From assembly GCA_965263355.1 (NCBI GenBank), contig CBDHHL010000056.1, positions 1,216,001 to 1,280,000 of the forward strand: 64,000 nucleotides of DNA, given 5' to 3'. Under the pieces are notes generated by a model. That model ran no database searches, was not told the origin of the DNA, and worked only from the letters and a program-made list of their open reading frames with translations. Of this stretch, positions 1 to 64,000 are shown piece after piece; positions within the stretch are counted from its first letter, which is position 1, and each line of letters starts with the position of its first letter. This DNA is from Leptolyngbyaceae cyanobacterium (GTDB lineage Bacteria > Cyanobacteriota > Cyanobacteriia > Phormidesmidales > Phormidesmidaceae). Position numbers and translations under genes: made by a program.

Positions 1-265
1 GCATGTAGAGCCACAGAGTTGGTTGCTCTGCCAGGGTCAACCCACCAGAGTCGTAATTCCTGGGAGCTAAAGCTTTCATCGGCCTACCGCTATCTTCCTC
101 TGGACAAGGCCCTCGGTGACCACCGCCATTGGGAGGAGGTGTCGTCGGTGGATAATGCTGATCAGGTAGGGAGGGCAATGCCTTACTAATTTGGACTGCT
201 GGAGGCGCAAGTAACAGCATGGCAAGGCTTGACCAGGTTACAAAAAGCTTCATAGACAGATGCAT
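1..265 (-). CDS. DUF928 domain protein, N-terminal part (runs off window start)
   Basis: Manual translation MHLSMKLFVTW...GGGHRGPC...ALAP...GLTLAEQPTLWLYM has a signal peptide and the DUF928 GGxRG-C / LTxxExPTxWxY pattern; lies directly downstream of a CHASE2 gene, the usual context. Confidence 0.8.
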   Translation of the reverse strand, partial: MHLSMKLFVTWSSLAMLLLAPPAVQISKALPSLPDQHYPPTTPPPNGGGHRGPCPEEDSGRPMKALAPRNYDSGGLTLAEQPTLWLYM

Positions 266-275
266 TGCATATCCC

Positions 276-2417
276 TCAAATCAGTTTTTTGATAGATTTT
301 GAATTCGTTGCGATCGCACTCATTCCACCTGCTCCTACTAGCGCTAAGACAAAAGGAACAGTGGGAAGCCACCATCCCTCCACAAATAGGATAAATGTCG
401 TTCCTAAGCAGGCCACGAGCGTTAATGAATAAATTAATAACTTGGCCTGTTTGTGAAGGCTGAGAATCACGATACTACTGCCATAAAGGGCGATGCTCAA
501 AATCAAGATGCCTTCGACTGATTGAGAGAGCGTTTGGAGGATGGGGCGATTGTCCAGCACCGCACTGATAAGCTGACTAGTCATGTGGGCATGGACAAAG
601 ACACCAGGAATTTCGACATTGAAAGGTGTTCGCCAGGAATCTAGTCTACGGATACCTTCAGGATCAAGGCTATCGATGCGGTCCACACCAACCAGCACAA
701 TGCGATCTCGGATATCGGTTGACTGAATATTTTTAGTTAGAACATCTTCCAGGGAAAAAGCAGATGCGATCGCTCTAGGTGTTCTTGTTGAACGATAGTT
801 GAGGAGAATTTGTCCTACATCAGTCTCAAGATTTTGATAACCACTGGTACGACGGGTCAAATTCTTCAATACCAGTTCATCAAATGCCAAATATCCCTCT
901 TCAGTAAATCGACCAGAGATATTGTCAGCTTCCAAATATTTACTGGCTAGCTGAAGACTCAACGCATAGGGGGTTTGGCAATCCCCTAATCCACCAAACC
1001 TTCCCAGGAGTAAATGGCGGCGAACTAATCTGTCCGTATCCGATAAAAAATTGGTAAATCCTACCCGTTCCATATCTGTATGTTTAAGCGGAGGGATTTC
1101 GTTTTCGCCTGCCTGACAAGCCGTAATCAGTTTCTCAGGTGATTGAAGCGTTTGGAGCATAGCTTCACTGTCTTCGGTCTCCATCCAATCTAGATAAATA
1201 TCTAATCCAATCGCTCTGGGCTGATAGGCACTGAGCGTATTAATCAGCTGTTCTAGGGCTCCGTCATAGGCGATTGACTGCTCCTCATTCCGACGCGAAA
1301 ATCCTTGTTTCTCTTGAAAGCGGAGGTCTGCATCGCTAATAGTTACCAAGACCAGTCTTTCATCTGGTGCTTCCAAAGGACGTAGCCTGAACAAAACATC
1401 ATAGGCACTGAGTTCTAATGGTTGTAAGGCACCGACAAAGCGTAAGCTTAGTAATACAGCAGATGTCAAAAGGCCACTTAAACCAGCAATGCGGAGTCGC
1501 TTTGATATCGGAATTGTGCTGGGTTGATAACAGTAATTGCTGATTCTCTGGAAAACGCTTAACTGTTCAGTTAGTGGCTTTTCCGACTGCTTAACCACTC
1601 GTTGAATTAGGGGTAACTGGTCGAGAATGACTTGCGTGTTCTGAGGACGTTGACTGGCAAAGGGAGCCATTAGCTCTTCAATAAAGGCCACTAACTCAGG
1701 TGGTAGCATTGAAGCAGAGTCTTGCCAAATAAGCTTGCCCAAGATGGAAGAAAATTCGGAAGGATTTTTCCCTGTTAATAAATAAACACAGGTACGTCCA
1801 AGTGCAAAGAAATCTGATTGGGCAACGGCCTGACCCTCCATTTGCTCCGTTGGAGTATAACCTTGGGATGCAATTCGAGTTCCAGTCAGATCGCCCAGAT
1901 GGTTTTGCAAATGGGTTGCCGCCGCCGCTTTGATACCACCGAAATCAATCAGCACTAAGGTGCCGTCTTCGTTCAACATAATGTTGGAGGGTTTGATATC
2001 ACGATGCAGAAAACCGTACTGATGCAAATAATGCAAAATCTGTGTGAGCTGTGTGAGCCAGGCCAAGGTTTTGAGGGGACTGACGGGTTGATAGTTCTGT
2101 GCCTTCATCCACTGGCTCAGCGTTACCCCTGGAATCTTTTCCATGACGTAGCCATGGATAGGATTGCTCTGATCATCTACATCACAGCAAAAGTAGCTAT
2201 TGTCATCCGCTTTGGGAATGCCAGGATGATCCAATTGGCTGAGAACTTGAGCTTCCCGCTGAAAAAGTTCAACGGCTTTGGGAAAGTCTTCTAACAGTAT
2301 TTTAAGCACCTTAGTTTGACCATTCACTAGAATTTCCCAGGTCTCACCAAAGCCGCCCTGACCTAACTGTCGGATCAGTTGGTATTGTCCATTGAGCTGT
2401 GATCCTGGTTTAAGCAT
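276..2417 (-). CDS. Ser/Thr protein kinase fused to a CHASE2 sensor domain
   Basis: LGQGGFG, HRDIKPSN, DFG kinase motifs; LELSAYD..LRP, IGLDIY, PGVFVHA CHASE2 motifs; three C-terminal TM helices. Confidence 0.92.
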   Translation of the reverse strand: MLKPGSQLNGQYQLIRQLGQGGFGETWEILVNGQTKVLKILLEDFPKAVELFQREAQVLSQLDHPGIPKADDNSYFCCDVDDQSNPIHGYVMEKIPGVTLSQWMKAQNYQPVSPLKTLAWLTQLTQILHYLHQYGFLHRDIKPSNIMLNEDGTLVLIDFGGIKAAAATHLQNHLGDLTGTRIASQGYTPTEQMEGQAVAQSDFFALGRTCVYLLTGKNPSEFSSILGKLIWQDSASMLPPELVAFIEELMAPFASQRPQNTQVILDQLPLIQRVVKQSEKPLTEQLSVFQRISNYCYQPSTIPISKRLRIAGLSGLLTSAVLLSLRFVGALQPLELSAYDVLFRLRPLEAPDERLVLVTISDADLRFQEKQGFSRRNEEQSIAYDGALEQLINTLSAYQPRAIGLDIYLDWMETEDSEAMLQTLQSPEKLITACQAGENEIPPLKHTDMERVGFTNFLSDTDRLVRRHLLLGRFGGLGDCQTPYALSLQLASKYLEADNISGRFTEEGYLAFDELVLKNLTRRTSGYQNLETDVGQILLNYRSTRTPRAIASAFSLEDVLTKNIQSTDIRDRIVLVGVDRIDSLDPEGIRRLDSWRTPFNVEIPGVFVHAHMTSQLISAVLDNRPILQTLSQSVEGILILSIALYGSSIVILSLHKQAKLLIYSLTLVACLGTTFILFVEGWWLPTVPFVLALVGAGGMSAIATNSKSIKKLI

Positions 2418-2495
2418 GGGAAAGTGTGGACAAAGAGAGAAAAAAAAGAAGGGGCGGTAGAGGGAGCAGAAGAAGACAGGTTAGATTCGAGTTGT

Positions 2496-3902
2496 TTATT
2501 TACTTGCATGGTATTTGACATACTTTTCAATAGTTGGTTGGAGCATAAATATTGTAGTATTCTCTCTCTTAGCATTTTCCAAGAGCGATCGCCTTCCCAG
2601 GGAATTAAGAACTGCCATCAACTCTGACCGGCGAATCTCAGATGTAATCCCCGTCAAAATTTCAGGCAAGGTTAATGGGTGGCCCTGATGTGCTAGACAA
2701 TTCATCACATCTTGCTCGATTTCCGAGAGGCGCTTGAATTGCTGATGTAGTAGATACTTAAAATCTCCCAAAAAGAGAGTGTTTTGATCCAGAAATTCAG
2801 CCACACTACCGCCAAATAGATCCTGAATAGTTGAGGCAATAATCCTCAGGGCTAGCGGATTACCGCCATAGGCCGTGACCAGTTCATGCCAACGATCTTC
2901 ATCCAATAACTGCTCATGGGTCAGAATTGCTTTGGCCTCATTACCCAGTCCCTCAACGCGATACGAACGAACTGGCATTGAAGGACCACTAATCCTGGAC
3001 GCCTCCCGCAGTTTTTCCCAACTGGTAAGGATGGTGCAGCTTTGGTGGGTTTCTTCCTCAATCCGCCGGAGTAGTTCGCCGTAACTTTCAAATCCTGCCT
3101 GATATTTACCCGATAATTCACCGATGCTGAGGATAGCCTGCACATCATCAAAGACCAGTAAGCAACGGTGTTCTTGAAGATAGCGAAGTAACTGAGAGAT
3201 GTAATCGGAAGGGGTTTGGAGGGACTGCCCCGCTGGTAGGTAGTTGAGGAAATCTAGAATATCCATCAGAAAGGGCTTCACTGCTGGCCGATTTCTCAAA
3301 GACCGCCAGATCAAGCACTCAAATTCATCTTTAATGGTGTGGGCCAGTTTTGCAGCTAGGGAAGTTTTACCGATGCCGCCTAAGCCGTAGAGTACAATGC
3401 TGCGGCATTTGTCAGTCAAGACCCATTGTTTGAGAAGGGTGATTTCGTGGGTGCGATCGTAAAAAATAGAGATGTCTGGTTGACTATCCCAACTTTCATG
3501 GGCTTTGAGTAATAGATTTGTCGAAACAACAGCTAGTGGTTGACGGTTTTCAATAACTTTAGCCTCTTCCTGAAAACGATACCCCGCTTGCTCCAGTAAA
3601 CGAGGGACCCAGCGCCAATTTTTTACCTGAGCCGTTTGATTAGCTTGTTCGATCAATTGGGTCTCTACTAAATTTTCAACATATCGATACACATGTCTAG
3701 AAAGGCATTGCCGCACAGTATCTGCACCTACGTGGCATTGCTCCGCAATTTTCCCTGGGCTGTAACCGCACAGCAATCCACGCAAATACTTTGCCTCAGT
3801 AGATGTCAGCTCATTGCCCTTAGCAACACCTAAATCTTTATAGAGCTGATCTAATCGCCAACTCTGAGCTGCTTTAGCAAAGTTTTCACAAGGATCTGAC
3901 AT
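2496..3902 (-). CDS. NB-ARC (STAND) ATPase with N-terminal HTH, no WD40 tail
   Basis: N-terminal LRGLLCGYSP..IA HTH; Walker A GLGGIGKT, Walker B LLVFDD, GNPLAL motif. Confidence 0.88.
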   Translation of the reverse strand: MSDPCENFAKAAQSWRLDQLYKDLGVAKGNELTSTEAKYLRGLLCGYSPGKIAEQCHVGADTVRQCLSRHVYRYVENLVETQLIEQANQTAQVKNWRWVPRLLEQAGYRFQEEAKVIENRQPLAVVSTNLLLKAHESWDSQPDISIFYDRTHEITLLKQWVLTDKCRSIVLYGLGGIGKTSLAAKLAHTIKDEFECLIWRSLRNRPAVKPFLMDILDFLNYLPAGQSLQTPSDYISQLLRYLQEHRCLLVFDDVQAILSIGELSGKYQAGFESYGELLRRIEEETHQSCTILTSWEKLREASRISGPSMPVRSYRVEGLGNEAKAILTHEQLLDEDRWHELVTAYGGNPLALRIIASTIQDLFGGSVAEFLDQNTLFLGDFKYLLHQQFKRLSEIEQDVMNCLAHQGHPLTLPEILTGITSEIRRSELMAVLNSLGRRSLLENAKRENTTIFMLQPTIEKYVKYHASK

Positions 3903-4083
3903 ACTTCAATCCATTACTAAGGCTCTCCGAAGTAATAGTAGTGTAGTCTTTATGGGCTTCCAACCCATGGCTACTCCATAAAAATCCTCCATGCTTACTC
4001 CATGGAATTTGCCGCAGTATGAGGCGACCTATCAATTGATTTTGAATATTCTGAGGTCAGGCTGATGAATTCATTTAAGGATC

Positions 4084-4608
4084 TTGGATATGAAAATCCC
4101 AAAATACTTTGATTTAGTTTCAGGTATAGTTTTTGTTGCATTAGTGGGGGCAAGTAAGCCTGCAAGCGCCCAAAATACTGACTACTTACGGGTTACATTT
4201 AATTCAATTGACGTGCATACACTTTTAGAGCCAGACCGTCCCGGTAAAAGGTCAGCCGAGCTTTATGCAAAGGTTAGATTCCCTCAGCATGATTGGCTTC
4301 GCTCAAGTCGTGAGAATGGGAATGCAATACGACCAGGCTGGAGATTTAGTCGAAATGTACAAGTTTCCAATCACCATTCAATTGATATTGAAGTATGGGA
4401 CCACGATAGAAGAGGAAGCGACGATAGAGGTCTTAATATCTCAGTTATCGACCTCAATATTTCAAACTGTTCCTATAGCACTGCTGTGAATGAATTGTCA
4501 GGCAAAGTTATTTATTATGGTCAACCCACCAACAATGGTGGTTGTTTGATCCGTGAACAATTTCGTGGAAGCCATGTGACAGCTGACGTCACTATTGAAG
4601 CCTATTAA
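4084..4608 (+). CDS. Secreted protein with C2-like beta domain
   Basis: Signal peptide ending ASA; ELYAKV and IEVWDHDRRGSDD resemble C2 Ca2+-loop motifs. Confidence 0.55.
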   Translation: MDMKIPKYFDLVSGIVFVALVGASKPASAQNTDYLRVTFNSIDVHTLLEPDRPGKRSAELYAKVRFPQHDWLRSSRENGNAIRPGWRFSRNVQVSNHHSIDIEVWDHDRRGSDDRGLNISVIDLNISNCSYSTAVNELSGKVIYYGQPTNNGGCLIREQFRGSHVTADVTIEAY

Positions 4609-5167
4609 GCTTATTGACATAGAAAATTTTTAGGAATGGCTCACTCATGTTTAGCATACAACAACTATGTGGCCATTTCCTGTGCTCAACCATAGTGTAA
4701 AATACAAACGATCAGTACATATTTGCAGGAAGTTTTTGAGAGTAACACAACAATTTACTTATAGTGACAATAAGTAAATATCTCTGAGACTAAGTTTCTG
4801 AACTCTCAAGCTGTATAACTATGCCAGACTAAGTAGTGGCCATTTGCAACACTCAAAAAAATGAGAATCGAGAGAAAGCATTGGCTTTTCATTTGCATAG
4901 AAGACTATGTATAGCCCAACAGCTACTAGGCAAAAAACACTGAAATTTATCGGAATAACCTGGAAGAAGAATATCTTTCCATTACAACTGAATATCGAGA
5001 TTTAAAGTCCTATGGATATAGGAGAATTCTCCATAATGATCCAAGGTTTTGTTTATCCAGTCGATAAGTGATAGCCACCAAAGTATCAAGTTGCCGTTGT
5101 CGACTCAAATCTCACAGCGTTCTAAATCAACAGAAAAATCAGCTTCTAAAAACATGGAGGACTTCTC

Positions 5168-5743
5168 GTGAAAATCAAAAATGTTCTGATGGGAGCATTA
5201 TTTAGCTCTCTCCTAGTTTGCCCACCAGCTTTAGCCAAATTCTATTTAGAGAATCAAACTAACACTTCTCTACAAATAGGGTTTGTCACCCTCAGAGGTG
5301 AGCAAATTCGTGGTGATGGATGGTATACGCTTCGACCAGGCGAAGATAGGACTATTGAGGGTAATGACTATCGTGAAAACAAGCGTTATTTCTTAGTTGT
5401 CAAAGATCAATCTTCTGGCAAATATCTACGATTTGGATATGGAAATTTATGTGGTGATCATTGTCTTGCTGAATACGCCGACTCAGATGTGTATATCCCA
5501 CGCAGAGATTTCGACATTGGTTTTAACAACTCATATGTTGCAAATCAATTAAGAAGTGGTTATTGGTCTGCTTTTCAGGAATATGTCTCTAATACAGTTC
5601 GATATTCCGGCGTTTATATTCAGCCCAGCATTAATTGTTACGACAGTAGCAAGCTTTATATCACGGGGATTAGTGGAAACACAGCGAGTCTTAATATGAG
5701 GGTTTGGGATCGTGCAAGTCGTATTTGGGCTTGTGGGAATTAG
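5168..5743 (+). CDS. Secreted DUF1036-like protein
   Basis: GGAGG RBS; signal peptide ending ALA; GWYTLRPGE motif. Confidence 0.65.
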   Translation: MKIKNVLMGALFSSLLVCPPALAKFYLENQTNTSLQIGFVTLRGEQIRGDGWYTLRPGEDRTIEGNDYRENKRYFLVVKDQSSGKYLRFGYGNLCGDHCLAEYADSDVYIPRRDFDIGFNNSYVANQLRSGYWSAFQEYVSNTVRYSGVYIQPSINCYDSSKLYITGISGNTASLNMRVWDRASRIWACGN

Positions 5744-5828
5744 GTGGATTTAGTCGTATTCCCTACTGAGTTTGGTTGAAGTTGGAAAGTGTATTGTTTT
5801 CTCAAAAAGCAATTAGGAGATTTTTGAA

Positions 5829-8327
5829 ATGACCAAGGTAGAAGCTTCCGGAATAAATCATATTGACAGCCTACTCTACTTGTCTAAATGGGGTGGCCCT
5901 AGAGGTGAAAGTGCATTAATTACTTACAGTTTTCAGAATAATCATGATGAAAGGTTTATTCCACTATCCGAAAGGCAAAGAACAAAAGTTAGAGAGGTTC
6001 TCAATGTTTGGGAAAAAGTGACAAACCTCTATTTTGTTGAAGATTTTACCGGACAAGGAGCTTTAATTATTAGAGGTGATGAAGGCTTTGGAGGAAGCGG
6101 TGGTTTTAATGGTCCTCATACTCGTGGACACGTACATTTGGGTGTTGATCTATTAGGGAATGGAGACTTCTCAGAAGGATCTACCGCTTATTGGGTTATC
6201 TTGCACGAAGTCGGTCACGTCTTAGGACTAAAACATCCAGGTAACTATAATGCTCCCTGTGACGGTCGAGTCACTGGAGAGTTATGTAATCCTGCCCCAT
6301 ATTTACCCTCCGATCAAGACAATCGTCGATACTCAATAATGTCATATGATGCTCATCCGACTGTAAGAGCCGAACCTTCTACACCCATGCTGTATGATAT
6401 TGCAGCTATTCAATATCTATATGGTGCAAAAGGTTTTGCAATTGGAAACAACAGATACTCTTGGAATCCAAATAAGGCATTTGTGAAAACCATCTGGGAT
6501 ACGGGAGGATATGACACTATTTCTGCTGGGAATCAAACCTTACCAGTCAAAATCAATTTAAATCCTGGAACTTTTAGTTCTATTGGTCCTCGCTCGGATG
6601 GAGCAGATATTTCAGCAGTCGATAATTTAGCTATTGCTTTCAACACTGTTGAATATCAAGTTTTGATTGAAAAGGCGGTGGGTGGCTCTAACGATGACGA
6701 AATTATTGGTAACAGTATCAATAATGAAATTCTGGGAGGTTTAGGTAATGACTTTGTTGATTCAAGCTTAGGAAATGATCGTGTGTATGGTGAAAACGGA
6801 GACGATATTCTTTTAGCTGGCGGTGGTAATGACTTTGTCAGAGGTGGAAATGGTAATGATCAACTTTTTGGTGAATATGATTTCCGTTTTACGGGTACTC
6901 CAGATCCTAATTTTGGTCATGACACCATTTATGGTGAAGATGGTAATGACTATATTGACGGTGGCCGAGGAAACGATACTCTTTGGGGTGGTGAACAGAA
7001 TGACACCATCAATGGTCGGGCCGAGAACGATGCTATCTATGGCGAAGGTGGACACGACACTATTTATGGTGAAGATGGCAATGACCTACTCTTCGGTGAA
7101 GAGGACTATAACGTTACTGGAGTGCCGAATCCGCACTTTGGTAATGACCTCATTCTAGGTGGTAATGGGGATGATTACATTGACGGTGGCCGAGGAAACG
7201 ATACTCTTTGGGGCGGTGAACAGAATGACACTATCAATGGTCGGGCCGAGAACGATATCATCTATGGCGAAGGTGGTCACGATACTATCTTTGGCGAAGA
7301 TGGAAATGACCTGCTCTTTGGTGAAGAAGATTATAACGTTACTGGAGTGCCAAATCCGCACTTTGGCAATGACCTCATCTTAGGTGGCAATGGAGATGAT
7401 TATATTGACGGTGGCCGAGGTGACGATACCCTTTGGGGCGGTGAGCAAAATGACACTATCTTTGGCCGGGCTGATAATGATGCCATTTATGGTGAAGATG
7501 GAAACGATACTCTCTTTGGTGAAGATGGAAACGACGTCATTGATGCTGGGAATGGCAATGATTTCGCTGATGGTGGCAATCACGATGACTTTATCGACGG
7601 AGGCGACGGCGACGACTCACTCTATGGAGCCTCAGGCAACGACACCATTCAGGGCTCGACAGGGTACGATCTCCTCAGAGGCGGAGATGGTAATGATCAG
7701 CTCGACGGTGGGTATGGTAATGACAACCTTGATGGTGAATCAGGAAACGATGAACTCCACGGTGGTGCAGATGATGACACAATTCAGGGTGGTCTAGGGC
7801 AAGATACTCTTGATGGTGAAGATGGCAATGACTATCTTCGAGGTGGACAAGACCATGATCGCCTAGATGGTGGCAACGACAGCGACAGATTGTATGGTGA
7901 CGAAGGGAATGATACGCTCTTTGGAGGCTCGGGAAATGACAAGCTCTTTGGCGGTATCGGCAATGACTTATTAGTCGGTGAAACCGGCAACGATATCTTA
8001 ATTGGTGGTGCAGGAGCTGATCAATTCAAATTCAATGCTCTAAATGAAGGCGTTGATCTCATTAAAGACTTCTCTGCAACCGATGGCGATCGCATCGTAC
8101 TATCTAGCAGTGGATTTGGCAGTGACCTATCCCTTGGAAAATTGAACACAGAGGACTTTATCTTGGGCACAGCTGCCAAACGAGAAAGCGATCGCCTCAT
8201 CTATGATTCGGCGACGGGTGTACTCTACTTCGATACTGATGGGACAGGGTCTCTGCAACAGACTCAAGTTGCTCAGTTCGCAAACCGACCCGATCTTAAC
8301 CCGTCTGACATTTGGATAGTTGCTTGA
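5829..8327 (+). CDS. M10 (serralysin-like) zinc metalloprotease with RTX Ca-binding repeats
   Basis: HEVGHVLGLKH zinc motif, SIMSY Met-turn, TIWDTGGYDT, many GGxGxD nonapeptides. Confidence 0.95.
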   Translation: MTKVEASGINHIDSLLYLSKWGGPRGESALITYSFQNNHDERFIPLSERQRTKVREVLNVWEKVTNLYFVEDFTGQGALIIRGDEGFGGSGGFNGPHTRGHVHLGVDLLGNGDFSEGSTAYWVILHEVGHVLGLKHPGNYNAPCDGRVTGELCNPAPYLPSDQDNRRYSIMSYDAHPTVRAEPSTPMLYDIAAIQYLYGAKGFAIGNNRYSWNPNKAFVKTIWDTGGYDTISAGNQTLPVKINLNPGTFSSIGPRSDGADISAVDNLAIAFNTVEYQVLIEKAVGGSNDDEIIGNSINNEILGGLGNDFVDSSLGNDRVYGENGDDILLAGGGNDFVRGGNGNDQLFGEYDFRFTGTPDPNFGHDTIYGEDGNDYIDGGRGNDTLWGGEQNDTINGRAENDAIYGEGGHDTIYGEDGNDLLFGEEDYNVTGVPNPHFGNDLILGGNGDDYIDGGRGNDTLWGGEQNDTINGRAENDIIYGEGGHDTIFGEDGNDLLFGEEDYNVTGVPNPHFGNDLILGGNGDDYIDGGRGDDTLWGGEQNDTIFGRADNDAIYGEDGNDTLFGEDGNDVIDAGNGNDFADGGNHDDFIDGGDGDDSLYGASGNDTIQGSTGYDLLRGGDGNDQLDGGYGNDNLDGESGNDELHGGADDDTIQGGLGQDTLDGEDGNDYLRGGQDHDRLDGGNDSDRLYGDEGNDTLFGGSGNDKLFGGIGNDLLVGETGNDILIGGAGADQFKFNALNEGVDLIKDFSATDGDRIVLSSSGFGSDLSLGKLNTEDFILGTAAKRESDRLIYDSATGVLYFDTDGTGSLQQTQVAQFANRPDLNPSDIWIVA
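6872..7530 (+). repeat. About three tandem 225-bp (75-aa) repeats within the RTX region
   Basis: GACGGTGGCCGAGG recurs at about 6957, 7182 and 7407. Confidence 0.9.
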
Positions 8328-8384
8328 CTTAGTAACGTATTAGATATGAAAGGCCCTGAAATCCTTCCTTAAGAACCCAAATAG

Positions 8385-8428
8385 GTTGAGGCGATCGCTT
8401 TCTGAGTCAATAGAACGATCGCCTCAAC
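8385..8428 (+). terminator. Stem-loop after protease gene (HIP1-containing stem)
   Basis: GTTGAGGCGATCG ... CGATCGCCTCAAC inverted repeat followed by TTT. Confidence 0.6.
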
Positions 8429-8504
8429 TTTAAGTGCGCTCGCTTATTATTAAGGACCTAATGTCTATATAGCTATACAAACTAGAACTTCAGCGAAGCT
8501 CTAG

Positions 8505-8977
8505 AGTCGCTATGCCGATAGAGCAGCTGAGTAATGCTCAGCTCATCTACCACTCGACGAATTCTTTATGAAAGGTTAGTACAAAAATAGGCCTACACGC
8601 ATTTCAGGAAGTTCTGAGTCAAAAAAATCTTAAAACCTTTGCTATACAATACTCGGCTCATCTACTACTCGACGATTTTTTCCCGAAAGATGGCCAAAAA
8701 ATTAGTACAAGAATGGCTCCATGTGGCTTTCAAATAGGTCTGAGTCGAAAAATGCTTAAAACCTCTGCTGTACATAGCGTTTAGCTTTGGAAAAAGCTAA
8801 ACGTCTCAGCCCCACTTGCTATGCTAACGGAGCAGCTAATTAACGGTCAGCTCATCTAGGTCTTGACAACAATTTGTACGAAAAATGCCGCGAAAAATTA
8901 GCACAAAAATCAGTACAATACTTTTTAGGTGTTACAAAAGCTTTGCCAGGCAATGAATTTAGCTTTTGAGTATTTCT
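8505..8977 (+). repeat. Island right-end region with symmetric core-like sites and TTAGTACA arm motifs; homologous to 57389-57734
   Basis: TAGAGCAGCTGA-GTAATGC-TCAGCTCATCTA (8519-8549), half site 8653-8664, CGGAGCAGCTAA-TTAACGG-TCAGCTCATCTA (8828-8858); TYAGYACA at 8576, 8702, 8898, 8910. Confidence 0.85.
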
Positions 8978-9019
8978 TTTGTAATCAGCCGGTCGTCCGT
9001 TCGAGTCGGAGCACCAGCT
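8978..9019 (+). mobile_element. att site: 3' fragment of tRNA-Thr(TGT)
   Basis: TTTGTAA TCAGC CGGTC GTCCG TTCGAGT CGGAG CACCAGCT = anticodon loop, T arm and acceptor 3' strand; 5' half absent. Confidence 0.9.
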
Positions 9020-9224
9020 TTTTAATGAAAACCTTTCGTGTTAAGGGTTTTAGCCTTCTACATTTTAGTTAAATCTAAAATTTTGGTGGTTATTTTTACT
9101 GATTTTTCGACATAAACTAAGCGCTAAAAGCCTTTGATGTCAATGGCTTTAGTGAAATCAGTACAGAAATTAGTACAGGTACAAATCTAACAAAAGGATT
9201 TAACCATTGTATTCAATAAAGATA

Positions 9225-9271
9225 AGCACGGTTTGACCGGCTGACTTTATATCAACCGGTCAAACCGTGCT
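9225..9271. repeat. 20-bp inverted repeat with 7-bp spacer built from the tRNA-Thr 3' anticodon-stem half
   Basis: AGCACGGTTTGACCGGCTGA-CTTTATA-TCAACCGGTCAAACCGTGCT; GACCGGCTGA is the reverse complement of TCAGCCGGTC in the att. Confidence 0.85.
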
Positions 9272-9440
9272 CTAATAAAGCTGATTTTGCCTTGCAAAGT
9301 AGTCAATGTTTAAAACCCTGTGAAGCAAGGACTTCATTCATCTTTGACTATAAGCAATACCTTCGGGAGACGGCATATCAGTGAGATCTCATTCCAAATC
9401 CGGTGCTGGCCCAAAAGAGCAGTTGAGTCAGTTTGCAAGT

Positions 9441-9533
9441 TAAGTAGGTGGCAAAAACTATTTAATATCCCGAAGATTACCAGATAAGCATCTTAGCGAT
9501 TCAGAGCCACATTTACTTATGGCCACCTACTTA
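9441..9533. mobile_element. MITE-like element (93 bp)
   Basis: 12-bp terminal inverted repeats TAAGTAGGTGGC / GCCACCTACTTA. Confidence 0.6.
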
Positions 9534-9624
9534 GCAACACCCTTCGCTGAAGTTTTGTCGCTTTTGCATGAGCACCGATAGTTCGTAATCTAAACGAACT
9601 TGCAATTTACCTGATATGTTCTTA

Positions 9625-9841
9625 GCTCGACTTTATCCAAACATGTGGGGTTAATGAGGAAAGCAGCAAGCACAATAGGTTTATCAGAACCAACTTGCTG
9701 CAAATGGAAATACTAAATCTGCTATCGCTATTCGCTCCCTTATTTCGTCCAAGTGTAAGTGACATGATTAAAATCCCTCGTGAGATTTTCAACACTTGGT
9801 CTGACTTGCTTTGCTATGCGGCTTAGTGGATAAAGTCGAGC
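9625..9841. mobile_element. MITE (217 bp) with probable TA target duplication
   Basis: Perfect TIR GCTCGACTTTATCCA / TGGATAAAGTCGAGC flanked by TA on both sides; no ORF. Confidence 0.7.
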
Positions 9842-9953
9842 TAAGGAGCTGTTAAGAAACTACTTCACGGTTTAAGCCTGACAGGCTTGTTAAGCAATGA
9901 TTTAAATGAACAAGGCCATGATTTTAATTTTTAACAAGCCCTAAGCCCCGGAC

Positions 9954-10406
9954 CTAGGATGCTTTAATCAGGACACTCTCTCCCTCAATCATGGCTTCAT
10001 AGGAGTCGAGGGGCCTGACGGCGGGACCCACCGTTGCGGTGCCGTCAGTGCCAAATTTTGAGCCATGACAGGCACAGGAGAATTCCTCTCCCTGCCAGTC
10101 AACGGTGCAGCCCTGGTGGGTGCATTTGGAGTTGAGGGCAATTACGCTGTCGGTATTGGCTGGATCGCGCACAACAATTACATCACCTGCAGTCAGGCCT
10201 TTTTTGGCTAAGAATCCCTTGGCATCTAAATCGGCCACGGTACCGACGGTCTCAAACCCATCTGGCACAGCGGCCACTGGAGCTGAATCTTCTGTAGCAG
10301 GCGCATCGGATACAGTGTCTTGAGAATTGCAGGCTGCGATCGCAACTGGTAAAGAACTTACCAACATACCTAAGCCGACAAAGTTAATAAACTCACGACG
10401 TTGCAT
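9954..10406 (-). CDS. Small Rieske 2Fe-2S protein, Tat-exported (PetC3-like)
   Basis: RREF Tat motif, AAC lipobox-like site, CTHQGC and CACHGS boxes. Confidence 0.9.
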   Translation of the reverse strand: MQRREFINFVGLGMLVSSLPVAIAACNSQDTVSDAPATEDSAPVAAVPDGFETVGTVADLDAKGFLAKKGLTAGDVIVVRDPANTDSVIALNSKCTHQGCTVDWQGEEFSCACHGSKFGTDGTATVGPAVRPLDSYEAMIEGESVLIKAS

Positions 10407-10557
10407 AGTCTTTCTTTCTCCTCTCTAGTTGTTATTGACCGTGTTGGCCAATTGAACTTTAATGCGATTGCTGATTTAGGGGATGAATCGGTCTGGAGCC
10501 ATTACTATTTGACGGTATCTCACAACTCCAGTCATCCCAAGGATCAGCAATGCCACG

Positions 10558-11670
10558 TTAACTACTACCCATAGCCTTAAGCCACTGGTTTTTGGTTTGA
10601 TCCAGCTGGGCTGGATTTAGGGGTAACAGCCCCACCTCGGTCATTACATTGGTCATTTCTGTCAGATAAAAGTTCACCACCGCTTTAGTCGGTGTAACTG
10701 ATGTGAGCCGTTTTTGATCCACATATAGAAACAGGGACTGCACCAACGGATAGGCGTTACTTCCTACTGTTTCTGAACTGGCGCTGATTCCGCTGATGGG
10801 TATGGCCTTAAAGGTTTGGGTAAAGCGTTCATGGATGGACCCATTAATAAAGGTCACACTATTGGTCCGGCTGCCAAGGCTTTGCACCATCGGTTCTGGA
10901 TAGTCATAAAATATGGTGCCAGCATTAAGCAATGCAGCTCCATTATCTGGAAACAGTTTTTGGGTTAACAACGCCACCGTAGACGAATTGGGGCCAATCA
11001 TGGCTCGTTCAATTGGGGCATTGGGCCAACTTGGATCCACCTCTGACCAGGTTTTAGCCGTGAGAATGGCTTTTAATTTTTCTAGGGTGACCCCGCGCAC
11101 AAAGTCATTTTGTTTGTTAACCACCAGCAGTAACGGATCTTTGCCAATGCTCATCTCTAAGGGTTGCAGCCCTTTTTCCTGGCAGGTCTTGACTTCGGCT
11201 GGCGTCATCGCCCGATTTACGGTGAGGAACGCCACGGTAGGATCCTGGCAAAATTGTTGAATGGCAGAACCCGCTTTTAGGGCATTGATATCTAGCACAC
11301 CACTGTAGCCTGCCTGAATCAAATGCTGATACATCTGTTCATTAAAGACCTGCATCGTTGGGGCGGTGACCATGGTTAAATTACCCTGGATGGCTAAGGG
11401 GGCATCCGCGGGTAACGTCACAGCTCCCTTAGTCATGGTCGAACTTTGCTGGAGACGACTGGCCGTCAGGCTTTCTAGGTTTGGATCAATCAGGGGCTCT
11501 ATCTCATTGACCGCTTGTCTGAATTGAGCGTAGGGATTGTTGGGATTGTCTTCAGACTGGGAGGCGGCAAGCTGCCCACAGCCAGTCACTAAACTAACCA
11601 ATAAAAGCGGACTAAGGTACTGCCAGCAAGATTTGAATAGGTTAGGCAAAACAAGATATGGCATGGGCAA
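10558..11670 (-). CDS. PstS-family periplasmic substrate-binding lipoprotein (divergent)
   Basis: VTGC lipobox; QFC, LLVVNKQNDF, TWSEVDPSWP, YPLVQSLFLYV motifs of PstS-like proteins. Confidence 0.8.
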   Translation of the reverse strand: MPMPYLVLPNLFKSCWQYLSPLLLVSLVTGCGQLAASQSEDNPNNPYAQFRQAVNEIEPLIDPNLESLTASRLQQSSTMTKGAVTLPADAPLAIQGNLTMVTAPTMQVFNEQMYQHLIQAGYSGVLDINALKAGSAIQQFCQDPTVAFLTVNRAMTPAEVKTCQEKGLQPLEMSIGKDPLLLVVNKQNDFVRGVTLEKLKAILTAKTWSEVDPSWPNAPIERAMIGPNSSTVALLTQKLFPDNGAALLNAGTIFYDYPEPMVQSLGSRTNSVTFINGSIHERFTQTFKAIPISGISASSETVGSNAYPLVQSLFLYVDQKRLTSVTPTKAVVNFYLTEMTNVMTEVGLLPLNPAQLDQTKNQWLKAMGSS

Positions 11671-12792
11671 CTAGTCCTGGTGGGCAACAGCCGACTGGGA
11701 TGTTGGCTCTTGGCGATCGGTTTTTACCTGCAAAATACCTTTAGCCAGCCGTCCCAAACTGTTTTCCTGGGTGGTATAAGCCACTAACTCTGATACCGCT
11801 TTAGGGGCTTCCGGATCAGACTTAGGGTTGAGAATATGGCTCAAGGCTGTTGCCATGATTTCAACCTGGCTGTAGCTTTGGCTCAGGGTCACCTGGGTCT
11901 GGCGCTGCCGATACTGCAGCCACAGCAGCCCCCCCAACAGTAGCAACAGAAACCAGCCATAGGTGAGGAAGCGGTAGATGCGAGTGTTGGCGAGGGCCAG
12001 TTGGTAACTGGATTCAAACTTACCAGCAATGGGCTCTGTGGATGGATCGAGGGGTTGCAGCAATTGTGTGGTGGTTTCTTCAATCAGGGGCTTGGCATTA
12101 AAAATGACGTTGGCATGGGATTGCACCAGTTGAAGGGGCAGCTCTGTTTCTGGAATTTCCAGGGTGTTTTGTAGTTGACTGAGGGTCCTCAGCTGGTTTT
12201 GCAGCTTGGTGGATAGGGTTTCGTCGGTGGTGGCAGTAAACAACAACAGGTTGCGAATTAGCTGATTGAGGGTGTTGTCTAAGGTGGCTAATTTACCAGC
12301 ATCCAGGGTTTCGGTTGGCTTCAGGGTACTGAGTTTTGCATCGATCTGATCGGTTAGGAAGGGAAGATAGCGCAGCGAGTTTTTCAATAGGGCATTTCGA
12401 CCTTTGAACACCTCACTTAGGTTTTCTTTTTGGTCCAGGGATGCCTGACGGCTTTCGAGAAAACTGCGAATTTCTTGTTGAGCGCTAGCGGTAACAAAAC
12501 CAGGAATGGTTTCTAGGGAGGCCAATACCTCTCCCTGATCCTCCAGGTTATTTACGATGGGATCATAATAGGCAAAAAGCTCATAGCGGGCCCGTAGAAC
12601 TTCTTGGGAGAAGTTGGCCTCTAGCTCACTGAGGCGTATGACCTCGTCCCGGTATTGCTGATACTGTTGAAAGGAAACCGGCAGGCCTCTATAAACGAGC
12701 AATGCGGAAATCAGGAGAATCAAGATTACAATCACAATCCCCAGTGCCCGCAACTGATACCGCAGTTTCTTAGAAAGACGAGACTCAACCAT
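11671..12792 (-). CDS. DAHL (double all-helical ligand-binding) membrane sensor without output domain
   Basis: TM, VLRARY..YDPI and FKGRNALLKNSLRYLP DAHL-like motifs, second TM, short tail; adjacent to cytochrome c peroxidase. Confidence 0.75.
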   Translation of the reverse strand: MVESRLSKKLRYQLRALGIVIVILILLISALLVYRGLPVSFQQYQQYRDEVIRLSELEANFSQEVLRARYELFAYYDPIVNNLEDQGEVLASLETIPGFVTASAQQEIRSFLESRQASLDQKENLSEVFKGRNALLKNSLRYLPFLTDQIDAKLSTLKPTETLDAGKLATLDNTLNQLIRNLLLFTATTDETLSTKLQNQLRTLSQLQNTLEIPETELPLQLVQSHANVIFNAKPLIEETTTQLLQPLDPSTEPIAGKFESSYQLALANTRIYRFLTYGWFLLLLLGGLLWLQYRQRQTQVTLSQSYSQVEIMATALSHILNPKSDPEAPKAVSELVAYTTQENSLGRLAKGILQVKTDRQEPTSQSAVAHQD

Positions 12793-12800
12793 AATCAGTG

Positions 12801-13862
12801 TTACTCCTGAATTTCACCCGTCAAGGACTGTAAAAACTGCATGATCAAGTCCACATCCTGTTGTGGAATATCCACCCCCAGCTGATACTTACCCATGAGC
12901 TTGATGGCCTGATCCAGGGTTTTGGGATTGCCATCGTGAAAATAGGGGGAGGTGAGGGTAATGTTACGCAGAGTTGGCACCTTGAACACATGCAAATCCA
13001 GGTCATTTTTGGTGACGTTATAGCGCCCCAGATCCTGTTTGGTGACAGGCGTTCCTCGGTCAGCAAAATAATCTCCAAAGATACCCAGGGTTTGGAACAT
13101 GTTGCCCCCCACCAGCATGCCCTGGTGGCAGCTGACACAGCCGTATTCTTTAAAGCGTTCGTAGCCCTGCTTGGCTTCATCTGAAATGGCATCCTTTTGC
13201 CCCCGCAGGTACTGGTCAAAGGGGGCATTGGGGGTGTAAAGGGAGCGCTGGAATGTTGCGATCGCATCACGAATATTTTCCGCCGTCAGTCCACCGTCAT
13301 AGGCCTGAGCAAAGCCGCTGCGATACATGTCTTCCTTACCAATCTTACGTACCACCTCCTGCCAGGTCATCCCCCCCATTTCTCCCACCTTTTCAATGGG
13401 GCCTTTGGCTTGCTCTTCCAGGCTTTTGGCACTCCCATCCCAGTTGAGTCGGTGCATAAAGCCGGTATTAAACACTGTTGGCGAATTCAGCCCTGTATTC
13501 CCCCCAGCCATGCCAATGGAAATAGCTTTCCGGTCAGTGCCTCCCTTATCCAATACATGGCAGGTGGCACAGGAAACCGTATTGTCAGCCGACATGCGAG
13601 GATCGTGAAATAGCAGATCGCCAAGCTGCACCCGAGCTGGATTGGGCTCCTCTTCCAAGGTTAACGGAATCGGCTGAATCGGCTCTGCCAACAGCACAGG
13701 TTCAGACGCCAATGCTGCTCCGGGAGTCTCCGCCGCTGGCTGCTGTTGCCAAAACCGGGTAACTCCCAGGGCCGTTAATACCGCCAAACAAAACAAAACA
13801 ACTAGCGCCGCTATCTTTCTAAATCGATTTGACTTCAGTTGAGAGACTATTCGAGAAATCAT
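12801..13862 (-). CDS. Di-heme cytochrome c peroxidase / MauG family
   Basis: Two CxxCH motifs (CATCH, CVSCH), NSPTVFN, WDG, FKVPTLRN, PYFHDG. Confidence 0.93.
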   Translation of the reverse strand: MISRIVSQLKSNRFRKIAALVVLFCLAVLTALGVTRFWQQQPAAETPGAALASEPVLLAEPIQPIPLTLEEEPNPARVQLGDLLFHDPRMSADNTVSCATCHVLDKGGTDRKAISIGMAGGNTGLNSPTVFNTGFMHRLNWDGSAKSLEEQAKGPIEKVGEMGGMTWQEVVRKIGKEDMYRSGFAQAYDGGLTAENIRDAIATFQRSLYTPNAPFDQYLRGQKDAISDEAKQGYERFKEYGCVSCHQGMLVGGNMFQTLGIFGDYFADRGTPVTKQDLGRYNVTKNDLDLHVFKVPTLRNITLTSPYFHDGNPKTLDQAIKLMGKYQLGVDIPQQDVDLIMQFLQSLTGEIQE

Positions 13863-13905
13863 TGGGAAAACGCTTGACTGAGTGCCTACAAGTTGACTCT
13901 AAATG

Positions 13906-16011
13906 CTAAACAGAACTGCCCACCGGGGCTTTATCGGTGACTAAATGCCATGTAGGCAACGTCTCCATAGCTTCGGTTGCAATCGAACCATGGGACGACA
14001 ACTGATGATGATCTTTTAAGCGTTCATAAATTGGCTGAGTAACAACAATCTGATTTGGCTGTGCTTGATCAGGTAGCTTCGTAGCCAACTGAATTGTATC
14101 CCCCCAAAGCTTGTAAACAAAGGGATCAGTCCCTATAACACCTGCCATAAAGGCCCCTGAATGCAGACCCATTTGAAGACTTAAAGAGACCTGATACCGA
14201 TCATTCGTCCTCTGCACGATCTCTAGCAGATTCTGAGCTACCCGCAACCCCCGCTCCTGATGGTCAAAATGAACATCTGACAGTCCACATATCGCCAGGT
14301 AAGTGCCATCGGTTGTACCTTGGGGCTCTAGCCCGGATTGTTTGGCCACCTGGTCAAACTCACTCACCAGAGCATTCAATGCAACGGCGATTGATTCTGA
14401 TGAGGATGTTAGTCCTAAAATCTTAGCTGACAGCACCGTTGCCTGTTGCACCATATCCACAATTGGCTCGTCCCCCTGCCGAAATCTGGAAACAACCGCT
14501 GCGGGTAAAATATTCTTCAACAAGCTGTCATTTTCCAAACGTTTCTGTTCTATCAGTCCTCCCTGATTTTCCAGAGTGTGGGCCAGCTCCTTAAAAGATT
14601 TTCCCAGTTGACTAAACTCGTCATCTCCCCCAATTGGAATATCGCCCACGGGTTTCCCTGCCTGTATCTTCTTACTCGCTTCGATCAGACGGCTAACAGG
14701 ACTGGCAAATGCCTGGGCGATAAACCCTGATAACAAAGCCACTGCCAGAACAATGATCACACCTGCTGTAGACATGTAAATCTGCATCATTGTAACCGGT
14801 CCCAAGGCCTCGGCCTTATCCATTTCCGCTAAAATAGCCCAGCGCAGTCCCTCTAGCTTCAATGGTGCATAGGCACTCAATACCTGTTTGCCCTGATAGT
14901 CCGGGATGATTTCCGTATCTGCTTCGCCCAACATGGCATTCTTGGTTGCGATCGTATCCACAGGCTGTAGCAAGACCGATGTGTTGAGGTTGTATACCAG
15001 GTCTACAGTCTCAGAAGAAAGGCCCACTTTCCTCAGGTTTTCTCGATAGGTATCCGCATCCTCCAGAAGCTCCCGCGATACTGACCGCATTAGAGTATCT
15101 TCGCCCACCACATAGACCTGGCCAGTCTCACCTAACCCTTCATCCTCCCAGGCCTGGGTGCCCACCAGGATGTCATTAATCCGGTCAGGAGGGAGCTGCA
15201 GCGCCACAATACCCACAATGTGAGGGCCGTTAAAAATAGGTGTGCCAAGGAAGGCTACTGGAGCCGCTTTCCTTGGTACATAGGGTTCAAAGTCTACCAC
15301 CTGAACAAAACCACGACCTGGATTGTTACGCACTGCCTCGACCACTTCAGCTAGACCGCTGCGTCGGTAGGGACCCCGGTCTAGACTTGTGGCATAGTCG
15401 GGATGTTTGCTAACGGAATAGACAATCTCACCACTGTCAAAGTTGATCAAATAGAGATCATCATAGCCGTATTTATCGATCAAATTTTGAAAAAAGGGAT
15501 GATAGGTATTGTGATGTTGCGCATAAGCACTATCACCTGTAGCACTGGTTGAGCTGTCCCCTTCATTTGCCCCGGCAAGAACATAGCTGTACTGCAAGTA
15601 CTGCCCTGCTTGAGTCAGAGGTCGATAGTTAGCAAGAATCTGCGGCCCATCCACGTTTTCGGCCAGGGCAGGCAGAAAGTCACGGGCATAGTAAGTCTCA
15701 ATACCCTCTATCCACTCATTGGGGATCACTTCATTTTGCAGCCCCCGATAGGCCGCATTAAATTCCACCATGGCCGACACCACAGTGCGATCCTCGCCCA
15801 AAACTTCTAGCTGATCCCGGAGTCTTTTTATATAGGCTTCTACCTGAGTGCCCTTCGACGCTCGGACACTGGTGAGATGATCAAAGACTTGAGCCTCAAA
15901 TTCTTGACGAAATCGTAGCCAGCTGAGAGTCCCACCAATCAGCAACGAACCCAGGCTAACCCCCACCAAAAGGGCTATCAGCTTAGACTTAACACGCAGC
16001 CTATTTAACAT
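13906..16011 (-). CDS. Cache/HAMP adenylate-guanylate cyclase-like protein with degenerate catalytic domain
   Basis: TM-Cache-TM-HAMP, LLKNILP, GLHSG, WGDT; catalytic Asp/Asn/Arg positions substituted. Confidence 0.85.
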   Translation of the reverse strand: MLNRLRVKSKLIALLVGVSLGSLLIGGTLSWLRFRQEFEAQVFDHLTSVRASKGTQVEAYIKRLRDQLEVLGEDRTVVSAMVEFNAAYRGLQNEVIPNEWIEGIETYYARDFLPALAENVDGPQILANYRPLTQAGQYLQYSYVLAGANEGDSSTSATGDSAYAQHHNTYHPFFQNLIDKYGYDDLYLINFDSGEIVYSVSKHPDYATSLDRGPYRRSGLAEVVEAVRNNPGRGFVQVVDFEPYVPRKAAPVAFLGTPIFNGPHIVGIVALQLPPDRINDILVGTQAWEDEGLGETGQVYVVGEDTLMRSVSRELLEDADTYRENLRKVGLSSETVDLVYNLNTSVLLQPVDTIATKNAMLGEADTEIIPDYQGKQVLSAYAPLKLEGLRWAILAEMDKAEALGPVTMMQIYMSTAGVIIVLAVALLSGFIAQAFASPVSRLIEASKKIQAGKPVGDIPIGGDDEFSQLGKSFKELAHTLENQGGLIEQKRLENDSLLKNILPAAVVSRFRQGDEPIVDMVQQATVLSAKILGLTSSSESIAVALNALVSEFDQVAKQSGLEPQGTTDGTYLAICGLSDVHFDHQERGLRVAQNLLEIVQRTNDRYQVSLSLQMGLHSGAFMAGVIGTDPFVYKLWGDTIQLATKLPDQAQPNQIVVTQPIYERLKDHHQLSSHGSIATEAMETLPTWHLVTDKAPVGSSV

Positions 16012-16575
16012 TCTGTATTACTTTCCGTTAACCATTCACGTTTCCCTAATGGCGTTAGATAGAAACGTTACCCAGCAGCATTGGTCCCTAAGTTATGACC
16101 AATAAAAAGTTACTACGATCTCTGAATAAGCTGCAAGCAAGCCCACACTTAACTCACTCGGCACAAGGAAAATTGCAATTTTTGTTTACACTTCTGTCTA
16201 CGATTCTCGTTTACAGAGAGTTCATGCAGCCTAGACAATTTAGTAAGATAAGTAAGAAAGGTGTTCAAATTCAGTATTCACTAATTTTCTTGAGGCTGCC
16301 TTGTATTTCAAGATACTGACAAAAGAGTTTAAGTATGAGCTATAAAGTGAACCCTGGAAATAGTTATCTAGAAAACATAGGCATTGCTTTTCACGCAGAT
16401 TGTTTGTATTCACTAGTCGTTGACAAGCTATAATGTGATTCTCCTTACTAAAGGCTGTTGTAATTAGCGCTAACAGAAAAATCAAGATTAAATATCTTAA
16501 CTAAGCGCTTAAGTGGCTTGAAAACCTGGCTTAGTGAGATTGCACACACTTCTTACCTTGTTGCCATGAAATAGT

Positions 16576-18240
16576 GCTACCTGTGCAATTCAAATAGCTT
16601 AAGGCTAAAACTACTGCCGTGCTTAAGATAGAGTTCTATTCAGTCGATTTTTGGAAGTCGATCATCTATCCTAGAGGCCATCAGAAGAGATGGGGTTGAG
16701 GCCATGGGGAACTACAAGATCAAGGTCAATATTGAAATCGTAGAAAGCGATGAGGCCATCAGTTCTGGACCCGAAGAAATTGAGACCGGTGTGTTTGAGT
16801 TTAATATTAGCCCAGAGGCCGCTACCAGCATTGATGCGTGTGAACAAGCCTTGTTAAGTACGAATTATCCAGCATTACGCTCAGCATTGGCTCATCACCT
16901 TGAAACACTCTCTCAAAAAAACGGAAACGGCATCAACCGCAGGGATTTGGGAAATAACAAAGAGCCCATATCGGGTGGATGGGGAAATCGGTCGGTTTGA
17001 GTTTATGTCGTATACAGCGGTTGCATCCCCTGAGAATCAACCATCGAACCGAGTTAACACGCTATATGGGGCCCTACCCGGCAAAAGCTGGTATCGCACG
17101 GTGGGCTTTAAGGAGATTGCCTACACCCATGGGAGTGCGGTTGGATCGTACCGTAAAACGAGTGCGTGGCTCAATCGGATACGTCATCAAGAGACCGGGG
17201 GAACCCCGTCGAGAACGATGCAAGACAGTAGCGAGAGAGAAGGCACCCGTGTGCTCAATTACTTGACTCAGACCAGTGCCGCCATCCTGAAAACCCATGG
17301 TGTCATCGACACCACACTGCCTGCGGCTGTAGTCGTCTCTGCGAATGAGCGTGCGCCTGTCCATCTGGCTCCAGAAGCCGTATCCGCTGTCATCGAGCAG
17401 TGTGGCAAAACCGAGTGATTCGCCAACAGATGAAAGCCAATCCCATCCCGTATGAAGACCCTCACCATAGTCTCAACATTTCGATTGATGATGTCGGGGT
17501 GAAACGTCAGAGTGACCAGCGCCCCGCCAGTGTTCCAGAGACAGCCACCTCACGCAAGTATGCCTATCAAACAGTAGTCCATATCGAAAATCAACTCGGT
17601 AACTATCGATTGAATGCCTTTGGCTTGAAGGCAATGTTAACAATACTGTTGGCCTTTTTACTCCACAATGACCTTCTTCAAGGCCCTATCGTATTCTTTG
17701 CCGATGGTCAGCGCAGCTTGCATGGAGCGATTCTGACCACCTTTGCTGAGGTGTCAGCACTACAGTTGATCTTGGACTGGTACCATCTGCATGAGAAATG
17801 TAAACAACTTCTCAGTCTCGCCTGTCAGGGTAGACACCTGCGAAATACACACTTGACTCACCTAGCGGCCCTGCTCTGGCATGGATTAGTCGATGCGGCT
17901 CTGGTTTATCTTACATTCATCGATCCAGACCATCTCAAAAATATGGCTGCTATCGATAAACTCCAAGGATATCTTCGTCGAAACAAACCTCACATTCCTT
18001 GTTATTGTGTACGTAAACAGCTGGGATTGAGGAATTCCAGCAACCGAGGAGAAAAGGCGAATGATATATTAGTCTCCTCACGACAAAAGCATAATGGTAT
18101 GAGTTGGTCTAAAGCGGGTTCGGTCGCCTTAGCCGCACTCACTACCTTGGTTTCGAATCAAGAAGCTACCCAATGGTTCAGCACCGGACAGCTTAATTTC
18201 AAATTGCTTCCTCATCCCGTAAAGTAATTGCACAGGTAGC
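16576..18240 (+). mobile_element. IS element, ISKra4 family (IS256 clade, ISMich2-like)
   Basis: 15-bp TIR GCTACCTGTGCAATT / AATTGCACAGGTAGC; 6-bp target duplication AATAGT (16570-16575, 18241-18246). Confidence 0.88.
16704..18227 (+). pseudogene. Transposase split over three frames (16704-17000, 16900-17418, 17400-18227)
   Basis: SIDDV, FADG, DWYH and SNRGEKAN..RQKHNGMSWS motifs; A7 slippery run at 16915-16921; second frameshift near 17410. Confidence 0.75.
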
Positions 18241-18307
18241 AATAGTGTGATATAGGTAACTATAGGCATATCAGTGAGCCGCTAGAATATTTGTGTGAGA
18301 TGTTGAC

Positions 18308-19861
18308 ATGGATAGATCTCTTTTAGTCTGGTTGCTCTTTCTAGGTCTTGGATTTCCTCTGACCGCACTGGTTCTAAATGAGGTCGCTGAACGACTTCAG
18401 CAAAGAGAACACCCTTTAGCTGAAGCACTTCAGAAAATACGTCAGTATGTTTTGCCTCCCCTGGCGATACTCTTGTTATTAACAAAAGTACTGGAGTTAG
18501 CCAATGCCCAAGGAGCGACTCGTCTTGTTGAAACTGTTACCTACATTGCTGTTATTACAGCTGCTATTCCCCTATTAAATGCAGTTTTAACAACAGGTAA
18601 ACCCATTGCTGGACAGATAAAAGTACCCAATCTGTTTTTTCAGGTAGCCCGGGCACTGGTGATATTGGGTATTGGATATTACATTTTAGGGGGCGTTTGG
18701 CAGATTGATCTGAGTAGTTTGGCAACTGCTGCTGGTGTTAGCTCTTTAGCAATTGCCCTGGCGCTTCAGGATACCTTAAGTAATTTAGTTTCAGGTTTTT
18801 TACTATTATTTGCCAGGCCATTTCAAATCGGAGACTGGATTGAATTTAACGGTGTCGAGGGTCAGGTTTTTGCTCAAAACTGGCGCTCGGTCACCCTATG
18901 GGATAAAGGTTGGGGGCGATATATTTCAATTCCCAACGGCACATTGGCTGGAGCCACAATTAACAATTATGGACCCATGTACGAAAATGGTGTCTGGTTT
19001 AAGGTTGATATTAGCTTCTCCTATGATGATCCTCCTAATCGTGTATTAGATGCCCTTTGGAATATGCAGGTGGGGATTGAAGATCGACTCACTGAACCGT
19101 TGTTTCCGGTGGTGCATTCCTTTGGGGATTCCGGTATCAACTATATTGTTTGGTTTAGGAAGTCAGCCCGGGGGGGCAATGCTGCCGTAAAGCGAGGAAT
19201 TATTTCAGGACTCTATAATCTGGCTCAGCGAGAAGGATTCACAATCCCATATCCTATTAGCATGGAATACAAGATAGATGCTGCAAACGGGCTTCCATCA
19301 AAAATTCCTCATCAAGTGCAAGACCTTAGCCCAGAACTCGCCGATTTTCTAGGAACTCTCCCTTATTTCTCAAAACTTCAGAAATCAGAGATGGAGCGCA
19401 TTGTTAATTTAGCTAAGGTTCGAAATTACAGCAAAGGAGAACTGATTATTAAAGAAGGAGCCCCTGATGATGGCCTATATCTTGTGCGTGAAGGAAGTGT
19501 AAGCGTTTCTACCCAGGACAAAAATGGTGAATCCCAAGATTGTGGATCTTTATCGGTGGGGGAAGCTTTTGGTGAGATGGCTATTTTCCCTGAAGAGCTT
19601 AGCCCTGTAACTGTCATTGCGGCGGCAGATTCTCAGATTGTTATGATTCCGGTTGATGAAATTGTTCGCTTGATTCAAGGGGGGCCTCAGTTCCTGCATA
19701 ATTCAGGATTCTCCAAAGAGATGCTTCAGTTCATTTATGAGCGAAAGCGGGCACTTCGAAGAGCTAAAGGGATGGATGAAGATGTCATTCCCCAATCATC
19801 TAACAGTAATGGCAGCGAAAGATTCCAATACATTAGTCAAAGATCGGGACCTGAGACATAA
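18308..19861 (+). CDS. MscS mechanosensitive channel with C-terminal cNMP-binding domain
   Basis: ALALQDTLSNLVSG, PFQIGDWI, IPNG; GEAFGEMA cNMP motif. Confidence 0.92.
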   Translation: MDRSLLVWLLFLGLGFPLTALVLNEVAERLQQREHPLAEALQKIRQYVLPPLAILLLLTKVLELANAQGATRLVETVTYIAVITAAIPLLNAVLTTGKPIAGQIKVPNLFFQVARALVILGIGYYILGGVWQIDLSSLATAAGVSSLAIALALQDTLSNLVSGFLLLFARPFQIGDWIEFNGVEGQVFAQNWRSVTLWDKGWGRYISIPNGTLAGATINNYGPMYENGVWFKVDISFSYDDPPNRVLDALWNMQVGIEDRLTEPLFPVVHSFGDSGINYIVWFRKSARGGNAAVKRGIISGLYNLAQREGFTIPYPISMEYKIDAANGLPSKIPHQVQDLSPELADFLGTLPYFSKLQKSEMERIVNLAKVRNYSKGELIIKEGAPDDGLYLVREGSVSVSTQDKNGESQDCGSLSVGEAFGEMAIFPEELSPVTVIAAADSQIVMIPVDEIVRLIQGGPQFLHNSGFSKEMLQFIYERKRALRRAKGMDEDVIPQSSNSNGSERFQYISQRSGPET

Positions 19862-19865
19862 AAGG

Positions 19866-21122
19866 ATGCTTCAGCTAGGCTATTTCGAAACTCTAGAAAC
19901 GGATGACGCTGAAAATCTTCTCAGCGCCCGTGAACGTTGGCATGAGTATAGACTTAATTTAAGTCAGATTACGGCACAATCGCGAGTCCTAGACATTGGC
20001 TGTGGTCAGGGCATAGCAACTTGGCTCACACAACAAACTGACTGTGAAGTGGTGAAAATTGATGATCAGATAGTTGATTTTCCTCACTTACCCTTTCTAG
20101 ATCAGTCTTTTACCCATGTTTGGAGCCAAACCACCCTCTCCCAGATTCCAGACCATCAACAGGTGTTAGCCGAAATCGAAAGGGTGTTACAAGCAGATGG
20201 CATTTTGATGCTAGATGACTTAATTATGCCTATGGCTCAGGTTAATGAATTGAAAGAAGAGTTGGTTGATCAAGTACTCTCGATTAAATCTTTCCTAACA
20301 CCAGAAGGTTATGCAGACCGTCTTAATCGACTTGGCCTTATGGTGTTGGACTCGTTAGATCTAACTGACCATCTAAGAAAAAGTTATGAGCTTCAATTGG
20401 AGTATCATCAAACTCATAAATCAGATAGCGATTTAGATCTGATTGCTTTTGCCAAACAGGCAATTGATACAATTGATGCTGGAAATCTGGGATGGTGGTT
20501 CTATCGTTGTAAAAAAGTTGGGGATCGCCTGCAATGGATTCACAACAATACAGATACGGATGAGCTGCGCCGTAAGTATGATTCTTGGGCGGCTTTATAC
20601 GAAGCCGATTTGGACAATTCGTGGTTAATGCCTGTGCATGCTGCTCATTTGCTAGAGCAGTTGCAACCCAGCCAAGGGAAAAATCAAGACTCCAGTAAAG
20701 CAATTGCTATTTTGGATGCAGGGGCTGGAACCGGAAAAGTGGGTCAAGCGCTGAGCCAGCTGGGCTATAGCAACATTACTGCTATGGATCTCTCGATTGG
20801 GATGTTAGAGGAAGCTCGCAAGAAGCAAGTTTATACCGCATTGTATGCGGCCAATTTAGAAGAACCCCTAACCGTTTGTGAGCCTGAAACCTTTGATGTG
20901 ATTACGGCCATCGGTGTCTTCACCTATGGCCATGCCAGTCCAGCTGGTTTGCGCCATCTTTTACCCCTCCTCAAACCGGGTGGGCTATTTCTGATCACGG
21001 TTAGGGCGTCTAATCAACTAATGCAGGATGCCTTCAAAGATTTGCCTTGGAGTCTAGTTAAACAAGAAGACTATGAGTTTGAAACCGCCCCTTTTTATCT
21101 GTTGGCCTACCGTAAAGATTAA
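19866..21122 (+). CDS. Tandem class I SAM-dependent methyltransferase (two domains)
   Basis: VLDIGCGQG and ILDAGAGTG motif I copies; ATG at 19866 immediately after mscS. Confidence 0.85.
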   Translation: MLQLGYFETLETDDAENLLSARERWHEYRLNLSQITAQSRVLDIGCGQGIATWLTQQTDCEVVKIDDQIVDFPHLPFLDQSFTHVWSQTTLSQIPDHQQVLAEIERVLQADGILMLDDLIMPMAQVNELKEELVDQVLSIKSFLTPEGYADRLNRLGLMVLDSLDLTDHLRKSYELQLEYHQTHKSDSDLDLIAFAKQAIDTIDAGNLGWWFYRCKKVGDRLQWIHNNTDTDELRRKYDSWAALYEADLDNSWLMPVHAAHLLEQLQPSQGKNQDSSKAIAILDAGAGTGKVGQALSQLGYSNITAMDLSIGMLEEARKKQVYTALYAANLEEPLTVCEPETFDVITAIGVFTYGHASPAGLRHLLPLLKPGGLFLITVRASNQLMQDAFKDLPWSLVKQEDYEFETAPFYLLAYRKD

Positions 21123-21241
21123 TCCCAAATATGTACCCAGTAATAAAGGCTTATAATCGATCTCCTTGAGATATCTCAGGCAACGAGAACATAGTTGACA
21201 TTTTGCGCCAATGGCCCCTTTGTAAAACAGAAAGAAAACAA

Positions 21242-22404
21242 ATGGTTACATCCATCAAAGAACTTCCCGTGTCTGACTTAGAGTTTCAGATGTTCGTACT
21301 AGATGAGTTGGCTGATGAGCTATTAGCTGACAAAAAGGACATCATTAAACTCACCATTGGGATTACGGAACTCGAAATTCCCGAAAGTGTTCGTCAGGTT
21401 TTTTCAAATACTATTTTTGATTACGAGAAAACTCACCGGGTTTATCCCCAGGGGATTCCTGAACTCAAGCGATCGCAAATTACTACAATGCTCAGTATCA
21501 TGTGGGAACCCAGGCTGAAAACGTTATTGTCAACGTGGGCACCAGTTCCATTTTTCGGAATCTGTTCCAGGTTCTATGTCAGCCTGGGCAAGAGATTTTA
21601 CTCCCCAAGCCTTACTATTGCCTCTATTTAATGAGTGCTATTTTGGCAGGGGCTAAGATTACCTACTATGACATCGACTACAAAACGGGTCAGATTGATC
21701 TAGACTCCTTTAGAAATGCCTTCGACCCTGATCGCACCGCTGTAGTGGTCTTAAACAATCCAGGTAATCCCCTCGGCAATGTTCTTACCAAAGATCAGAT
21801 CATTGAGGTCAATCAAATTATTGCAGGGCGGTCGTTCATTGTGAACGATGAAATTTATAACAACACTCTGTTCTACGCTGATTATGAATGTCCACTGGCC
21901 TATCTCGATGAATACCGGGATGTAAATATTGTCACCAATGGCTTTTCTAAAGGATTTCGCATGTATACCAAACGGGTTGGATTTGGTATCTTACCCGATT
22001 CTTTGATTATGCCGATGCGCATTGTACAACAGCACACGTTGTTGACCCACGATCCGGTCAATCAGCATGGTGCGATTGCGGCCCTAAAGGATCTAGAAAG
22101 TCCTAAAGAACTTACCAATCTCTATAAGCAGCGGGCAGAATACTCTTATACTCAGCTCGTCAATACTGGTTGCGATCCTATCAAAGCGGAAGGTGGATTT
22201 TATATTGTTTTGGATTGCGATCGCTGGGTAAAAGAAAAAGGCATGGCCGACTCTAAAGACCTTGCGGTTGACATTGCAAAAACTGTCCATGTAGCCACTG
22301 TTCCAGGTACAGACTTTGGCATTCCCAATGGATTAAGGTTGAGCTTCTGCACCGATAGATATAACGAAGGCATTGATCGATTGCGTGATTACTTCACTCG
22401 ATAA
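21242..22404 (+). pseudogene. PLP-dependent class I/II aminotransferase, frameshifted at about 21465
   Basis: IKLTIG...YPQGIPEL in one frame; NNPGNPLG, DEIY, GFSK..RVG in the next. Confidence 0.8.
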
Positions 22405-22557
22405 ATCGTTGAAATAACCTTCTGCTAAAGATCTTTTTGTTGGCTTGACAATAGTTTTAGAACCTTTAGCACAAGGAAATCCAGGTTTCTCTCATGGATT
22501 TGATCCTCTTGCTCTCATTGTTCTTATGGTGCCCCAGGTAATGTCTGGAGATATAGC

Positions 22558-23280
22558 ATGACAGTATATGACAACGTCAACGAAGCTTACGATCTGGTGT
22601 ATACCGATGTGGATACCAAGGTCCCCTTTGTACTTCAGGTTCTAGAGAAATATCAGAAAGAAAACGTGTTAGAACTCGGCAGTGGTTCCGGGCTATTTAC
22701 GATTCCCCTAAAAAAGAAAGGATTAAATATCGAAGGCGTTGAAATCAGTCAGGAGATGCTTAATCTGACTCTAAAAAAAGCGCCAGACCTAACGCTACAT
22801 CTAGGGGATATGAGAACCTATGATCTAGGTAAACAGTTTGATGCTGTTCTGATATTAAGTGCCACGTTAACTCTGCTCCAAAACCAGGAGGAAATGGTGC
22901 AATGTCTTCAGAAAACCTATAAACATTTGCCTGTTGGAGGTCTATTATTCCTGGAACTACCTAACCATGCGGTGGAAGTTCAGCAAAGCGAACAAACCCA
23001 GGAAGTCTACCAAAATGAAGACAGTTCTATTGTTGTTGTGGTGCAAAGCTTTAAGGTAGAACAATACTGGCGAGAGAATTGGCATATTTTCAAGAGTGGT
23101 CCTGATGGCTTTCAACAGAATCAGGTTAGCTGTGATGAATTTTTGTATGATCCTGAAAAATTAGAGCATCAAATTCAGACAACAGGATTTGAAATTGTAG
23201 AACGATATGGAGATTTGTTTGGAACAGCCTTTGATGCAAACTCTTCTTGGAGACGGGTTCTAATTTGTCAGAAGATCTAA
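22558..23280 (+). CDS. Class I SAM-dependent methyltransferase
   Basis: VLELGSGSG, GDMR, FDAV; GGAG RBS. Confidence 0.9.
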   Translation: MTVYDNVNEAYDLVYTDVDTKVPFVLQVLEKYQKENVLELGSGSGLFTIPLKKKGLNIEGVEISQEMLNLTLKKAPDLTLHLGDMRTYDLGKQFDAVLILSATLTLLQNQEEMVQCLQKTYKHLPVGGLLFLELPNHAVEVQQSEQTQEVYQNEDSSIVVVVQSFKVEQYWRENWHIFKSGPDGFQQNQVSCDEFLYDPEKLEHQIQTTGFEIVERYGDLFGTAFDANSSWRRVLICQKI

Positions 23281-23337
23281 TTTGAAGGAACTTTTATATT
23301 TAGCTCATTTCTTGAAAACAAATTTTAATTACTCAAG

Positions 23338-24072
23338 ATGTCAACCAAAACAGTGATTTTGTGGGCAGCACCTCGGTGTGTTTCCACCGCTTTTGAAAAG
23401 ACATTTTCATGTCGTTCCGATACTGAGGTTGTGCATGAACCCTTTTGTGATGTTTATTTTTTTAGTCAGTGGCGTCGGTCTGAGCGGTTTGGTGATTGTG
23501 AAGACTTATGGGATTACAGTGGTAAGAAAGCAGTAGAACAAATTAATGCGCCACGAACCCCTTTAGTGTTTGTCAAGGACCATGCATATCAAGCTCTACC
23601 CTACATTGATCATACCTTTCTTGAATCCAAGATCAATACCTTCATTATTCGTGATCCTCAAGAAGTTTTGCTGTCATGGTATAAGGTTGGCGAATTACCT
23701 ACGTTAGATGAGTTTGGCTTTATCGCATTGGAAAAAATATGGACGATAGTCACTCAGGATTTAGAACTGCCCGCGATCGTAGTAGATGCAACTCAATTTC
23801 GCAAAGAGCCAGAGCAAACCTTAAGAAAGTATTGCCAGGATATTCAGGTAGAATTTAATCCTCAAATGCTGGCGTGGGAGACCGGAAAATTAAAGAACTG
23901 GAATACTCGTGAAGCTGAGTTTCATAGGAAATGGCATAGCACTTTAGATAGTAGTACAAAGATTCTCCCTCTTGATACGATTGAAGTAAATAGGCAACAG
24001 ATGAAAATTTATCCTGAACATCTTGATATGCTTAGCCAAGCTCAAGATATTTATAAAATGTTAGTCCCATGA
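23338..24072 (+). CDS. Sulfotransferase-like P-loop protein
   Basis: LWAAPRCVSTAFEK, HEPF, FIIRDP motifs. Confidence 0.8.
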   Translation: MSTKTVILWAAPRCVSTAFEKTFSCRSDTEVVHEPFCDVYFFSQWRRSERFGDCEDLWDYSGKKAVEQINAPRTPLVFVKDHAYQALPYIDHTFLESKINTFIIRDPQEVLLSWYKVGELPTLDEFGFIALEKIWTIVTQDLELPAIVVDATQFRKEPEQTLRKYCQDIQVEFNPQMLAWETGKLKNWNTREAEFHRKWHSTLDSSTKILPLDTIEVNRQQMKIYPEHLDMLSQAQDIYKMLVP

Positions 24073-24296
24073 TTTGTCAGGTATCTTTTATCATCGTCGC
24101 TCTTTTTAACCGCTTACCAGATAGAAATTGATGCTTAGAATCATCTAATTTTAGATAAGGTAATGGGAACGCTCATTTTTAATGGGCAGGGAAATTTAAG
24201 GGATGAGGTATTTTCAGCATCTTAAGTTGAAAGTTAATCCTCAATTTTCCCCATAACAGGCAATCCGATTATCTTGTATCCCTGTAAGTTTGAACC

Positions 24297-25688
24297 ATGG
24301 CTGAGCCTCACAATCGAATTCTAGAAATTCTTGAACAGCATTGGCTCAAACGTTCCTTGAACTCGCTTGAAAAGTTTGTATTTATTCAATCCTGGCAAGG
24401 ACAGAGTTACGAGCAGATCGCTGGAGGTGCAGGCTATAGCATCGACTATATGAAGCAGATCGGCTCACTTCTTTGGGTAGAGCTATCGCAAGTGACAGGA
24501 CAATCTATAACGAAGAAGAATCTCAGGCTAACATTAGAGCCTTTGCTGTCTTCATCAGTAACAACCTCTGAAAAATCAGCTGAATCGCTACTAACCGTTG
24601 ATAGTTCAGTTTCCAGTCAGCTTTCAACCGCTATATCTCCAATTATTTCGGCCAATACAATAGACTCTCTCCACCGCTTTCCCTCTGGGCCTTTGCCGTT
24701 AGACTCCCCTCTATACATTGAGCGCCCTCCCATTGAACACACTGTCTATGATGAGCTAATGCGTGATGGCTGTTTATTACGTATTAAAGCCCCCCGCAGA
24801 ATGGGAAAAAGCTCATTGCTTAAGCGCATCACCTGGCAGGCTAAACAACAGGAATATCATATTGTTACCCTTGATTGTCAGGAAGCTAATGAATCACTGT
24901 TAGAGAGCACTGAGGATTTTTTGCGATGGTTTTGTCGATATATTACCCAGGCATTACAACTGGAAGACACGCTTGATACTACCTGGATTCCTGAAATGGG
25001 TAGCAAGGTTAACTGCAAGAATTATATAGAGCCCCGTATTCTCGCTGTTTTACAAAACCCTTTATTACTAACCATCAATGACCTCAACCGGCTATTTGAA
25101 TTTCCAAAACTAGCCCGAGACTTTTTGCCCATGTTGCGGTTCTGGCATGAACAATCAAAAGACAATACCCTCTGGCAAAAGATTAGATTAGTGCTGGTGG
25201 ATTCGACCGATGTCTATGCTCCTCTACAACTAAAGAAGTCCCTATTAAATGTAGGACTTCCGGTCCATTTACCATCTTTTACATTTGAGCAAATTCAGGC
25301 ATTATCCCATCGCTATGGCTTAGATTGGTCAAACGATCACTACTCAGATCTGCAAGCTCTGCATCAAATGATTGACGGACATCCTTATCTAGCTAGCCTG
25401 GCATTTTACTATTTGCATCGAGGTGAGACTACATTAAGGGACTTACTGGAGACTGCCCCTACATCGAAGGGTATTTATCGAAGCCACTTGCAGGAACAGT
25501 TGATTACCTTAGCGGCAGATCCTGCCCTAGCTGAAACTTTCAGAACGGTGGTTGAATCAGACACGGGTGTGGTGTTGGATGCGATCGCAATCCATAAACT
25601 AGAAGGCATTGGGCTTGTTCACCTCAGGAATGGCAAAGTTCATCCTATTTGCGATCTCTATCGTCTCTATTTTCGTCAACATCTGTAG
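24297..25688 (+). CDS. AAA_35-type ATPase with N-terminal HTH
   Basis: SWQGQSYEQIA HTH, SPLYIERPP, KAPRRMGKSSLL, GHPYL. Confidence 0.88.
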   Translation: MAEPHNRILEILEQHWLKRSLNSLEKFVFIQSWQGQSYEQIAGGAGYSIDYMKQIGSLLWVELSQVTGQSITKKNLRLTLEPLLSSSVTTSEKSAESLLTVDSSVSSQLSTAISPIISANTIDSLHRFPSGPLPLDSPLYIERPPIEHTVYDELMRDGCLLRIKAPRRMGKSSLLKRITWQAKQQEYHIVTLDCQEANESLLESTEDFLRWFCRYITQALQLEDTLDTTWIPEMGSKVNCKNYIEPRILAVLQNPLLLTINDLNRLFEFPKLARDFLPMLRFWHEQSKDNTLWQKIRLVLVDSTDVYAPLQLKKSLLNVGLPVHLPSFTFEQIQALSHRYGLDWSNDHYSDLQALHQMIDGHPYLASLAFYYLHRGETTLRDLLETAPTSKGIYRSHLQEQLITLAADPALAETFRTVVESDTGVVLDAIAIHKLEGIGLVHLRNGKVHPICDLYRLYFRQHL

Positions 25689-25703
25689 CTGTAATCTACA
25701 GGT

Positions 25704-26441
25704 TTAACCAGTTAAACTTTGCGATCGCTTACGTCCAGCACTACCACTCTCTCCCGATATCTGCAACGACTGAATCGACTGCACCTGAGCTACCGTACCT
25801 TTCGCATACTGATCCAACGACCCAGCATCCATGCCCTTCACCCCCTGCTGAAACTGAGCATACGGCCCCTGATACAACAAATGAGTCGCCGCCTCAGCCG
25901 ACTCCCCAGCCCTTAGCGCCGCCGCCACCACCTGTTGGTCCAACTGAATCGCCGCCAGGTCACTACTCACATGCTCACGATACAAATCAGCGTAGCTCTG
26001 AATTTTGCCAGTCACCGCATTCGCATATTCCGTATACCGCTGCTTCTGAGCCGTATCCACCTGCGTCTTAGCATAGTGCAGTAGTTTGGGCAGAGCCGCC
26101 TTCTTCTCATCTGTCGATTGCGCCCTCGTCTCACACTGCACATAGGGTCCCTGAGCAACAAACTGAATCACCTGCCGAGGAGAATGCCCTGCTTGTAATG
26201 CCACTTGAGCAACCGTACGATCCAGCTGTTGAGCCGTTTGTTGATCCTCAGGCTCCTCACTCGCGTAAGCCTGAAACAACGTTTGATAATCCTCAAAATT
26301 TACTCGTAGAGCCGCCTTTGCCAATACCAAATACTGTTCTCTCGCCTGCTGTCCCTTTTCCGTATCAGGCTCCCGAGGTAGTAGTTGAGCCTCTTCTGAA
26401 GTCGTTTCTTTATCAGATTTAGGAGACTTTGCCATGATCAC
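25704..26441 (-). CDS. Protein of two helical repeats resembling relaxase/RepB-primase C-terminal domain
   Basis: Two LD..VA..AL.AG.S.......L.QGPY repeats, similar to the C-terminus of the relaxase remnant at 31742-32371. Confidence 0.6.
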   Translation of the reverse strand: MIMAKSPKSDKETTSEEAQLLPREPDTEKGQQAREQYLVLAKAALRVNFEDYQTLFQAYASEEPEDQQTAQQLDRTVAQVALQAGHSPRQVIQFVAQGPYVQCETRAQSTDEKKAALPKLLHYAKTQVDTAQKQRYTEYANAVTGKIQSYADLYREHVSSDLAAIQLDQQVVAAALRAGESAEAATHLLYQGPYAQFQQGVKGMDAGSLDQYAKGTVAQVQSIQSLQISGESGSAGRKRSQSLTG

Positions 26442-26444
26442 TCC

Positions 26445-26858
26445 CTACAACACATCCGAAAAGTCGTTGAGTAGATCATCTTGAGCCAACAGAGCAATCT
26501 CTCCTGTTGGTACTGCCATTGGACTAATTGTTGGAAATTCAGGCTGGGCAGATTCGCTCGACGGGGGCTCAATGCCAAACGTTTCGCGCAAATGCTGAAT
26601 TTGCTCTTCCATCCGAATAATAGACTGACGAGCCAGGGCCTTTAGCTCTGCTTCAGAATGCTTACCAGTATCCTTATAAGCAAAGGGCAGCCAGAAGGCG
26701 CGAGCCGCAGTAGCCGCTTTCTCTTTACCTTTGTAGGTATGATGAATCAGCCAGCTGTAGGTAATCCCATTAGGGGAACTACGATCTGGCTCAAAAATAA
26801 AGCGCACCCGTGATTTAGTGGGCTTATCTGGATCATCATTGCTGGGTTTACGAGGCAT
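26445..26858 (-). CDS. Hypothetical mobile-element protein (copy 1)
   Basis: 137 aa; near-identical copy at 53374-53787. Confidence 0.75.
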   Translation of the reverse strand: MPRKPSNDDPDKPTKSRVRFIFEPDRSSPNGITYSWLIHHTYKGKEKAATAARAFWLPFAYKDTGKHSEAELKALARQSIIRMEEQIQHLRETFGIEPPSSESAQPEFPTISPMAVPTGEIALLAQDDLLNDFSDVL

Positions 26859-26998
26859 GGGCTAATTCTATGGCAATGCCTACAGACTAACGCTTAAGCC
26901 AGTTAATGCTGAGGCTATGCTAAATATTTTAACAATAGCAGTAACTCTTGATATTAACTGCGGACACCATGCTGATTTTTAGCATCTATTCGCGTCAT

Positions 26999-27565
26999 CT
27001 AGCTCTCTAGAATCACGTCTTCATAGAGCAGTTCAATCGGAAACTCAAACTCAACGCTGTCGAGCTTAATGCCATCACCGGCTTGATAAGCGGTATACAA
27101 CCACATGCGGCCCTCTCCTCGACGGTAAATTTCAACATCGATTTGGGTGGAGCTGATCAAGACATAGTCTTCTAAGCTGGGCAGGGTTCGATATTCCTTG
27201 AATTTTTTACTGCGGTCCAGGGTTTCTGTTCCAGGAGACAGTACTTCAACAATTAGTTTGGGATACCTAATTGCATCCAAGGCTGTTTTATCTCGTTCGT
27301 CGCAGCTAACGGCTAGGTCGGGGTATCGATAAATGGATGGGGTGATGCTGACTTTGGCATTTGCTATGTTAATTCGACAGCGTTGGGTACGAATATGGGG
27401 ACGTAGGGCTGTAAGTAGGTTAATGGCGATATCGTTATGGGGTAAGGACCCACCGGTCATGGCGATGATTGCACCGTCGACAAATTCGTAGCGCTGTTCC
27501 TGCTGAGGTTCCCAGTCCAGGTAGGCTTCGACAGTCATTTTTTCAGGATACGCGATGGCGACCAT
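26999..27565 (-). CDS. Uma2 family endonuclease
   Basis: YEFVDG, YPDL, IVEVLSPGT..D..KF. Confidence 0.92.
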   Translation of the reverse strand: MVAIAYPEKMTVEAYLDWEPQQEQRYEFVDGAIIAMTGGSLPHNDIAINLLTALRPHIRTQRCRINIANAKVSITPSIYRYPDLAVSCDERDKTALDAIRYPKLIVEVLSPGTETLDRSKKFKEYRTLPSLEDYVLISSTQIDVEIYRRGEGRMWLYTAYQAGDGIKLDSVEFEFPIELLYEDVILES

Positions 27566-27630
27566 GGTGCAGTTTATATCCAGCTGATTTTATTATAGAA
27601 ATACGAGTTAGCCGCGTGAGGTGAATTCTA

Positions 27631-28239
27631 ATGGTACAAGCTCCTCCTCAACCCAAACTACTCTCACTTCACCTTCCTGGTGAAGTTGCTCTAAAGGTTA
27701 CTTCAGAGCAGTTTGCAGTTCTAGCTGCGGCAAATCGGGGTCTCAGACTTGAACGTACGGCAACGGGAGAATTGATTGTGAATCCACCCACTGGTGGCGA
27801 ATCGGGTAAGCGAAATCTCAGCATCAGCACTCAGCTTGGTATGTGGTTTGAGGCTAATGATACTTTGGGTGAAGCGTTTGATTCATCGACGGGGTTTGAT
27901 TTACCGAATGGGGCTAATCGTTCCCCAGATGCTTCTTGGGTCCGAAGGGAACGCTGGGATGCGCTAACTCCGGAGCAGCGAGAAGGGTTTGTTCCTCTGT
28001 GTCCAGATTTTGTTGTGGAGTTACGATCTAAGACGGATTCGCTTACGGTGCTCCAAGCTAAGATGCTGGAATATATGGATAATGGCTCGCAGTTGGGCTG
28101 GCTGATTGATCCTAAAAACAAACGGGTGGAAATTTATCGTGCGGGGCAAGCGGTTGAGGTTTTGGAAAATCCGGATACGTTGTCGGGAGAAGATGTTTTG
28201 CCTGGGTTTACGCTGATATTGAAACGGATTTGGGCTTAG
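27631..28239 (+). CDS. Uma2 family endonuclease
   Basis: FDSSTGF, SPDASW, CPDFVVELRS. Confidence 0.93.
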   Translation: MVQAPPQPKLLSLHLPGEVALKVTSEQFAVLAAANRGLRLERTATGELIVNPPTGGESGKRNLSISTQLGMWFEANDTLGEAFDSSTGFDLPNGANRSPDASWVRRERWDALTPEQREGFVPLCPDFVVELRSKTDSLTVLQAKMLEYMDNGSQLGWLIDPKNKRVEIYRAGQAVEVLENPDTLSGEDVLPGFTLILKRIWA

Positions 28240-28371
28240 GGGAAAGAATTCTAATTCGGAGTTCAGAATTCCGATCGGTGCAAACAATCGTTTGATGTAA
28301 ATTCAAGATCTTGAGTTACGTCAAACGACAGAGAAAATTATCAGGTTATTTCTACAAGGAATTGAAATTCA

Positions 28372-28734
28372 ATGGGAGTGAATTGGGACATTCTCAAAAA
28401 ACGATTCCTTCAGGCTGACCAAACAGCTCACCTGGAAAGTCTTGCATTGAATTTAACTCGCATTCAGTTTTTTGCAGACAGCGTTACAGGTGAATCAGTT
28501 GTAGAACACCTTATTAGGGAAAGTCAGTTTTTTATCGAGTGGATAGTGCCGGGTATTGATTTGGAGACCGGTCTGGACCAGGCTGTTGAGTTGGCTGACC
28601 TGCAACGGTTGCTGAGTCGTTGGAAGTTAAATTGGTCGGATTGGTGGTGGGATGAGCAAAAACGTCAGGAGGTGGCACGACTTGCCCAGGAGTGGTGCGA
28701 GCGTATTCTCAAGCAACACACATTATCGACTTAA
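28372..28734 (+). CDS. Hypothetical cyanobacterial protein
   Basis: 120-aa ORF with ESQFFIEW motif and plausible RBS. Confidence 0.65.
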   Translation: MGVNWDILKKRFLQADQTAHLESLALNLTRIQFFADSVTGESVVEHLIRESQFFIEWIVPGIDLETGLDQAVELADLQRLLSRWKLNWSDWWWDEQKRQEVARLAQEWCERILKQHTLST

Positions 28735-28843
28735 CAGAGCTAATTCTCTCTCTAAATAATAGTGGAATCGCTTTAATGTGAATTTTAAGGAAGTTCATTT
28801 AGCTGAGATTAAAACCCTTTGATTTCAGTGCCTCTGAGGTTAC

Positions 28844-29136
28844 CTGACGTTCTACCACTGAGATCGTACATCTGAATTCCAAGCAGATAGCTTAAGAAGC
28901 TGGTGTCACTTCTTCCAATCTACATGCAGGCCGATATGCAAGTAATGCTTTTACGTATCGTAGTGGCCAATGATTTGACCTGACTACCCGAACAAAGTGC
29001 TGACGTTCAGGCCAGCGCCAAACTGTCCAATGTAGGTCAATCCAGCTAGCTTGATTTTTTGGGGTAAAATTGGGGTAAAGCAATATTTTGACCACTAAAA
29101 CTATTGATATATATAGCTTAAGCGTCAGCTTCCCAA
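28844..29136. mobile_element. att-like relic built from tRNA-Gly(CCC) fragments with GGGGTAAA arm repeats
   Basis: Minus strand CTCAGTGGTAGAACGTCAG (28844-28862) and GAACGTCAGC (28999-29008); GGGGTAAA at 29061 and 29072; plus strand GCGTCAGC-TTCCCAA (29122-29136). Confidence 0.6.
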
Positions 29137-29257
29137 ACGATTTTCGATCTATGGGGCTGATTAATACGTTGACTGCACTCAGTTTTTATCTCATACATAG
29201 TGAAGGCATTCGATACACTAGTCGATATACGATTGATTCAAAGCTGCGTATCGTCCT

Positions 29258-29842
29258 ATGATTGCTTCACCAACCGTTAAAATTCCAACTGCCATGAGCG
29301 TTAGCTTTATGCAGTTTCTGCAGTTGGTTAAAGCGAATCCGGAGCTACGACTAGAGTTAACCGCTGAAGGAACATTGATTGCAATGTCACCAACCGGTAG
29401 TGAAGGTGGACAACGAAATGCTGAGCTAACAACAGATTTTTGTATTTGGAATCGTCAGATAAAACTAGGGATTGTTTTCGACTCGTCTACAGGCTTTAGA
29501 CTTCCAAATGGTGCCGTAAGGTCCCCTGATGTTTCCTGGGTGAAACAGTCTCGTTGGGATGCACTTACATCAGAGCAACGAAAGGGATTTGCTCCCCTAT
29601 GTCCTGATTTTGTTTTAGAACTTGCCTCCGAATCTGACGATATCGAAGATCTTCAGACCAAGATGCAGGAGTATCTCGAAAATGGGGCTCAGTTGGGTTG
29701 GCTAATTGATCCGAGGACCCGGCAAGTAGAGATTTATCGACCAGCAAAACCCGTCGAGATTTTGCAATCACCCAAAACACTTTCAGGAGAAGACATCCTA
29801 TCTGGACTAGTTTTCAATCTGAATGTAATTTATCTAGATTGA
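29258..29842 (+). CDS. Uma2 family endonuclease
   Basis: FDSSTGF, SPDVSW, CPDFVLEL. Confidence 0.93.
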   Translation: MIASPTVKIPTAMSVSFMQFLQLVKANPELRLELTAEGTLIAMSPTGSEGGQRNAELTTDFCIWNRQIKLGIVFDSSTGFRLPNGAVRSPDVSWVKQSRWDALTSEQRKGFAPLCPDFVLELASESDDIEDLQTKMQEYLENGAQLGWLIDPRTRQVEIYRPAKPVEILQSPKTLSGEDILSGLVFNLNVIYLD

Positions 29843-29860
29843 ATGGAACGACATCACTGC

Positions 29861-30073
29861 TTATAGCTTGCTGCCAGGAGCGTTGAAGCTTTCCTCTGAA
29901 AAGTTTTCCTCTACATCAGGTAACTCGTCATTTGACTCATCGGATTCTGGTACGAGGATGAACACCTTAACAGTTGGAGGATACAGCAGATTGGGGGGTA
30001 GCTGAAAGTTAGGCCATTCAATTTGGCCATCCTCTGTGACAGAAGCATTAAGTTCGTAGGCTTCCATATAATA
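29861..30073 (-). CDS. Small hypothetical protein (antitoxin-like), possibly truncated
   Basis: MEAYE..A.VT.DGQI pattern typical of small cyanobacterial proteins that precede toxins. Confidence 0.45.
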   Translation of the reverse strand, partial: YYMEAYELNASVTEDGQIEWPNFQLPPNLLYPPTVKVFILVPESDESNDELPDVEENFSEESFNAPGSKL

Positions 30074-30074
30074 A

Positions 30075-30725
30075 TCACTGACTAAATTGCTCAATCAACC
30101 AACGGTTAATGGCTCCATCATCATCTGACCGGCCTCGCTGTAAAGCCTTTTCCACTGTTTCAATGGCTAGACCTGGCAATGCTTTAGAACGCCTAATCTC
30201 AGCACTACCACCATCTGCAACTGAAAAAGCGATTACTTTGCTGATAGCTACATTGATCACCCAGTACTCACTAACTCCCAGGCGTTCAAATAACAAACGC
30301 TTACTACCTAAATCCTCACTAAGACTGGTAGAGGCAATTTCAATCACTAGTTGAGGTGCTTTATAGATATCCACATTAACTGGCTCATTATTGCGGGGTG
30401 GAAATCGAATATCTTTACCTAAATAAAATGCCAGATCCGGCTGAGAGTCGCGCAGCCCAGACTTGCGAAACGTACAATTTATATATTCTGCAACACGAAT
30501 CATCTTGAATGTGGCAAATAAACTAACCACCTTGGATAAAATCGCATTGTCTCTGGCATGACTGGGACCTAAGGGTGCCATCTCAATTCGCATTTCTCCT
30601 GAATCGTAGTAGCACCGAGCTTTTTCATAGGCTGGACTATCTACAACCGCTATGTACTCATCCCAAGTTGCCTGAACCCAGGTGTCAGTCGGAATATTTT
30701 TGGGAGTAGGTACAGCACTAACCAT
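30075..30725 (-). CDS. Uma2 family endonuclease
   Basis: QPDLAFY, PQLVIEIA, LGVSEYWV. Confidence 0.9.
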   Translation of the reverse strand: MVSAVPTPKNIPTDTWVQATWDEYIAVVDSPAYEKARCYYDSGEMRIEMAPLGPSHARDNAILSKVVSLFATFKMIRVAEYINCTFRKSGLRDSQPDLAFYLGKDIRFPPRNNEPVNVDIYKAPQLVIEIASTSLSEDLGSKRLLFERLGVSEYWVINVAISKVIAFSVADGGSAEIRRSKALPGLAIETVEKALQRGRSDDDGAINRWLIEQFSQ

Positions 30726-30824
30726 GGCTAAGGCTTTCTAAGCACGTTACTGAACTCTAGTATATCTGGCGTCTCAAACACCCAATCTAGAGGAATACAG
30801 ATGATAAAAATCAAGCCTAAAACC

Positions 30825-30843
30825 CTCAGCTTGGGAAGCTGAG
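30825..30843 (-). repeat. tRNA-Gly(CCC) anticodon stem-loop-like core site
   Basis: Minus strand reads CTCAGC-TTCCCAA-GCTGAG. Confidence 0.55.
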
Positions 30844-31003
30844 CATCAGCAGGTCGAGTGCCGGTGAACTATTTGCGATCGCTAGGGGAAATCTGCCATC
30901 AAATTTGCAGTGGGTGTAAATTCACTTGATTCTTGCCTGGGTGTAATTTGGGTGTAATAAAGTTTTTTAGCCTCTGTAAGTATTGCTATAAAAGGATCTA
31001 ATT

Positions 31004-31050
31004 GCTGATTTGTAATCAGCCGGTCGTCCGTTCGAGTCGGATCACCAGCT
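31004..31050 (+). mobile_element. att site: 3' fragment of tRNA-Thr(TGT) including the full anticodon arm
   Basis: GCTGA TTTGTAA TCAGC CGGTC GTCCG TTCGAGT CGGAT CACCAGCT; no D arm upstream; GGGTGTAA repeats at 30912, 30939, 30950 and GGGGTAAA at 31180, 31193. Confidence 0.92.
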
Positions 31051-31252
31051 TTCTAGAAAAATCAATAATTTCCCCGACTGGGCAAAGCTTTTGGGCGTTG
31101 TCCAATCGGCGCTTTAGCGCACCCTCTGAAAACACGTTGGACATTTTTGGGTCAGTTTAGACAGGTTGGTCGGTCGATTGGGGTAAAAAAATGGGGTAAA
31201 TCGCTACTATTAAGTAGAACGCTAGTTCTACTATTGGAGTGCATGATTATGT

Positions 31253-32371
31253 ATGCCAGATCGTCCCGTCGGAAATCCTCAGGGGGAACCGTCTATGACT
31301 AAAGCCCAGGCGGGGTATGTAACGGTGTATCAGCCAGGAGATGTGCTGGTGCCGATACAGGATTATAAAAAACAAGGATTGCTGAAGGGACAGCAGTATA
31401 AGGTGGTTTCGGTTGACCGAGAAAATCAGCGGCTAGTAGTCGAGACAACCGGTGGTCAGGTGATGGGAGTTGATCCATGGCGATGTCCGTTGAAGTCGGT
31501 GTATGTGGGACAGGAGGTTCAGGTAGCTATTGGCGATCAGCTGCGATGGACTAAAAATAACCGAGCACATAAACGCCACAATGGTCAGCGGTTTACGGTT
31601 CAGCATATGGGGGCCGATGGCCTCGCTCAGATTATTGATAGTGAAGGGAACGCGCAACAGATAAGTCTTAGTGGTCAGCAGTATGTGGATTATGCCTGGG
31701 TCAGTACGACCTAGGGCAGTCAGGGCAAAACAGCGGATCGGGTGATGGCTTTGATGGATAGCACGACGACAAATCGGGAATCTTTCTATGTGACAGTGTC
31801 TCGTGCCAAGCATTGTTTGGCGCTATATACAGCTAATAAAATAGAGCTAGCGCAGTGGGCTGAGGTGTCGAAGGCGAAGGAAAGGGAGGTAGTTAGTTCA
31901 CCTGAAGATCCTTACAGCACCTTTCCAATTACTAAGCAGCCTGTAACCACGACAATTACAACAGAGCTATCAGCACAGGAACAGTCTATTGTTCCTAATG
32001 AGAGTCCTCATCCAGAAATTGGTCAGCTTAGAACTGAACCTCCGCTCCCTGAATCAGATTCTCAGCCATCAGCGAAACAGAAGTACGTCGCCCTTTGGCA
32101 GCGGTATAGTCAAGGGCTGACAGTTAGTGCTCCTGTAAATATAGATCTCCAGGTTGCACAGCGAGCTTTGAAGGATAGACAGGCTCGGAAGGATATTGCG
32201 TTAATGCTCTCGGCGGGTAGTCCTATAGTGCGGCGAATTATTCAGGCTCAGGGTAAACAACCAGCGATGCTCTATGTGAATCAGATGGTTCGGAAAATTA
32301 TTAGCCATCAGCCGACGCCAAAAACTCGGTTGCATCAACTGAGGCGTGGTCGGCAAATGGAGTTGAATTGA
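31253..32371 (+). pseudogene. C-terminal remnant of a MobF/TrwC relaxase-helicase with in-frame stop
   Basis: GDQLRWTKN, DYAWVSTT*GSQGKTADRV, FYVTVSRAK RecD-like helicase motifs; TAG at 31712-31714; N-terminal relaxase domain absent. Confidence 0.85.
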
Positions 32372-33440
32372 TGGGTAACTGGACAGTAAAGGTACTCCCC
32401 TGGCCAGGTTGAGAAGTAACTGAAATGCTGCCGTTGTGAGCTTCAACAATCTGACGACTTAGGTGTAGTCCTAGCCCACTACCGGCACGGTTGTGACTAC
32501 CTTGATGAAAGCTATGAAACAAATCAGTTTGTTCTGTTAAGTTCATACCGATACCTGTATCGGAAACACTGGTAATAACAGTGTTTTCTTGCTCTCCACA
32601 TTTCAGTTCGAGAGTAACTTTTCCTGTGTCTGTGAATTTGATGGCATTACTAATCAAATTTGAAAAGACTCGACGGAGTTCTAAACGGGAGCCTGATATA
32701 TGAATGTCGTCAAGTTCTATTATGAATACCAGGTTTTTCTCATCTGCCAATGGTTTGAGGTCTTGCATTGCTTCAACAATGATTTCTTTAAGACTGATAT
32801 CGGTGAAGTTAAGCTGTTTGCGTCCTGCTTCGTAACGATAGACCTCCAGCAATGTGTTAGCAAGTTGAATAAGATGGTCGTTATTAATCCAGAGAAGTTG
32901 GATAGCTTCTTGCGCTTCGGAAGGAAGTACACCAAAGCCTTCTTGTTTTAGAAGCTCCAGCATTCTTTCTGCTGCAACCAACGGTGTTCTGAGATCATGA
33001 GTTAGACGAGAGACAAAGTCTTCTCGTTGTCGGACCATATGAGCTTGGGCATCAATACTATGTTTGAGACGCAGTAAGCACCTCACTCGGGCAAGCAGCT
33101 CATCAATTTCTACTGGTTTTCGGATAAAGTCATCGGCTCCGGCATCCAAACCTTCAACTACATCAGATTGTTGCTGTGCTGTAATGAGAAGTATGGGGAT
33201 ATAGTTTGAGCCTTGTTTTTTTCGAATTTGATGAGTCAGTTCTACACCATCCATGACTGGCATCATGACATCTGAGATAACAAGATGGGGAGGTGATTGC
33301 ATTAATTTTTCTAGAGCAGCTTGACCATTACTCGCTGTTTCAATCTGATACTGCTTTAACTCTAAAACGGCCTCGATAAACTGCAAGTTCTCTGCAGAAT
33401 CATCAACAACTAAAATACGATCACACTCCGACTCAATCAT
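32301..33440 (-). CDS. Hybrid sensor kinase (REC-HisKA-HATPase)
   Basis: VVDD, DVMMP, THDLRTP, NAIKF, GSGLGL. Confidence 0.93.
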   Translation of the reverse strand: MIESECDRILVVDDSAENLQFIEAVLELKQYQIETASNGQAALEKLMQSPPHLVISDVMMPVMDGVELTHQIRKKQGSNYIPILLITAQQQSDVVEGLDAGADDFIRKPVEIDELLARVRCLLRLKHSIDAQAHMVRQREDFVSRLTHDLRTPLVAAERMLELLKQEGFGVLPSEAQEAIQLLWINNDHLIQLANTLLEVYRYEAGRKQLNFTDISLKEIIVEAMQDLKPLADEKNLVFIIELDDIHISGSRLELRRVFSNLISNAIKFTDTGKVTLELKCGEQENTVITSVSDTGIGMNLTEQTDLFHSFHQGSHNRAGSGLGLHLSRQIVEAHNGSISVTSQPGQGSTFTVQLPINSTPFADHASVDATEFLASADG

Positions 33441-33444
33441 AAAT

Positions 33445-34194
33445 TTAATTGATACATATAGTTCTAGGCAATGTCAGTTGAACAAACCTCTCAGACTCAT
33501 CACCTTGAACTAAGATACTGCCTTCCAGGGTAGTTAGCAGGGCTCTGATTGCTGCTAGCTCTAGCGTAAAGCTATGGGAATCGTGTAATTGACTGTCTAT
33601 CTGAAGTGTTTGTAAAAGACACAAATGTTCAATTGGATAGGTTGCTGGTAGCAAGATGCATAGAGACCAGCTTTTTGAATGACCTACAACCCTTGCAGTG
33701 TAAGCGTTTGCTATTGAGACAGGCTGAGTAATCTGGTGCAATACTTTCGTTAGGAGCTGATACAAATGGTTGCGCTCACATATCACATCCGTCTGCTCCA
33801 TCTCCCAAGTCAGGTTAAAGACGACAGCTTGCTCCTCCAACATAGTCTGTACATTAGTCACAATGTCTGGAAGTAATTGCTTGAGAGCAATGTGTGAAAG
33901 AAAGAGTGGACTTTGGGTTGTTTCTAGCTGAGCTACCTGCAGACAGGTGTCGACACGATTCAATAAATATCTATTTTGCTCCAAAATATTTTCTACAAGC
34001 GCCATTTGTTTGGGCGATAGCGATCCAGAATATTGACGCTGTAATAGCTGAGATAGCTGAATAGCAATGCTTAATGGCTGTCTAAGTTCATCAGATAGTA
34101 TCGATAATAAGCCTGAAAGATCAGCCATGTGAAGCGCCTTCTGGCTAGAGGAGCTGTCTTTCTCTATGCTGGCAGTTGCGAAAACCGGTGCCAT
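33445..34194 (-). CDS. Degenerate histidine kinase-like protein (pseudo-HK)
   Basis: LSDELRQPL in place of SHELRTPL; eroded N, G1 and G2 boxes. Confidence 0.7.
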   Translation of the reverse strand: MAPVFATASIEKDSSSSQKALHMADLSGLLSILSDELRQPLSIAIQLSQLLQRQYSGSLSPKQMALVENILEQNRYLLNRVDTCLQVAQLETTQSPLFLSHIALKQLLPDIVTNVQTMLEEQAVVFNLTWEMEQTDVICERNHLYQLLTKVLHQITQPVSIANAYTARVVGHSKSWSLCILLPATYPIEHLCLLQTLQIDSQLHDSHSFTLELAAIRALLTTLEGSILVQGDESERFVQLTLPRTICIN

Positions 34195-34341
34195 TGATTC
34201 TTCTCTCCTGCAGCTACTTCTAAAAGTCGTTAAATAACGTTAGAGCTTTCTTTAGACTATGGCCTAATATAAGCATCTGTGCATCGACCGTAAGGTCTAT
34301 TTCCTAGTGCCTAATCCAGGTTCAGCAAAAGGTTATCTGTT

Positions 34342-35049
34342 ATGCCGTCGATCCGTATTGCCATTATCGAAGACCATGACTTGACTCGTATTGGTTTACG
34401 GACAACGCTACAGCAGCAAGATGGTTTGGAAGTCTTGGGAGAAGCGGCAGATGCCTCAACAGGGTTGCAGCTTTTGAAGGAGCTAAAGCCGGATGTAGCT
34501 ATTGTGGATATTAATTTGCCAGATGCGGATGGGATTGCTGTGACTCAACAGTTGCGGACACTACAGGCAAAGGAGCCAGAGTTTACCACCCGAGTGCTGA
34601 TTTTGACGATGCATGAAAATCCAGAGCGGGTGCTGGCGGCGTTTGCAGCAGGGGCTGACTCCTACTGTGTCAAAACGATTAAGACACCCATGTTAGTGGA
34701 GGCGATTCAAACGACGTTTGAGGGGCATGGTTGGATTGACCCGACGATTGCTGACATCGTGCTGAGCCAGGTGCGGCAAGAAGGCTCTAATCTGGTGGCG
34801 ACGGATATCAGCATCCATGGGCTGACGGAAGATGAGGTGGCTTCTATCGGTGAGAATAAGCTGACCAAGCGTGAATTGGATGTACTAGAGCTGATTGTGG
34901 CCGGGTACAGCAATACTGAAATTGGGGAAAAGCTATTTTTAAACTTGGGGACGGTCAAAACCCATGTGCGTAATATTTTGAGTAAACTCGCAGCTAGCGA
35001 TCGCACCCAGGCTGCTGTTAAAGCATTGCGTTCAGGCTTAGTTAAATAA
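34342..35049 (+). CDS. NarL/LuxR family response regulator
   Basis: IEDH, VDINLP receiver; LTKRELDVL...TVKTHVRNILSKL HTH. Confidence 0.95.
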   Translation: MPSIRIAIIEDHDLTRIGLRTTLQQQDGLEVLGEAADASTGLQLLKELKPDVAIVDINLPDADGIAVTQQLRTLQAKEPEFTTRVLILTMHENPERVLAAFAAGADSYCVKTIKTPMLVEAIQTTFEGHGWIDPTIADIVLSQVRQEGSNLVATDISIHGLTEDEVASIGENKLTKRELDVLELIVAGYSNTEIGEKLFLNLGTVKTHVRNILSKLAASDRTQAAVKALRSGLVK

Positions 35050-35060
35050 GGGATAGTTGT

Positions 35061-36569
35061 TCAAGTGTCAGGTTCTTCAGCCACTAGCCCTTGACTGCCA
35101 AGAATACTTTGTAAGCCTTCCATCGGGTCACTGACCTGCAGGCCATAGCAAGTGATCTTAAACTCACGCATGGTCTTCTCAAAATCGCTGAGCCGCTTTT
35201 TAACCACACTGATGGACTTGCGCAGTTCAATTTGTCCATCAGTGTGGCGCTCCATATATCGCATCAGAATCAAATTATCAGCCAGGTAGGTAAACCCAGC
35301 GGATGTAGCCCGTGTATCCCCTGCCAATGTCTCAGTTTCGTTAATTAACAACACCGTAACGCCCATGTTGATCAAATATTTACAGAGAGCATGGAGTTGA
35401 GCGATTAAGTTTTCATCGGCCATTGAAACACTGTAGCCAGATACGCTATCAATCATGACAATGTGAACATCTCGTTCCTCAACTTCGTTACGGACAATAT
35501 TGGAAAATTCATCAGGCGTATACTGGAGTGGCTCAATTTTGGAGATGACCAAGGTTGCCTGGTCAATCATGGCTTGAGCCGGAATATTGATAGCGTTGCA
35601 GCGTTTCAAAATACTGGAAACTTCTTCCTCAAAGGTATAGACTACCGAGCGCTCCCCTCGTCCTGCTGCTTCTTTCATAAACTGGAGACCAATGGTGGTC
35701 TTTCCCACACCGCTGGGGCCACTAAATACCGAGACCGTTCCTCGCTCAATGCCTCCATGCAAGAGTTCATCCAATGCCGGGATACCTGAGGATATAGGCT
35801 GCTGATCAAACTCACGCTTGTGTAAACGGGGCAATAATCTGGGAAAGACCTGAATACCTTGATTGCTCAGACGGATAGAATGACTGCCATCTCGAAAATC
35901 TGAGGTGCGAAACTTAGTCACCCGCAATGACCGTCGATCATCATTTAATACCAGGGTAATGACGCCATCGCTAAGAAACTGCAAGTCATTGTCTGGCAGT
36001 TCAGCGCTATGTTCTGACGTAAACAAAACTGTAGATCCCTGATCCAGAAGAAACCGAGTCAGCGATAGAACCTGTTTACGAAACTGAAACAGATCCGCAG
36101 TCAAGTAGCGAAATTGGGTCATGGAGTCAATAAAGATTCGGTGTGGATGCAGTGACTCCACAGTTTCCATAATCGCTTTAGAGATGGGTTCCCGTTCTAC
36201 CTCTGAAGCTGAAAAAATGTCATAGGACTGAGTCTCGGTAAAAAACTTAGCATCCGGACTGAGATCGAGCACTTCAACATCGTTGAGATTAAGACCAATG
36301 TGTTCTCCACTGGCAAGGATTTGCTCCCCCGGTTCGCTGAGGGTAATCAGCAACGTTTTTTCCCCAGCCCGTACACCTGCTGCCAGGAAATGGATGCCCA
36401 ATGTGGTTTTGCCAGTGCCTGGGCCGCCTCTCACCAAATAGGCACGCTTTTGAATTAAGCCGCCCTGGAGGATTTCATCCAAACCAGGTATACCAGTTGA
36501 TAACCTGGGAGTATCAAGGTTGCCAGAGGGAGTATCCACCATAGCACTACGGTTACAGCGTAAGGTCAT
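35061..36569 (-). CDS. KaiC-like tandem RecA-fold ATPase (non-clock type)
   Basis: Two Walker A motifs (GGPGTGKT, GPSGVGKT); lacks the KaiC ST phosphosite pair. Confidence 0.88.
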   Translation of the reverse strand: MTLRCNRSAMVDTPSGNLDTPRLSTGIPGLDEILQGGLIQKRAYLVRGGPGTGKTTLGIHFLAAGVRAGEKTLLITLSEPGEQILASGEHIGLNLNDVEVLDLSPDAKFFTETQSYDIFSASEVEREPISKAIMETVESLHPHRIFIDSMTQFRYLTADLFQFRKQVLSLTRFLLDQGSTVLFTSEHSAELPDNDLQFLSDGVITLVLNDDRRSLRVTKFRTSDFRDGSHSIRLSNQGIQVFPRLLPRLHKREFDQQPISSGIPALDELLHGGIERGTVSVFSGPSGVGKTTIGLQFMKEAAGRGERSVVYTFEEEVSSILKRCNAINIPAQAMIDQATLVISKIEPLQYTPDEFSNIVRNEVEERDVHIVMIDSVSGYSVSMADENLIAQLHALCKYLINMGVTVLLINETETLAGDTRATSAGFTYLADNLILMRYMERHTDGQIELRKSISVVKKRLSDFEKTMREFKITCYGLQVSDPMEGLQSILGSQGLVAEEPDT

Positions 36570-36608
36570 CTATAACTATAGTTATCTATTGACCCAGTCG
36601 AATCATCT

Positions 36609-37733
36609 ATGCACAGGATATTGCTGTTAATTCAGCATCATAAAAATTATCAGCTTCTATCCGATTTCTTGGCTAAAGATTATGACGTTTTGCCTGCGGA
36701 GCCTCTAACGGATAGTGACAAACCTGCTCTGAATGGTCGTGATTTTGATCTGTGTCTGGTGGATGGCACCACATTAAATCAGGTATTGCCATGGTTGACA
36801 AAGACTCGTGCGGAGGTTGCTCCCCTTTGGTTACCCGTACTTTTAGTGCTGCCAAAGGGAAAAGCGGACCAGGTAAGTCATCAATGCTGGCAGAGCGTAG
36901 ATGAAATCATTGCCACACCGATTGAAAAGGTAGAACTGATGACTCGCATAGGCATGTTGTTAAAGGTCCATCAGCTATCACAAGACTTACTAGAAGCGAA
37001 TCAGGTTCTGCAGCAGCGGAATGAACAGCTACAGGAACTCAACCGACTAAAGTCTCAGTTTGTATCCATGGTTTCCCATGAGTTTCAGAATCCATTAGGG
37101 ACGGTTTCCGGTTTTTTACAGCTATTATCTCGGCAAGGGGACGAATTAGCTTTACCTAAGCGGCAGGAGTACCTTGCAAAAGCCCAGGCTACTCTCAAGC
37201 ACCTCAAGGCACTGGTCAACGACGTGTTGATTATTGGTCGGGTCGGTGTCGGCAAACTAAAATTTGAGCCAGCTACTACACATCTGATCGAGCTTTGTCA
37301 GACTCTGATGGAAGAAGTGCGATTTAATATGGCACAGTCTCGAACTATAGAATTTTCGGTTGTACCTGGATTTGAGAAAACGTTATCTGCAATAATGGTA
37401 GATAAAAACCTCTTAAGACAAATTGTGACGAATTTATTGACTAATGCTCTCAAATACTCTCCACAAGATTGCCCAGTAAGGTTTTCTTTAGGGTGTCAGG
37501 AAGGGACAATTAGTTTACGCATTCAAGATCATGGGATTGGTATTCCTGAAGAGGAACAGAAACGGCTGTTTGAGCCATTCTATCGAGCGTCTAACGTTAG
37601 TTCACAGCCAGGGACAGGATTAGGCCTGGCGATTACCCAGCAATGTGTGGAACTACATGGGGGAGTGATTACATTCACGAGTGATCTACAAGCAGGAACA
37701 ACATTTGAAGTCCGTTTGCCGCTCCTAACTTAG
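36609..37733 (+). CDS. Histidine kinase with atypical N-terminal receiver
   Basis: SHEFQNP, NALKY, DHGIG, GTGLGL. Confidence 0.9.
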   Translation: MHRILLLIQHHKNYQLLSDFLAKDYDVLPAEPLTDSDKPALNGRDFDLCLVDGTTLNQVLPWLTKTRAEVAPLWLPVLLVLPKGKADQVSHQCWQSVDEIIATPIEKVELMTRIGMLLKVHQLSQDLLEANQVLQQRNEQLQELNRLKSQFVSMVSHEFQNPLGTVSGFLQLLSRQGDELALPKRQEYLAKAQATLKHLKALVNDVLIIGRVGVGKLKFEPATTHLIELCQTLMEEVRFNMAQSRTIEFSVVPGFEKTLSAIMVDKNLLRQIVTNLLTNALKYSPQDCPVRFSLGCQEGTISLRIQDHGIGIPEEEQKRLFEPFYRASNVSSQPGTGLGLAITQQCVELHGGVITFTSDLQAGTTFEVRLPLLT

Positions 37734-38225
37734 GAATGCCATATGGTCAAATAGATTGCCATTAATTCTTGATGACTCATATTTTGCCAGGGTGATGATG
37801 GTTGTGTCCTTCTCTTGGCGGAAAACATATTGATTTTTTTCTTCGGTGCAAGACCTTTGCCTAAGGTTAAGATGTTTAGGGATTTACTATTGCTCAAAAA
37901 AGAGTTTTGGCGACATAGTTTCCCGCGTTTTCGAGATAGAGACTTCCGATGTGTTTGCATAGTTTCAACAGGCTTATGACTCCGAGGGAAAATGGTCTTA
38001 GCATTAGTTTTTAGAGTCAGATGGCGAGCAAAGAACATCTTTGGATAACCTCACTTATGAAGAAACTCCCGCTTCCAGATATAGAAGCGGGACATTGTAG
38101 GCAAATAACAATCTGTCTCTGAAGGCTAGCTTCAAGCATAAGTGTAGTAGAACATAAATGGATTGACTTAACCTGCCATAAAAACTGACCTAAAATGCCA
38201 ATAGTCTCTAATATGGCTACCGTCA

Positions 38226-39239
38226 TTGGAAAACATTTATTATTCTGTCTCAGTTAAACTGGTTCAAGGCATTTTAGCTGCAGCCGAGTTAATGGAATTG
38301 CCAGCGGAAGAACTGCTTGCTGCCATTGGGCTTTCTACAACATCAGTCACCAATACTGATGAACGATTACCCCATAGTCAGTTTGTTGCTCTCTGGCGTG
38401 AAATTGCCCATCGTAGCCAAGACCCGGCTATTGGTGTGCGGCTAGCTGAGTTAACTAAACTAGAAACCTTTAATGTGACTGGCTATGCCATGAGCCATAG
38501 CCCTACCCTGGGGAGTGCTTTACGACGATTAATACGCTACAGCAGATTACTCTATGAGGGCATGGCCTTTGGTCTTTCAGTCGAACCTGAGCTGGCTACA
38601 TTGAATTATCAAGTGGTTAATGCAGCCTTACCACTCCCAGCGGTAAGTGTTGGCTGGACCCTGGCTAATATCGTACTTTGGGCCAGACGTAGTCTAGGTT
38701 GCGACTTGCCATTGATACAAGTAACGTTTCAACAACCGCCTTTGGCTGATAGTGCTGCCTATCGACAATTTTTTCAAGCTGAGCTGGTATTTAACAACGA
38801 GGCCAATGCGATCTGTTTCCATCCGACTTGGCTGGATCAGCCCTTACCTAATGCCGATTCGGGTCTCTGTGACTTGCTTGAAGGCTATGCTGAATCCTTA
38901 TTACTAAAGCTGCCACAGCCTGAAAGCTTTGTGACTCAATTACAGAACCTGATAGCGAAGGAATTGAGGGGACGTGAGCCCAAGCTGGATGCGATCTCAA
39001 CTCGTATGGGCTATTCTCCCCGCACACTTCAGCGCAAACTACAACAGGCGGGCACGTCGTTCAATAAGGTATTAGACGATATCCGGCGAACCCTAGCCTT
39101 TCAGTATCTGAAGGAAACTGCCCTTACAGCTAGCGAAATTGCCTTTCTACTGGGCTTTTCAGACAACAGTGCCTTTAATCGAGCCTTTCGCCGTTGGACA
39201 GGGACAACACCTGGTGAATATCGCAGGAAATCTTCTTAA
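38226..39239 (+). CDS. AraC family transcriptional regulator
   Basis: SPRTLQRKL and IAFLLGFSDNSAFNRAFRRWTG. Confidence 0.93.
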   Translation: MENIYYSVSVKLVQGILAAAELMELPAEELLAAIGLSTTSVTNTDERLPHSQFVALWREIAHRSQDPAIGVRLAELTKLETFNVTGYAMSHSPTLGSALRRLIRYSRLLYEGMAFGLSVEPELATLNYQVVNAALPLPAVSVGWTLANIVLWARRSLGCDLPLIQVTFQQPPLADSAAYRQFFQAELVFNNEANAICFHPTWLDQPLPNADSGLCDLLEGYAESLLLKLPQPESFVTQLQNLIAKELRGREPKLDAISTRMGYSPRTLQRKLQQAGTSFNKVLDDIRRTLAFQYLKETALTASEIAFLLGFSDNSAFNRAFRRWTGTTPGEYRRKSS

Positions 39240-39250
39240 AACAAAGGCAT

Positions 39251-39268
39251 ATCATCCAAATGGATGAT
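39251..39268. promoter_or_regulatory. Palindromic operator ATCATCC-N4-GGATGAT
   Basis: ATCATCC AAAT GGATGAT; recurs at 41513, 42512 and 43443. Confidence 0.7.
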
Positions 39269-39474
39269 GTGGTTTCCTAAAAATCATCCTTGCGATAGAT
39301 AGCATCTGAGAGTTTTAAAGGGTTGAATAAAATTCTGTCGATAGAGATAGGAAAGTCTTTCACAGATTCAAAACAGGTTATTTAAAGCTGTGTTACCTAG
39401 ATCAGTATCTCTATTTGATTTGACTTGATTTCTGTAACTGTTGGCGATTTACATTTCTGTAAAGGAGAAATGCG

Positions 39475-39663
39475 ATGGTTAACGCTAATGTTGGCACCAC
39501 TCATGGTTTTTGGGTTCAGGCAGGGACTCGAAATCATAAAGAGTTTTTCGTTCCGGAAGCACTTTATCAACTGATAAGTGTTGAGGCGTCTGGCTGGGCT
39601 TGGATTTGTCAAGATAATTCTACTTGCCATTTTATAGACCCTGACAACTTACGACAGTTGTAG
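39475..39663 (+). CDS. Small hypothetical protein
   Basis: AAGGAG RBS 5 nt upstream of ATG; downstream of an operator box. Confidence 0.5.
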   Translation: MVNANVGTTHGFWVQAGTRNHKEFFVPEALYQLISVEASGWAWICQDNSTCHFIDPDNLRQL

Positions 39664-39796
39664 TGTTTCAAGAAAAAGTCATGTGCTATGAATCACTTTT
39701 CACTATTCGTAGCAGAACAATCTTTACGTAAAGATTGATATTTCCCGGGATATCCTTAAACCAAATCTCATTTTTTATTTCGATGTGGGGAGAAAG

Positions 39797-40000
39797 ATGA
39801 AACGCTCACTTGCCTTTTTAATATTATTGTTCACGATGTTGCTATTGCCATTAACTGCCTGCAATTCGTCAGGTCAAGATGATTTAGATAATACTGCAGA
39901 GACAGAAGAAGTGCTGCCAGATTCACCAGATGAGTCAGCTGTGGACGAGGAAGTGCCTGGTGAAATTCCTGGTACTCCAGAAGATTCTTCTGCTGAGTAG
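39797..40000 (+). CDS. Small acidic lipoprotein
   Basis: MKRS..LTAC lipobox, acidic tail. Confidence 0.7.
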   Translation: MKRSLAFLILLFTMLLLPLTACNSSGQDDLDNTAETEEVLPDSPDESAVDEEVPGEIPGTPEDSSAE

Positions 40001-40014
40001 TCTATCACTAGATA

Positions 40015-40057
40015 ATGAGAGACAATCAAAATATCAGTCATTTTGATTGTCTCTCAT
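40015..40057. terminator. Perfect 18-bp inverted repeat
   Basis: ATGAGAGACAATCAAAAT-7nt-ATTTTGATTGTCTCTCAT just after the lipoprotein stop. Confidence 0.65.
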
Positions 40058-40284
40058 CATTAAAACTTATGGTGTTTCAGAAAAAAGTCAGCTATCAGCG
40101 TAAACGACGCAGGCTTCCATCTCGAAAGCGTCGTAAGTTTCGTCGATAAAAGTAACTGCAAGCATGGGTTTGATCAAATTGAGAAAGACTTTATATGGGA
40201 TGCATTCAACCATTGGTTTATCTCACAGACTTTGAATAAATCCTGTGTTTAAATCTCAATGCTTTTAGCTTTGGACATTTTTCT

Positions 40285-40569
40285 ATGCCGATTTACGTTG
40301 GCCATTTGAGCAATGAAGTCACACAGGATGACCTGATTCAACTTTTTGAGGAGTACGGCACAGTCAAAAGTGTTTATTTACCCACAAACAAAGAAACAGG
40401 CCAGCCACGTGGCTCTGCGTTTGTGGAGATGAAAACCGATACAGAAGAGGCCAAAGCTATAGAGGCTCTGAATGGTTCTAAGTTGATGGGACGAAATATT
40501 AAAGTTAGTAAGGCAAAGCCTCCTAAGCAAGAAGATTCCTCTGAAGGTGATCGGAAAAAGAATCAATGA
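40285..40569 (+). CDS. RRM RNA-binding protein (Rbp family)
   Basis: IYVGHL (RNP2) and RGSAFVEM (RNP1). Confidence 0.93.
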   Translation: MPIYVGHLSNEVTQDDLIQLFEEYGTVKSVYLPTNKETGQPRGSAFVEMKTDTEEAKAIEALNGSKLMGRNIKVSKAKPPKQEDSSEGDRKKNQ

Positions 40570-40613
40570 GTTTTGTGTCCCCTTCAGACTTTAGTTTCTC
40601 TGACAATTAATAA

Positions 40614-41444
40614 ATGTTTCCTATGAAGTATATTCAACCATCAGTTGATTGCTCTAGATTCTTTTATGTAATTTCCCATGAGCGATCTGGCACTCATTTT
40701 TTGATTAACAGTATTCGAATGAATAGTGCTATTGATCTGGATTATCTATCTGTTGGCGAATGGTTTGGTCCTTATGATCAGCCTCAGACTCAATTTGAGC
40801 ATATTGATAGATGTTTTGATTCGCTTAGCTCTGAACGCCACTATATTTTGAAAAGTCATTGCGATCGCGCCCTATTCGAGCAACGCTACCCACAAAGCAA
40901 AGTCGTTTATATTATGAGAGACTATCGAGATGTTCTAGTCTCTTATTATCATTTTCTAGATGCCCATCTAGACCGGGCTCGAAAACATAATCCGGAAATT
41001 TCTCAGCTGTGGTTTACAACATTTTCCGAGTTTATACGATGTCCAATACCTGATTTCTTAAGGTTTAACTATTCCCTTTATGGAAATTTCTCATCTCCAA
41101 TAGAACGATGGCTAAATCATGTGCTGCACTGGCTCAGAAATCCGAATGATCTGATCAAAATCGTTACCTACAGACAGCTCTACTTATATGCCCAAGAAAC
41201 CATCCAGGAAATATTAGGTTTTCTAGAGTTACCCAGTCGAAAGGTCTTCACTCGTCCAACATTTGACAATGCCTACTCCGTTATGCCTAGAAAAGGAATC
41301 ATTGGAGACTGGAAAAACCACTTTACTATTGAAGATGCAGATTTCTTAAACGCGTTTATTCTAGAATACTGTCCTTTAATTGACCAATATTCTCAAGATG
41401 TTAGCACGATAGCCCGTGAGGCAAGCCTTAAAGTAGCTGCATAA
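40614..41444 (+). CDS. Sulfotransferase domain protein
   Basis: SHERSGTH, KSH, RDYRDVLVS, RKGIIGDWKNHF. Confidence 0.9.
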   Translation: MFPMKYIQPSVDCSRFFYVISHERSGTHFLINSIRMNSAIDLDYLSVGEWFGPYDQPQTQFEHIDRCFDSLSSERHYILKSHCDRALFEQRYPQSKVVYIMRDYRDVLVSYYHFLDAHLDRARKHNPEISQLWFTTFSEFIRCPIPDFLRFNYSLYGNFSSPIERWLNHVLHWLRNPNDLIKIVTYRQLYLYAQETIQEILGFLELPSRKVFTRPTFDNAYSVMPRKGIIGDWKNHFTIEDADFLNAFILEYCPLIDQYSQDVSTIAREASLKVAA

Positions 41445-41508
41445 AAAGTTAATAGCACTGTCTCATCTTAGAAGAATATTGGTAATACTTAAGCCCCTTA
41501 CGTAACAG

Positions 41509-41534
41509 CCATATCATCCAAACGGATGATATGG
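41509..41534. promoter_or_regulatory. Palindromic operator (11-bp arms)
   Basis: CCATATCATCC AAAC GGATGATATGG. Confidence 0.75.
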
Positions 41535-41715
41535 AATACTTCAAAATTCAACCTTGCGATGGATGATTTTCCCTAGTCGTAGGTGCTTAAATAGGCATCT
41601 CCCAATATAAAAAGGAAAGCACTTTAGTCTAGGGAAGAGCCTACCAATCTATCTCAATACTTTGGATGCGTTCCTAAATCTAACTCTCTATACGCCTAGC
41701 TTTGGAGACCTCTTC

Positions 41716-42015
41716 ATGTCGGTTTATGTTGGCAATTTATCTTATGACCTTACAAAGGATGATCTGACGCAACTTTTTGCAGAATACGGTACCGTTAAAA
41801 GCGTTCACATACCTAAAGATAGAAAAACTGGTCAGCAGCGAGGTTTTGCTTTCGTTGAGATGGCAACTAATGAGGAAGAGGCTACAGCTATAGAGACTTT
41901 GAATAAGTCCGAGTTTATGGGACAAAAGATAAAAGTCAACTCTGCTAAGCCTCGTAAGCAAGGAACTAGTTCGAAAAAGAAGAAGGACGTTTCTGACAGC
42001 AATCAAGGTTGTTGA
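41716..42015 (+). CDS. RRM RNA-binding protein (Rbp family)
   Basis: MSVYVGNL, RGFAFVEM; TTTGGAGAC leader box upstream. Confidence 0.93.
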   Translation: MSVYVGNLSYDLTKDDLTQLFAEYGTVKSVHIPKDRKTGQQRGFAFVEMATNEEEATAIETLNKSEFMGQKIKVNSAKPRKQGTSSKKKKDVSDSNQGC

Positions 42016-42044
42016 TAATCCTGCAAGGGTAAGGATGCATTGTA

Positions 42045-42386
42045 GTGGTGCATAAAATACCAAATGACTCCGATATGCGAGTTACTAGTATCCGTTTTGA
42101 GAGAGAGCTTATCGATAAGCTGAAAACTCTGGCAGATAAACGCGGGTATCAATCACTCGTAAGAGACGTGCTGTGGGATTATGTGCGTCAGCATTCGGAT
42201 GATCCTGGTTCCCAAATACAGCGCCAGCAAATCAGAGTGATTATGGCAGCTGATGCTCAACGTCGTGAGCGTTGCGCTTTAACAGGCACCATTATTGAAC
42301 CTGAAGAGGAAATGTGGTTAGCATTGACAACAGATTATGAGTTGGTATCGTTAAACATTGATAGCTTGTTAAATGATCTTGATTAG
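42045..42386 (+). CDS. Ribbon-helix-helix (CopG-like) protein
   Basis: TSIRFERELIDKLK...GYQSLVRDVL. Confidence 0.7.
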   Translation: MVHKIPNDSDMRVTSIRFERELIDKLKTLADKRGYQSLVRDVLWDYVRQHSDDPGSQIQRQQIRVIMAADAQRRERCALTGTIIEPEEEMWLALTTDYELVSLNIDSLLNDLD

Positions 42387-42511
42387 TTGAAAAAGTTGTT
42401 CCAAAGGCTCTCGATATGTCTGCGTTTCGCAAAACTGAATTAGACTACTCACTCAAGCTTACTCAAGGGAACTCGGCAGAAGTTTTTGATTCCTAAAACG
42501 TATGAATTGAG

Positions 42512-42529
42512 ATCATCCAAACGGATGAT
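42512..42529. promoter_or_regulatory. Palindromic operator
   Basis: ATCATCC AAAC GGATGAT. Confidence 0.7.
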
Positions 42530-42844
42530 TTTACAGAGACTAGTTTAGGCCATAGGGCAGATCCTTTCTGTAACTGAATGTAGTTTGATAAAGGTACCCA
42601 AACAAATTTAATACATTCAGCCAGAGGGAATATGATTAAAGCCAATCGCTTTGATCATTTAAAGTTACCTCGAATGGGAATATAACAATAGACTATTCCT
42701 CTCAGAAATAGAGTTCTGATAGTCTCATAAAGCTAGATTCACAGTCACGGGCTATTCTGGTGTGGAAGGATAGCCTTTTCCTTCACGTAATTATTCTAGG
42801 CTCAACTGGTGGTTTAACCTTACGCTTCTCAAAAAAGAGGTCAA

Positions 42845-43321
42845 ATGGAACTTTGGACTCAAATGGATACCAATGCTGTACCTCTCCATGAGTACTGTGC
42901 TACAGCTGATAAGTTATGTGTCGGTGTTGTGGGTTACTCGGACCAACAATTTAATGATAAGAATGCTTTATCAGTGCTTCAGCACTCGTTTGATTATCTT
43001 TGTCAGGCAACTAATATTGAAGTTGTATCTGGACTAACGCGCAAAGGTATCCCTGAGCTTGCTTATGAGGAGGCTGTTAAGCGAGGTTGGAGAACAGTGG
43101 GAATTGCATGTATCAAAGCGTTTGAATATCCTTGCTTTCCTGTTAATGAAAGAATCATTGTCGGTATTAATTGGGGTGATGAAAGCACCACTTTTCTTAA
43201 AATGATCGATGTTTTGATTCGCATCGGTGGAGGCAAGCAGTCTCATCATGAAGCTTACTTGGCAAGATTTCAAGGTAAGTATGTTATGGAATTTGACCTA
43301 CCGGCTTTGTTGTCGGCTTGA
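42845..43321 (+). CDS. SLOG-superfamily (LOG/DprA-like) protein
   Basis: VGVVG, VVSG..G, VGI, IGGG..S..E pattern. Confidence 0.55.
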   Translation: MELWTQMDTNAVPLHEYCATADKLCVGVVGYSDQQFNDKNALSVLQHSFDYLCQATNIEVVSGLTRKGIPELAYEEAVKRGWRTVGIACIKAFEYPCFPVNERIIVGINWGDESTTFLKMIDVLIRIGGGKQSHHEAYLARFQGKYVMEFDLPALLSA

Positions 43322-43442
43322 TACAAGTCCTTGGTGAATACTAAAAATTCCTCTTTTCTTTATTGAAGGAGCTGTACGCATCCATTACAGTCGCTTTAGC
43401 ATTGCTTGGATTACTGTTCGAAGATATGTGTTTTTGGTAAAT

Positions 43443-43460
43443 ATCATCCTTTCGGACGAT
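43443..43460. promoter_or_regulatory. Palindromic operator (one mismatch)
   Basis: ATCATCC TTTC GGACGAT upstream of 43552. Confidence 0.6.
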
Positions 43461-43551
43461 GGGATGCACAAAACTTTATCCGCAGGGTAGAGGTAAATTT
43501 TGAAGGTCTGTATTGTAATAGTGTTAGACTCATTGGTGAGGTAGGTCAGCG

Positions 43552-43755
43552 ATGAATAGTTTTCCTTGTTGCTCAGCGTCCCTATTACAGCATGTGCGTG
43601 GTTGTGAAATTTATTGGTTCTGTCGCCAGTGCTATGCAGAAATGCCTAACTTGAGTGACTTTATGCGATCGCAAGCCCATACGTTTACTAATACCCACTT
43701 ACCTCAGCTGCAATTAGTCAAGAATCACGCTTTAGGGATAGCATACGTGGCTTAA
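43552..43755 (+). CDS. Small Cys-rich (zinc-ribbon-like) cyanobacterial protein
   Basis: PCCS..LL.H.R....YWFC..C..EMP; GAGG RBS. Confidence 0.7.
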   Translation: MNSFPCCSASLLQHVRGCEIYWFCRQCYAEMPNLSDFMRSQAHTFTNTHLPQLQLVKNHALGIAYVA

Positions 43756-43988
43756 TCCCATAATTACCTGACCCGTCCGGGTATTTCCCAAGCGAGTCGT
43801 TTCAAAGTTTATGCCTACGAGCTTCCCGCTTCTACATCCAGGAGCGGGATTTTCTTTAAGGAGGAGAAATATGGTTATTTCATACGCTCATCAGCTGATT
43901 TGAAGCTCATCACTTCTCTATGCAAGAACCATAACGTTGTTGATGTAGTCAAAAAATGGGCTCAGTCGCTATCTCATAGGAGAGCGTT

Positions 43989-46073
43989 TTGATAATGGAA
44001 CAATTTTCTGTCTGGTTAACAGTGGATCCTATTGTGTCATTTACAATTCTGCTACTAGCCAGTTTAACGGTTCCACCTCTGGTAGAAAAACTACGATTGC
44101 CAGGGTTGGTTGGACTACTATTAGCCGGAATCATCTTGGGACCCCATGGTCTAGGTTGGCTCAAGGCTGAGAGCGAAACTGTGAAATTGCTTTCAGATAT
44201 TGGCAAAGTGTACCTGATGTTTGTGGCAGGCCTCGAAATTGATATGCAAGCCTTTCGCAAAACTCGAAATCGTTCACTAGCTTTTGGGCTATTGACCTTT
44301 GCCATCCCACTGATCACAGGAACAGCTCTGGGGTTAGGTCTGAATATGGGTTGGAATGCTGCTATTTTACTTGGCTCTTTGCTAGCATCCCATACATTGC
44401 TGGCCTATCCGCTATTACAACGATTAGGTGTTGTACATAATCAGGCCGTCACAATTACCATAGGAGCCACAATCTTTACAGATATTGGGGCATTGTTGGT
44501 ACTGGCTATTTGTGTCTCAATTTATCAAGGCTCATTTACCTGGTTCCGTTTACTAATTCAACTAGTAATCTTGGGACTTTACGCTGCATTAATCTTGATT
44601 GGCTTGGATCGTCTAGGTAAAACTTATTTCCGCCGCAGTGGTAATGATGAAGGAAACCAGTTCCTATTTATTTTACTCGCACTCTTTGTATCGTCTGTTG
44701 GCGCACAGGTGATCCAAACTGAAAATATTGTGGGTGCATTTTTAGCCGGTTTAGCCGTTAATGATGTACTGGGTAAAAGCACAGTTAAAGAGAAAGTTGA
44801 ATTTGTTGGGACTGTTCTATTCATTCCTTTTTTCTTTATAGCGATGGGGCTATTGATTAATGTACCTGTATTTATTAGAGTTCTTTTGACTGACACGACA
44901 ACTGTTGCTGCTGTGGTTGCAGGGCTGATTGGCAGCAAATTTATTGCCGCCTGGTGTATCAAACAACTTTACAGCTATTCTTGGGTCGAGACCTTCACCA
45001 TGTGGTCTCTCTCATTGCCCCAGGTAGCGGCTACCCTGGCAGCAGCGCTTGTAGGTTATCAAGTAGGGCTTTTGTCAGAGGCTGTTTTTAATAGCATCAT
45101 TGTACTGATGCTTGTCACGTCTACATTAGGACCCGTTTTAACCCACCGTTATGCCCGTCATTTGTCAGTTCCAGATCGGCCACTGCCATTTATGACGCTA
45201 CCTATTTCTCAATCTAGTCGAAAAGCTGGTCCAGTCTTACCTTCGTTTAATGTTGTCGTTCCAGTTTATAATCCGGAGACAGAAGCTTATCTAGTAGAAA
45301 TGGCTGGACGACTAGCACAGCAACAGCATGGAAAACTGTTCCCATTGGCTATTGCTCAGCCAGTAACATCTCTGCATGACCCAACATTTACTAAGATTCT
45401 TCAACAAACACATCGACTCTTAACGCAGGCTACTGATATTGGTCAGCGTTTAGGTGTTCCAACTCATTCCCTACTTCGAATAGATCGCGATATTGCTAAT
45501 GGTATTTGCCATCACAGTTGTGAACAATCAGCTCAACTGATCGTAATGGGCTATGGCGATATGACAACGCTACAAGCTCGTCTATTGGGCAGTACTGTAG
45601 GTCAAGTCTTTGACTATAGTACTGCACCGGTAGCGGTTATGAAGTTGCTCCAGTCTCCATTACAACTACAACGGGTTATCGTCCCTATTTGGGATATCCG
45701 TCCATATTTCAACGCTCAAATTAAATTTGCTCAACACGTTGCTGCTGCTACTCAGACCATAGTCACTGTGCTCTATATCTGTTCTCCTCAAGCAACGGCC
45801 TCAGAACAAATGCTCTATTCGCATCAGATTCGACGGGTTCTGAATAGACAATCTTCTACAACTGATAACTCATTACCTAAGATTAAAATCAAAGTCGTGC
45901 CTCATAATGATGTTTCCATGATTGTTCTTCGATTTACACAATTGAGGGATTTAGTGGTGTTACACGGTCGAGATTTAATACTAGTCCGAGAAATACCTAC
46001 CAGTGAGTGGGGGACAACCCTACTACAAAAACTGACTTGTTCAGTTGCTTTATTTAAGGAACCAACGCTGTGA
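43989..46073 (+). CDS. CPA2 cation/H+ antiporter with C-terminal USP-like domains
   Basis: Many TM helices, LGPHGLG, GAFLAG, FIPFFF; soluble USP-like tail. Confidence 0.9.
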   Translation: MIMEQFSVWLTVDPIVSFTILLLASLTVPPLVEKLRLPGLVGLLLAGIILGPHGLGWLKAESETVKLLSDIGKVYLMFVAGLEIDMQAFRKTRNRSLAFGLLTFAIPLITGTALGLGLNMGWNAAILLGSLLASHTLLAYPLLQRLGVVHNQAVTITIGATIFTDIGALLVLAICVSIYQGSFTWFRLLIQLVILGLYAALILIGLDRLGKTYFRRSGNDEGNQFLFILLALFVSSVGAQVIQTENIVGAFLAGLAVNDVLGKSTVKEKVEFVGTVLFIPFFFIAMGLLINVPVFIRVLLTDTTTVAAVVAGLIGSKFIAAWCIKQLYSYSWVETFTMWSLSLPQVAATLAAALVGYQVGLLSEAVFNSIIVLMLVTSTLGPVLTHRYARHLSVPDRPLPFMTLPISQSSRKAGPVLPSFNVVVPVYNPETEAYLVEMAGRLAQQQHGKLFPLAIAQPVTSLHDPTFTKILQQTHRLLTQATDIGQRLGVPTHSLLRIDRDIANGICHHSCEQSAQLIVMGYGDMTTLQARLLGSTVGQVFDYSTAPVAVMKLLQSPLQLQRVIVPIWDIRPYFNAQIKFAQHVAAATQTIVTVLYICSPQATASEQMLYSHQIRRVLNRQSSTTDNSLPKIKIKVVPHNDVSMIVLRFTQLRDLVVLHGRDLILVREIPTSEWGTTLLQKLTCSVALFKEPTL

Positions 46074-46173
46074 TGATATCAGTCAATCTAAAGGACGATA
46101 GCAGTTAGCGTTGGTTTCAAATTTCGCATCATCCGCTGCCCTTGTTCACGCAATTGTTTTGCGGTTATTCGCG

Positions 46174-46785
46174 TCAAATTTTGCTTGTCCACGTTCGTAA
46201 CCCCTGCATGATCATATCGATGGACACTGTTCCGACGTAAAGTGCAGTTACACGACCCACAATTTCGACATATCGCTGAATTAACTTCTCACGCGTCGAA
46301 CGGACATAGTCATAAAGTGTTTTCAGAAGAATCATCACGAAAACAGAGATTGACAAGGCAGCCATGATAGTGCCGCAAGCCGCAAGTGGTTGAAGTCTCT
46401 TACCTATAACTACACTTGCGCTTAACGTGCCAGGTCCAATGAGTACAGGCATCGCGATCGCCCCAGCAAGCTGTTCGGATTCGCCGCGTAAGATTTCAAT
46501 TGCTGTCGGCCCACGAAAAAAAAATTGGAGACCGATCAACAAGAAAATAATCCCACCGAATATTTGAAAGGATGCAAATTCGGCTTGTATGATGCTTGAA
46601 AAAATCGCATCACCAGCGAGGGCGAAACAATTGAAGACTAACGCCGCAATGATTGAGGCACGGATGAGGACCGAGCGGAATATCCTTGCTTCGACGGTTT
46701 GAATGACATCTAGAAGGTAGATAACCACGAGAAAAGGGTTAAGCAGGGCGAGCAATAATGAAATCGCTCGAATTACATCGGACAT
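46174..46785 (-). CDS. MarC family membrane protein
   Basis: LLNPF, FQIFGGII, MPVLIGPG. Confidence 0.9.
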   Translation of the reverse strand: MSDVIRAISLLLALLNPFLVVIYLLDVIQTVEARIFRSVLIRASIIAALVFNCFALAGDAIFSSIIQAEFASFQIFGGIIFLLIGLQFFFRGPTAIEILRGESEQLAGAIAMPVLIGPGTLSASVVIGKRLQPLAACGTIMAALSISVFVMILLKTLYDYVRSTREKLIQRYVEIVGRVTALYVGTVSIDMIMQGLRTWTSKI

Positions 46786-47224
46786 TTGAATTCAGCCAAA
46801 AGTTACGAAGTTCAACCGTCTCCAAGAACTTATAAATATTGTACCTGCAAGAATTGCAAGCCTTATTAAAACTCGTTACTATCTTGTCGGCTGTAATGAA
46901 GATTTAGGGTGTAACAACCAGTAAAAAATCTTAACATACAAGTACACTGCCGCCGCTACTCCCTAACTATATATTCAGCGTCAGATCAGACAGATAAGCT
47001 CCGTAATCCTGCAATCTTATCTGTCATTTTTGGATGATATGAGATTTCTCCAAAAGAAGATAAATCACTATAGTATCTCAAGTATTTTTGGTGGCTTTTT
47101 ATTCAGGCTCGCTACCCAGTAGGTTATCTTTATTCTCCTTAAGAACTTCCCATAGAGTACAAATCTTCCGATAGGCATCTTCTACAGAAAGCTTTCCACT
47201 TGTTTGTAGTGCACAGATAGTAAC

Positions 47225-47363
47225 GGGCACTGGTTCCGTGTAATGGGAAAAATGCCTGAAAGGCCTATAGAGTAACGATTTGAGCGATCTTCTCCCAGAT
47301 CGGCTGTATCCCTTGCATTACAAGCGTTTTGGCTGAATCATCCCATCAGGCGGAACCAGTCCC
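47225..47363. mobile_element. MITE-like element (about 139 bp)
   Basis: Terminal IR GGG(C)ACTGGTTCCG / CGGAACCAGTCCC with inner ATGGGA / TCCCAT. Confidence 0.55.
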
Positions 47364-47450
47364 TAGATTAAGACTGTTGAAAAAACACCTATGCCCTAAT
47401 AGAGTTTACTTGTGCTGTATGAAGGCATGAGTCGTTGTAAAAATGCATCT

Positions 47451-48443
47451 TTAAGGATATTGCCAGTATTCACTCTCTAAATGATTAATGATTTTTTCAG
47501 CAAAGGCTTCTCCGGTAAAAATTTCAGCATCCCAGAGCCCGCCGGTACTAAAAACATTAATTTCAATCAGCAGATTGTTCATAAAGTCGAGTCCTACTAG
47601 AAAAAGGCCATCTTGCACTAGTTTAGATCCTATGGCTGTTACGATTTTACGCATTTCATCAGTGATCGTAGCCGGTTGAGCTTGTCCACCAGCATGGGTA
47701 TTGCTGCGAAAATCACCCTTAGCTGGAACTCGTCGAATCGCACCAGCTTTGTCATTAATTTCGAGTATATTCCCGTCAAAAACAACAACACGGGTATCTC
47801 CAGCATCTGCGCCAGGTAGGCAACGTTGAACCATGACCAGTCCTTGACGCAGAATTACATCCATGATTTGATTCAGGTTTTTATCTTGTGCTGACGCTAC
47901 AAAGAAGACATCATTGCCACGAGTTCCTTGAAGTGGTTTTAGAACAACAGGATCATTCAGGCGGCGGATAAAGTCGATGATTTCAGCCCGGTTTTGGCTA
48001 ACCAACGTCTCTGGTCGAGTAAACGCAGGTAGCTCCAACAGGTATAGCTTGGTTGATGCGCGAATGAGACCATCGGGCTGGTTAATCACGCAAACTCCTT
48101 GATCTTGGCACTGACGGGCCAAAGCCAGAGCAGCATGGTGGGCAGCTGCATGATGCAGATCTCGCGCTGGATTGGTGCGAATAAACAGAATATCTGTTTC
48201 GGATAGGGATCTGCTGGTGGGTTGGGTTTTCGAGATATCTTTGACTAAAATCTCTAAATCCCTAATTTCATTGGTTAGGCATCGAACCTGAGCCCATGGT
48301 TGACCGTCTGGTTGACAAGATAAATACCTGACACCTGTGATACTCACTTGGTGTCCTCGATGGATGGCAGCGCTAATTAGTATAGCAGTAGTTTGATCAG
48401 GCTGTATGTCGGTTGGGTCGTTGACCAGAAATGTAATCTTCAT
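47451..48443 (-). CDS. Glutathione synthetase-like ATP-grasp ligase (GshB paralog)
   Basis: IRTNP, VLKPL, GDTRV, DFRSN, GLD..EINV. Confidence 0.85.
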   Translation of the reverse strand: MKITFLVNDPTDIQPDQTTAILISAAIHRGHQVSITGVRYLSCQPDGQPWAQVRCLTNEIRDLEILVKDISKTQPTSRSLSETDILFIRTNPARDLHHAAAHHAALALARQCQDQGVCVINQPDGLIRASTKLYLLELPAFTRPETLVSQNRAEIIDFIRRLNDPVVLKPLQGTRGNDVFFVASAQDKNLNQIMDVILRQGLVMVQRCLPGADAGDTRVVVFDGNILEINDKAGAIRRVPAKGDFRSNTHAGGQAQPATITDEMRKIVTAIGSKLVQDGLFLVGLDFMNNLLIEINVFSTGGLWDAEIFTGEAFAEKIINHLESEYWQYP

Positions 48444-48456
48444 TGAGGTGAGTACT

Positions 48457-49596
48457 TTAATGGACCGCTAAATGTTCCAGGGTTGGAGCCTCTGGATTCT
48501 TCTCTTCGATGCTCGTATGGAAGAAATGGTTATCGGGGGTTGCGATCGCACCCAAATTCAAAATTCTGGCTCCTGTTTGAGCCACTGGATTCACACTTTT
48601 ACCAATCACAATACCTCTGCTGGGGGCTCGATACTGGCCAATAACCTCTCCAAAAATATTACGCTGTTGAGCAATGACCTGATCCGCTTCAACCAATTCT
48701 GTAGGCTTTGGCAGTACCTCCAAGAGGCCGCCCTGATCCGCATATATCCAATCAGAGCTTTCACATAAAACTGGTGGTGGTCCTGCACTCACGGTACGGC
48801 GAGGCAGCATGCCAATCTCAGACATTACCCGCCGCACACCGCTGAGAGATGCCTTAATATGTCGTAGTTGAAATACCTGCGGATCACCAATTTCGACAGT
48901 AATTGCAGGAATTCCTAAATCCATCGCTGTTCCTCGCAAGGTACGATCCGACGGCTCATTGTGCAGAATGATCTGTGGTCTTTGCAAATACGCCATCTTG
49001 GCCGTTACTTCATTGGTCATGTCGGCCCGCACGTAAAGTGAATTGATATTGCCAAAGCTGGCTGTATGTAAATCAATCAAATACTCAAAGTTGCGAACAA
49101 TACGGTTAACAAAGCGATGGGCATAAATTTCAGCAATGCTTCCGTTCGACTTCCCCGGCATCACGCGGTTCATATCAGTGCGGTCGTCAAAGGTGCGCGC
49201 ATTGTTGAGATACGCAGGAACATTCACCACAATCACCCCAACAACAGTTCCCCGTAAGGCTTTTAGGTCTAAGGTTTCAAACAAACGGTGAATGACTGGA
49301 ATACCGTTAAGTTCATTACCATGCAGGGCTGCAGTTAGTCCAAGAATCGGACCTGGGTGTTTGCCTCGCCCCACCATAACTGGCAAGCGAAGCGTTCGCC
49401 CCAATCCATCATTAATCAGATCAACTAGTAACCTTGAGCAAGCAGCCTGAGGCCATTGCTCAAGATTCAATTCCTTCACAACATAGGCACCCGGAAAATC
49501 TAGAGACGGTCGGCTACTCATGGTTTCCTTACACCTACATATCTTGGACATCTGCGTTGGAGCAATCTGGATAACAGCATGCTTACAAATCAACAC
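48457..49596 (-). CDS. Succinylglutamate desuccinylase/aspartoacylase (M14-like) family protein
   Basis: HGNELNG, DMNR, DLH, EIG; start may be 49521. Confidence 0.9.
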   Translation of the reverse strand: MLICKHAVIQIAPTQMSKICRCKETMSSRPSLDFPGAYVVKELNLEQWPQAACSRLLVDLINDGLGRTLRLPVMVGRGKHPGPILGLTAALHGNELNGIPVIHRLFETLDLKALRGTVVGVIVVNVPAYLNNARTFDDRTDMNRVMPGKSNGSIAEIYAHRFVNRIVRNFEYLIDLHTASFGNINSLYVRADMTNEVTAKMAYLQRPQIILHNEPSDRTLRGTAMDLGIPAITVEIGDPQVFQLRHIKASLSGVRRVMSEIGMLPRRTVSAGPPPVLCESSDWIYADQGGLLEVLPKPTELVEADQVIAQQRNIFGEVIGQYRAPSRGIVIGKSVNPVAQTGARILNLGAIATPDNHFFHTSIEEKNPEAPTLEHLAVH

Positions 49597-51038
49597 TACT
49601 CATAAATATCTCTCACAAACGCCGGATCCGGATTGAGTGAGGCAAACAAACGTCGACGAAAAGTACCCTTTTGGGTAGTTAGTTTTTGCGCCATTTTATC
49701 AATGGCAATCACGGACAAAATCGTTTGTAGATAGCCCTCGATCAGATCGTCTAAACCAATGCCCAGTTGATTAAAATCCCGACTATCCATCAGCATTAGC
49801 CGTTTAGATTCACTACTCCATGAGCCATCCTCATTTTTAATCGACAAATTGGTACCCAACATATCCCATGAGGAACATATCTCATCCAGAATTGTTGTTA
49901 ATGGTTTACGAGCACGTCTTGCATAGATTGCAACTGGATAAGCGCCTGCTGGACCCATGCCAATCATCATGCGTAAATCGGCTACATAGATGGCCTGGTG
50001 ACGATCAGGTAATGTACCCAAATGATAGAATCGCCCCTGTTTAGTTTGAGAACTCCAGCCAGAATTACCCACAAGACTTTGAACAATAAAGCGATCAAAC
50101 TGAAAGTCCAGCTGCATAAACTCTTCGAGTTCATATTTGTTGGTTAATGTGTAAACCCCCTGTCCCGCATTGCTGTAAGGATCTTTAACCACTGCAATAC
50201 CTCCCATCCGTTCCACCCAAAGAGGCACTTCTTCTTTGGCTACATCCCAAATAGTTTCAGGCGTGCGAATCATTAACCCTGTGGATTCTAGTTCAGCATT
50301 ATAAAAATCATAAGCTTTGGCTGCCATCAATTTGTTGCGACCACCGCTCAAACAGACGAGCACAGGGTTTAAGATAGCTGTACGAGTTAGAACAGGAATT
50401 CTGCTCCAGGGACGCTGAGTTACATAGCGAAAGGCAGCTCGGATAGCCTCCCATTCTCCTGTAGGGGTAAGAATTTCCATAACTCCATCCACAAAGCGAA
50501 CGGGTAGTTGATGATCATCTTGGAAACAAGGTACCCACCAGACTGGTTCTCCGGCCACTTCAGCCAGCATTGCAGCATAACCAGACGTTTCCATCTCATT
50601 TTTATCGTATAGAACAGCCAGTCCTCCTTTGGGCAATCGTCGACGTTTCAGAATAGGCATAAATGTCTGCTCTAGCAGCATACGATAGCCACTCTGTTCT
50701 TGGGCATCATTGCCAAAGGGCATTGACTTTTGGCCTGAAGGGCAAGAGTTTGTCTCAATAATAATGATACGTCGTACACCATCATCTGTCGTTGCTGGAA
50801 ACAAATCTGCTCCACCCCATTGAAAGTATTTGGTAGTGTGTGCTAAAACATCACGAACAGCCTTCGGATCAACTTCTGGATGGAGATGGACATAGCGATC
50901 AGCAATACGATTATTTCCTAAACTCAGGAAATACTGCACCATAGGGTGAATCTGAGCATTGAGCACCCGTGGATAGAAGTGTTCAGGAGTATCGAAACTG
51001 GCGGGAAAAACCTGCTGCACAGATTTTATCTGTTTCAT
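49596..51038 (-). CDS. Circularly permuted ATP-grasp-like protein
   Basis: N-terminal GAD..IETN, then VVKDPYSNAGQG, IVQ, DLR; GGAGG RBS before the ATG at 51038. Confidence 0.65.
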   Translation of the reverse strand: MKQIKSVQQVFPASFDTPEHFYPRVLNAQIHPMVQYFLSLGNNRIADRYVHLHPEVDPKAVRDVLAHTTKYFQWGGADLFPATTDDGVRRIIIIETNSCPSGQKSMPFGNDAQEQSGYRMLLEQTFMPILKRRRLPKGGLAVLYDKNEMETSGYAAMLAEVAGEPVWWVPCFQDDHQLPVRFVDGVMEILTPTGEWEAIRAAFRYVTQRPWSRIPVLTRTAILNPVLVCLSGGRNKLMAAKAYDFYNAELESTGLMIRTPETIWDVAKEEVPLWVERMGGIAVVKDPYSNAGQGVYTLTNKYELEEFMQLDFQFDRFIVQSLVGNSGWSSQTKQGRFYHLGTLPDRHQAIYVADLRMMIGMGPAGAYPVAIYARRARKPLTTILDEICSSWDMLGTNLSIKNEDGSWSSESKRLMLMDSRDFNQLGIGLDDLIEGYLQTILSVIAIDKMAQKLTTQKGTFRRRLFASLNPDPAFVRDIYE

Positions 51039-51521
51039 AACAAGACCTCCTGCTACCAATGTGGTTATGAAAATTCATAGAAAAATAGGTGTTGACAAGA
51101 TCGGTCATCCTATTTCTAGAGATCCCGTCCCCCGGTCATCATTGAAATTGAGTTTGGCTTAGATCACCTCTACCAGATGGATGAAAAAAACGGCTCAAAA
51201 TTCACCCGTTCGGTTGATGGCAGTTTCAATAATGTGACCGTTTGGCTAATGAAAAATTTTGGAGAGCCTTCTTGTAGTCACACCCTTTTTGCATAAAGAA
51301 TTTTTCGCATCCCTCTTAAGGATGATTTGACTTAACTAATTTTGTCCGGGGGATAGATGTAAATCCTCTATACATGAGTAACACTAGCCACACCATCACA
51401 TTCAGATTTATCACTAAGAACAAGTTCGTTAACAGCATTTTGGGTCAATACCGTTTTGATACTTTATTAGCAATTTAGATTTTCAAATCTTCCTATTGTA
51501 AGCAGCGGAGGTGCTTTTCAG

Positions 51522-52550
51522 ATGAACCAATCCACTTCTTTTTCTACAGGTTCACCTACGTCCAGCAGCAAACCAACTAAACAGCGCGCTAACCAGTCCC
51601 CACTGTACACAACTGATGCTGTGCGAAGTTACTTACACGAAATTAGCCGTATATCTTTGCTAATTCCTGAGCAAGAAACCAGCTTGGGTAGACAAGTGCA
51701 ACGATTAATGGCGCTGTTAGAGTACCAAACTTGTTTATCAAAAACACTAGGACGATTACCATCCAAGGCAGAATGGGCTACGGTTACCGAATTAACTGAA
51801 GCGGCCTTAGAACAACAAATTCTTGAAGGACAGCGGGCTAAACGTAAAATGATCGAAGCCAATTTGCGTTTTGTAGTAGCGATTGCCAAGAAATATCAAG
51901 GACGTAATTTAGATTTATTAGACTTAATCCAGGAGGGAACGTTAGGACTCGAACGCGCTGTTGAAAAGTTTGATCCAACCAAGGGGTATAAATTTTCAAC
52001 CTACGCCTACTGGTGGATTCGCCAAGGGATAACTCGAGCGATTGCTCAACAGTCACGGACAATTCGCTTACCCATTCATGTTACCGAACAACTTAACCAG
52101 ATTAAGAGGATTCAACGCGAACTCTCTCAGAAACTAGGTCGAAAACCCTCACTACTTGAAGTCTCCCAGGAGTTAAACCTAGAACCAGAAAAAATGCACG
52201 AATACTTGCTTATGTCCACTAAGCCTGTATCCCTTGACATATGTGTAGGAGACAATCAAGATACGGAACTACAGGAGCTATTAGAAGACAATAGTATCTC
52301 TCCCGAAGATTTCATCATTTACCAAGCACTACGCCAAGATATTCAGGCCATGCTTTCTGAACTACCCCTCCAGCAACAAGAGATCATCAGGTTACGATTT
52401 GGGCTTAATGATGGTGTACAATTATCCCTTGTTAAAGTTGGTGCACGCATGGGCATTAGCCGAGAGCGGGTTCGTCAACTAGAGCATCAAGCTTTAAAGT
52501 CACTACGTCGCAAAAAAGCAAAAATCAAAGGGTATCTGGTAGCCAGTTAG
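51522..52550 (+). CDS. Group 2 sigma-70 factor (RpoD/SigB-like)
   Basis: DAVRSYL, ANLRFVV, KFSTYAYWWIRQ, SRERVRQ. Confidence 0.93.
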   Translation: MNQSTSFSTGSPTSSSKPTKQRANQSPLYTTDAVRSYLHEISRISLLIPEQETSLGRQVQRLMALLEYQTCLSKTLGRLPSKAEWATVTELTEAALEQQILEGQRAKRKMIEANLRFVVAIAKKYQGRNLDLLDLIQEGTLGLERAVEKFDPTKGYKFSTYAYWWIRQGITRAIAQQSRTIRLPIHVTEQLNQIKRIQRELSQKLGRKPSLLEVSQELNLEPEKMHEYLLMSTKPVSLDICVGDNQDTELQELLEDNSISPEDFIIYQALRQDIQAMLSELPLQQQEIIRLRFGLNDGVQLSLVKVGARMGISRERVRQLEHQALKSLRRKKAKIKGYLVAS

Positions 52551-52649
52551 CTAAAGAAGGGATAAATTATGCATCCGGTAAAATCATCTCTAAACGGAAG
52601 CAAGATTGGACTGCGGATTTATAATCAACGACAGGATTTACATTCCTAC

Positions 52650-53364
52650 GATCTAAATCTTGCGATCGCTTACGCCCAGGCTTACCACGATCCCCCGATA
52701 TCTGCAACGACTAAATCGACTGAACCTGAGCCACAGTACCCTTAGCATATTGAGCATCCATTCCCTTCACCCCCTGCTGAAACTGAGCATACGGCCCCTG
52801 ATACAACAAATGAGTCACCGTCTCCGCCGACTCCCCAGCCCTCAGCGCAGCAGCCACCACCTGTTGGTCCAACTGAATCGCCGCCAGGTCGCTACTCACA
52901 TGCTCCCGATACAAATCAGCGTAACTCTGAATTTTGCCAGTCACCGCATTCGCATATTCCGTATACCGCTGCTTCTGAGCTGTATCCACCTGCGTTTTAG
53001 CATAGTGCAGTAGCTTGGGCAGAGCCGCCTTCTTCTCCTCTGGAGACTGCGCCCTCGTCTCACACTGCACATAGGGTCCCTAAGCAACAAACTGAATCAC
53101 CTGCCGGGGAGAATGACCTGCCTGTAATGCAACCTGAGCAACTGTGCGGTCCAGTTGTTGAGCTGTCTGTTGATCCTCAGGATTCTCACTCGCGTAAGCC
53201 TGAAATAACGTTTGATAATCCTCAAAATTCACTCTTAGAGCAGCCTTTGCTAGAACTAAATACTGTTCTCGTGCCTGCTGTCCCTTTTCCGTATCAGGCT
53301 CCCGAGGCCGCAATGGAGCCTCTTCTCAAGTCGTTTCTTTATCCGCTTTAGGAGACTTAGCCAT
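52650..53364 (-). pseudogene. Pseudogene copy of 25704-26441
   Basis: Nonsense codons at 53326-53328, 53080-53082 and 52711-52713 plus a 12-nt deletion relative to copy 1. Confidence 0.88.
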
Positions 53365-53373
53365 GATCAATTC

Positions 53374-53787
53374 CTACAACACATTCGAAAAGTCGTTGAG
53401 TAGATCATCTTGAGCCAACAGAGAAATCTCTCCTGTCGGTACCGCCATTGGGCTAATATTTGGAAATTCAGGCTGATCAGATTCGCTCGACGGGGGCTCA
53501 ATCCCAAACGTTTCCCGCAAATGCTGAATTTGCTCTTCCATTCGAATGATGGACTGACGAGCCAGGTCCTTTAGCTCTGCCTCCGAATGCTTACCAGTAT
53601 CCTGATAGGCAAAGGGTAGCCAGAAGGCGCGAGCCGCAGTAGCCGCCTTTTCTTTGCCTTTGTAGGTACGATGAATCAGCCAGCTATAAGTGACACCATT
53701 AGGGGAACTGCGATCTGGCTCAAAAATAAAGCGCACCCGTGACTTAGTGGGTTTATTTGGATCATCGTTACTGGGCTTGCGAGGCAT
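53374..53787 (-). CDS. Hypothetical mobile-element protein (copy 2)
   Basis: Near-identical to 26445-26858. Confidence 0.75.
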   Translation of the reverse strand: MPRKPSNDDPNKPTKSRVRFIFEPDRSSPNGVTYSWLIHRTYKGKEKAATAARAFWLPFAYQDTGKHSEAELKDLARQSIIRMEEQIQHLRETFGIEPPSSESDQPEFPNISPMAVPTGEISLLAQDDLLNDFSNVL

Positions 53788-54028
53788 AGTGAAACATACA
53801 GATTTTGTCTATAGCCTAGCCTTTGCACCTATAGATGCTGACACCTTGCTAAATAAGTTAATATTTTAAGAGTTAAATTTGATTCATAGCGGATACAGTG
53901 CTGATCATTTTTACTCAGGAGCACCACCTAATTGGTTTTCAGGTCAGGTAAACGTCATGGTATCGGCACTCCATAGCTCCTATAACTGATCACCTACAAT
54001 AGGAAGATAGCGATGCGACCACACCAAC

Positions 54029-54820
54029 ATGGTTTCACAACCGCTCAAAACTATTCTGCCTAGTACAACAGAGCTGCCCTGCTCTGACGATACTCCTGTG
54101 GATAACGTAGGCCCCAGGACGTGGCGAAGCCAAGACCAGAATCTACTGCCCAATCTATTGCTGTTTCTATTGACTCGTATCTGGTCAGAGCGCATGGATT
54201 GGTTCTTCGGCGTAGACATGGCGGTGTATCACACAACAGGGTTAAGTCCGAAAGTCCCTGTTGTGCCCGATGCATTTCTAAGCTTGGGTGTGGAACGCAA
54301 AAAAGGTGGTAAATCCCGTAGAAGCTATGCCACCTGGGAAGAAAATGACACGGTGCCAGTCCTGGCATTAGAGATGGTATCCCATCAACCTAATGATGAA
54401 TATGATGCCAAGCGTGATCTCTATGCCAAGTTGGGCGTCCTCTACTATGTGGTTTACAACCCAGAGTATTGGCAACGGGACCGGCACCAGCCGTTTGAGG
54501 TCTACAAATTGATCGGCCAAACTTATAAACTGCAAATTGGCGAACCCTTTTGGATGCCTGAAGTAGGCATTGGCATTGGTCGCAGTCGTCGCATCTTAGG
54601 CGGAATTGAACAGGAAGTGCTGCTATGGTTCGATGCTGACGGTAAAGCCTATCCAACACCGGACGAAATTATTGAGTCTACAGAATCTGAGCTTATTGCA
54701 GAACGTCAGAAAGCTGAGGCTGAGAAGCAACGAGCTGATGCAGAACGTCAGAGAGCCGATCAGCTGGCCGAATACTTGCGATCGCTTTTGGAGATGACTG
54801 GAAATTTAAGGTGGAGTTAG
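54029..54820 (+). CDS. Uma2 family endonuclease with 24-nt insertion and altered C-terminus
   Basis: LPCSDDTPVDN, VPDAFL, LEMVS, LGVLYY. Confidence 0.88.
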   Translation: MVSQPLKTILPSTTELPCSDDTPVDNVGPRTWRSQDQNLLPNLLLFLLTRIWSERMDWFFGVDMAVYHTTGLSPKVPVVPDAFLSLGVERKKGGKSRRSYATWEENDTVPVLALEMVSHQPNDEYDAKRDLYAKLGVLYYVVYNPEYWQRDRHQPFEVYKLIGQTYKLQIGEPFWMPEVGIGIGRSRRILGGIEQEVLLWFDADGKAYPTPDEIIESTESELIAERQKAEAEKQRADAERQRADQLAEYLRSLLEMTGNLRWS

Positions 54821-54923
54821 TAGACATTCAGGACGCCGATTCAGAACAACAAGAACCTAAAATTCTAGAATCTAAGGGCAAATCTTCCGAACAATATGGT
54901 TGGTATGGGGAGTAAACTATTCG

Positions 54924-55663
54924 ATGAATGCGCGGCTTAGTCCATTTTTCAGTCATACTGACGTAGACGCACTTTCTCTCACAGCGTCAGAGGTTCAGCA
55001 TCTGCAGCAACAGTCAATTGATCATCAGCATCCAGGTAATATTCTGCATGACTTTCAGGTTCTACTCGATTTCCTGACTCCTAACGGCACAAATGTTAGC
55101 AGTGCTCATAATTTCCTTCCCATGAAGTCTTTGGCTGACCTCAATCAGCGCTTTAGTCATCCGCTTGCGATCACCCTCAAACGTCCCCAGCAGAAGTCAT
55201 TTCCCTACATTCATGGCCTGTATCTGCTGTTGCGTACTTCTGGCTTAACGCTTGTTCAGGCTAAGGGCAAAAAGCAACAACTCGTACTCGATGAGGTTGT
55301 ACTCAATGCTTGGCATCAACTCAACCTAACCGATTTGACACAGATCACCTCTATCAGTTTTCCTACAAGGATCGGTTTGGTATTCTCCAAACTGTCATTC
55401 ATCCTGAAATCAATAGACCTCCCCATACGAACGAAACCTTAATTGGTGATTTACCCCTTGCTCCTGGAGCCAACATGACCTATCTCTATGATTTTGGAGA
55501 TCGCTGGAAATTTCAGGTGGAGCTTGAGAAAATGGAACCTCCTAATCCTCAGCTGAGCAAACCGCAAATACTGGCAACCCAGGGTGAAACTCCTCAACAA
55601 TATTGGGATGAAAATAGCTGGGATGGTGAGTGGGATGCAGGCGATTGGAATGAATATAACTAA
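54924..55663 (+). pseudogene. pRiA4b ORF-3-like protein, internally deleted and frameshifted near 55330
   Basis: DHLYQF and YLYDFGDRW in a second frame overlapping an N-terminal fragment. Confidence 0.7.
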
Positions 55664-56033
55664 CTTGCATTTTATACTACCGTTTCTAATCATTGAAGTT
55701 GTTCTCTCAACAACGGACGGTTTTATGAGTAGGCATGCCTGAATGAGCACTTGTTTAATAACGTTTCAGGCTTTTAATCACTTTCAAGTCAAAGCCTTGA
55801 GAGCTTTGCACTGTGACGTTTTAGCAATCTTCATGGCTGTTTTTAAGTGGATGTCACGCTCGTAATTGACGTGAGCTTTCACAAGCTTAACAACAGACTG
55901 GGCATAGACTTGAGGCTCAGCAGTCTCAGCCAAAGCGGTAAAATAGGCAGGCAGTACTTTTCTCCAGTCAACACCAACCTGCCAGGATCCGGCTTCATCG
56001 GCAAAAAAGATAATGTTATCGTATCAATACTCA

Positions 56034-56525
56034 ATGTATAACCCCAATCAACCGTTGCATACGGCAACTACCCAAGATTTATGGACAGCGCTTCTCCTTA
56101 AACGACGCTTCAACAACTTTGACCCGGAGCCGATTGTGCAAGACCTTTATGCCCAGCCACAGCTATGGCGCAAATTCTGGTTAGGATGGCTAGTATTTGA
56201 CGTTGCTTTTTACCAAAAGACAAACGAAGCACCGATCGCCCGTCTGCTAGAAATGCTTGTTTATGCCAGTGATGAGCGGCTGTATAAAAATGATGTTTTG
56301 TACATTCAGAGTGCCGATGATGAATGTGTTGCGCCTTTACTGGAGCTAGCGAAACAATGGCAGGTAGATAACTGTGAAGTTTATGATCGCACCCGACTAG
56401 CAAAAATTTTAGGCCGATTAGAAACCCTAATCGATGTGCTGGGCGAAGAAAAAATGACGCGCCAGATTGAGCAGTGGAAGGACCGTGGATGCTGTAGTCC
56501 CGTCATTGCGATGTGGTGGGATTAA
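56034..56525 (+). CDS. Hypothetical protein
   Basis: RFNNFD...WWD C-terminus, coherent ORF. Confidence 0.6.
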   Translation: MYNPNQPLHTATTQDLWTALLLKRRFNNFDPEPIVQDLYAQPQLWRKFWLGWLVFDVAFYQKTNEAPIARLLEMLVYASDERLYKNDVLYIQSADDECVAPLLELAKQWQVDNCEVYDRTRLAKILGRLETLIDVLGEEKMTRQIEQWKDRGCCSPVIAMWWD

Positions 56526-56554
56526 AATAAAAATATGCGATTCAGGTCCACACT

Positions 56555-57352
56555 ATGACCCCACAGCAGATTCTAGATAACCAACCTCTAGAAAACGAGG
56601 ACATCGTAACCGAACTCGATATCAGTCACCTGGTGATCGAGGATGATACCCCAGTGGATAATTTTCAATCAGCTCAGCAACAGCGCTTGCTGGTAGAGCC
56701 ACTTTATAGCAGCCAGACGTTACCGCTACCATTTATTGCAGAAGCAAGTGTAGGCTTATTTTATAAGCTCAAGGGCGATCCGCCTATTGTGCCGGACGTA
56801 ATGCTGAGTCTGGGGGTCCAAAGAGCTGCTGATTATGCTAATCGACGAGACCGCTCTTACTTCGTTTGGGAATTTGGCAAAGTACCCGAAGTTTGTATTG
56901 AAATTGTGTCCAATCAGGAAGGCGATGAGGTTACTCTCAGCCAAAAATCCAAGCAAAAGGGGAAAGCCTCAAGTAAGCGGGACATCTATGCCCAGATTGG
57001 TGTGCCCTACTACGTCGTGTTTGATCCCTTACAGCAAATCCAAGATGAAGCCAATATGAATGGGGCACTTTTGCGCGTATGGATGATTTCCCCGATAGGC
57101 TATCAGGAACTCACAACCGCAGAGGGCATCGCCAATACGGACCAATCAGTCTGGCTCGAAGGTGCTGGTGTAGGGCTAACGCTGTGGGAAGGTCCGTTTG
57201 AAGAGGAGATATCTCGGCTGTGGTTGAGGTGGTGCGATCACAATGGCCAAATCATCCCCACTGGCGCGGAGGGCCAAGAAATCGAACGGCAACGCGCAGA
57301 CCGCCTGGCTGAACGCTTACGAGCCATGGGAATCAACCCTGACGAAATCTGA
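56555..57352 (+). CDS. Uma2 family endonuclease
   Basis: EDDTPVDN, VPDVML, IEIVS, RLRAMGINPD. Confidence 0.92.
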   Translation: MTPQQILDNQPLENEDIVTELDISHLVIEDDTPVDNFQSAQQQRLLVEPLYSSQTLPLPFIAEASVGLFYKLKGDPPIVPDVMLSLGVQRAADYANRRDRSYFVWEFGKVPEVCIEIVSNQEGDEVTLSQKSKQKGKASSKRDIYAQIGVPYYVVFDPLQQIQDEANMNGALLRVWMISPIGYQELTTAEGIANTDQSVWLEGAGVGLTLWEGPFEEEISRLWLRWCDHNGQIIPTGAEGQEIERQRADRLAERLRAMGINPDEI

Positions 57353-57388
57353 ATTCAACAGGTTCATGTGAAGCTCCATCCTCAGTGC

Positions 57389-57734
57389 AGCAGTAGAGTA
57401 GCTGAGTCATGATCAGCTACTCTACTGCTCGACAAATTCTTTACGAAGAGTAGCGCAAAAAATTAGTACAAGAATGGCTCTACATGACTTTCAAGGAGGC
57501 CTGAGCCAAAAATACTTAAAACCTTTACTGTGCATAGCTTTAGCTTTGGAGGTTCAAAATATCTGAAGCCTACTCGCTATGATGATAGAGCAGCTGATTA
57601 ACGGTCAGCTCATCTAATCTTGACGAATTTTTTGACAAAAAATGCCGCGAAAAATTAGTACATAAACTCGCACAGCATTTTTCACTCACCATAAAAACTT
57701 TGCCAGAAAATAAATTTAGCCTTTGAGTAGTTCT
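57389..57734 (+). repeat. Island right-end region with symmetric core-like sites and arm motifs; homologous to 8505-8977
   Basis: AGCAGTAGAGTAGCTGA-GTCATGA-TCAGCTACTCTACTGCT (57389-57429), TAGAGCAGCTGA-TTAACGG-TCAGCTCATCTA (57586-57616); TTAGTACA at 57463 and 57655. Confidence 0.88.
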
Positions 57735-57752
57735 TTTGTAATCAGCCGGTCG
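57735..57752 (+). mobile_element. Truncated att site (tRNA-Thr(TGT) fragment)
   Basis: TTTGTAATCAGCCGGTCG identical to the starts of the other two att copies, with the same upstream context as 8978. Confidence 0.82.
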
Positions 57753-58219
57753 AATAATTTCTCTAACCAAACCGGGTCTATACTGCCAAAGTATTCAAGG
57801 CATAACTCTTTTGAAGGAAGAGATTCATTACCAATAGAGGTGCCCTTTAGCAACACAGGTTTAACCGTTAACAATAACAAAGAGTGTTTTACAGGCTTAC
57901 CCATTCACTATATCGCTGTCTTCGTTTCCCTTATCTTTACAGCGAGCTTTTTCTTACTTTAAAGATGTATCAGAGCACAGGGGCAATCTTTTGTACGGTT
58001 CGGCTAAGTTCACCATCGAAGACTTACCCTGCGATATTGGAGCAGCCAGCCAAGACTTCGTATTATCGTATTAGATGTAAACCCCTAAGCTTGCCAACTA
58101 AATGTTGTCATCGAACAAAACTAGTTGCGCATTTATAACCAGAAAGATCGGCCATTTGTTGGTATTACAAATTAGTTGAGTGTCCTAAACTCCATGTATG
58201 TGCTGAAGGACTATGAACA

Positions 58220-58372
58220 ATGCCAACTGAACAGATGACAATTTATGTACCAGTACGCGTAAAAAAAGCGATCAAAGAACTGGCGTCTGCTAAAGATCAA
58301 TCGATGAACACAATTGTGGTAGAAGCACTGGAACTTGCGATCGCAGAGTGGACCAGCCAAAACACTTTCTAA
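58220..58372 (+). CDS. Small ribbon-helix-helix protein (not in ORF track)
   Basis: MPTEQMTIYVPVRVKKAIKELASAKDQSMNTIVVEALELAIAEWTSQNTF; GAAGGA upstream. Confidence 0.7.
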   Translation: MPTEQMTIYVPVRVKKAIKELASAKDQSMNTIVVEALELAIAEWTSQNTF

Positions 58373-58639
58373 CCTGTAACCTTTAGAACACGAGTAGCCT
58401 GGTACAAGAGAATAGATAGAAAAGGAGATGCACCCCCATGGTTTGTGTCCTGCTCATAAGAGCTATTTGTTGGCACATACACCCTGTGTCCGAACTCAGA
58501 CTTTTAGCTGAGCTTTCTACGCTATGACAGTAATGATAGGAGAAAATGCTCTCCTGTGCGCAAGAGTGTACATTATTAGAGCGTTCTTTACGATTGCCTA
58601 ATGTAGATCCAAAGAATATCTAGAAACTGTGAAGCGCTA

Positions 58640-59939
58640 CTAGGACAGCTGTTGTCTATGCCATTCACGAGCTTGCTCTCGAATGGCATTGTATTCTTCT
58701 GTGGACATTTTATCCAAGTTTCTTAAGATAAAATTCATTCGCCCTTGGGTCTGTAGTATATCGCGGTGACGGGCGAGGAAATCCCAGTAGAAAACGTTAA
58801 ACGGGCAGGCCTGAGCGCCGGTACGGGCCTTAGGATTGTATTGGCAGCCCTTACAGTAATCACTCATCCGGTTAATGTAGTTGGCTGAGGCTGCATAGGG
58901 TTTAGTGGCGAGTATGCCTCCATCAGCAAAAAGACCCATGCCAATCACATTGGTTTGCATCACCCAGTCATAGGCATCGATAAAGGCAGCATGAAACCAT
59001 GACTCGACTGCCTGGGGGGAAAGTCCAGCTATCAGGGCAAAATTGCTAAGGACCATCAACCGCTGAATATGGTGGTTATAGCCGGTTCGTTTGACCTGGT
59101 CAACACTCTGGTGCAGACAGTTCATAGGAGTATCGCCAGTCCAGAAAAAGTCTGGTAAGGGCTGATGGTGATCAAAAAAATTCTTTTCTGGATAGTCCTC
59201 ATCCACGTAGCTATAGAGACCGCGCATATACTCTCGCCAGCCTAAAACCTGACGGATAAAGCCTTCCACACTATTAAGCGGCAGGTTTTGTTGATGATAA
59301 GCGGTCTCTACCGCTTGAATAACTTCTAGGGGATGCAATAGCCCTATATTCAAGTTCAGGTTCAAACCACTGGGGTGCAGGGGGATTCATCCCTTTTTTA
59401 GGCGGTTTTCGGTTTTCCTTGTCATAGTTCCACTGACCGCCAATAGGGGTAGGTTTTGGGGTTGTCTCCGCCATGAGAATGCCATAGCGTTTGCGCCCTT
59501 CTCGATAAAACGACTCCATTAACAAGCGTTTACGACCGTCGGCCCACTGTTTAAATTCAGTAACGGACCATAGAAAGTGATTGTTGGGGACAAGGGTCAG
59601 CTGGCAAGGAAGTTTCAGGGTGTTAAGAAAACGAGCAAAGGGGCGGTCGGCAGGCTCCATAACCCGCAGTTCGGTAATCTTGTTATGGTTAAGCCACTGG
59701 TGTAAGGGCGTAGCAAAATCGTCAGTCACTTCATAGGCCACAGTGCGACCTGCCGCTTTTAACTCAGCTGCAAAGTGACGCATGGCCGACCACACCAGTA
59801 CTAGCTTTTGTCGGTGATAACGGCGTTCAGTACTGTGACGCTGGGATTCAATTAGGATAACGGGTGCTTCAGGTGCGCTGGCTAAGGCTGCCTGATTGTG
59901 CCACAGCTGATCCCCCAAGATCCAAATTCCAATAGTCAT
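58640..59939 (-). pseudogene. Cryptochrome/photolyase-related (FeS-BCP/PhrB-like) gene with internal deletion and frameshift near 59360
   Basis: ILGDQL, HRQKL, GGQWNYDKENR, then LNIGLL, GWREY, HHIQRLM, YINRMSDYC..C..CPF in another frame. Confidence 0.8.
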
Positions 59940-60125
59940 ACCCTAAGATGTCATTTGTATATATTCTTTAACTTATGGTGTTTTCCTGGGCACGCGCTAG
60001 TATTTGCGTATAGCGAATGTTCTGATGCACGAAGTGCAACTATCAGCAAGCTATACGACAGCTTAATTGGCAGCTTTAAAGCTAAAGTTTGCGCTGCATG
60101 TTCCCAAAATCAGGAGGCTATCTCC

Positions 60126-60815
60126 ATGAGTGCTGCTGAAGCCACACCCTGTGTTTTATTGGTAGAAGCGAATGAAGAATTGGCCCAGGATGTCAGTAAC
60201 GATCTGCGGGAGTCGGGCTATATTCCATTGGTGGCGACTACCATAGACTCGGGTTTACAGGAAGTGCGTGACCGTCATCCAGCACTGATTGTGGTAAATC
60301 GGATGTTGGCGGGCGAGTCGGGGTTGGATCTGTGTCAGCAGTTGCGATCGCAAGGTGACCGTACCCCAATGTTACTGATGATGGCCCGTGACAACCTGGA
60401 TGATCGGGTGGCCTGCATTGAGTCTGGAGCCGACGATTATTTTCTCAAACCCTACCGCAGCGATGAGTTTCTCGCCCTGGTCAGCGCCTATCTGCAACCC
60501 AGCGACAACGGTGTTGAGCAGCTAATCTTTGGTGAGCTGACCCTCAACGTGACCACCCGTCAAGCCAAGCGTGGCAATCGCCTCATTGACCTGACCATGA
60601 AAGAATTTGAGCTACTTAAATATTTAATGGAGCATCCCCGTGAAGTCCTCACCCGCGAGCAAATTCTAGAAAACGTCTGGGGATACAACTTTATGGGCGA
60701 ATCCAACGTGATTGAAGTGTACATTCGCTACCTACGCCTAAAAATCGACGCCGATGGCGAAAAGCGCCTAATCCAGACCGTACGTGGCGTCGGATACGTA
60801 TTACGCGAAACATAA
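60126..60815 (+). CDS. nblR: OmpR-family response regulator NblR
   Basis: Atypical receiver with GESGL, LTMKEFELL, ESNVIEVYIRYLR; upstream of DUF192 as usual for nblR; GGAGG RBS. Confidence 0.8.
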   Translation: MSAAEATPCVLLVEANEELAQDVSNDLRESGYIPLVATTIDSGLQEVRDRHPALIVVNRMLAGESGLDLCQQLRSQGDRTPMLLMMARDNLDDRVACIESGADDYFLKPYRSDEFLALVSAYLQPSDNGVEQLIFGELTLNVTTRQAKRGNRLIDLTMKEFELLKYLMEHPREVLTREQILENVWGYNFMGESNVIEVYIRYLRLKIDADGEKRLIQTVRGVGYVLRET

Positions 60816-60884
60816 TCATGGGGAAAATGTAAACACCGGACCGCCATCGACAATGGAAAAAAATGGACAAGGTTAAAATAGTCG

Positions 60885-61520
60885 ATGCCTACTGGCAGTG
60901 GACGATGGTACATCGTAATGTTTAGCAAAGGAATCCATACCAGCGTGAACAATTGGCCCCAAAAGCACTATTTACCCGTATTAATCCTTTGCTGTTTATT
61001 AGTTGCCTGTAGCAGCGGTTCAGCCCCAACTGAGGAGATCAGTTCTACTCAGTCTAGTAGTCGCGTTGCTACAGCAGAAACCACTGGCACGCTGACTGTT
61101 GAAGCCCCTTCTAACAAATCACCTATCGGATCTGGCCAAGTGCTTCCCATTACTGCCCAAGCCATCATTGCAGGCGAAACCTTTGACCTGGAAGTTGCCC
61201 GTACACCTCGTCAACAACAGCTTGGTCTGATGTTCCGCGAGGCTCTACCTGATAACCAGGGTATGTTATTTCCCTTTAACCCACCGCGTCCCGCCCATTT
61301 CTGGATGAAAAATGTACCTGTGGGGCTGGACATGGTGTTTTTGTATCAGGGTAATGTGCAAGGTATTTTCGAAGCGCCGCCCTGCACGGCAGATCCTTGC
61401 CCTACCTACGGTCCTGGAAATCTGCTAGTGGACAATGTGATTGAGCTGCGCATTGGCCGGGCAGCGGAGTTAGGTCTGCAGGAAGGAGATGCGGTGGAGA
61501 TTACGTTTTTGGATTTGTAG
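60885..61520 (+). CDS. DUF192 family lipoprotein
   Basis: LVAC lipobox, LEVA, GLMFR, GMLF, FWMKN. Confidence 0.9.
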   Translation: MPTGSGRWYIVMFSKGIHTSVNNWPQKHYLPVLILCCLLVACSSGSAPTEEISSTQSSSRVATAETTGTLTVEAPSNKSPIGSGQVLPITAQAIIAGETFDLEVARTPRQQQLGLMFREALPDNQGMLFPFNPPRPAHFWMKNVPVGLDMVFLYQGNVQGIFEAPPCTADPCPTYGPGNLLVDNVIELRIGRAAELGLQEGDAVEITFLDL

Positions 61521-61540
61521 GGGCGCAGCATGCTGCGCCC
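61517..61540 (+). repeat. GTAG-type REP palindrome
   Basis: GTAG-GGGCGCAGCATGCTGCGCCC between convergent genes. Confidence 0.65.
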
Positions 61541-61547
61541 ACAGGAT

Positions 61548-62699
61548 TTAACGCAACACCTGGCTAGCGGCAGATACGCCACTACCAGGGGTGAAGCCTT
61601 CGTAGCCGATAATTTGCAGCGTAGTTTCTAGGGAGGCGATGGTGGTGAGAATGTCGCGATCGCAGACAAACCCCAAGTGACCAATCCGAAAGATCTTGCC
61701 CTTCAGATGATCCTGACCGCCCGCTAGGGCGATATCAAACTGCTTACGCATCGTAGAGCGAATATCCTCAGGATTCACAAGGTCACCGGGGATCACAGAG
61801 GTTACCGCAGGACTGCTAAACTCATCGGGGGCTAATAGCGGTAGCCCCAACGCTTTCATGGCAGCACGGCAAGCCTGCTTTTGACGTTCGTGACGGGCAA
61901 AGATATTTTCTAGCCCCTCTGCCCTCATCATTTCTAAAGCAGCCTGTAGGCCAAAGTATAGGTTGACTGGCGGTGTAAATGGAGTACTGTCCTTGGCAAA
62001 GGATTTCCGATACTTCCCCAGATCCATATAGAACTTGGGTAGGGTGGCCTTCTCATAGGCAGCCCAGGCCTTTGCACCGACCGAGACAAAGCCCATGCCG
62101 GGGGGCAGCATAAAGCCTTTCTGAGAGCCAGACGCCACCACATCTAGCCCCAGTTCATCTACCTTCAGATCGTAGGAGGCCAAACTAGTCACCGCATCCA
62201 CAATGATAATGGCCTCGCCATGGGCCTTGACCTTCTCATTAATGGCTTCGACAGGGTTAAGCACACCACTAGAGGTTTCGCTGTGGGTAACGATAACGGC
62301 CTTGATAGCTTTCTCTGTATCAGCCGCCAGGGCCGCACCAAATTTTTCGGGATCGAGGGGAACGCCCCAATCTTCTTGGAATACTTCGACATCCAGGCCA
62401 AAGGCTTTAGAAATCTGCGCCCAGCGATCGCCAAACTTACCGTTGCTACCCACCAGCACCTTATCGCCAGCGCTAAGGAAGTTGATAATGCCTGCTTCGA
62501 CGACACCGGTACCACTGGCACATAGGGTCAAAACTTCATTCTTAGTTTGAAATAGCCACTGCAGACCTTCATTGACCTCGGCAATGATTTTGCCAAAATC
62601 GCCACTGCGGTGGCCAATGGGGTGTTTACCCATCGCTTGTAGGACCTTCTCGGGAACTGGTGTAGGTCCCGGAATCATCAGCATTGCTTTATTGTCCAT
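61548..62699 (-). CDS. Class V aminotransferase (alanine-glyoxylate / 'soluble hydrogenase 42 kDa' family)
   Basis: MIPGPTP, HSETS, DAVTS, GSQKG, FRIGHLG. Confidence 0.93.
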   Translation of the reverse strand: MDNKAMLMIPGPTPVPEKVLQAMGKHPIGHRSGDFGKIIAEVNEGLQWLFQTKNEVLTLCASGTGVVEAGIINFLSAGDKVLVGSNGKFGDRWAQISKAFGLDVEVFQEDWGVPLDPEKFGAALAADTEKAIKAVIVTHSETSSGVLNPVEAINEKVKAHGEAIIIVDAVTSLASYDLKVDELGLDVVASGSQKGFMLPPGMGFVSVGAKAWAAYEKATLPKFYMDLGKYRKSFAKDSTPFTPPVNLYFGLQAALEMMRAEGLENIFARHERQKQACRAAMKALGLPLLAPDEFSSPAVTSVIPGDLVNPEDIRSTMRKQFDIALAGGQDHLKGKIFRIGHLGFVCDRDILTTIASLETTLQIIGYEGFTPGSGVSAASQVLR

Positions 62700-62870
62700 G
62701 GGTGGTTTAGAAGACGATGTATAAAAAGTGCATTCCCCAGAATCGCATAAGTTCTGACGGCACCCCCCGCATTTTTGAGGTGTTGTAAGGTTTGGGGGGC
62801 GCACGATTTTTCCAGGTAGACGGAATTTAGGATTGTCAGCAAAATATGGGGGATACTCCCTTATGTCGCC

Positions 62871-63359
62871 ATGGAAACTACATTGCAACAGCTAACGGCT
62901 CAACCTTTAACTGCTGAAGCATTTCGACCCTTTGGGCAGGTGCTAGGTCCACAGTGGGATGGCAAACCTTACGATGCTGAGGATGCTCAGCTGAAGCTGG
63001 ATGGGGGCGTTCCACGCTTTTATATTATGCAGCTGGAGCGGAAGGGCAGGCAGTTTGATCGGATTACACGGCATTTGGCCTGTACGCAGTGTTTGGGCTC
63101 GTTAGAGGGGAAAGAATGGCTGATGGGGGTGGCTCCGCCCTGTGATGGCAGTGCACCAGACCCAGACCAGATTCGAGCGTTTAGGATTCCTGGGGACTGC
63201 TTTATTAAGCTGGAGGTAGGCACCTGGCATGCGGGGCCTTTGTTTGAGACGGATGTGATTAATTTCTACAATCTAGAGCTAAGTGATACCAATGTGGTGG
63301 ATCACGATACGTGTAATCTAGAGCAGACCTACGGACTGGCGTTTACTATTGTTGACTAG
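62871..63359 (+). CDS. Ureidoglycolate lyase-family protein
   Basis: PLTAEAFRPFG, TRH, GTWH. Confidence 0.85.
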   Translation: METTLQQLTAQPLTAEAFRPFGQVLGPQWDGKPYDAEDAQLKLDGGVPRFYIMQLERKGRQFDRITRHLACTQCLGSLEGKEWLMGVAPPCDGSAPDPDQIRAFRIPGDCFIKLEVGTWHAGPLFETDVINFYNLELSDTNVVDHDTCNLEQTYGLAFTIVD

Positions 63360-63563
63360 GCAAGCGCTGCTACTAGAATGCGCATGAGATCGTCCAAATC
63401 TTCAGGGACACGATAGCTGTCTAGGCCCTGTTCAAAGTGTTTAGTCTTGCGATTTAACCACACGGCTTGGAAGGTTAGATCGTTCGACTATCTAGGACAA
63501 TAGTTTGAGGGTCGCTGGAAAAGTATTGATGCATTGTCCATCCCTCCGGAAATAGAGACCCAG

Positions 63564-64000
63564 ATGCAACGCTACTATGCCTCACTGTCAGAGAAAGAGC
63601 GCAGACGGTATGCCGGGATAGAAGCGGTGAAGCTGGGCCATGGTGGCATCAGCTACATCAGTCGAGTGCTGAGCTGTGACCATAAGACGATTAAATTTGG
63701 GATGTCAGAATTGGCCGGGGATATGGAGCTGAATGCAGGGGGTATTCGTCGGGCAGGCGGGGGTCGGAAATCGGCCTTTGAAACGATTGAAGGCCTGGAC
63801 GAGGCCTTTTTAAGAGTCGTCTCTCCCCATACGGCAGGCTCCTCGATGGATGAGCGGATCAAATGGACGAATCTGAGCCGTCCTAAAATTGCAGAATTGC
63901 TTGCCGACGACGGCATTCGTGTGAGTGTGACCGTGGTGGACCAACTGTTGAAAAAGCACACTATCGTCGTCGTCAAATGCGCAAAACCCGAGCAACGGGC
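63564..64000 (+). mobile_element. ISAzo13 family transposase, 5' part (runs off window)
   Basis: MQRYYASLSEKERRRYAGIEAVKLGHGG...IRRAGGGRK...WTNLS; apparent frameshift near 63960. Confidence 0.85.

Follow-up and report, generated by a model that had tools for sequence, protein, structure and literature searches.

The attP of phage lambda has a core with arm-type sites on both of its arms. In the integron attI site (DR1/DR2) and in FRT (third repeat), extra single direct repeats of the core-type recognition sequence are located next to the core. In the usual layout of a core, as given in 10.1101/2023.11.06.565760, the exchange region of 7 bp is bordered by inverted repeats that are 7 bp long as well. 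Cis-mobilisable elements (CIMEs) are described as keeping their att sites and having no integration or transfer genes, and their accretion in tandem is also described (PMC5704250). Some of the ssrA islands of Dehalococcoides have been proposed to be of the cis-mobilisable type (PMC3146451).

Here we analysed a 64-kb stretch of DNA (the window) from a marine cyanobacterium. Positions 8504-9295 of the window form a complete attP-like junction, which consists of a P arm, the 3' 42 nt of tRNA-Thr(UGU) and a P' arm. The junction is probably a joint in a tandem array of integrase-less islands of the cis-mobilisable type at tRNA-Thr(UGU), and its palindromes are best regarded as accessory or fossil putative core-type sites of an integrase. 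What sets this family of junctions apart is the presence of palindromised core half-sites in both arms together with a P arm made of tandem units; the tRNA island scar as such is familiar. Related loci and genomes are designated by L and G numbers.

Setting of the junction

The junction is located inside a 1.6-kb non-coding gap, i.e. at the joint between two neighbouring genomic islands. The gap is bordered on the left by an ORF encoding an RTX/M10-type protease (5829-8327, + strand) and on the right by a Rieske-domain ORF (9954-10406, - strand). ARAGORN detected no tRNA gene over the whole window. An Rfam search of 7500-10500 at E values up to 10 gave no tRNA match and only chance-level miRNA and snoRNA matches to the big palindrome. 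Neither program recognised a cloverleaf at 8504-9295, which by this standard is neither a tRNA gene nor a tRNA pseudogene.

A 13-nt perfect inverted repeat surrounds the junction at 8486-8498 and 9542-9554 (two matches against 0.05 expected) and is absent from all 46 loci. GCGATCGC motifs, which are typical of cyanobacteria, are present in the window DNA. Plasmid BLAST returned two short Acaryochloris matches, to an unrelated repeat at 9765-9853.

The core and its copies in the window

The core at 8978-9019 (+ strand) corresponds to the 3' 42 nt of tRNA-Thr(UGU) and extends from its anticodon loop as far as the discriminator base, as read directly and from the tRNA of relatives. In relatives, intact tRNA-Thr(UGU) reads GGTAGAGCAGCTGA-TTTGTAA-TCAGCCGGTC, within the longer context ...GGTAGAGCAGCTGATTTGTAATCAGCCGGTC..., and the intact tRNA-Thr(tgt) of Leptolyngbya sp. 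PCC 7375 (L005:392-464) is GCTGGTGTAGCTCAGTTGGTAGAGCAGCTGATTTGTAATCAGCCGGTCGTCCGTTCGAGTCGGATCACCAGCT. The core differs from tRNA-Thr(UGU) by one substitution, G for T at 9011. A search of the genome contigs with the exact 42-mer gave no matches because the window carries its own G at this position. The crossover must fall within the core. The preliminary description of this DNA had given the att as GCTGA-TTTGTAA-TCAGC, which was misplaced: the site here is TTTCT-TTTGTAA-TCAGC (8973-8989), in which the left inverted repeat is missing, and the full form is found at 31004-31020. GCTGA-N7-TCAGC occurs four times in the window against 0.09 expected.

The 17-mer TTGTAATCAGCCGGTCG is present in the window at 8979 (copy A), 31010 (copy B) and 57736 (copy C), always on the + strand. 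Direct repeats of the 3' part of the tRNA stand at the element borders (8978-9019, 31004-31050 and 57736-57752), and related genomes have 2-5 such sites each. Copies A and C have homologous left flanks with palindrome units and arm repeats. The flank of copy C is a homologous P arm of the same type, hereafter type 1 (57390-57752, + strand), as judged from its repeats, its core 17-mer and its alignment with the units of the P arm at 8504-8977. It contains a perfect 16-7-16 palindrome (57390-57428), a core-proximal palindrome (57586-57616) with the spacer TTAACGG (57598-57604), and arm repeats at 57463 and 57655; its core (57736-57752) is truncated after TCAGCCGGTCG. A gene for a Uma2-like protein of 265 aa (56555-57352, + strand; Pfam PF05685, E 8e-9) abuts the type-1 P arm in several modules. 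This gene is 97% identical to L005:7170-7964, is frameshifted in L007, and survives in L004 as a C-terminal remnant only.

Copy B belongs to a second att type, type 2 (30912-31050, + strand), in which three GGGTGTAA repeats (30912, 30939 and 30950) are followed by GCTGA-TTTGTAA-TCAGC with the remainder of the tRNA 3' half (tRNA part, 31004-31050). Further on, 31180-31293 (+ strand) contains GGGGTAAA repeats (31180 and 31193) and the start of a gene for a tRNA-Thr-specific tyrosine integrase, as recognised by tblastn and by the same flank with the intact gene in L010. In tblastn with the intact L010 integrase, only the first 19 codons were found before a break (89% identity over 19 aa, E 4e-4), and this stub is followed by an unrelated TraI_2B-like fragment.

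Structure of the P arm

The P arm of the type-1 module (8504-8977, + strand) is made of three tandem paralogous units (about 8504-8635, 8636-8817 and 8818-8977), which were defined from the direct-repeat families D1-D5. The units align with those at 57.4 kb of the window and in L004, and the whole arm aligns with 13 other P arms. Across the copies, the number of tandem paralogous units in a P arm varies from 1 to 3, and a unit is about 190 nt long. A core-like palindrome stands at the head of every unit, with one or two TYAGYACA repeats 55-60 nt beyond, and the last unit ends at the real core. One metagenome contig is without one P-arm unit (8572 to 8695).

The distal palindrome, TAGAGCAGCTGA-GTAATGC-TCAGCTCATCTA (8519-8549, + strand), is complementary at 10 of 12 positions, and its left half TAGAGCAGCTGA is identical to positions 20-31 of tRNA-Thr. 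The core-proximal palindrome, CGGAGCAGCTAA-TTAACGG-TCAGCTCATCTA (8828-8858, + strand), pairs at 7 of 12 positions and starts 151 nt before the core; this distance is 149-152 nt in 11 of 13 modules. Its spacer TTAACGG is shared with window positions 57598-57604, L002, L004 and L046. A lone right half-site, TCGGCTCATCTA (8653-8664, + strand), was recognised from the direct-repeat families D1 and D3 and by comparison of the units; the left half and the spacer were lost from unit 2 by deletion. Among 21 homologous P palindromes, 10 have the tRNA 12-mer (positions 20-31) as their left arm, and 18 retain a mismatch, GC/TG, at positions 5-6. The right arm, as complement, reads TAGATGAGCTGA.

A motif scan located arm-type direct repeats TYAGYACA in the P arm at 8576-8583, 8702-8709, 8898-8905 and 8910-8917, and in the P' arm at 9158-9165 and 9170-9177, all on the + strand. 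These six of the window's 15 matches lie within 600 bp, and 8.06 matches are expected over the whole 64 kb. The longer motif WWATYAGYACA has seven matches in the window against 0.73 expected, of which five are at 8504-9295 and two at 57.46 and 57.65 kb. The last P-arm repeat starts 72 nt before the core in all eight modules checked.

Structure of the P' arm

The P' arm (9020-9295, + strand) was delimited by alignment and contains the tRNA terminator hairpin (about 9028-9051), the two arm-type repeats and then a palindrome. It aligns with 15 other P' arms, six of which are directly behind intact tRNA-Thr genes. The palindrome, found by an inverted-repeat search (9225-9271, + strand), is a 20-7-20 structure with 95% complementarity, and in six of six modules checked its start follows the last arm repeat by 54 nt. 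In its conserved heart (9233-9263), TTGACCGGCTGA-CTTTATA-TCAACCGGTCAA, positions 39-48 of the tRNA are present as two copies inverted to each other. The left arm of the palindrome includes GACCGGCTGA, which is exactly the reverse complement of TCAGCCGGTC (8985-8994). In 10 of 13 copies the left arm is TTGACCGGCTGA, the complement of positions 39-48 of the tRNA with a further 2 nt, and the partner arm differs at position 9 (C/T) in 9 of the 13. Like the arm-type sites of an att, the direct repeats flank the core on both sides at fixed offsets, as far as sequence is concerned.

Most structural features of the preliminary description were recovered. Its six TYAGYACA positions (8576, 8702, 8898, 8910, 9158 and 9170) are exact, and the half-site at 8653 and the 20-7-20 site with the spacer CTTTATA to the right of the att are present as it stated. 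It had also listed 12-7-12 sites with one common left half; this is right for the first (8519-8549, GTAATGC) and wrong for the second (8828-8858, TTAACGG), which has CGGAGCAGCTAA in place of TAGAGCAGCTGA. Its expectation that this left half would be the D-arm/anticodon junction of the tRNA was borne out by the intact tRNA-Thr(UGU) of relatives, which has TAGAGCAGCTGA at the junction of the D stem and the anticodon stem. The palindromes are tRNA-derived as it proposed, being built from the two halves of the anticodon arm, and the placing of TYAGYACA like arm-type sites agrees with the fixed distances in about 20 homologous modules.

Half-sites, spacers and conservation

The P palindromes are two inverted copies of the left half-site of the tRNA and the P' palindrome is two of the right half-site. 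All palindrome half-sites and the two sides of the tRNA itself fit TWGANSRGYTGA. Of 13 modules, 5 have TTAACGG as the proximal spacer, and in 12 the proximal spacer differs from this by no more than two changes; distal spacers are mostly GTAATGA-like, and P' spacers are CTTTNNN-like in 13 of 13. None of the spacers of the 21 P and 13 P' palindromes compared is equal to the anticodon loop TTTGTAA. By this comparison the spacers are inherited variants, which are not freely variable, and the variable spacer code that the preliminary description had proposed was not upheld.

In about 20 copies of the module with 20-25% divergence, the spacing does not vary and the arms contain hardly any indels. 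The conservation covers the entire arm and not the palindromes in particular. In L002 and L003 the inner pairing of the P' palindrome is lost and the sequence of its left arm is retained. Together with the conserved asymmetries of the arms, this loss of pairing with the sequence kept points to sequence-specific recognition and not to selection for a hairpin. Outside tRNA positions 20-43, there is a weak likeness to the tRNA upstream of the proximal palindrome (7 of 12 positions with the D arm in 8 of 13 copies, which are not independent). Downstream of the palindrome, 6-9 of 30 positions match the tRNA.

Modules and tRNA-Thr genes in related cyanobacteria

The pattern GAGCAGCTRA-N7-TCAGCTCATCTA was found at only five loci in four genomes among 185,579 species representatives, all of them cyanobacteria: PCC 7375, Adonisia turfae CCMR0081 and two cyanobacterial MAGs. 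The module of about 0.7 kb recurs in PCC 7375, Adonisia turfae and related MAGs, always on the same strand, with up to five copies per contig behind an intact tRNA-Thr gene. The core 17-mer is present at 2, 2, 5 and 2 sites in G001-G004, and reversed-pattern controls gave none; the five sites of G003 all have the same orientation on a single contig, at distances of 4.8-11.4 kb, and the first is the intact tRNA. Of 150 genomes sampled within the family, 13 showed arm homology; of the other 82 with a match, most match in the tRNA part only.

In PCC 7375 (L005), the DNA directly behind the tRNA is homologous to window 9020-9295, with the terminator hairpin, the arm repeats and the palindrome. About 7.7 kb further on there is a P arm like that of the window, followed by a second copy of the tRNA 3' half. 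Intact tRNA-Thr(tgt) with the same P' arm is present in L005, L006, L008, L012, L013 and L014, and an empty tRNA site was seen in one relative, a MAG (L009). The full junction of P arm, core and P' arm is also present in L001, L002, L003, L007 (twice), L011, L012, L015 and L046. One metagenome contig carries another complete module, which is again an orphan. Since 8504-9295 has the order P, core, P', it corresponds to what tandem integration at one tRNA gene leaves between neighbours. By analogy with the relatives, the array of the window would be anchored at a tRNA-Thr gene to the left of the window.

Search for a recombinase

No tyrosine or serine recombinase domain (PF00589, PF00239) was found in the scanned window ORFs of at least 100 aa. 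Scans with PF00589 of nine module-bearing genomes gave no match on the module contigs, two multi-megabase scaffolds excepted, and PF00239 had no match in the arrays of five genomes (G001-G004 and G082). Viral contigs scanned with two module patterns gave no match. The intact tRNA-Thr(TGT) and adjacent integrase called for in the preliminary description were thus found in part, the tRNA in relatives but no integrase beside the type-1 modules examined, none of which has a cognate integrase gene adjoining the att. The paired arm motif has 24 occurrences in the five genomes, of which 22 are on array contigs and two elsewhere with a single mismatch (controls, 0). As this motif is almost confined to the arrays, there is no second, integrase-linked copy of the type-1 att in those five genomes.

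Several candidates were considered and rejected. The nearest PF00589 match on the two large scaffolds, a XerC-like recombinase of 351 aa (L004:3680-4735), is located 4 kb beyond the Adonisia array. It is a member of a multi-copy family, its neighbour is a sulfate permease gene that is truncated, and it is not tied to the module. The ORFs at 10558-13862 were considered as a RIT (three-recombinase) element and proved to be PBP_like_2, DAHL and MauG. The Uma2-like gene of 265 aa was discarded as a mobilising enzyme, being intact in two of the four loci that have it and absent beside most modules. A conserved stretch past the P' palindrome in L003 and L014 is not the end of an integrase gene but the C-terminus of a GNAT-like gene, which is also present in G008.

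The type-2 integrase (L010:8101-9270, 389 aa) is intact in G082, directly behind tRNA-Thr with three GGGGTAAA repeats between, and it is decayed in the window, G001 and G002. It has homologs in 117 of 150 genomes of the family. Of 15 fetched loci with homologs of at least 57% identity, 11 have tRNA-Thr(tgt) beside the gene and the other four are short or cut contigs; more distant homologs are beside tRNA-Thr(cgt), Arg, Phe, Gly and Cys. No half-site palindromes were found in the arm between tRNA and int of those 11 loci. Tblastn with the type-2 integrase detected remnants in type-2 flanks only and none beside type-1 arms.

Island content and boundaries

The islands are multi-gene blocks of 4.8-27 kb, flanked by att sites and without integration or transfer genes. 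Their genes are of conflict and accessory types: NB-ARC and AAA_35 ATPases, a kinase with CHASE2, WD40 giants, caspase-FGE fusions, MoxR/VWA/iSTAND sets, trypsin-like proteases, many Uma2 genes and IS copies. Window 1-8400 had no DNA match in PCC 7375 or Adonisia (G001 and G002), and for window 9300-29299 only dispersed repeats matched. From one genome to another, the same islands are found beside different neighbours.

All the island junctions observed in the arrays are at the tRNA-derived 17-mer, and none is at a palindrome spacer; the exact mapping of gene gains and losses to the spacers, which the preliminary description had put forward as a test, was accordingly not what we observed. For a left island shared by L015 and L012b, identity drops at the tRNA part and not at the palindrome. 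For a right island shared by L001 and L011a, identity rises at the P' palindrome (arm 58-86%, cargo 94-100%), and L003 and L014t show a similar pattern. In L002 and L006t the arm is common to both (93%), and they diverge inside the spacer of the P' palindrome. These switches of identity fit equally well with recombination at the palindrome and with gene conversion that ends where homology stops, so they are not decisive.

Interpretation of the palindromes

We propose that the array was built by repeated site-specific integration into the segment of tRNA-Thr(UGU) from the anticodon loop to the 3' end. Each island retains a P' arm at its left end and a P arm at its right end and has no recombinase of its own. 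As islands that keep their att sites and have lost the integrase, they would be of the cis-mobilisable type. TYAGYACA is predicted to be the arm-type site of a missing, lambda-like heterobivalent integrase. The palindromes would be paired putative core-type half-sites, TAGAGCAGCTGA with its inverted copy for the left and TCAGCCGGTC with its inverted copy for the right. Their most likely role would be to load extra integrase dimers, by which the recombination complex is built or regulated; as to origin, they may alternatively be former cores, from tandem duplication of a unit of core plus arm. Binding of protein by the palindromes and repeats, and any present-day activity, are predictions from the sequence. 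It counts against this explanation that the cognate integrase was found nowhere, that the palindromes are no better conserved than the arm as a whole, and that the modules could be inactive fossils.

That the palindromes are neutral fossils, i.e. decayed pseudo-tRNA pieces or duplication scars without function now, in arrays that are frozen, would agree with the lack of a recombinase in nine genomes and with the decay of the neighbouring type-2 integrase in the window, G001 and G002. The frameshifted or truncated Uma2-like end gene in two of four loci and the truncated core C are of the same kind, and the 7/12 match to the D arm that 8 of 13 copies have upstream of the proximal palindrome is a weak hint of tRNA descent. 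However, decay does not readily account for constant spacing with very few indels over about 20 copies differing by 20-25%, nor for the conserved arm asymmetries; tRNA likeness is absent downstream of the palindrome, and island content varies between close relatives. We therefore consider complete loss of function unlikely. A role as ordinary terminators or structural hairpins, insulating the tRNA and the island genes, is highly improbable. In a terminator scan (G+C-rich stem plus T run) the P' palindrome was terminator-like, with a T-rich tail, on the - strand only, and downstream of the tRNA 3' end there is another hairpin, which shows compensatory changes, but no P palindrome passed the scan and the stems of 18 of 21 keep a fixed 2-nt mismatch. 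L002 and L003 have lost the inner stem of the P' palindrome but have kept the sequence of its left arm, and terminators would leave the 12/12 and 10/10 identity to the tRNA half-sites unexplained.

The preliminary description had suggested working extra cores with a spacer-coded choice of partner, for integron-like cassette capture, shuffling or decoy. The P arm is indeed a periodic series of core-like sites whose unit number varies from 1 to 3, with one metagenome contig lacking a unit, and matched pairs exist, since 6 of 21 P palindromes have identical TTAACGG spacers. The identity switches at the P' palindrome (L001/L011a and L003/L014t) and the parting of L002 and L006t inside its spacer may be read in the same way. 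Such breakpoints, however, are also expected from ectopic gene conversion with homology ending there, L015 and L012b switch at the tRNA part, and all junctions of the arrays are at the tRNA core. Equivalent spacers are inherited variants, none of which matches the anticodon loop. Further, integrons have IntI with attI at their head and short, mostly single-gene attC cassettes; here no tyrosine recombinase is present in any of the arrays examined, nor is there an integrase in the window, and the islands are blocks of 4.8-27 kb with tRNA-derived junctions of 0.7 kb. Spacer-coded cores are thus a distinctly unlikely explanation, and an integron-like model of this kind keeps a small chance only in a weak form. 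It is likewise improbable, though worth stating, that the modules are live platforms open to any integrase: with palindromised copies of both core halves in the arms, any integrase that reads this tRNA, such as that of type 2, might load on them without matching arm sites, and the integrase-less islands of 5-27 kb, with their many conflict or defence genes, might be excised, reshuffled or carried along in trans, as a tRNA-anchored, integron-like store with very large cassettes.

If the palindromes of the proposed cis-mobilisable islands work as integrase sites, these would be att arms built from the half-sites of their own target, and the continued mobility of islands without a recombinase would be explained. 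This would bear on how blocks of defence-type genes are stored and exchanged in the large genomes of filamentous cyanobacteria, and the modules would be compact, self-contained att sites on which integrase specificity can be tested. Should the palindromes be fossils, this is an ordinary hotspot of islands that has been seen in unusual detail.

Comparison with known systems

A literature search of limited scope found no att arm with this layout and no precedent for core-type palindromes inside att arms, in line with the preliminary description, which knew of no such element end. Like ICESt1 and the CIME of Streptococcus thermophilus and the ssrA islands of Dehalococcoides, the arrays have the 3' part of the target RNA gene repeated on one strand at every border, integrase-less islands that retain att sites, and strain-specific content, as far as these features are described in PMC5704250 and PMC3146451. 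Unlike in those systems, every island here, in nine genomes, is without a recombinase, and the junctions are conserved modules of about 0.7 kb; in Dehalococcoides, 16 islands are reported to carry a serine integrase module (PMC3146451).

The type-2 integrase family of tRNA-Thr(UGU) has the same target tRNA and the same core, and it shares arrays with type 1 (window 31.0 kb, L004 and L005). It differs in its arm repeats, which are GGGGTAAA and GGGTGTAA instead of TYAGYACA, in having no half-site palindromes, and in its identity segment, which starts at GCTGA, 5 nt further left than that of type 1. Like the attP of lambda-type heterobivalent tyrosine integrases that use tRNA genes, the type-1 module has an identity segment from the anticodon loop to the tRNA 3' end, inverted half-sites supplied by the tRNA around the 7-nt loop, and direct arm-type repeats in both arms. 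In contrast to such attP sites, it has no adjoining int, its P arm repeats a palindrome and an arm site in tandem, and extra half-site palindromes are located inside both arms. Extra core-type recognition copies beside the crossover site are shared with attI (DR1/DR2) and with the third repeat of FRT; there they are single direct repeats, whereas those of the type-1 module are complete palindromes, which have 7-nt spacers and are located 150-460 nt from the core.

Repeats around the module

The attP-like module at the tRNA-Thr fragment (window 8504-9295) is flanked in its entirety by a 13-nt perfect inverted repeat, located at window 8486-8498 and 9542-9554 (2 matches compared with 0.05 expected). 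This inverted repeat was found in none of the 46 related loci. Next to the module lies an element of 225 bp (window 9621-9845) whose two ends are perfect inverted repeats of 19 nt (CTTAGCTCGACTTTATCCA and TGGATAAAGTCGAGCTAAG). Because parts of window 9441-9946 have many short matches in Leptolyngbya sp. PCC 7375, Adonisia and two Acaryochloris plasmids, this element looks like a MITE-type repeat inserted next to the module.

Two other repeats are dispersed in related genomes. The 1.7-kb segment at window 16570-18244 has at least 15 copies in the PCC 7375 genome at 89-92% identity, and its ORFs (16900-17418 and 17400-18227) had no Pfam match; the segment probably represents an undescribed kind of insertion sequence. 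The second repeat, roughly 92 bp long (window 10463-10555), is located between the Rieske and PBP-like genes and occurs in many copies throughout PCC 7375 and Adonisia with 83-90% identity.

In sequencing run X1, one contig connected window 4227 directly to 8323. The strain behind that run seems to lack window 4228-8322, which carries the DUF1036-like and RTX protease genes; this is weak evidence, since the shorter side of the joint has just 24 letters.

Genes near the att sites and recombinase genes in relatives

Six ORFs of the Uma2 family (PF05685) lie immediately left of the tRNA-Thr att sites B and C (window 26999-30725 and 54029-57352), and in several genomes the type-1 P arm has a 265-aa Uma2-like gene directly beside it. 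At site B, the decayed tRNA-Thr integrase breaks off after its first 19 codons, and fused behind these is a relaxase fragment (window 31253-31714; weak TraI_2B match), which is a leftover of a conjugative or mobilisable element.

PCC 7375 has three tyrosine recombinase genes side by side (contig C3:213390-216398), with open frames of 402, 393 and 330 aa. Similar sets are present in Adonisia turfae and in another genome, G038. The layout of the PCC 7375 set is that of a recombinase-in-trio element.
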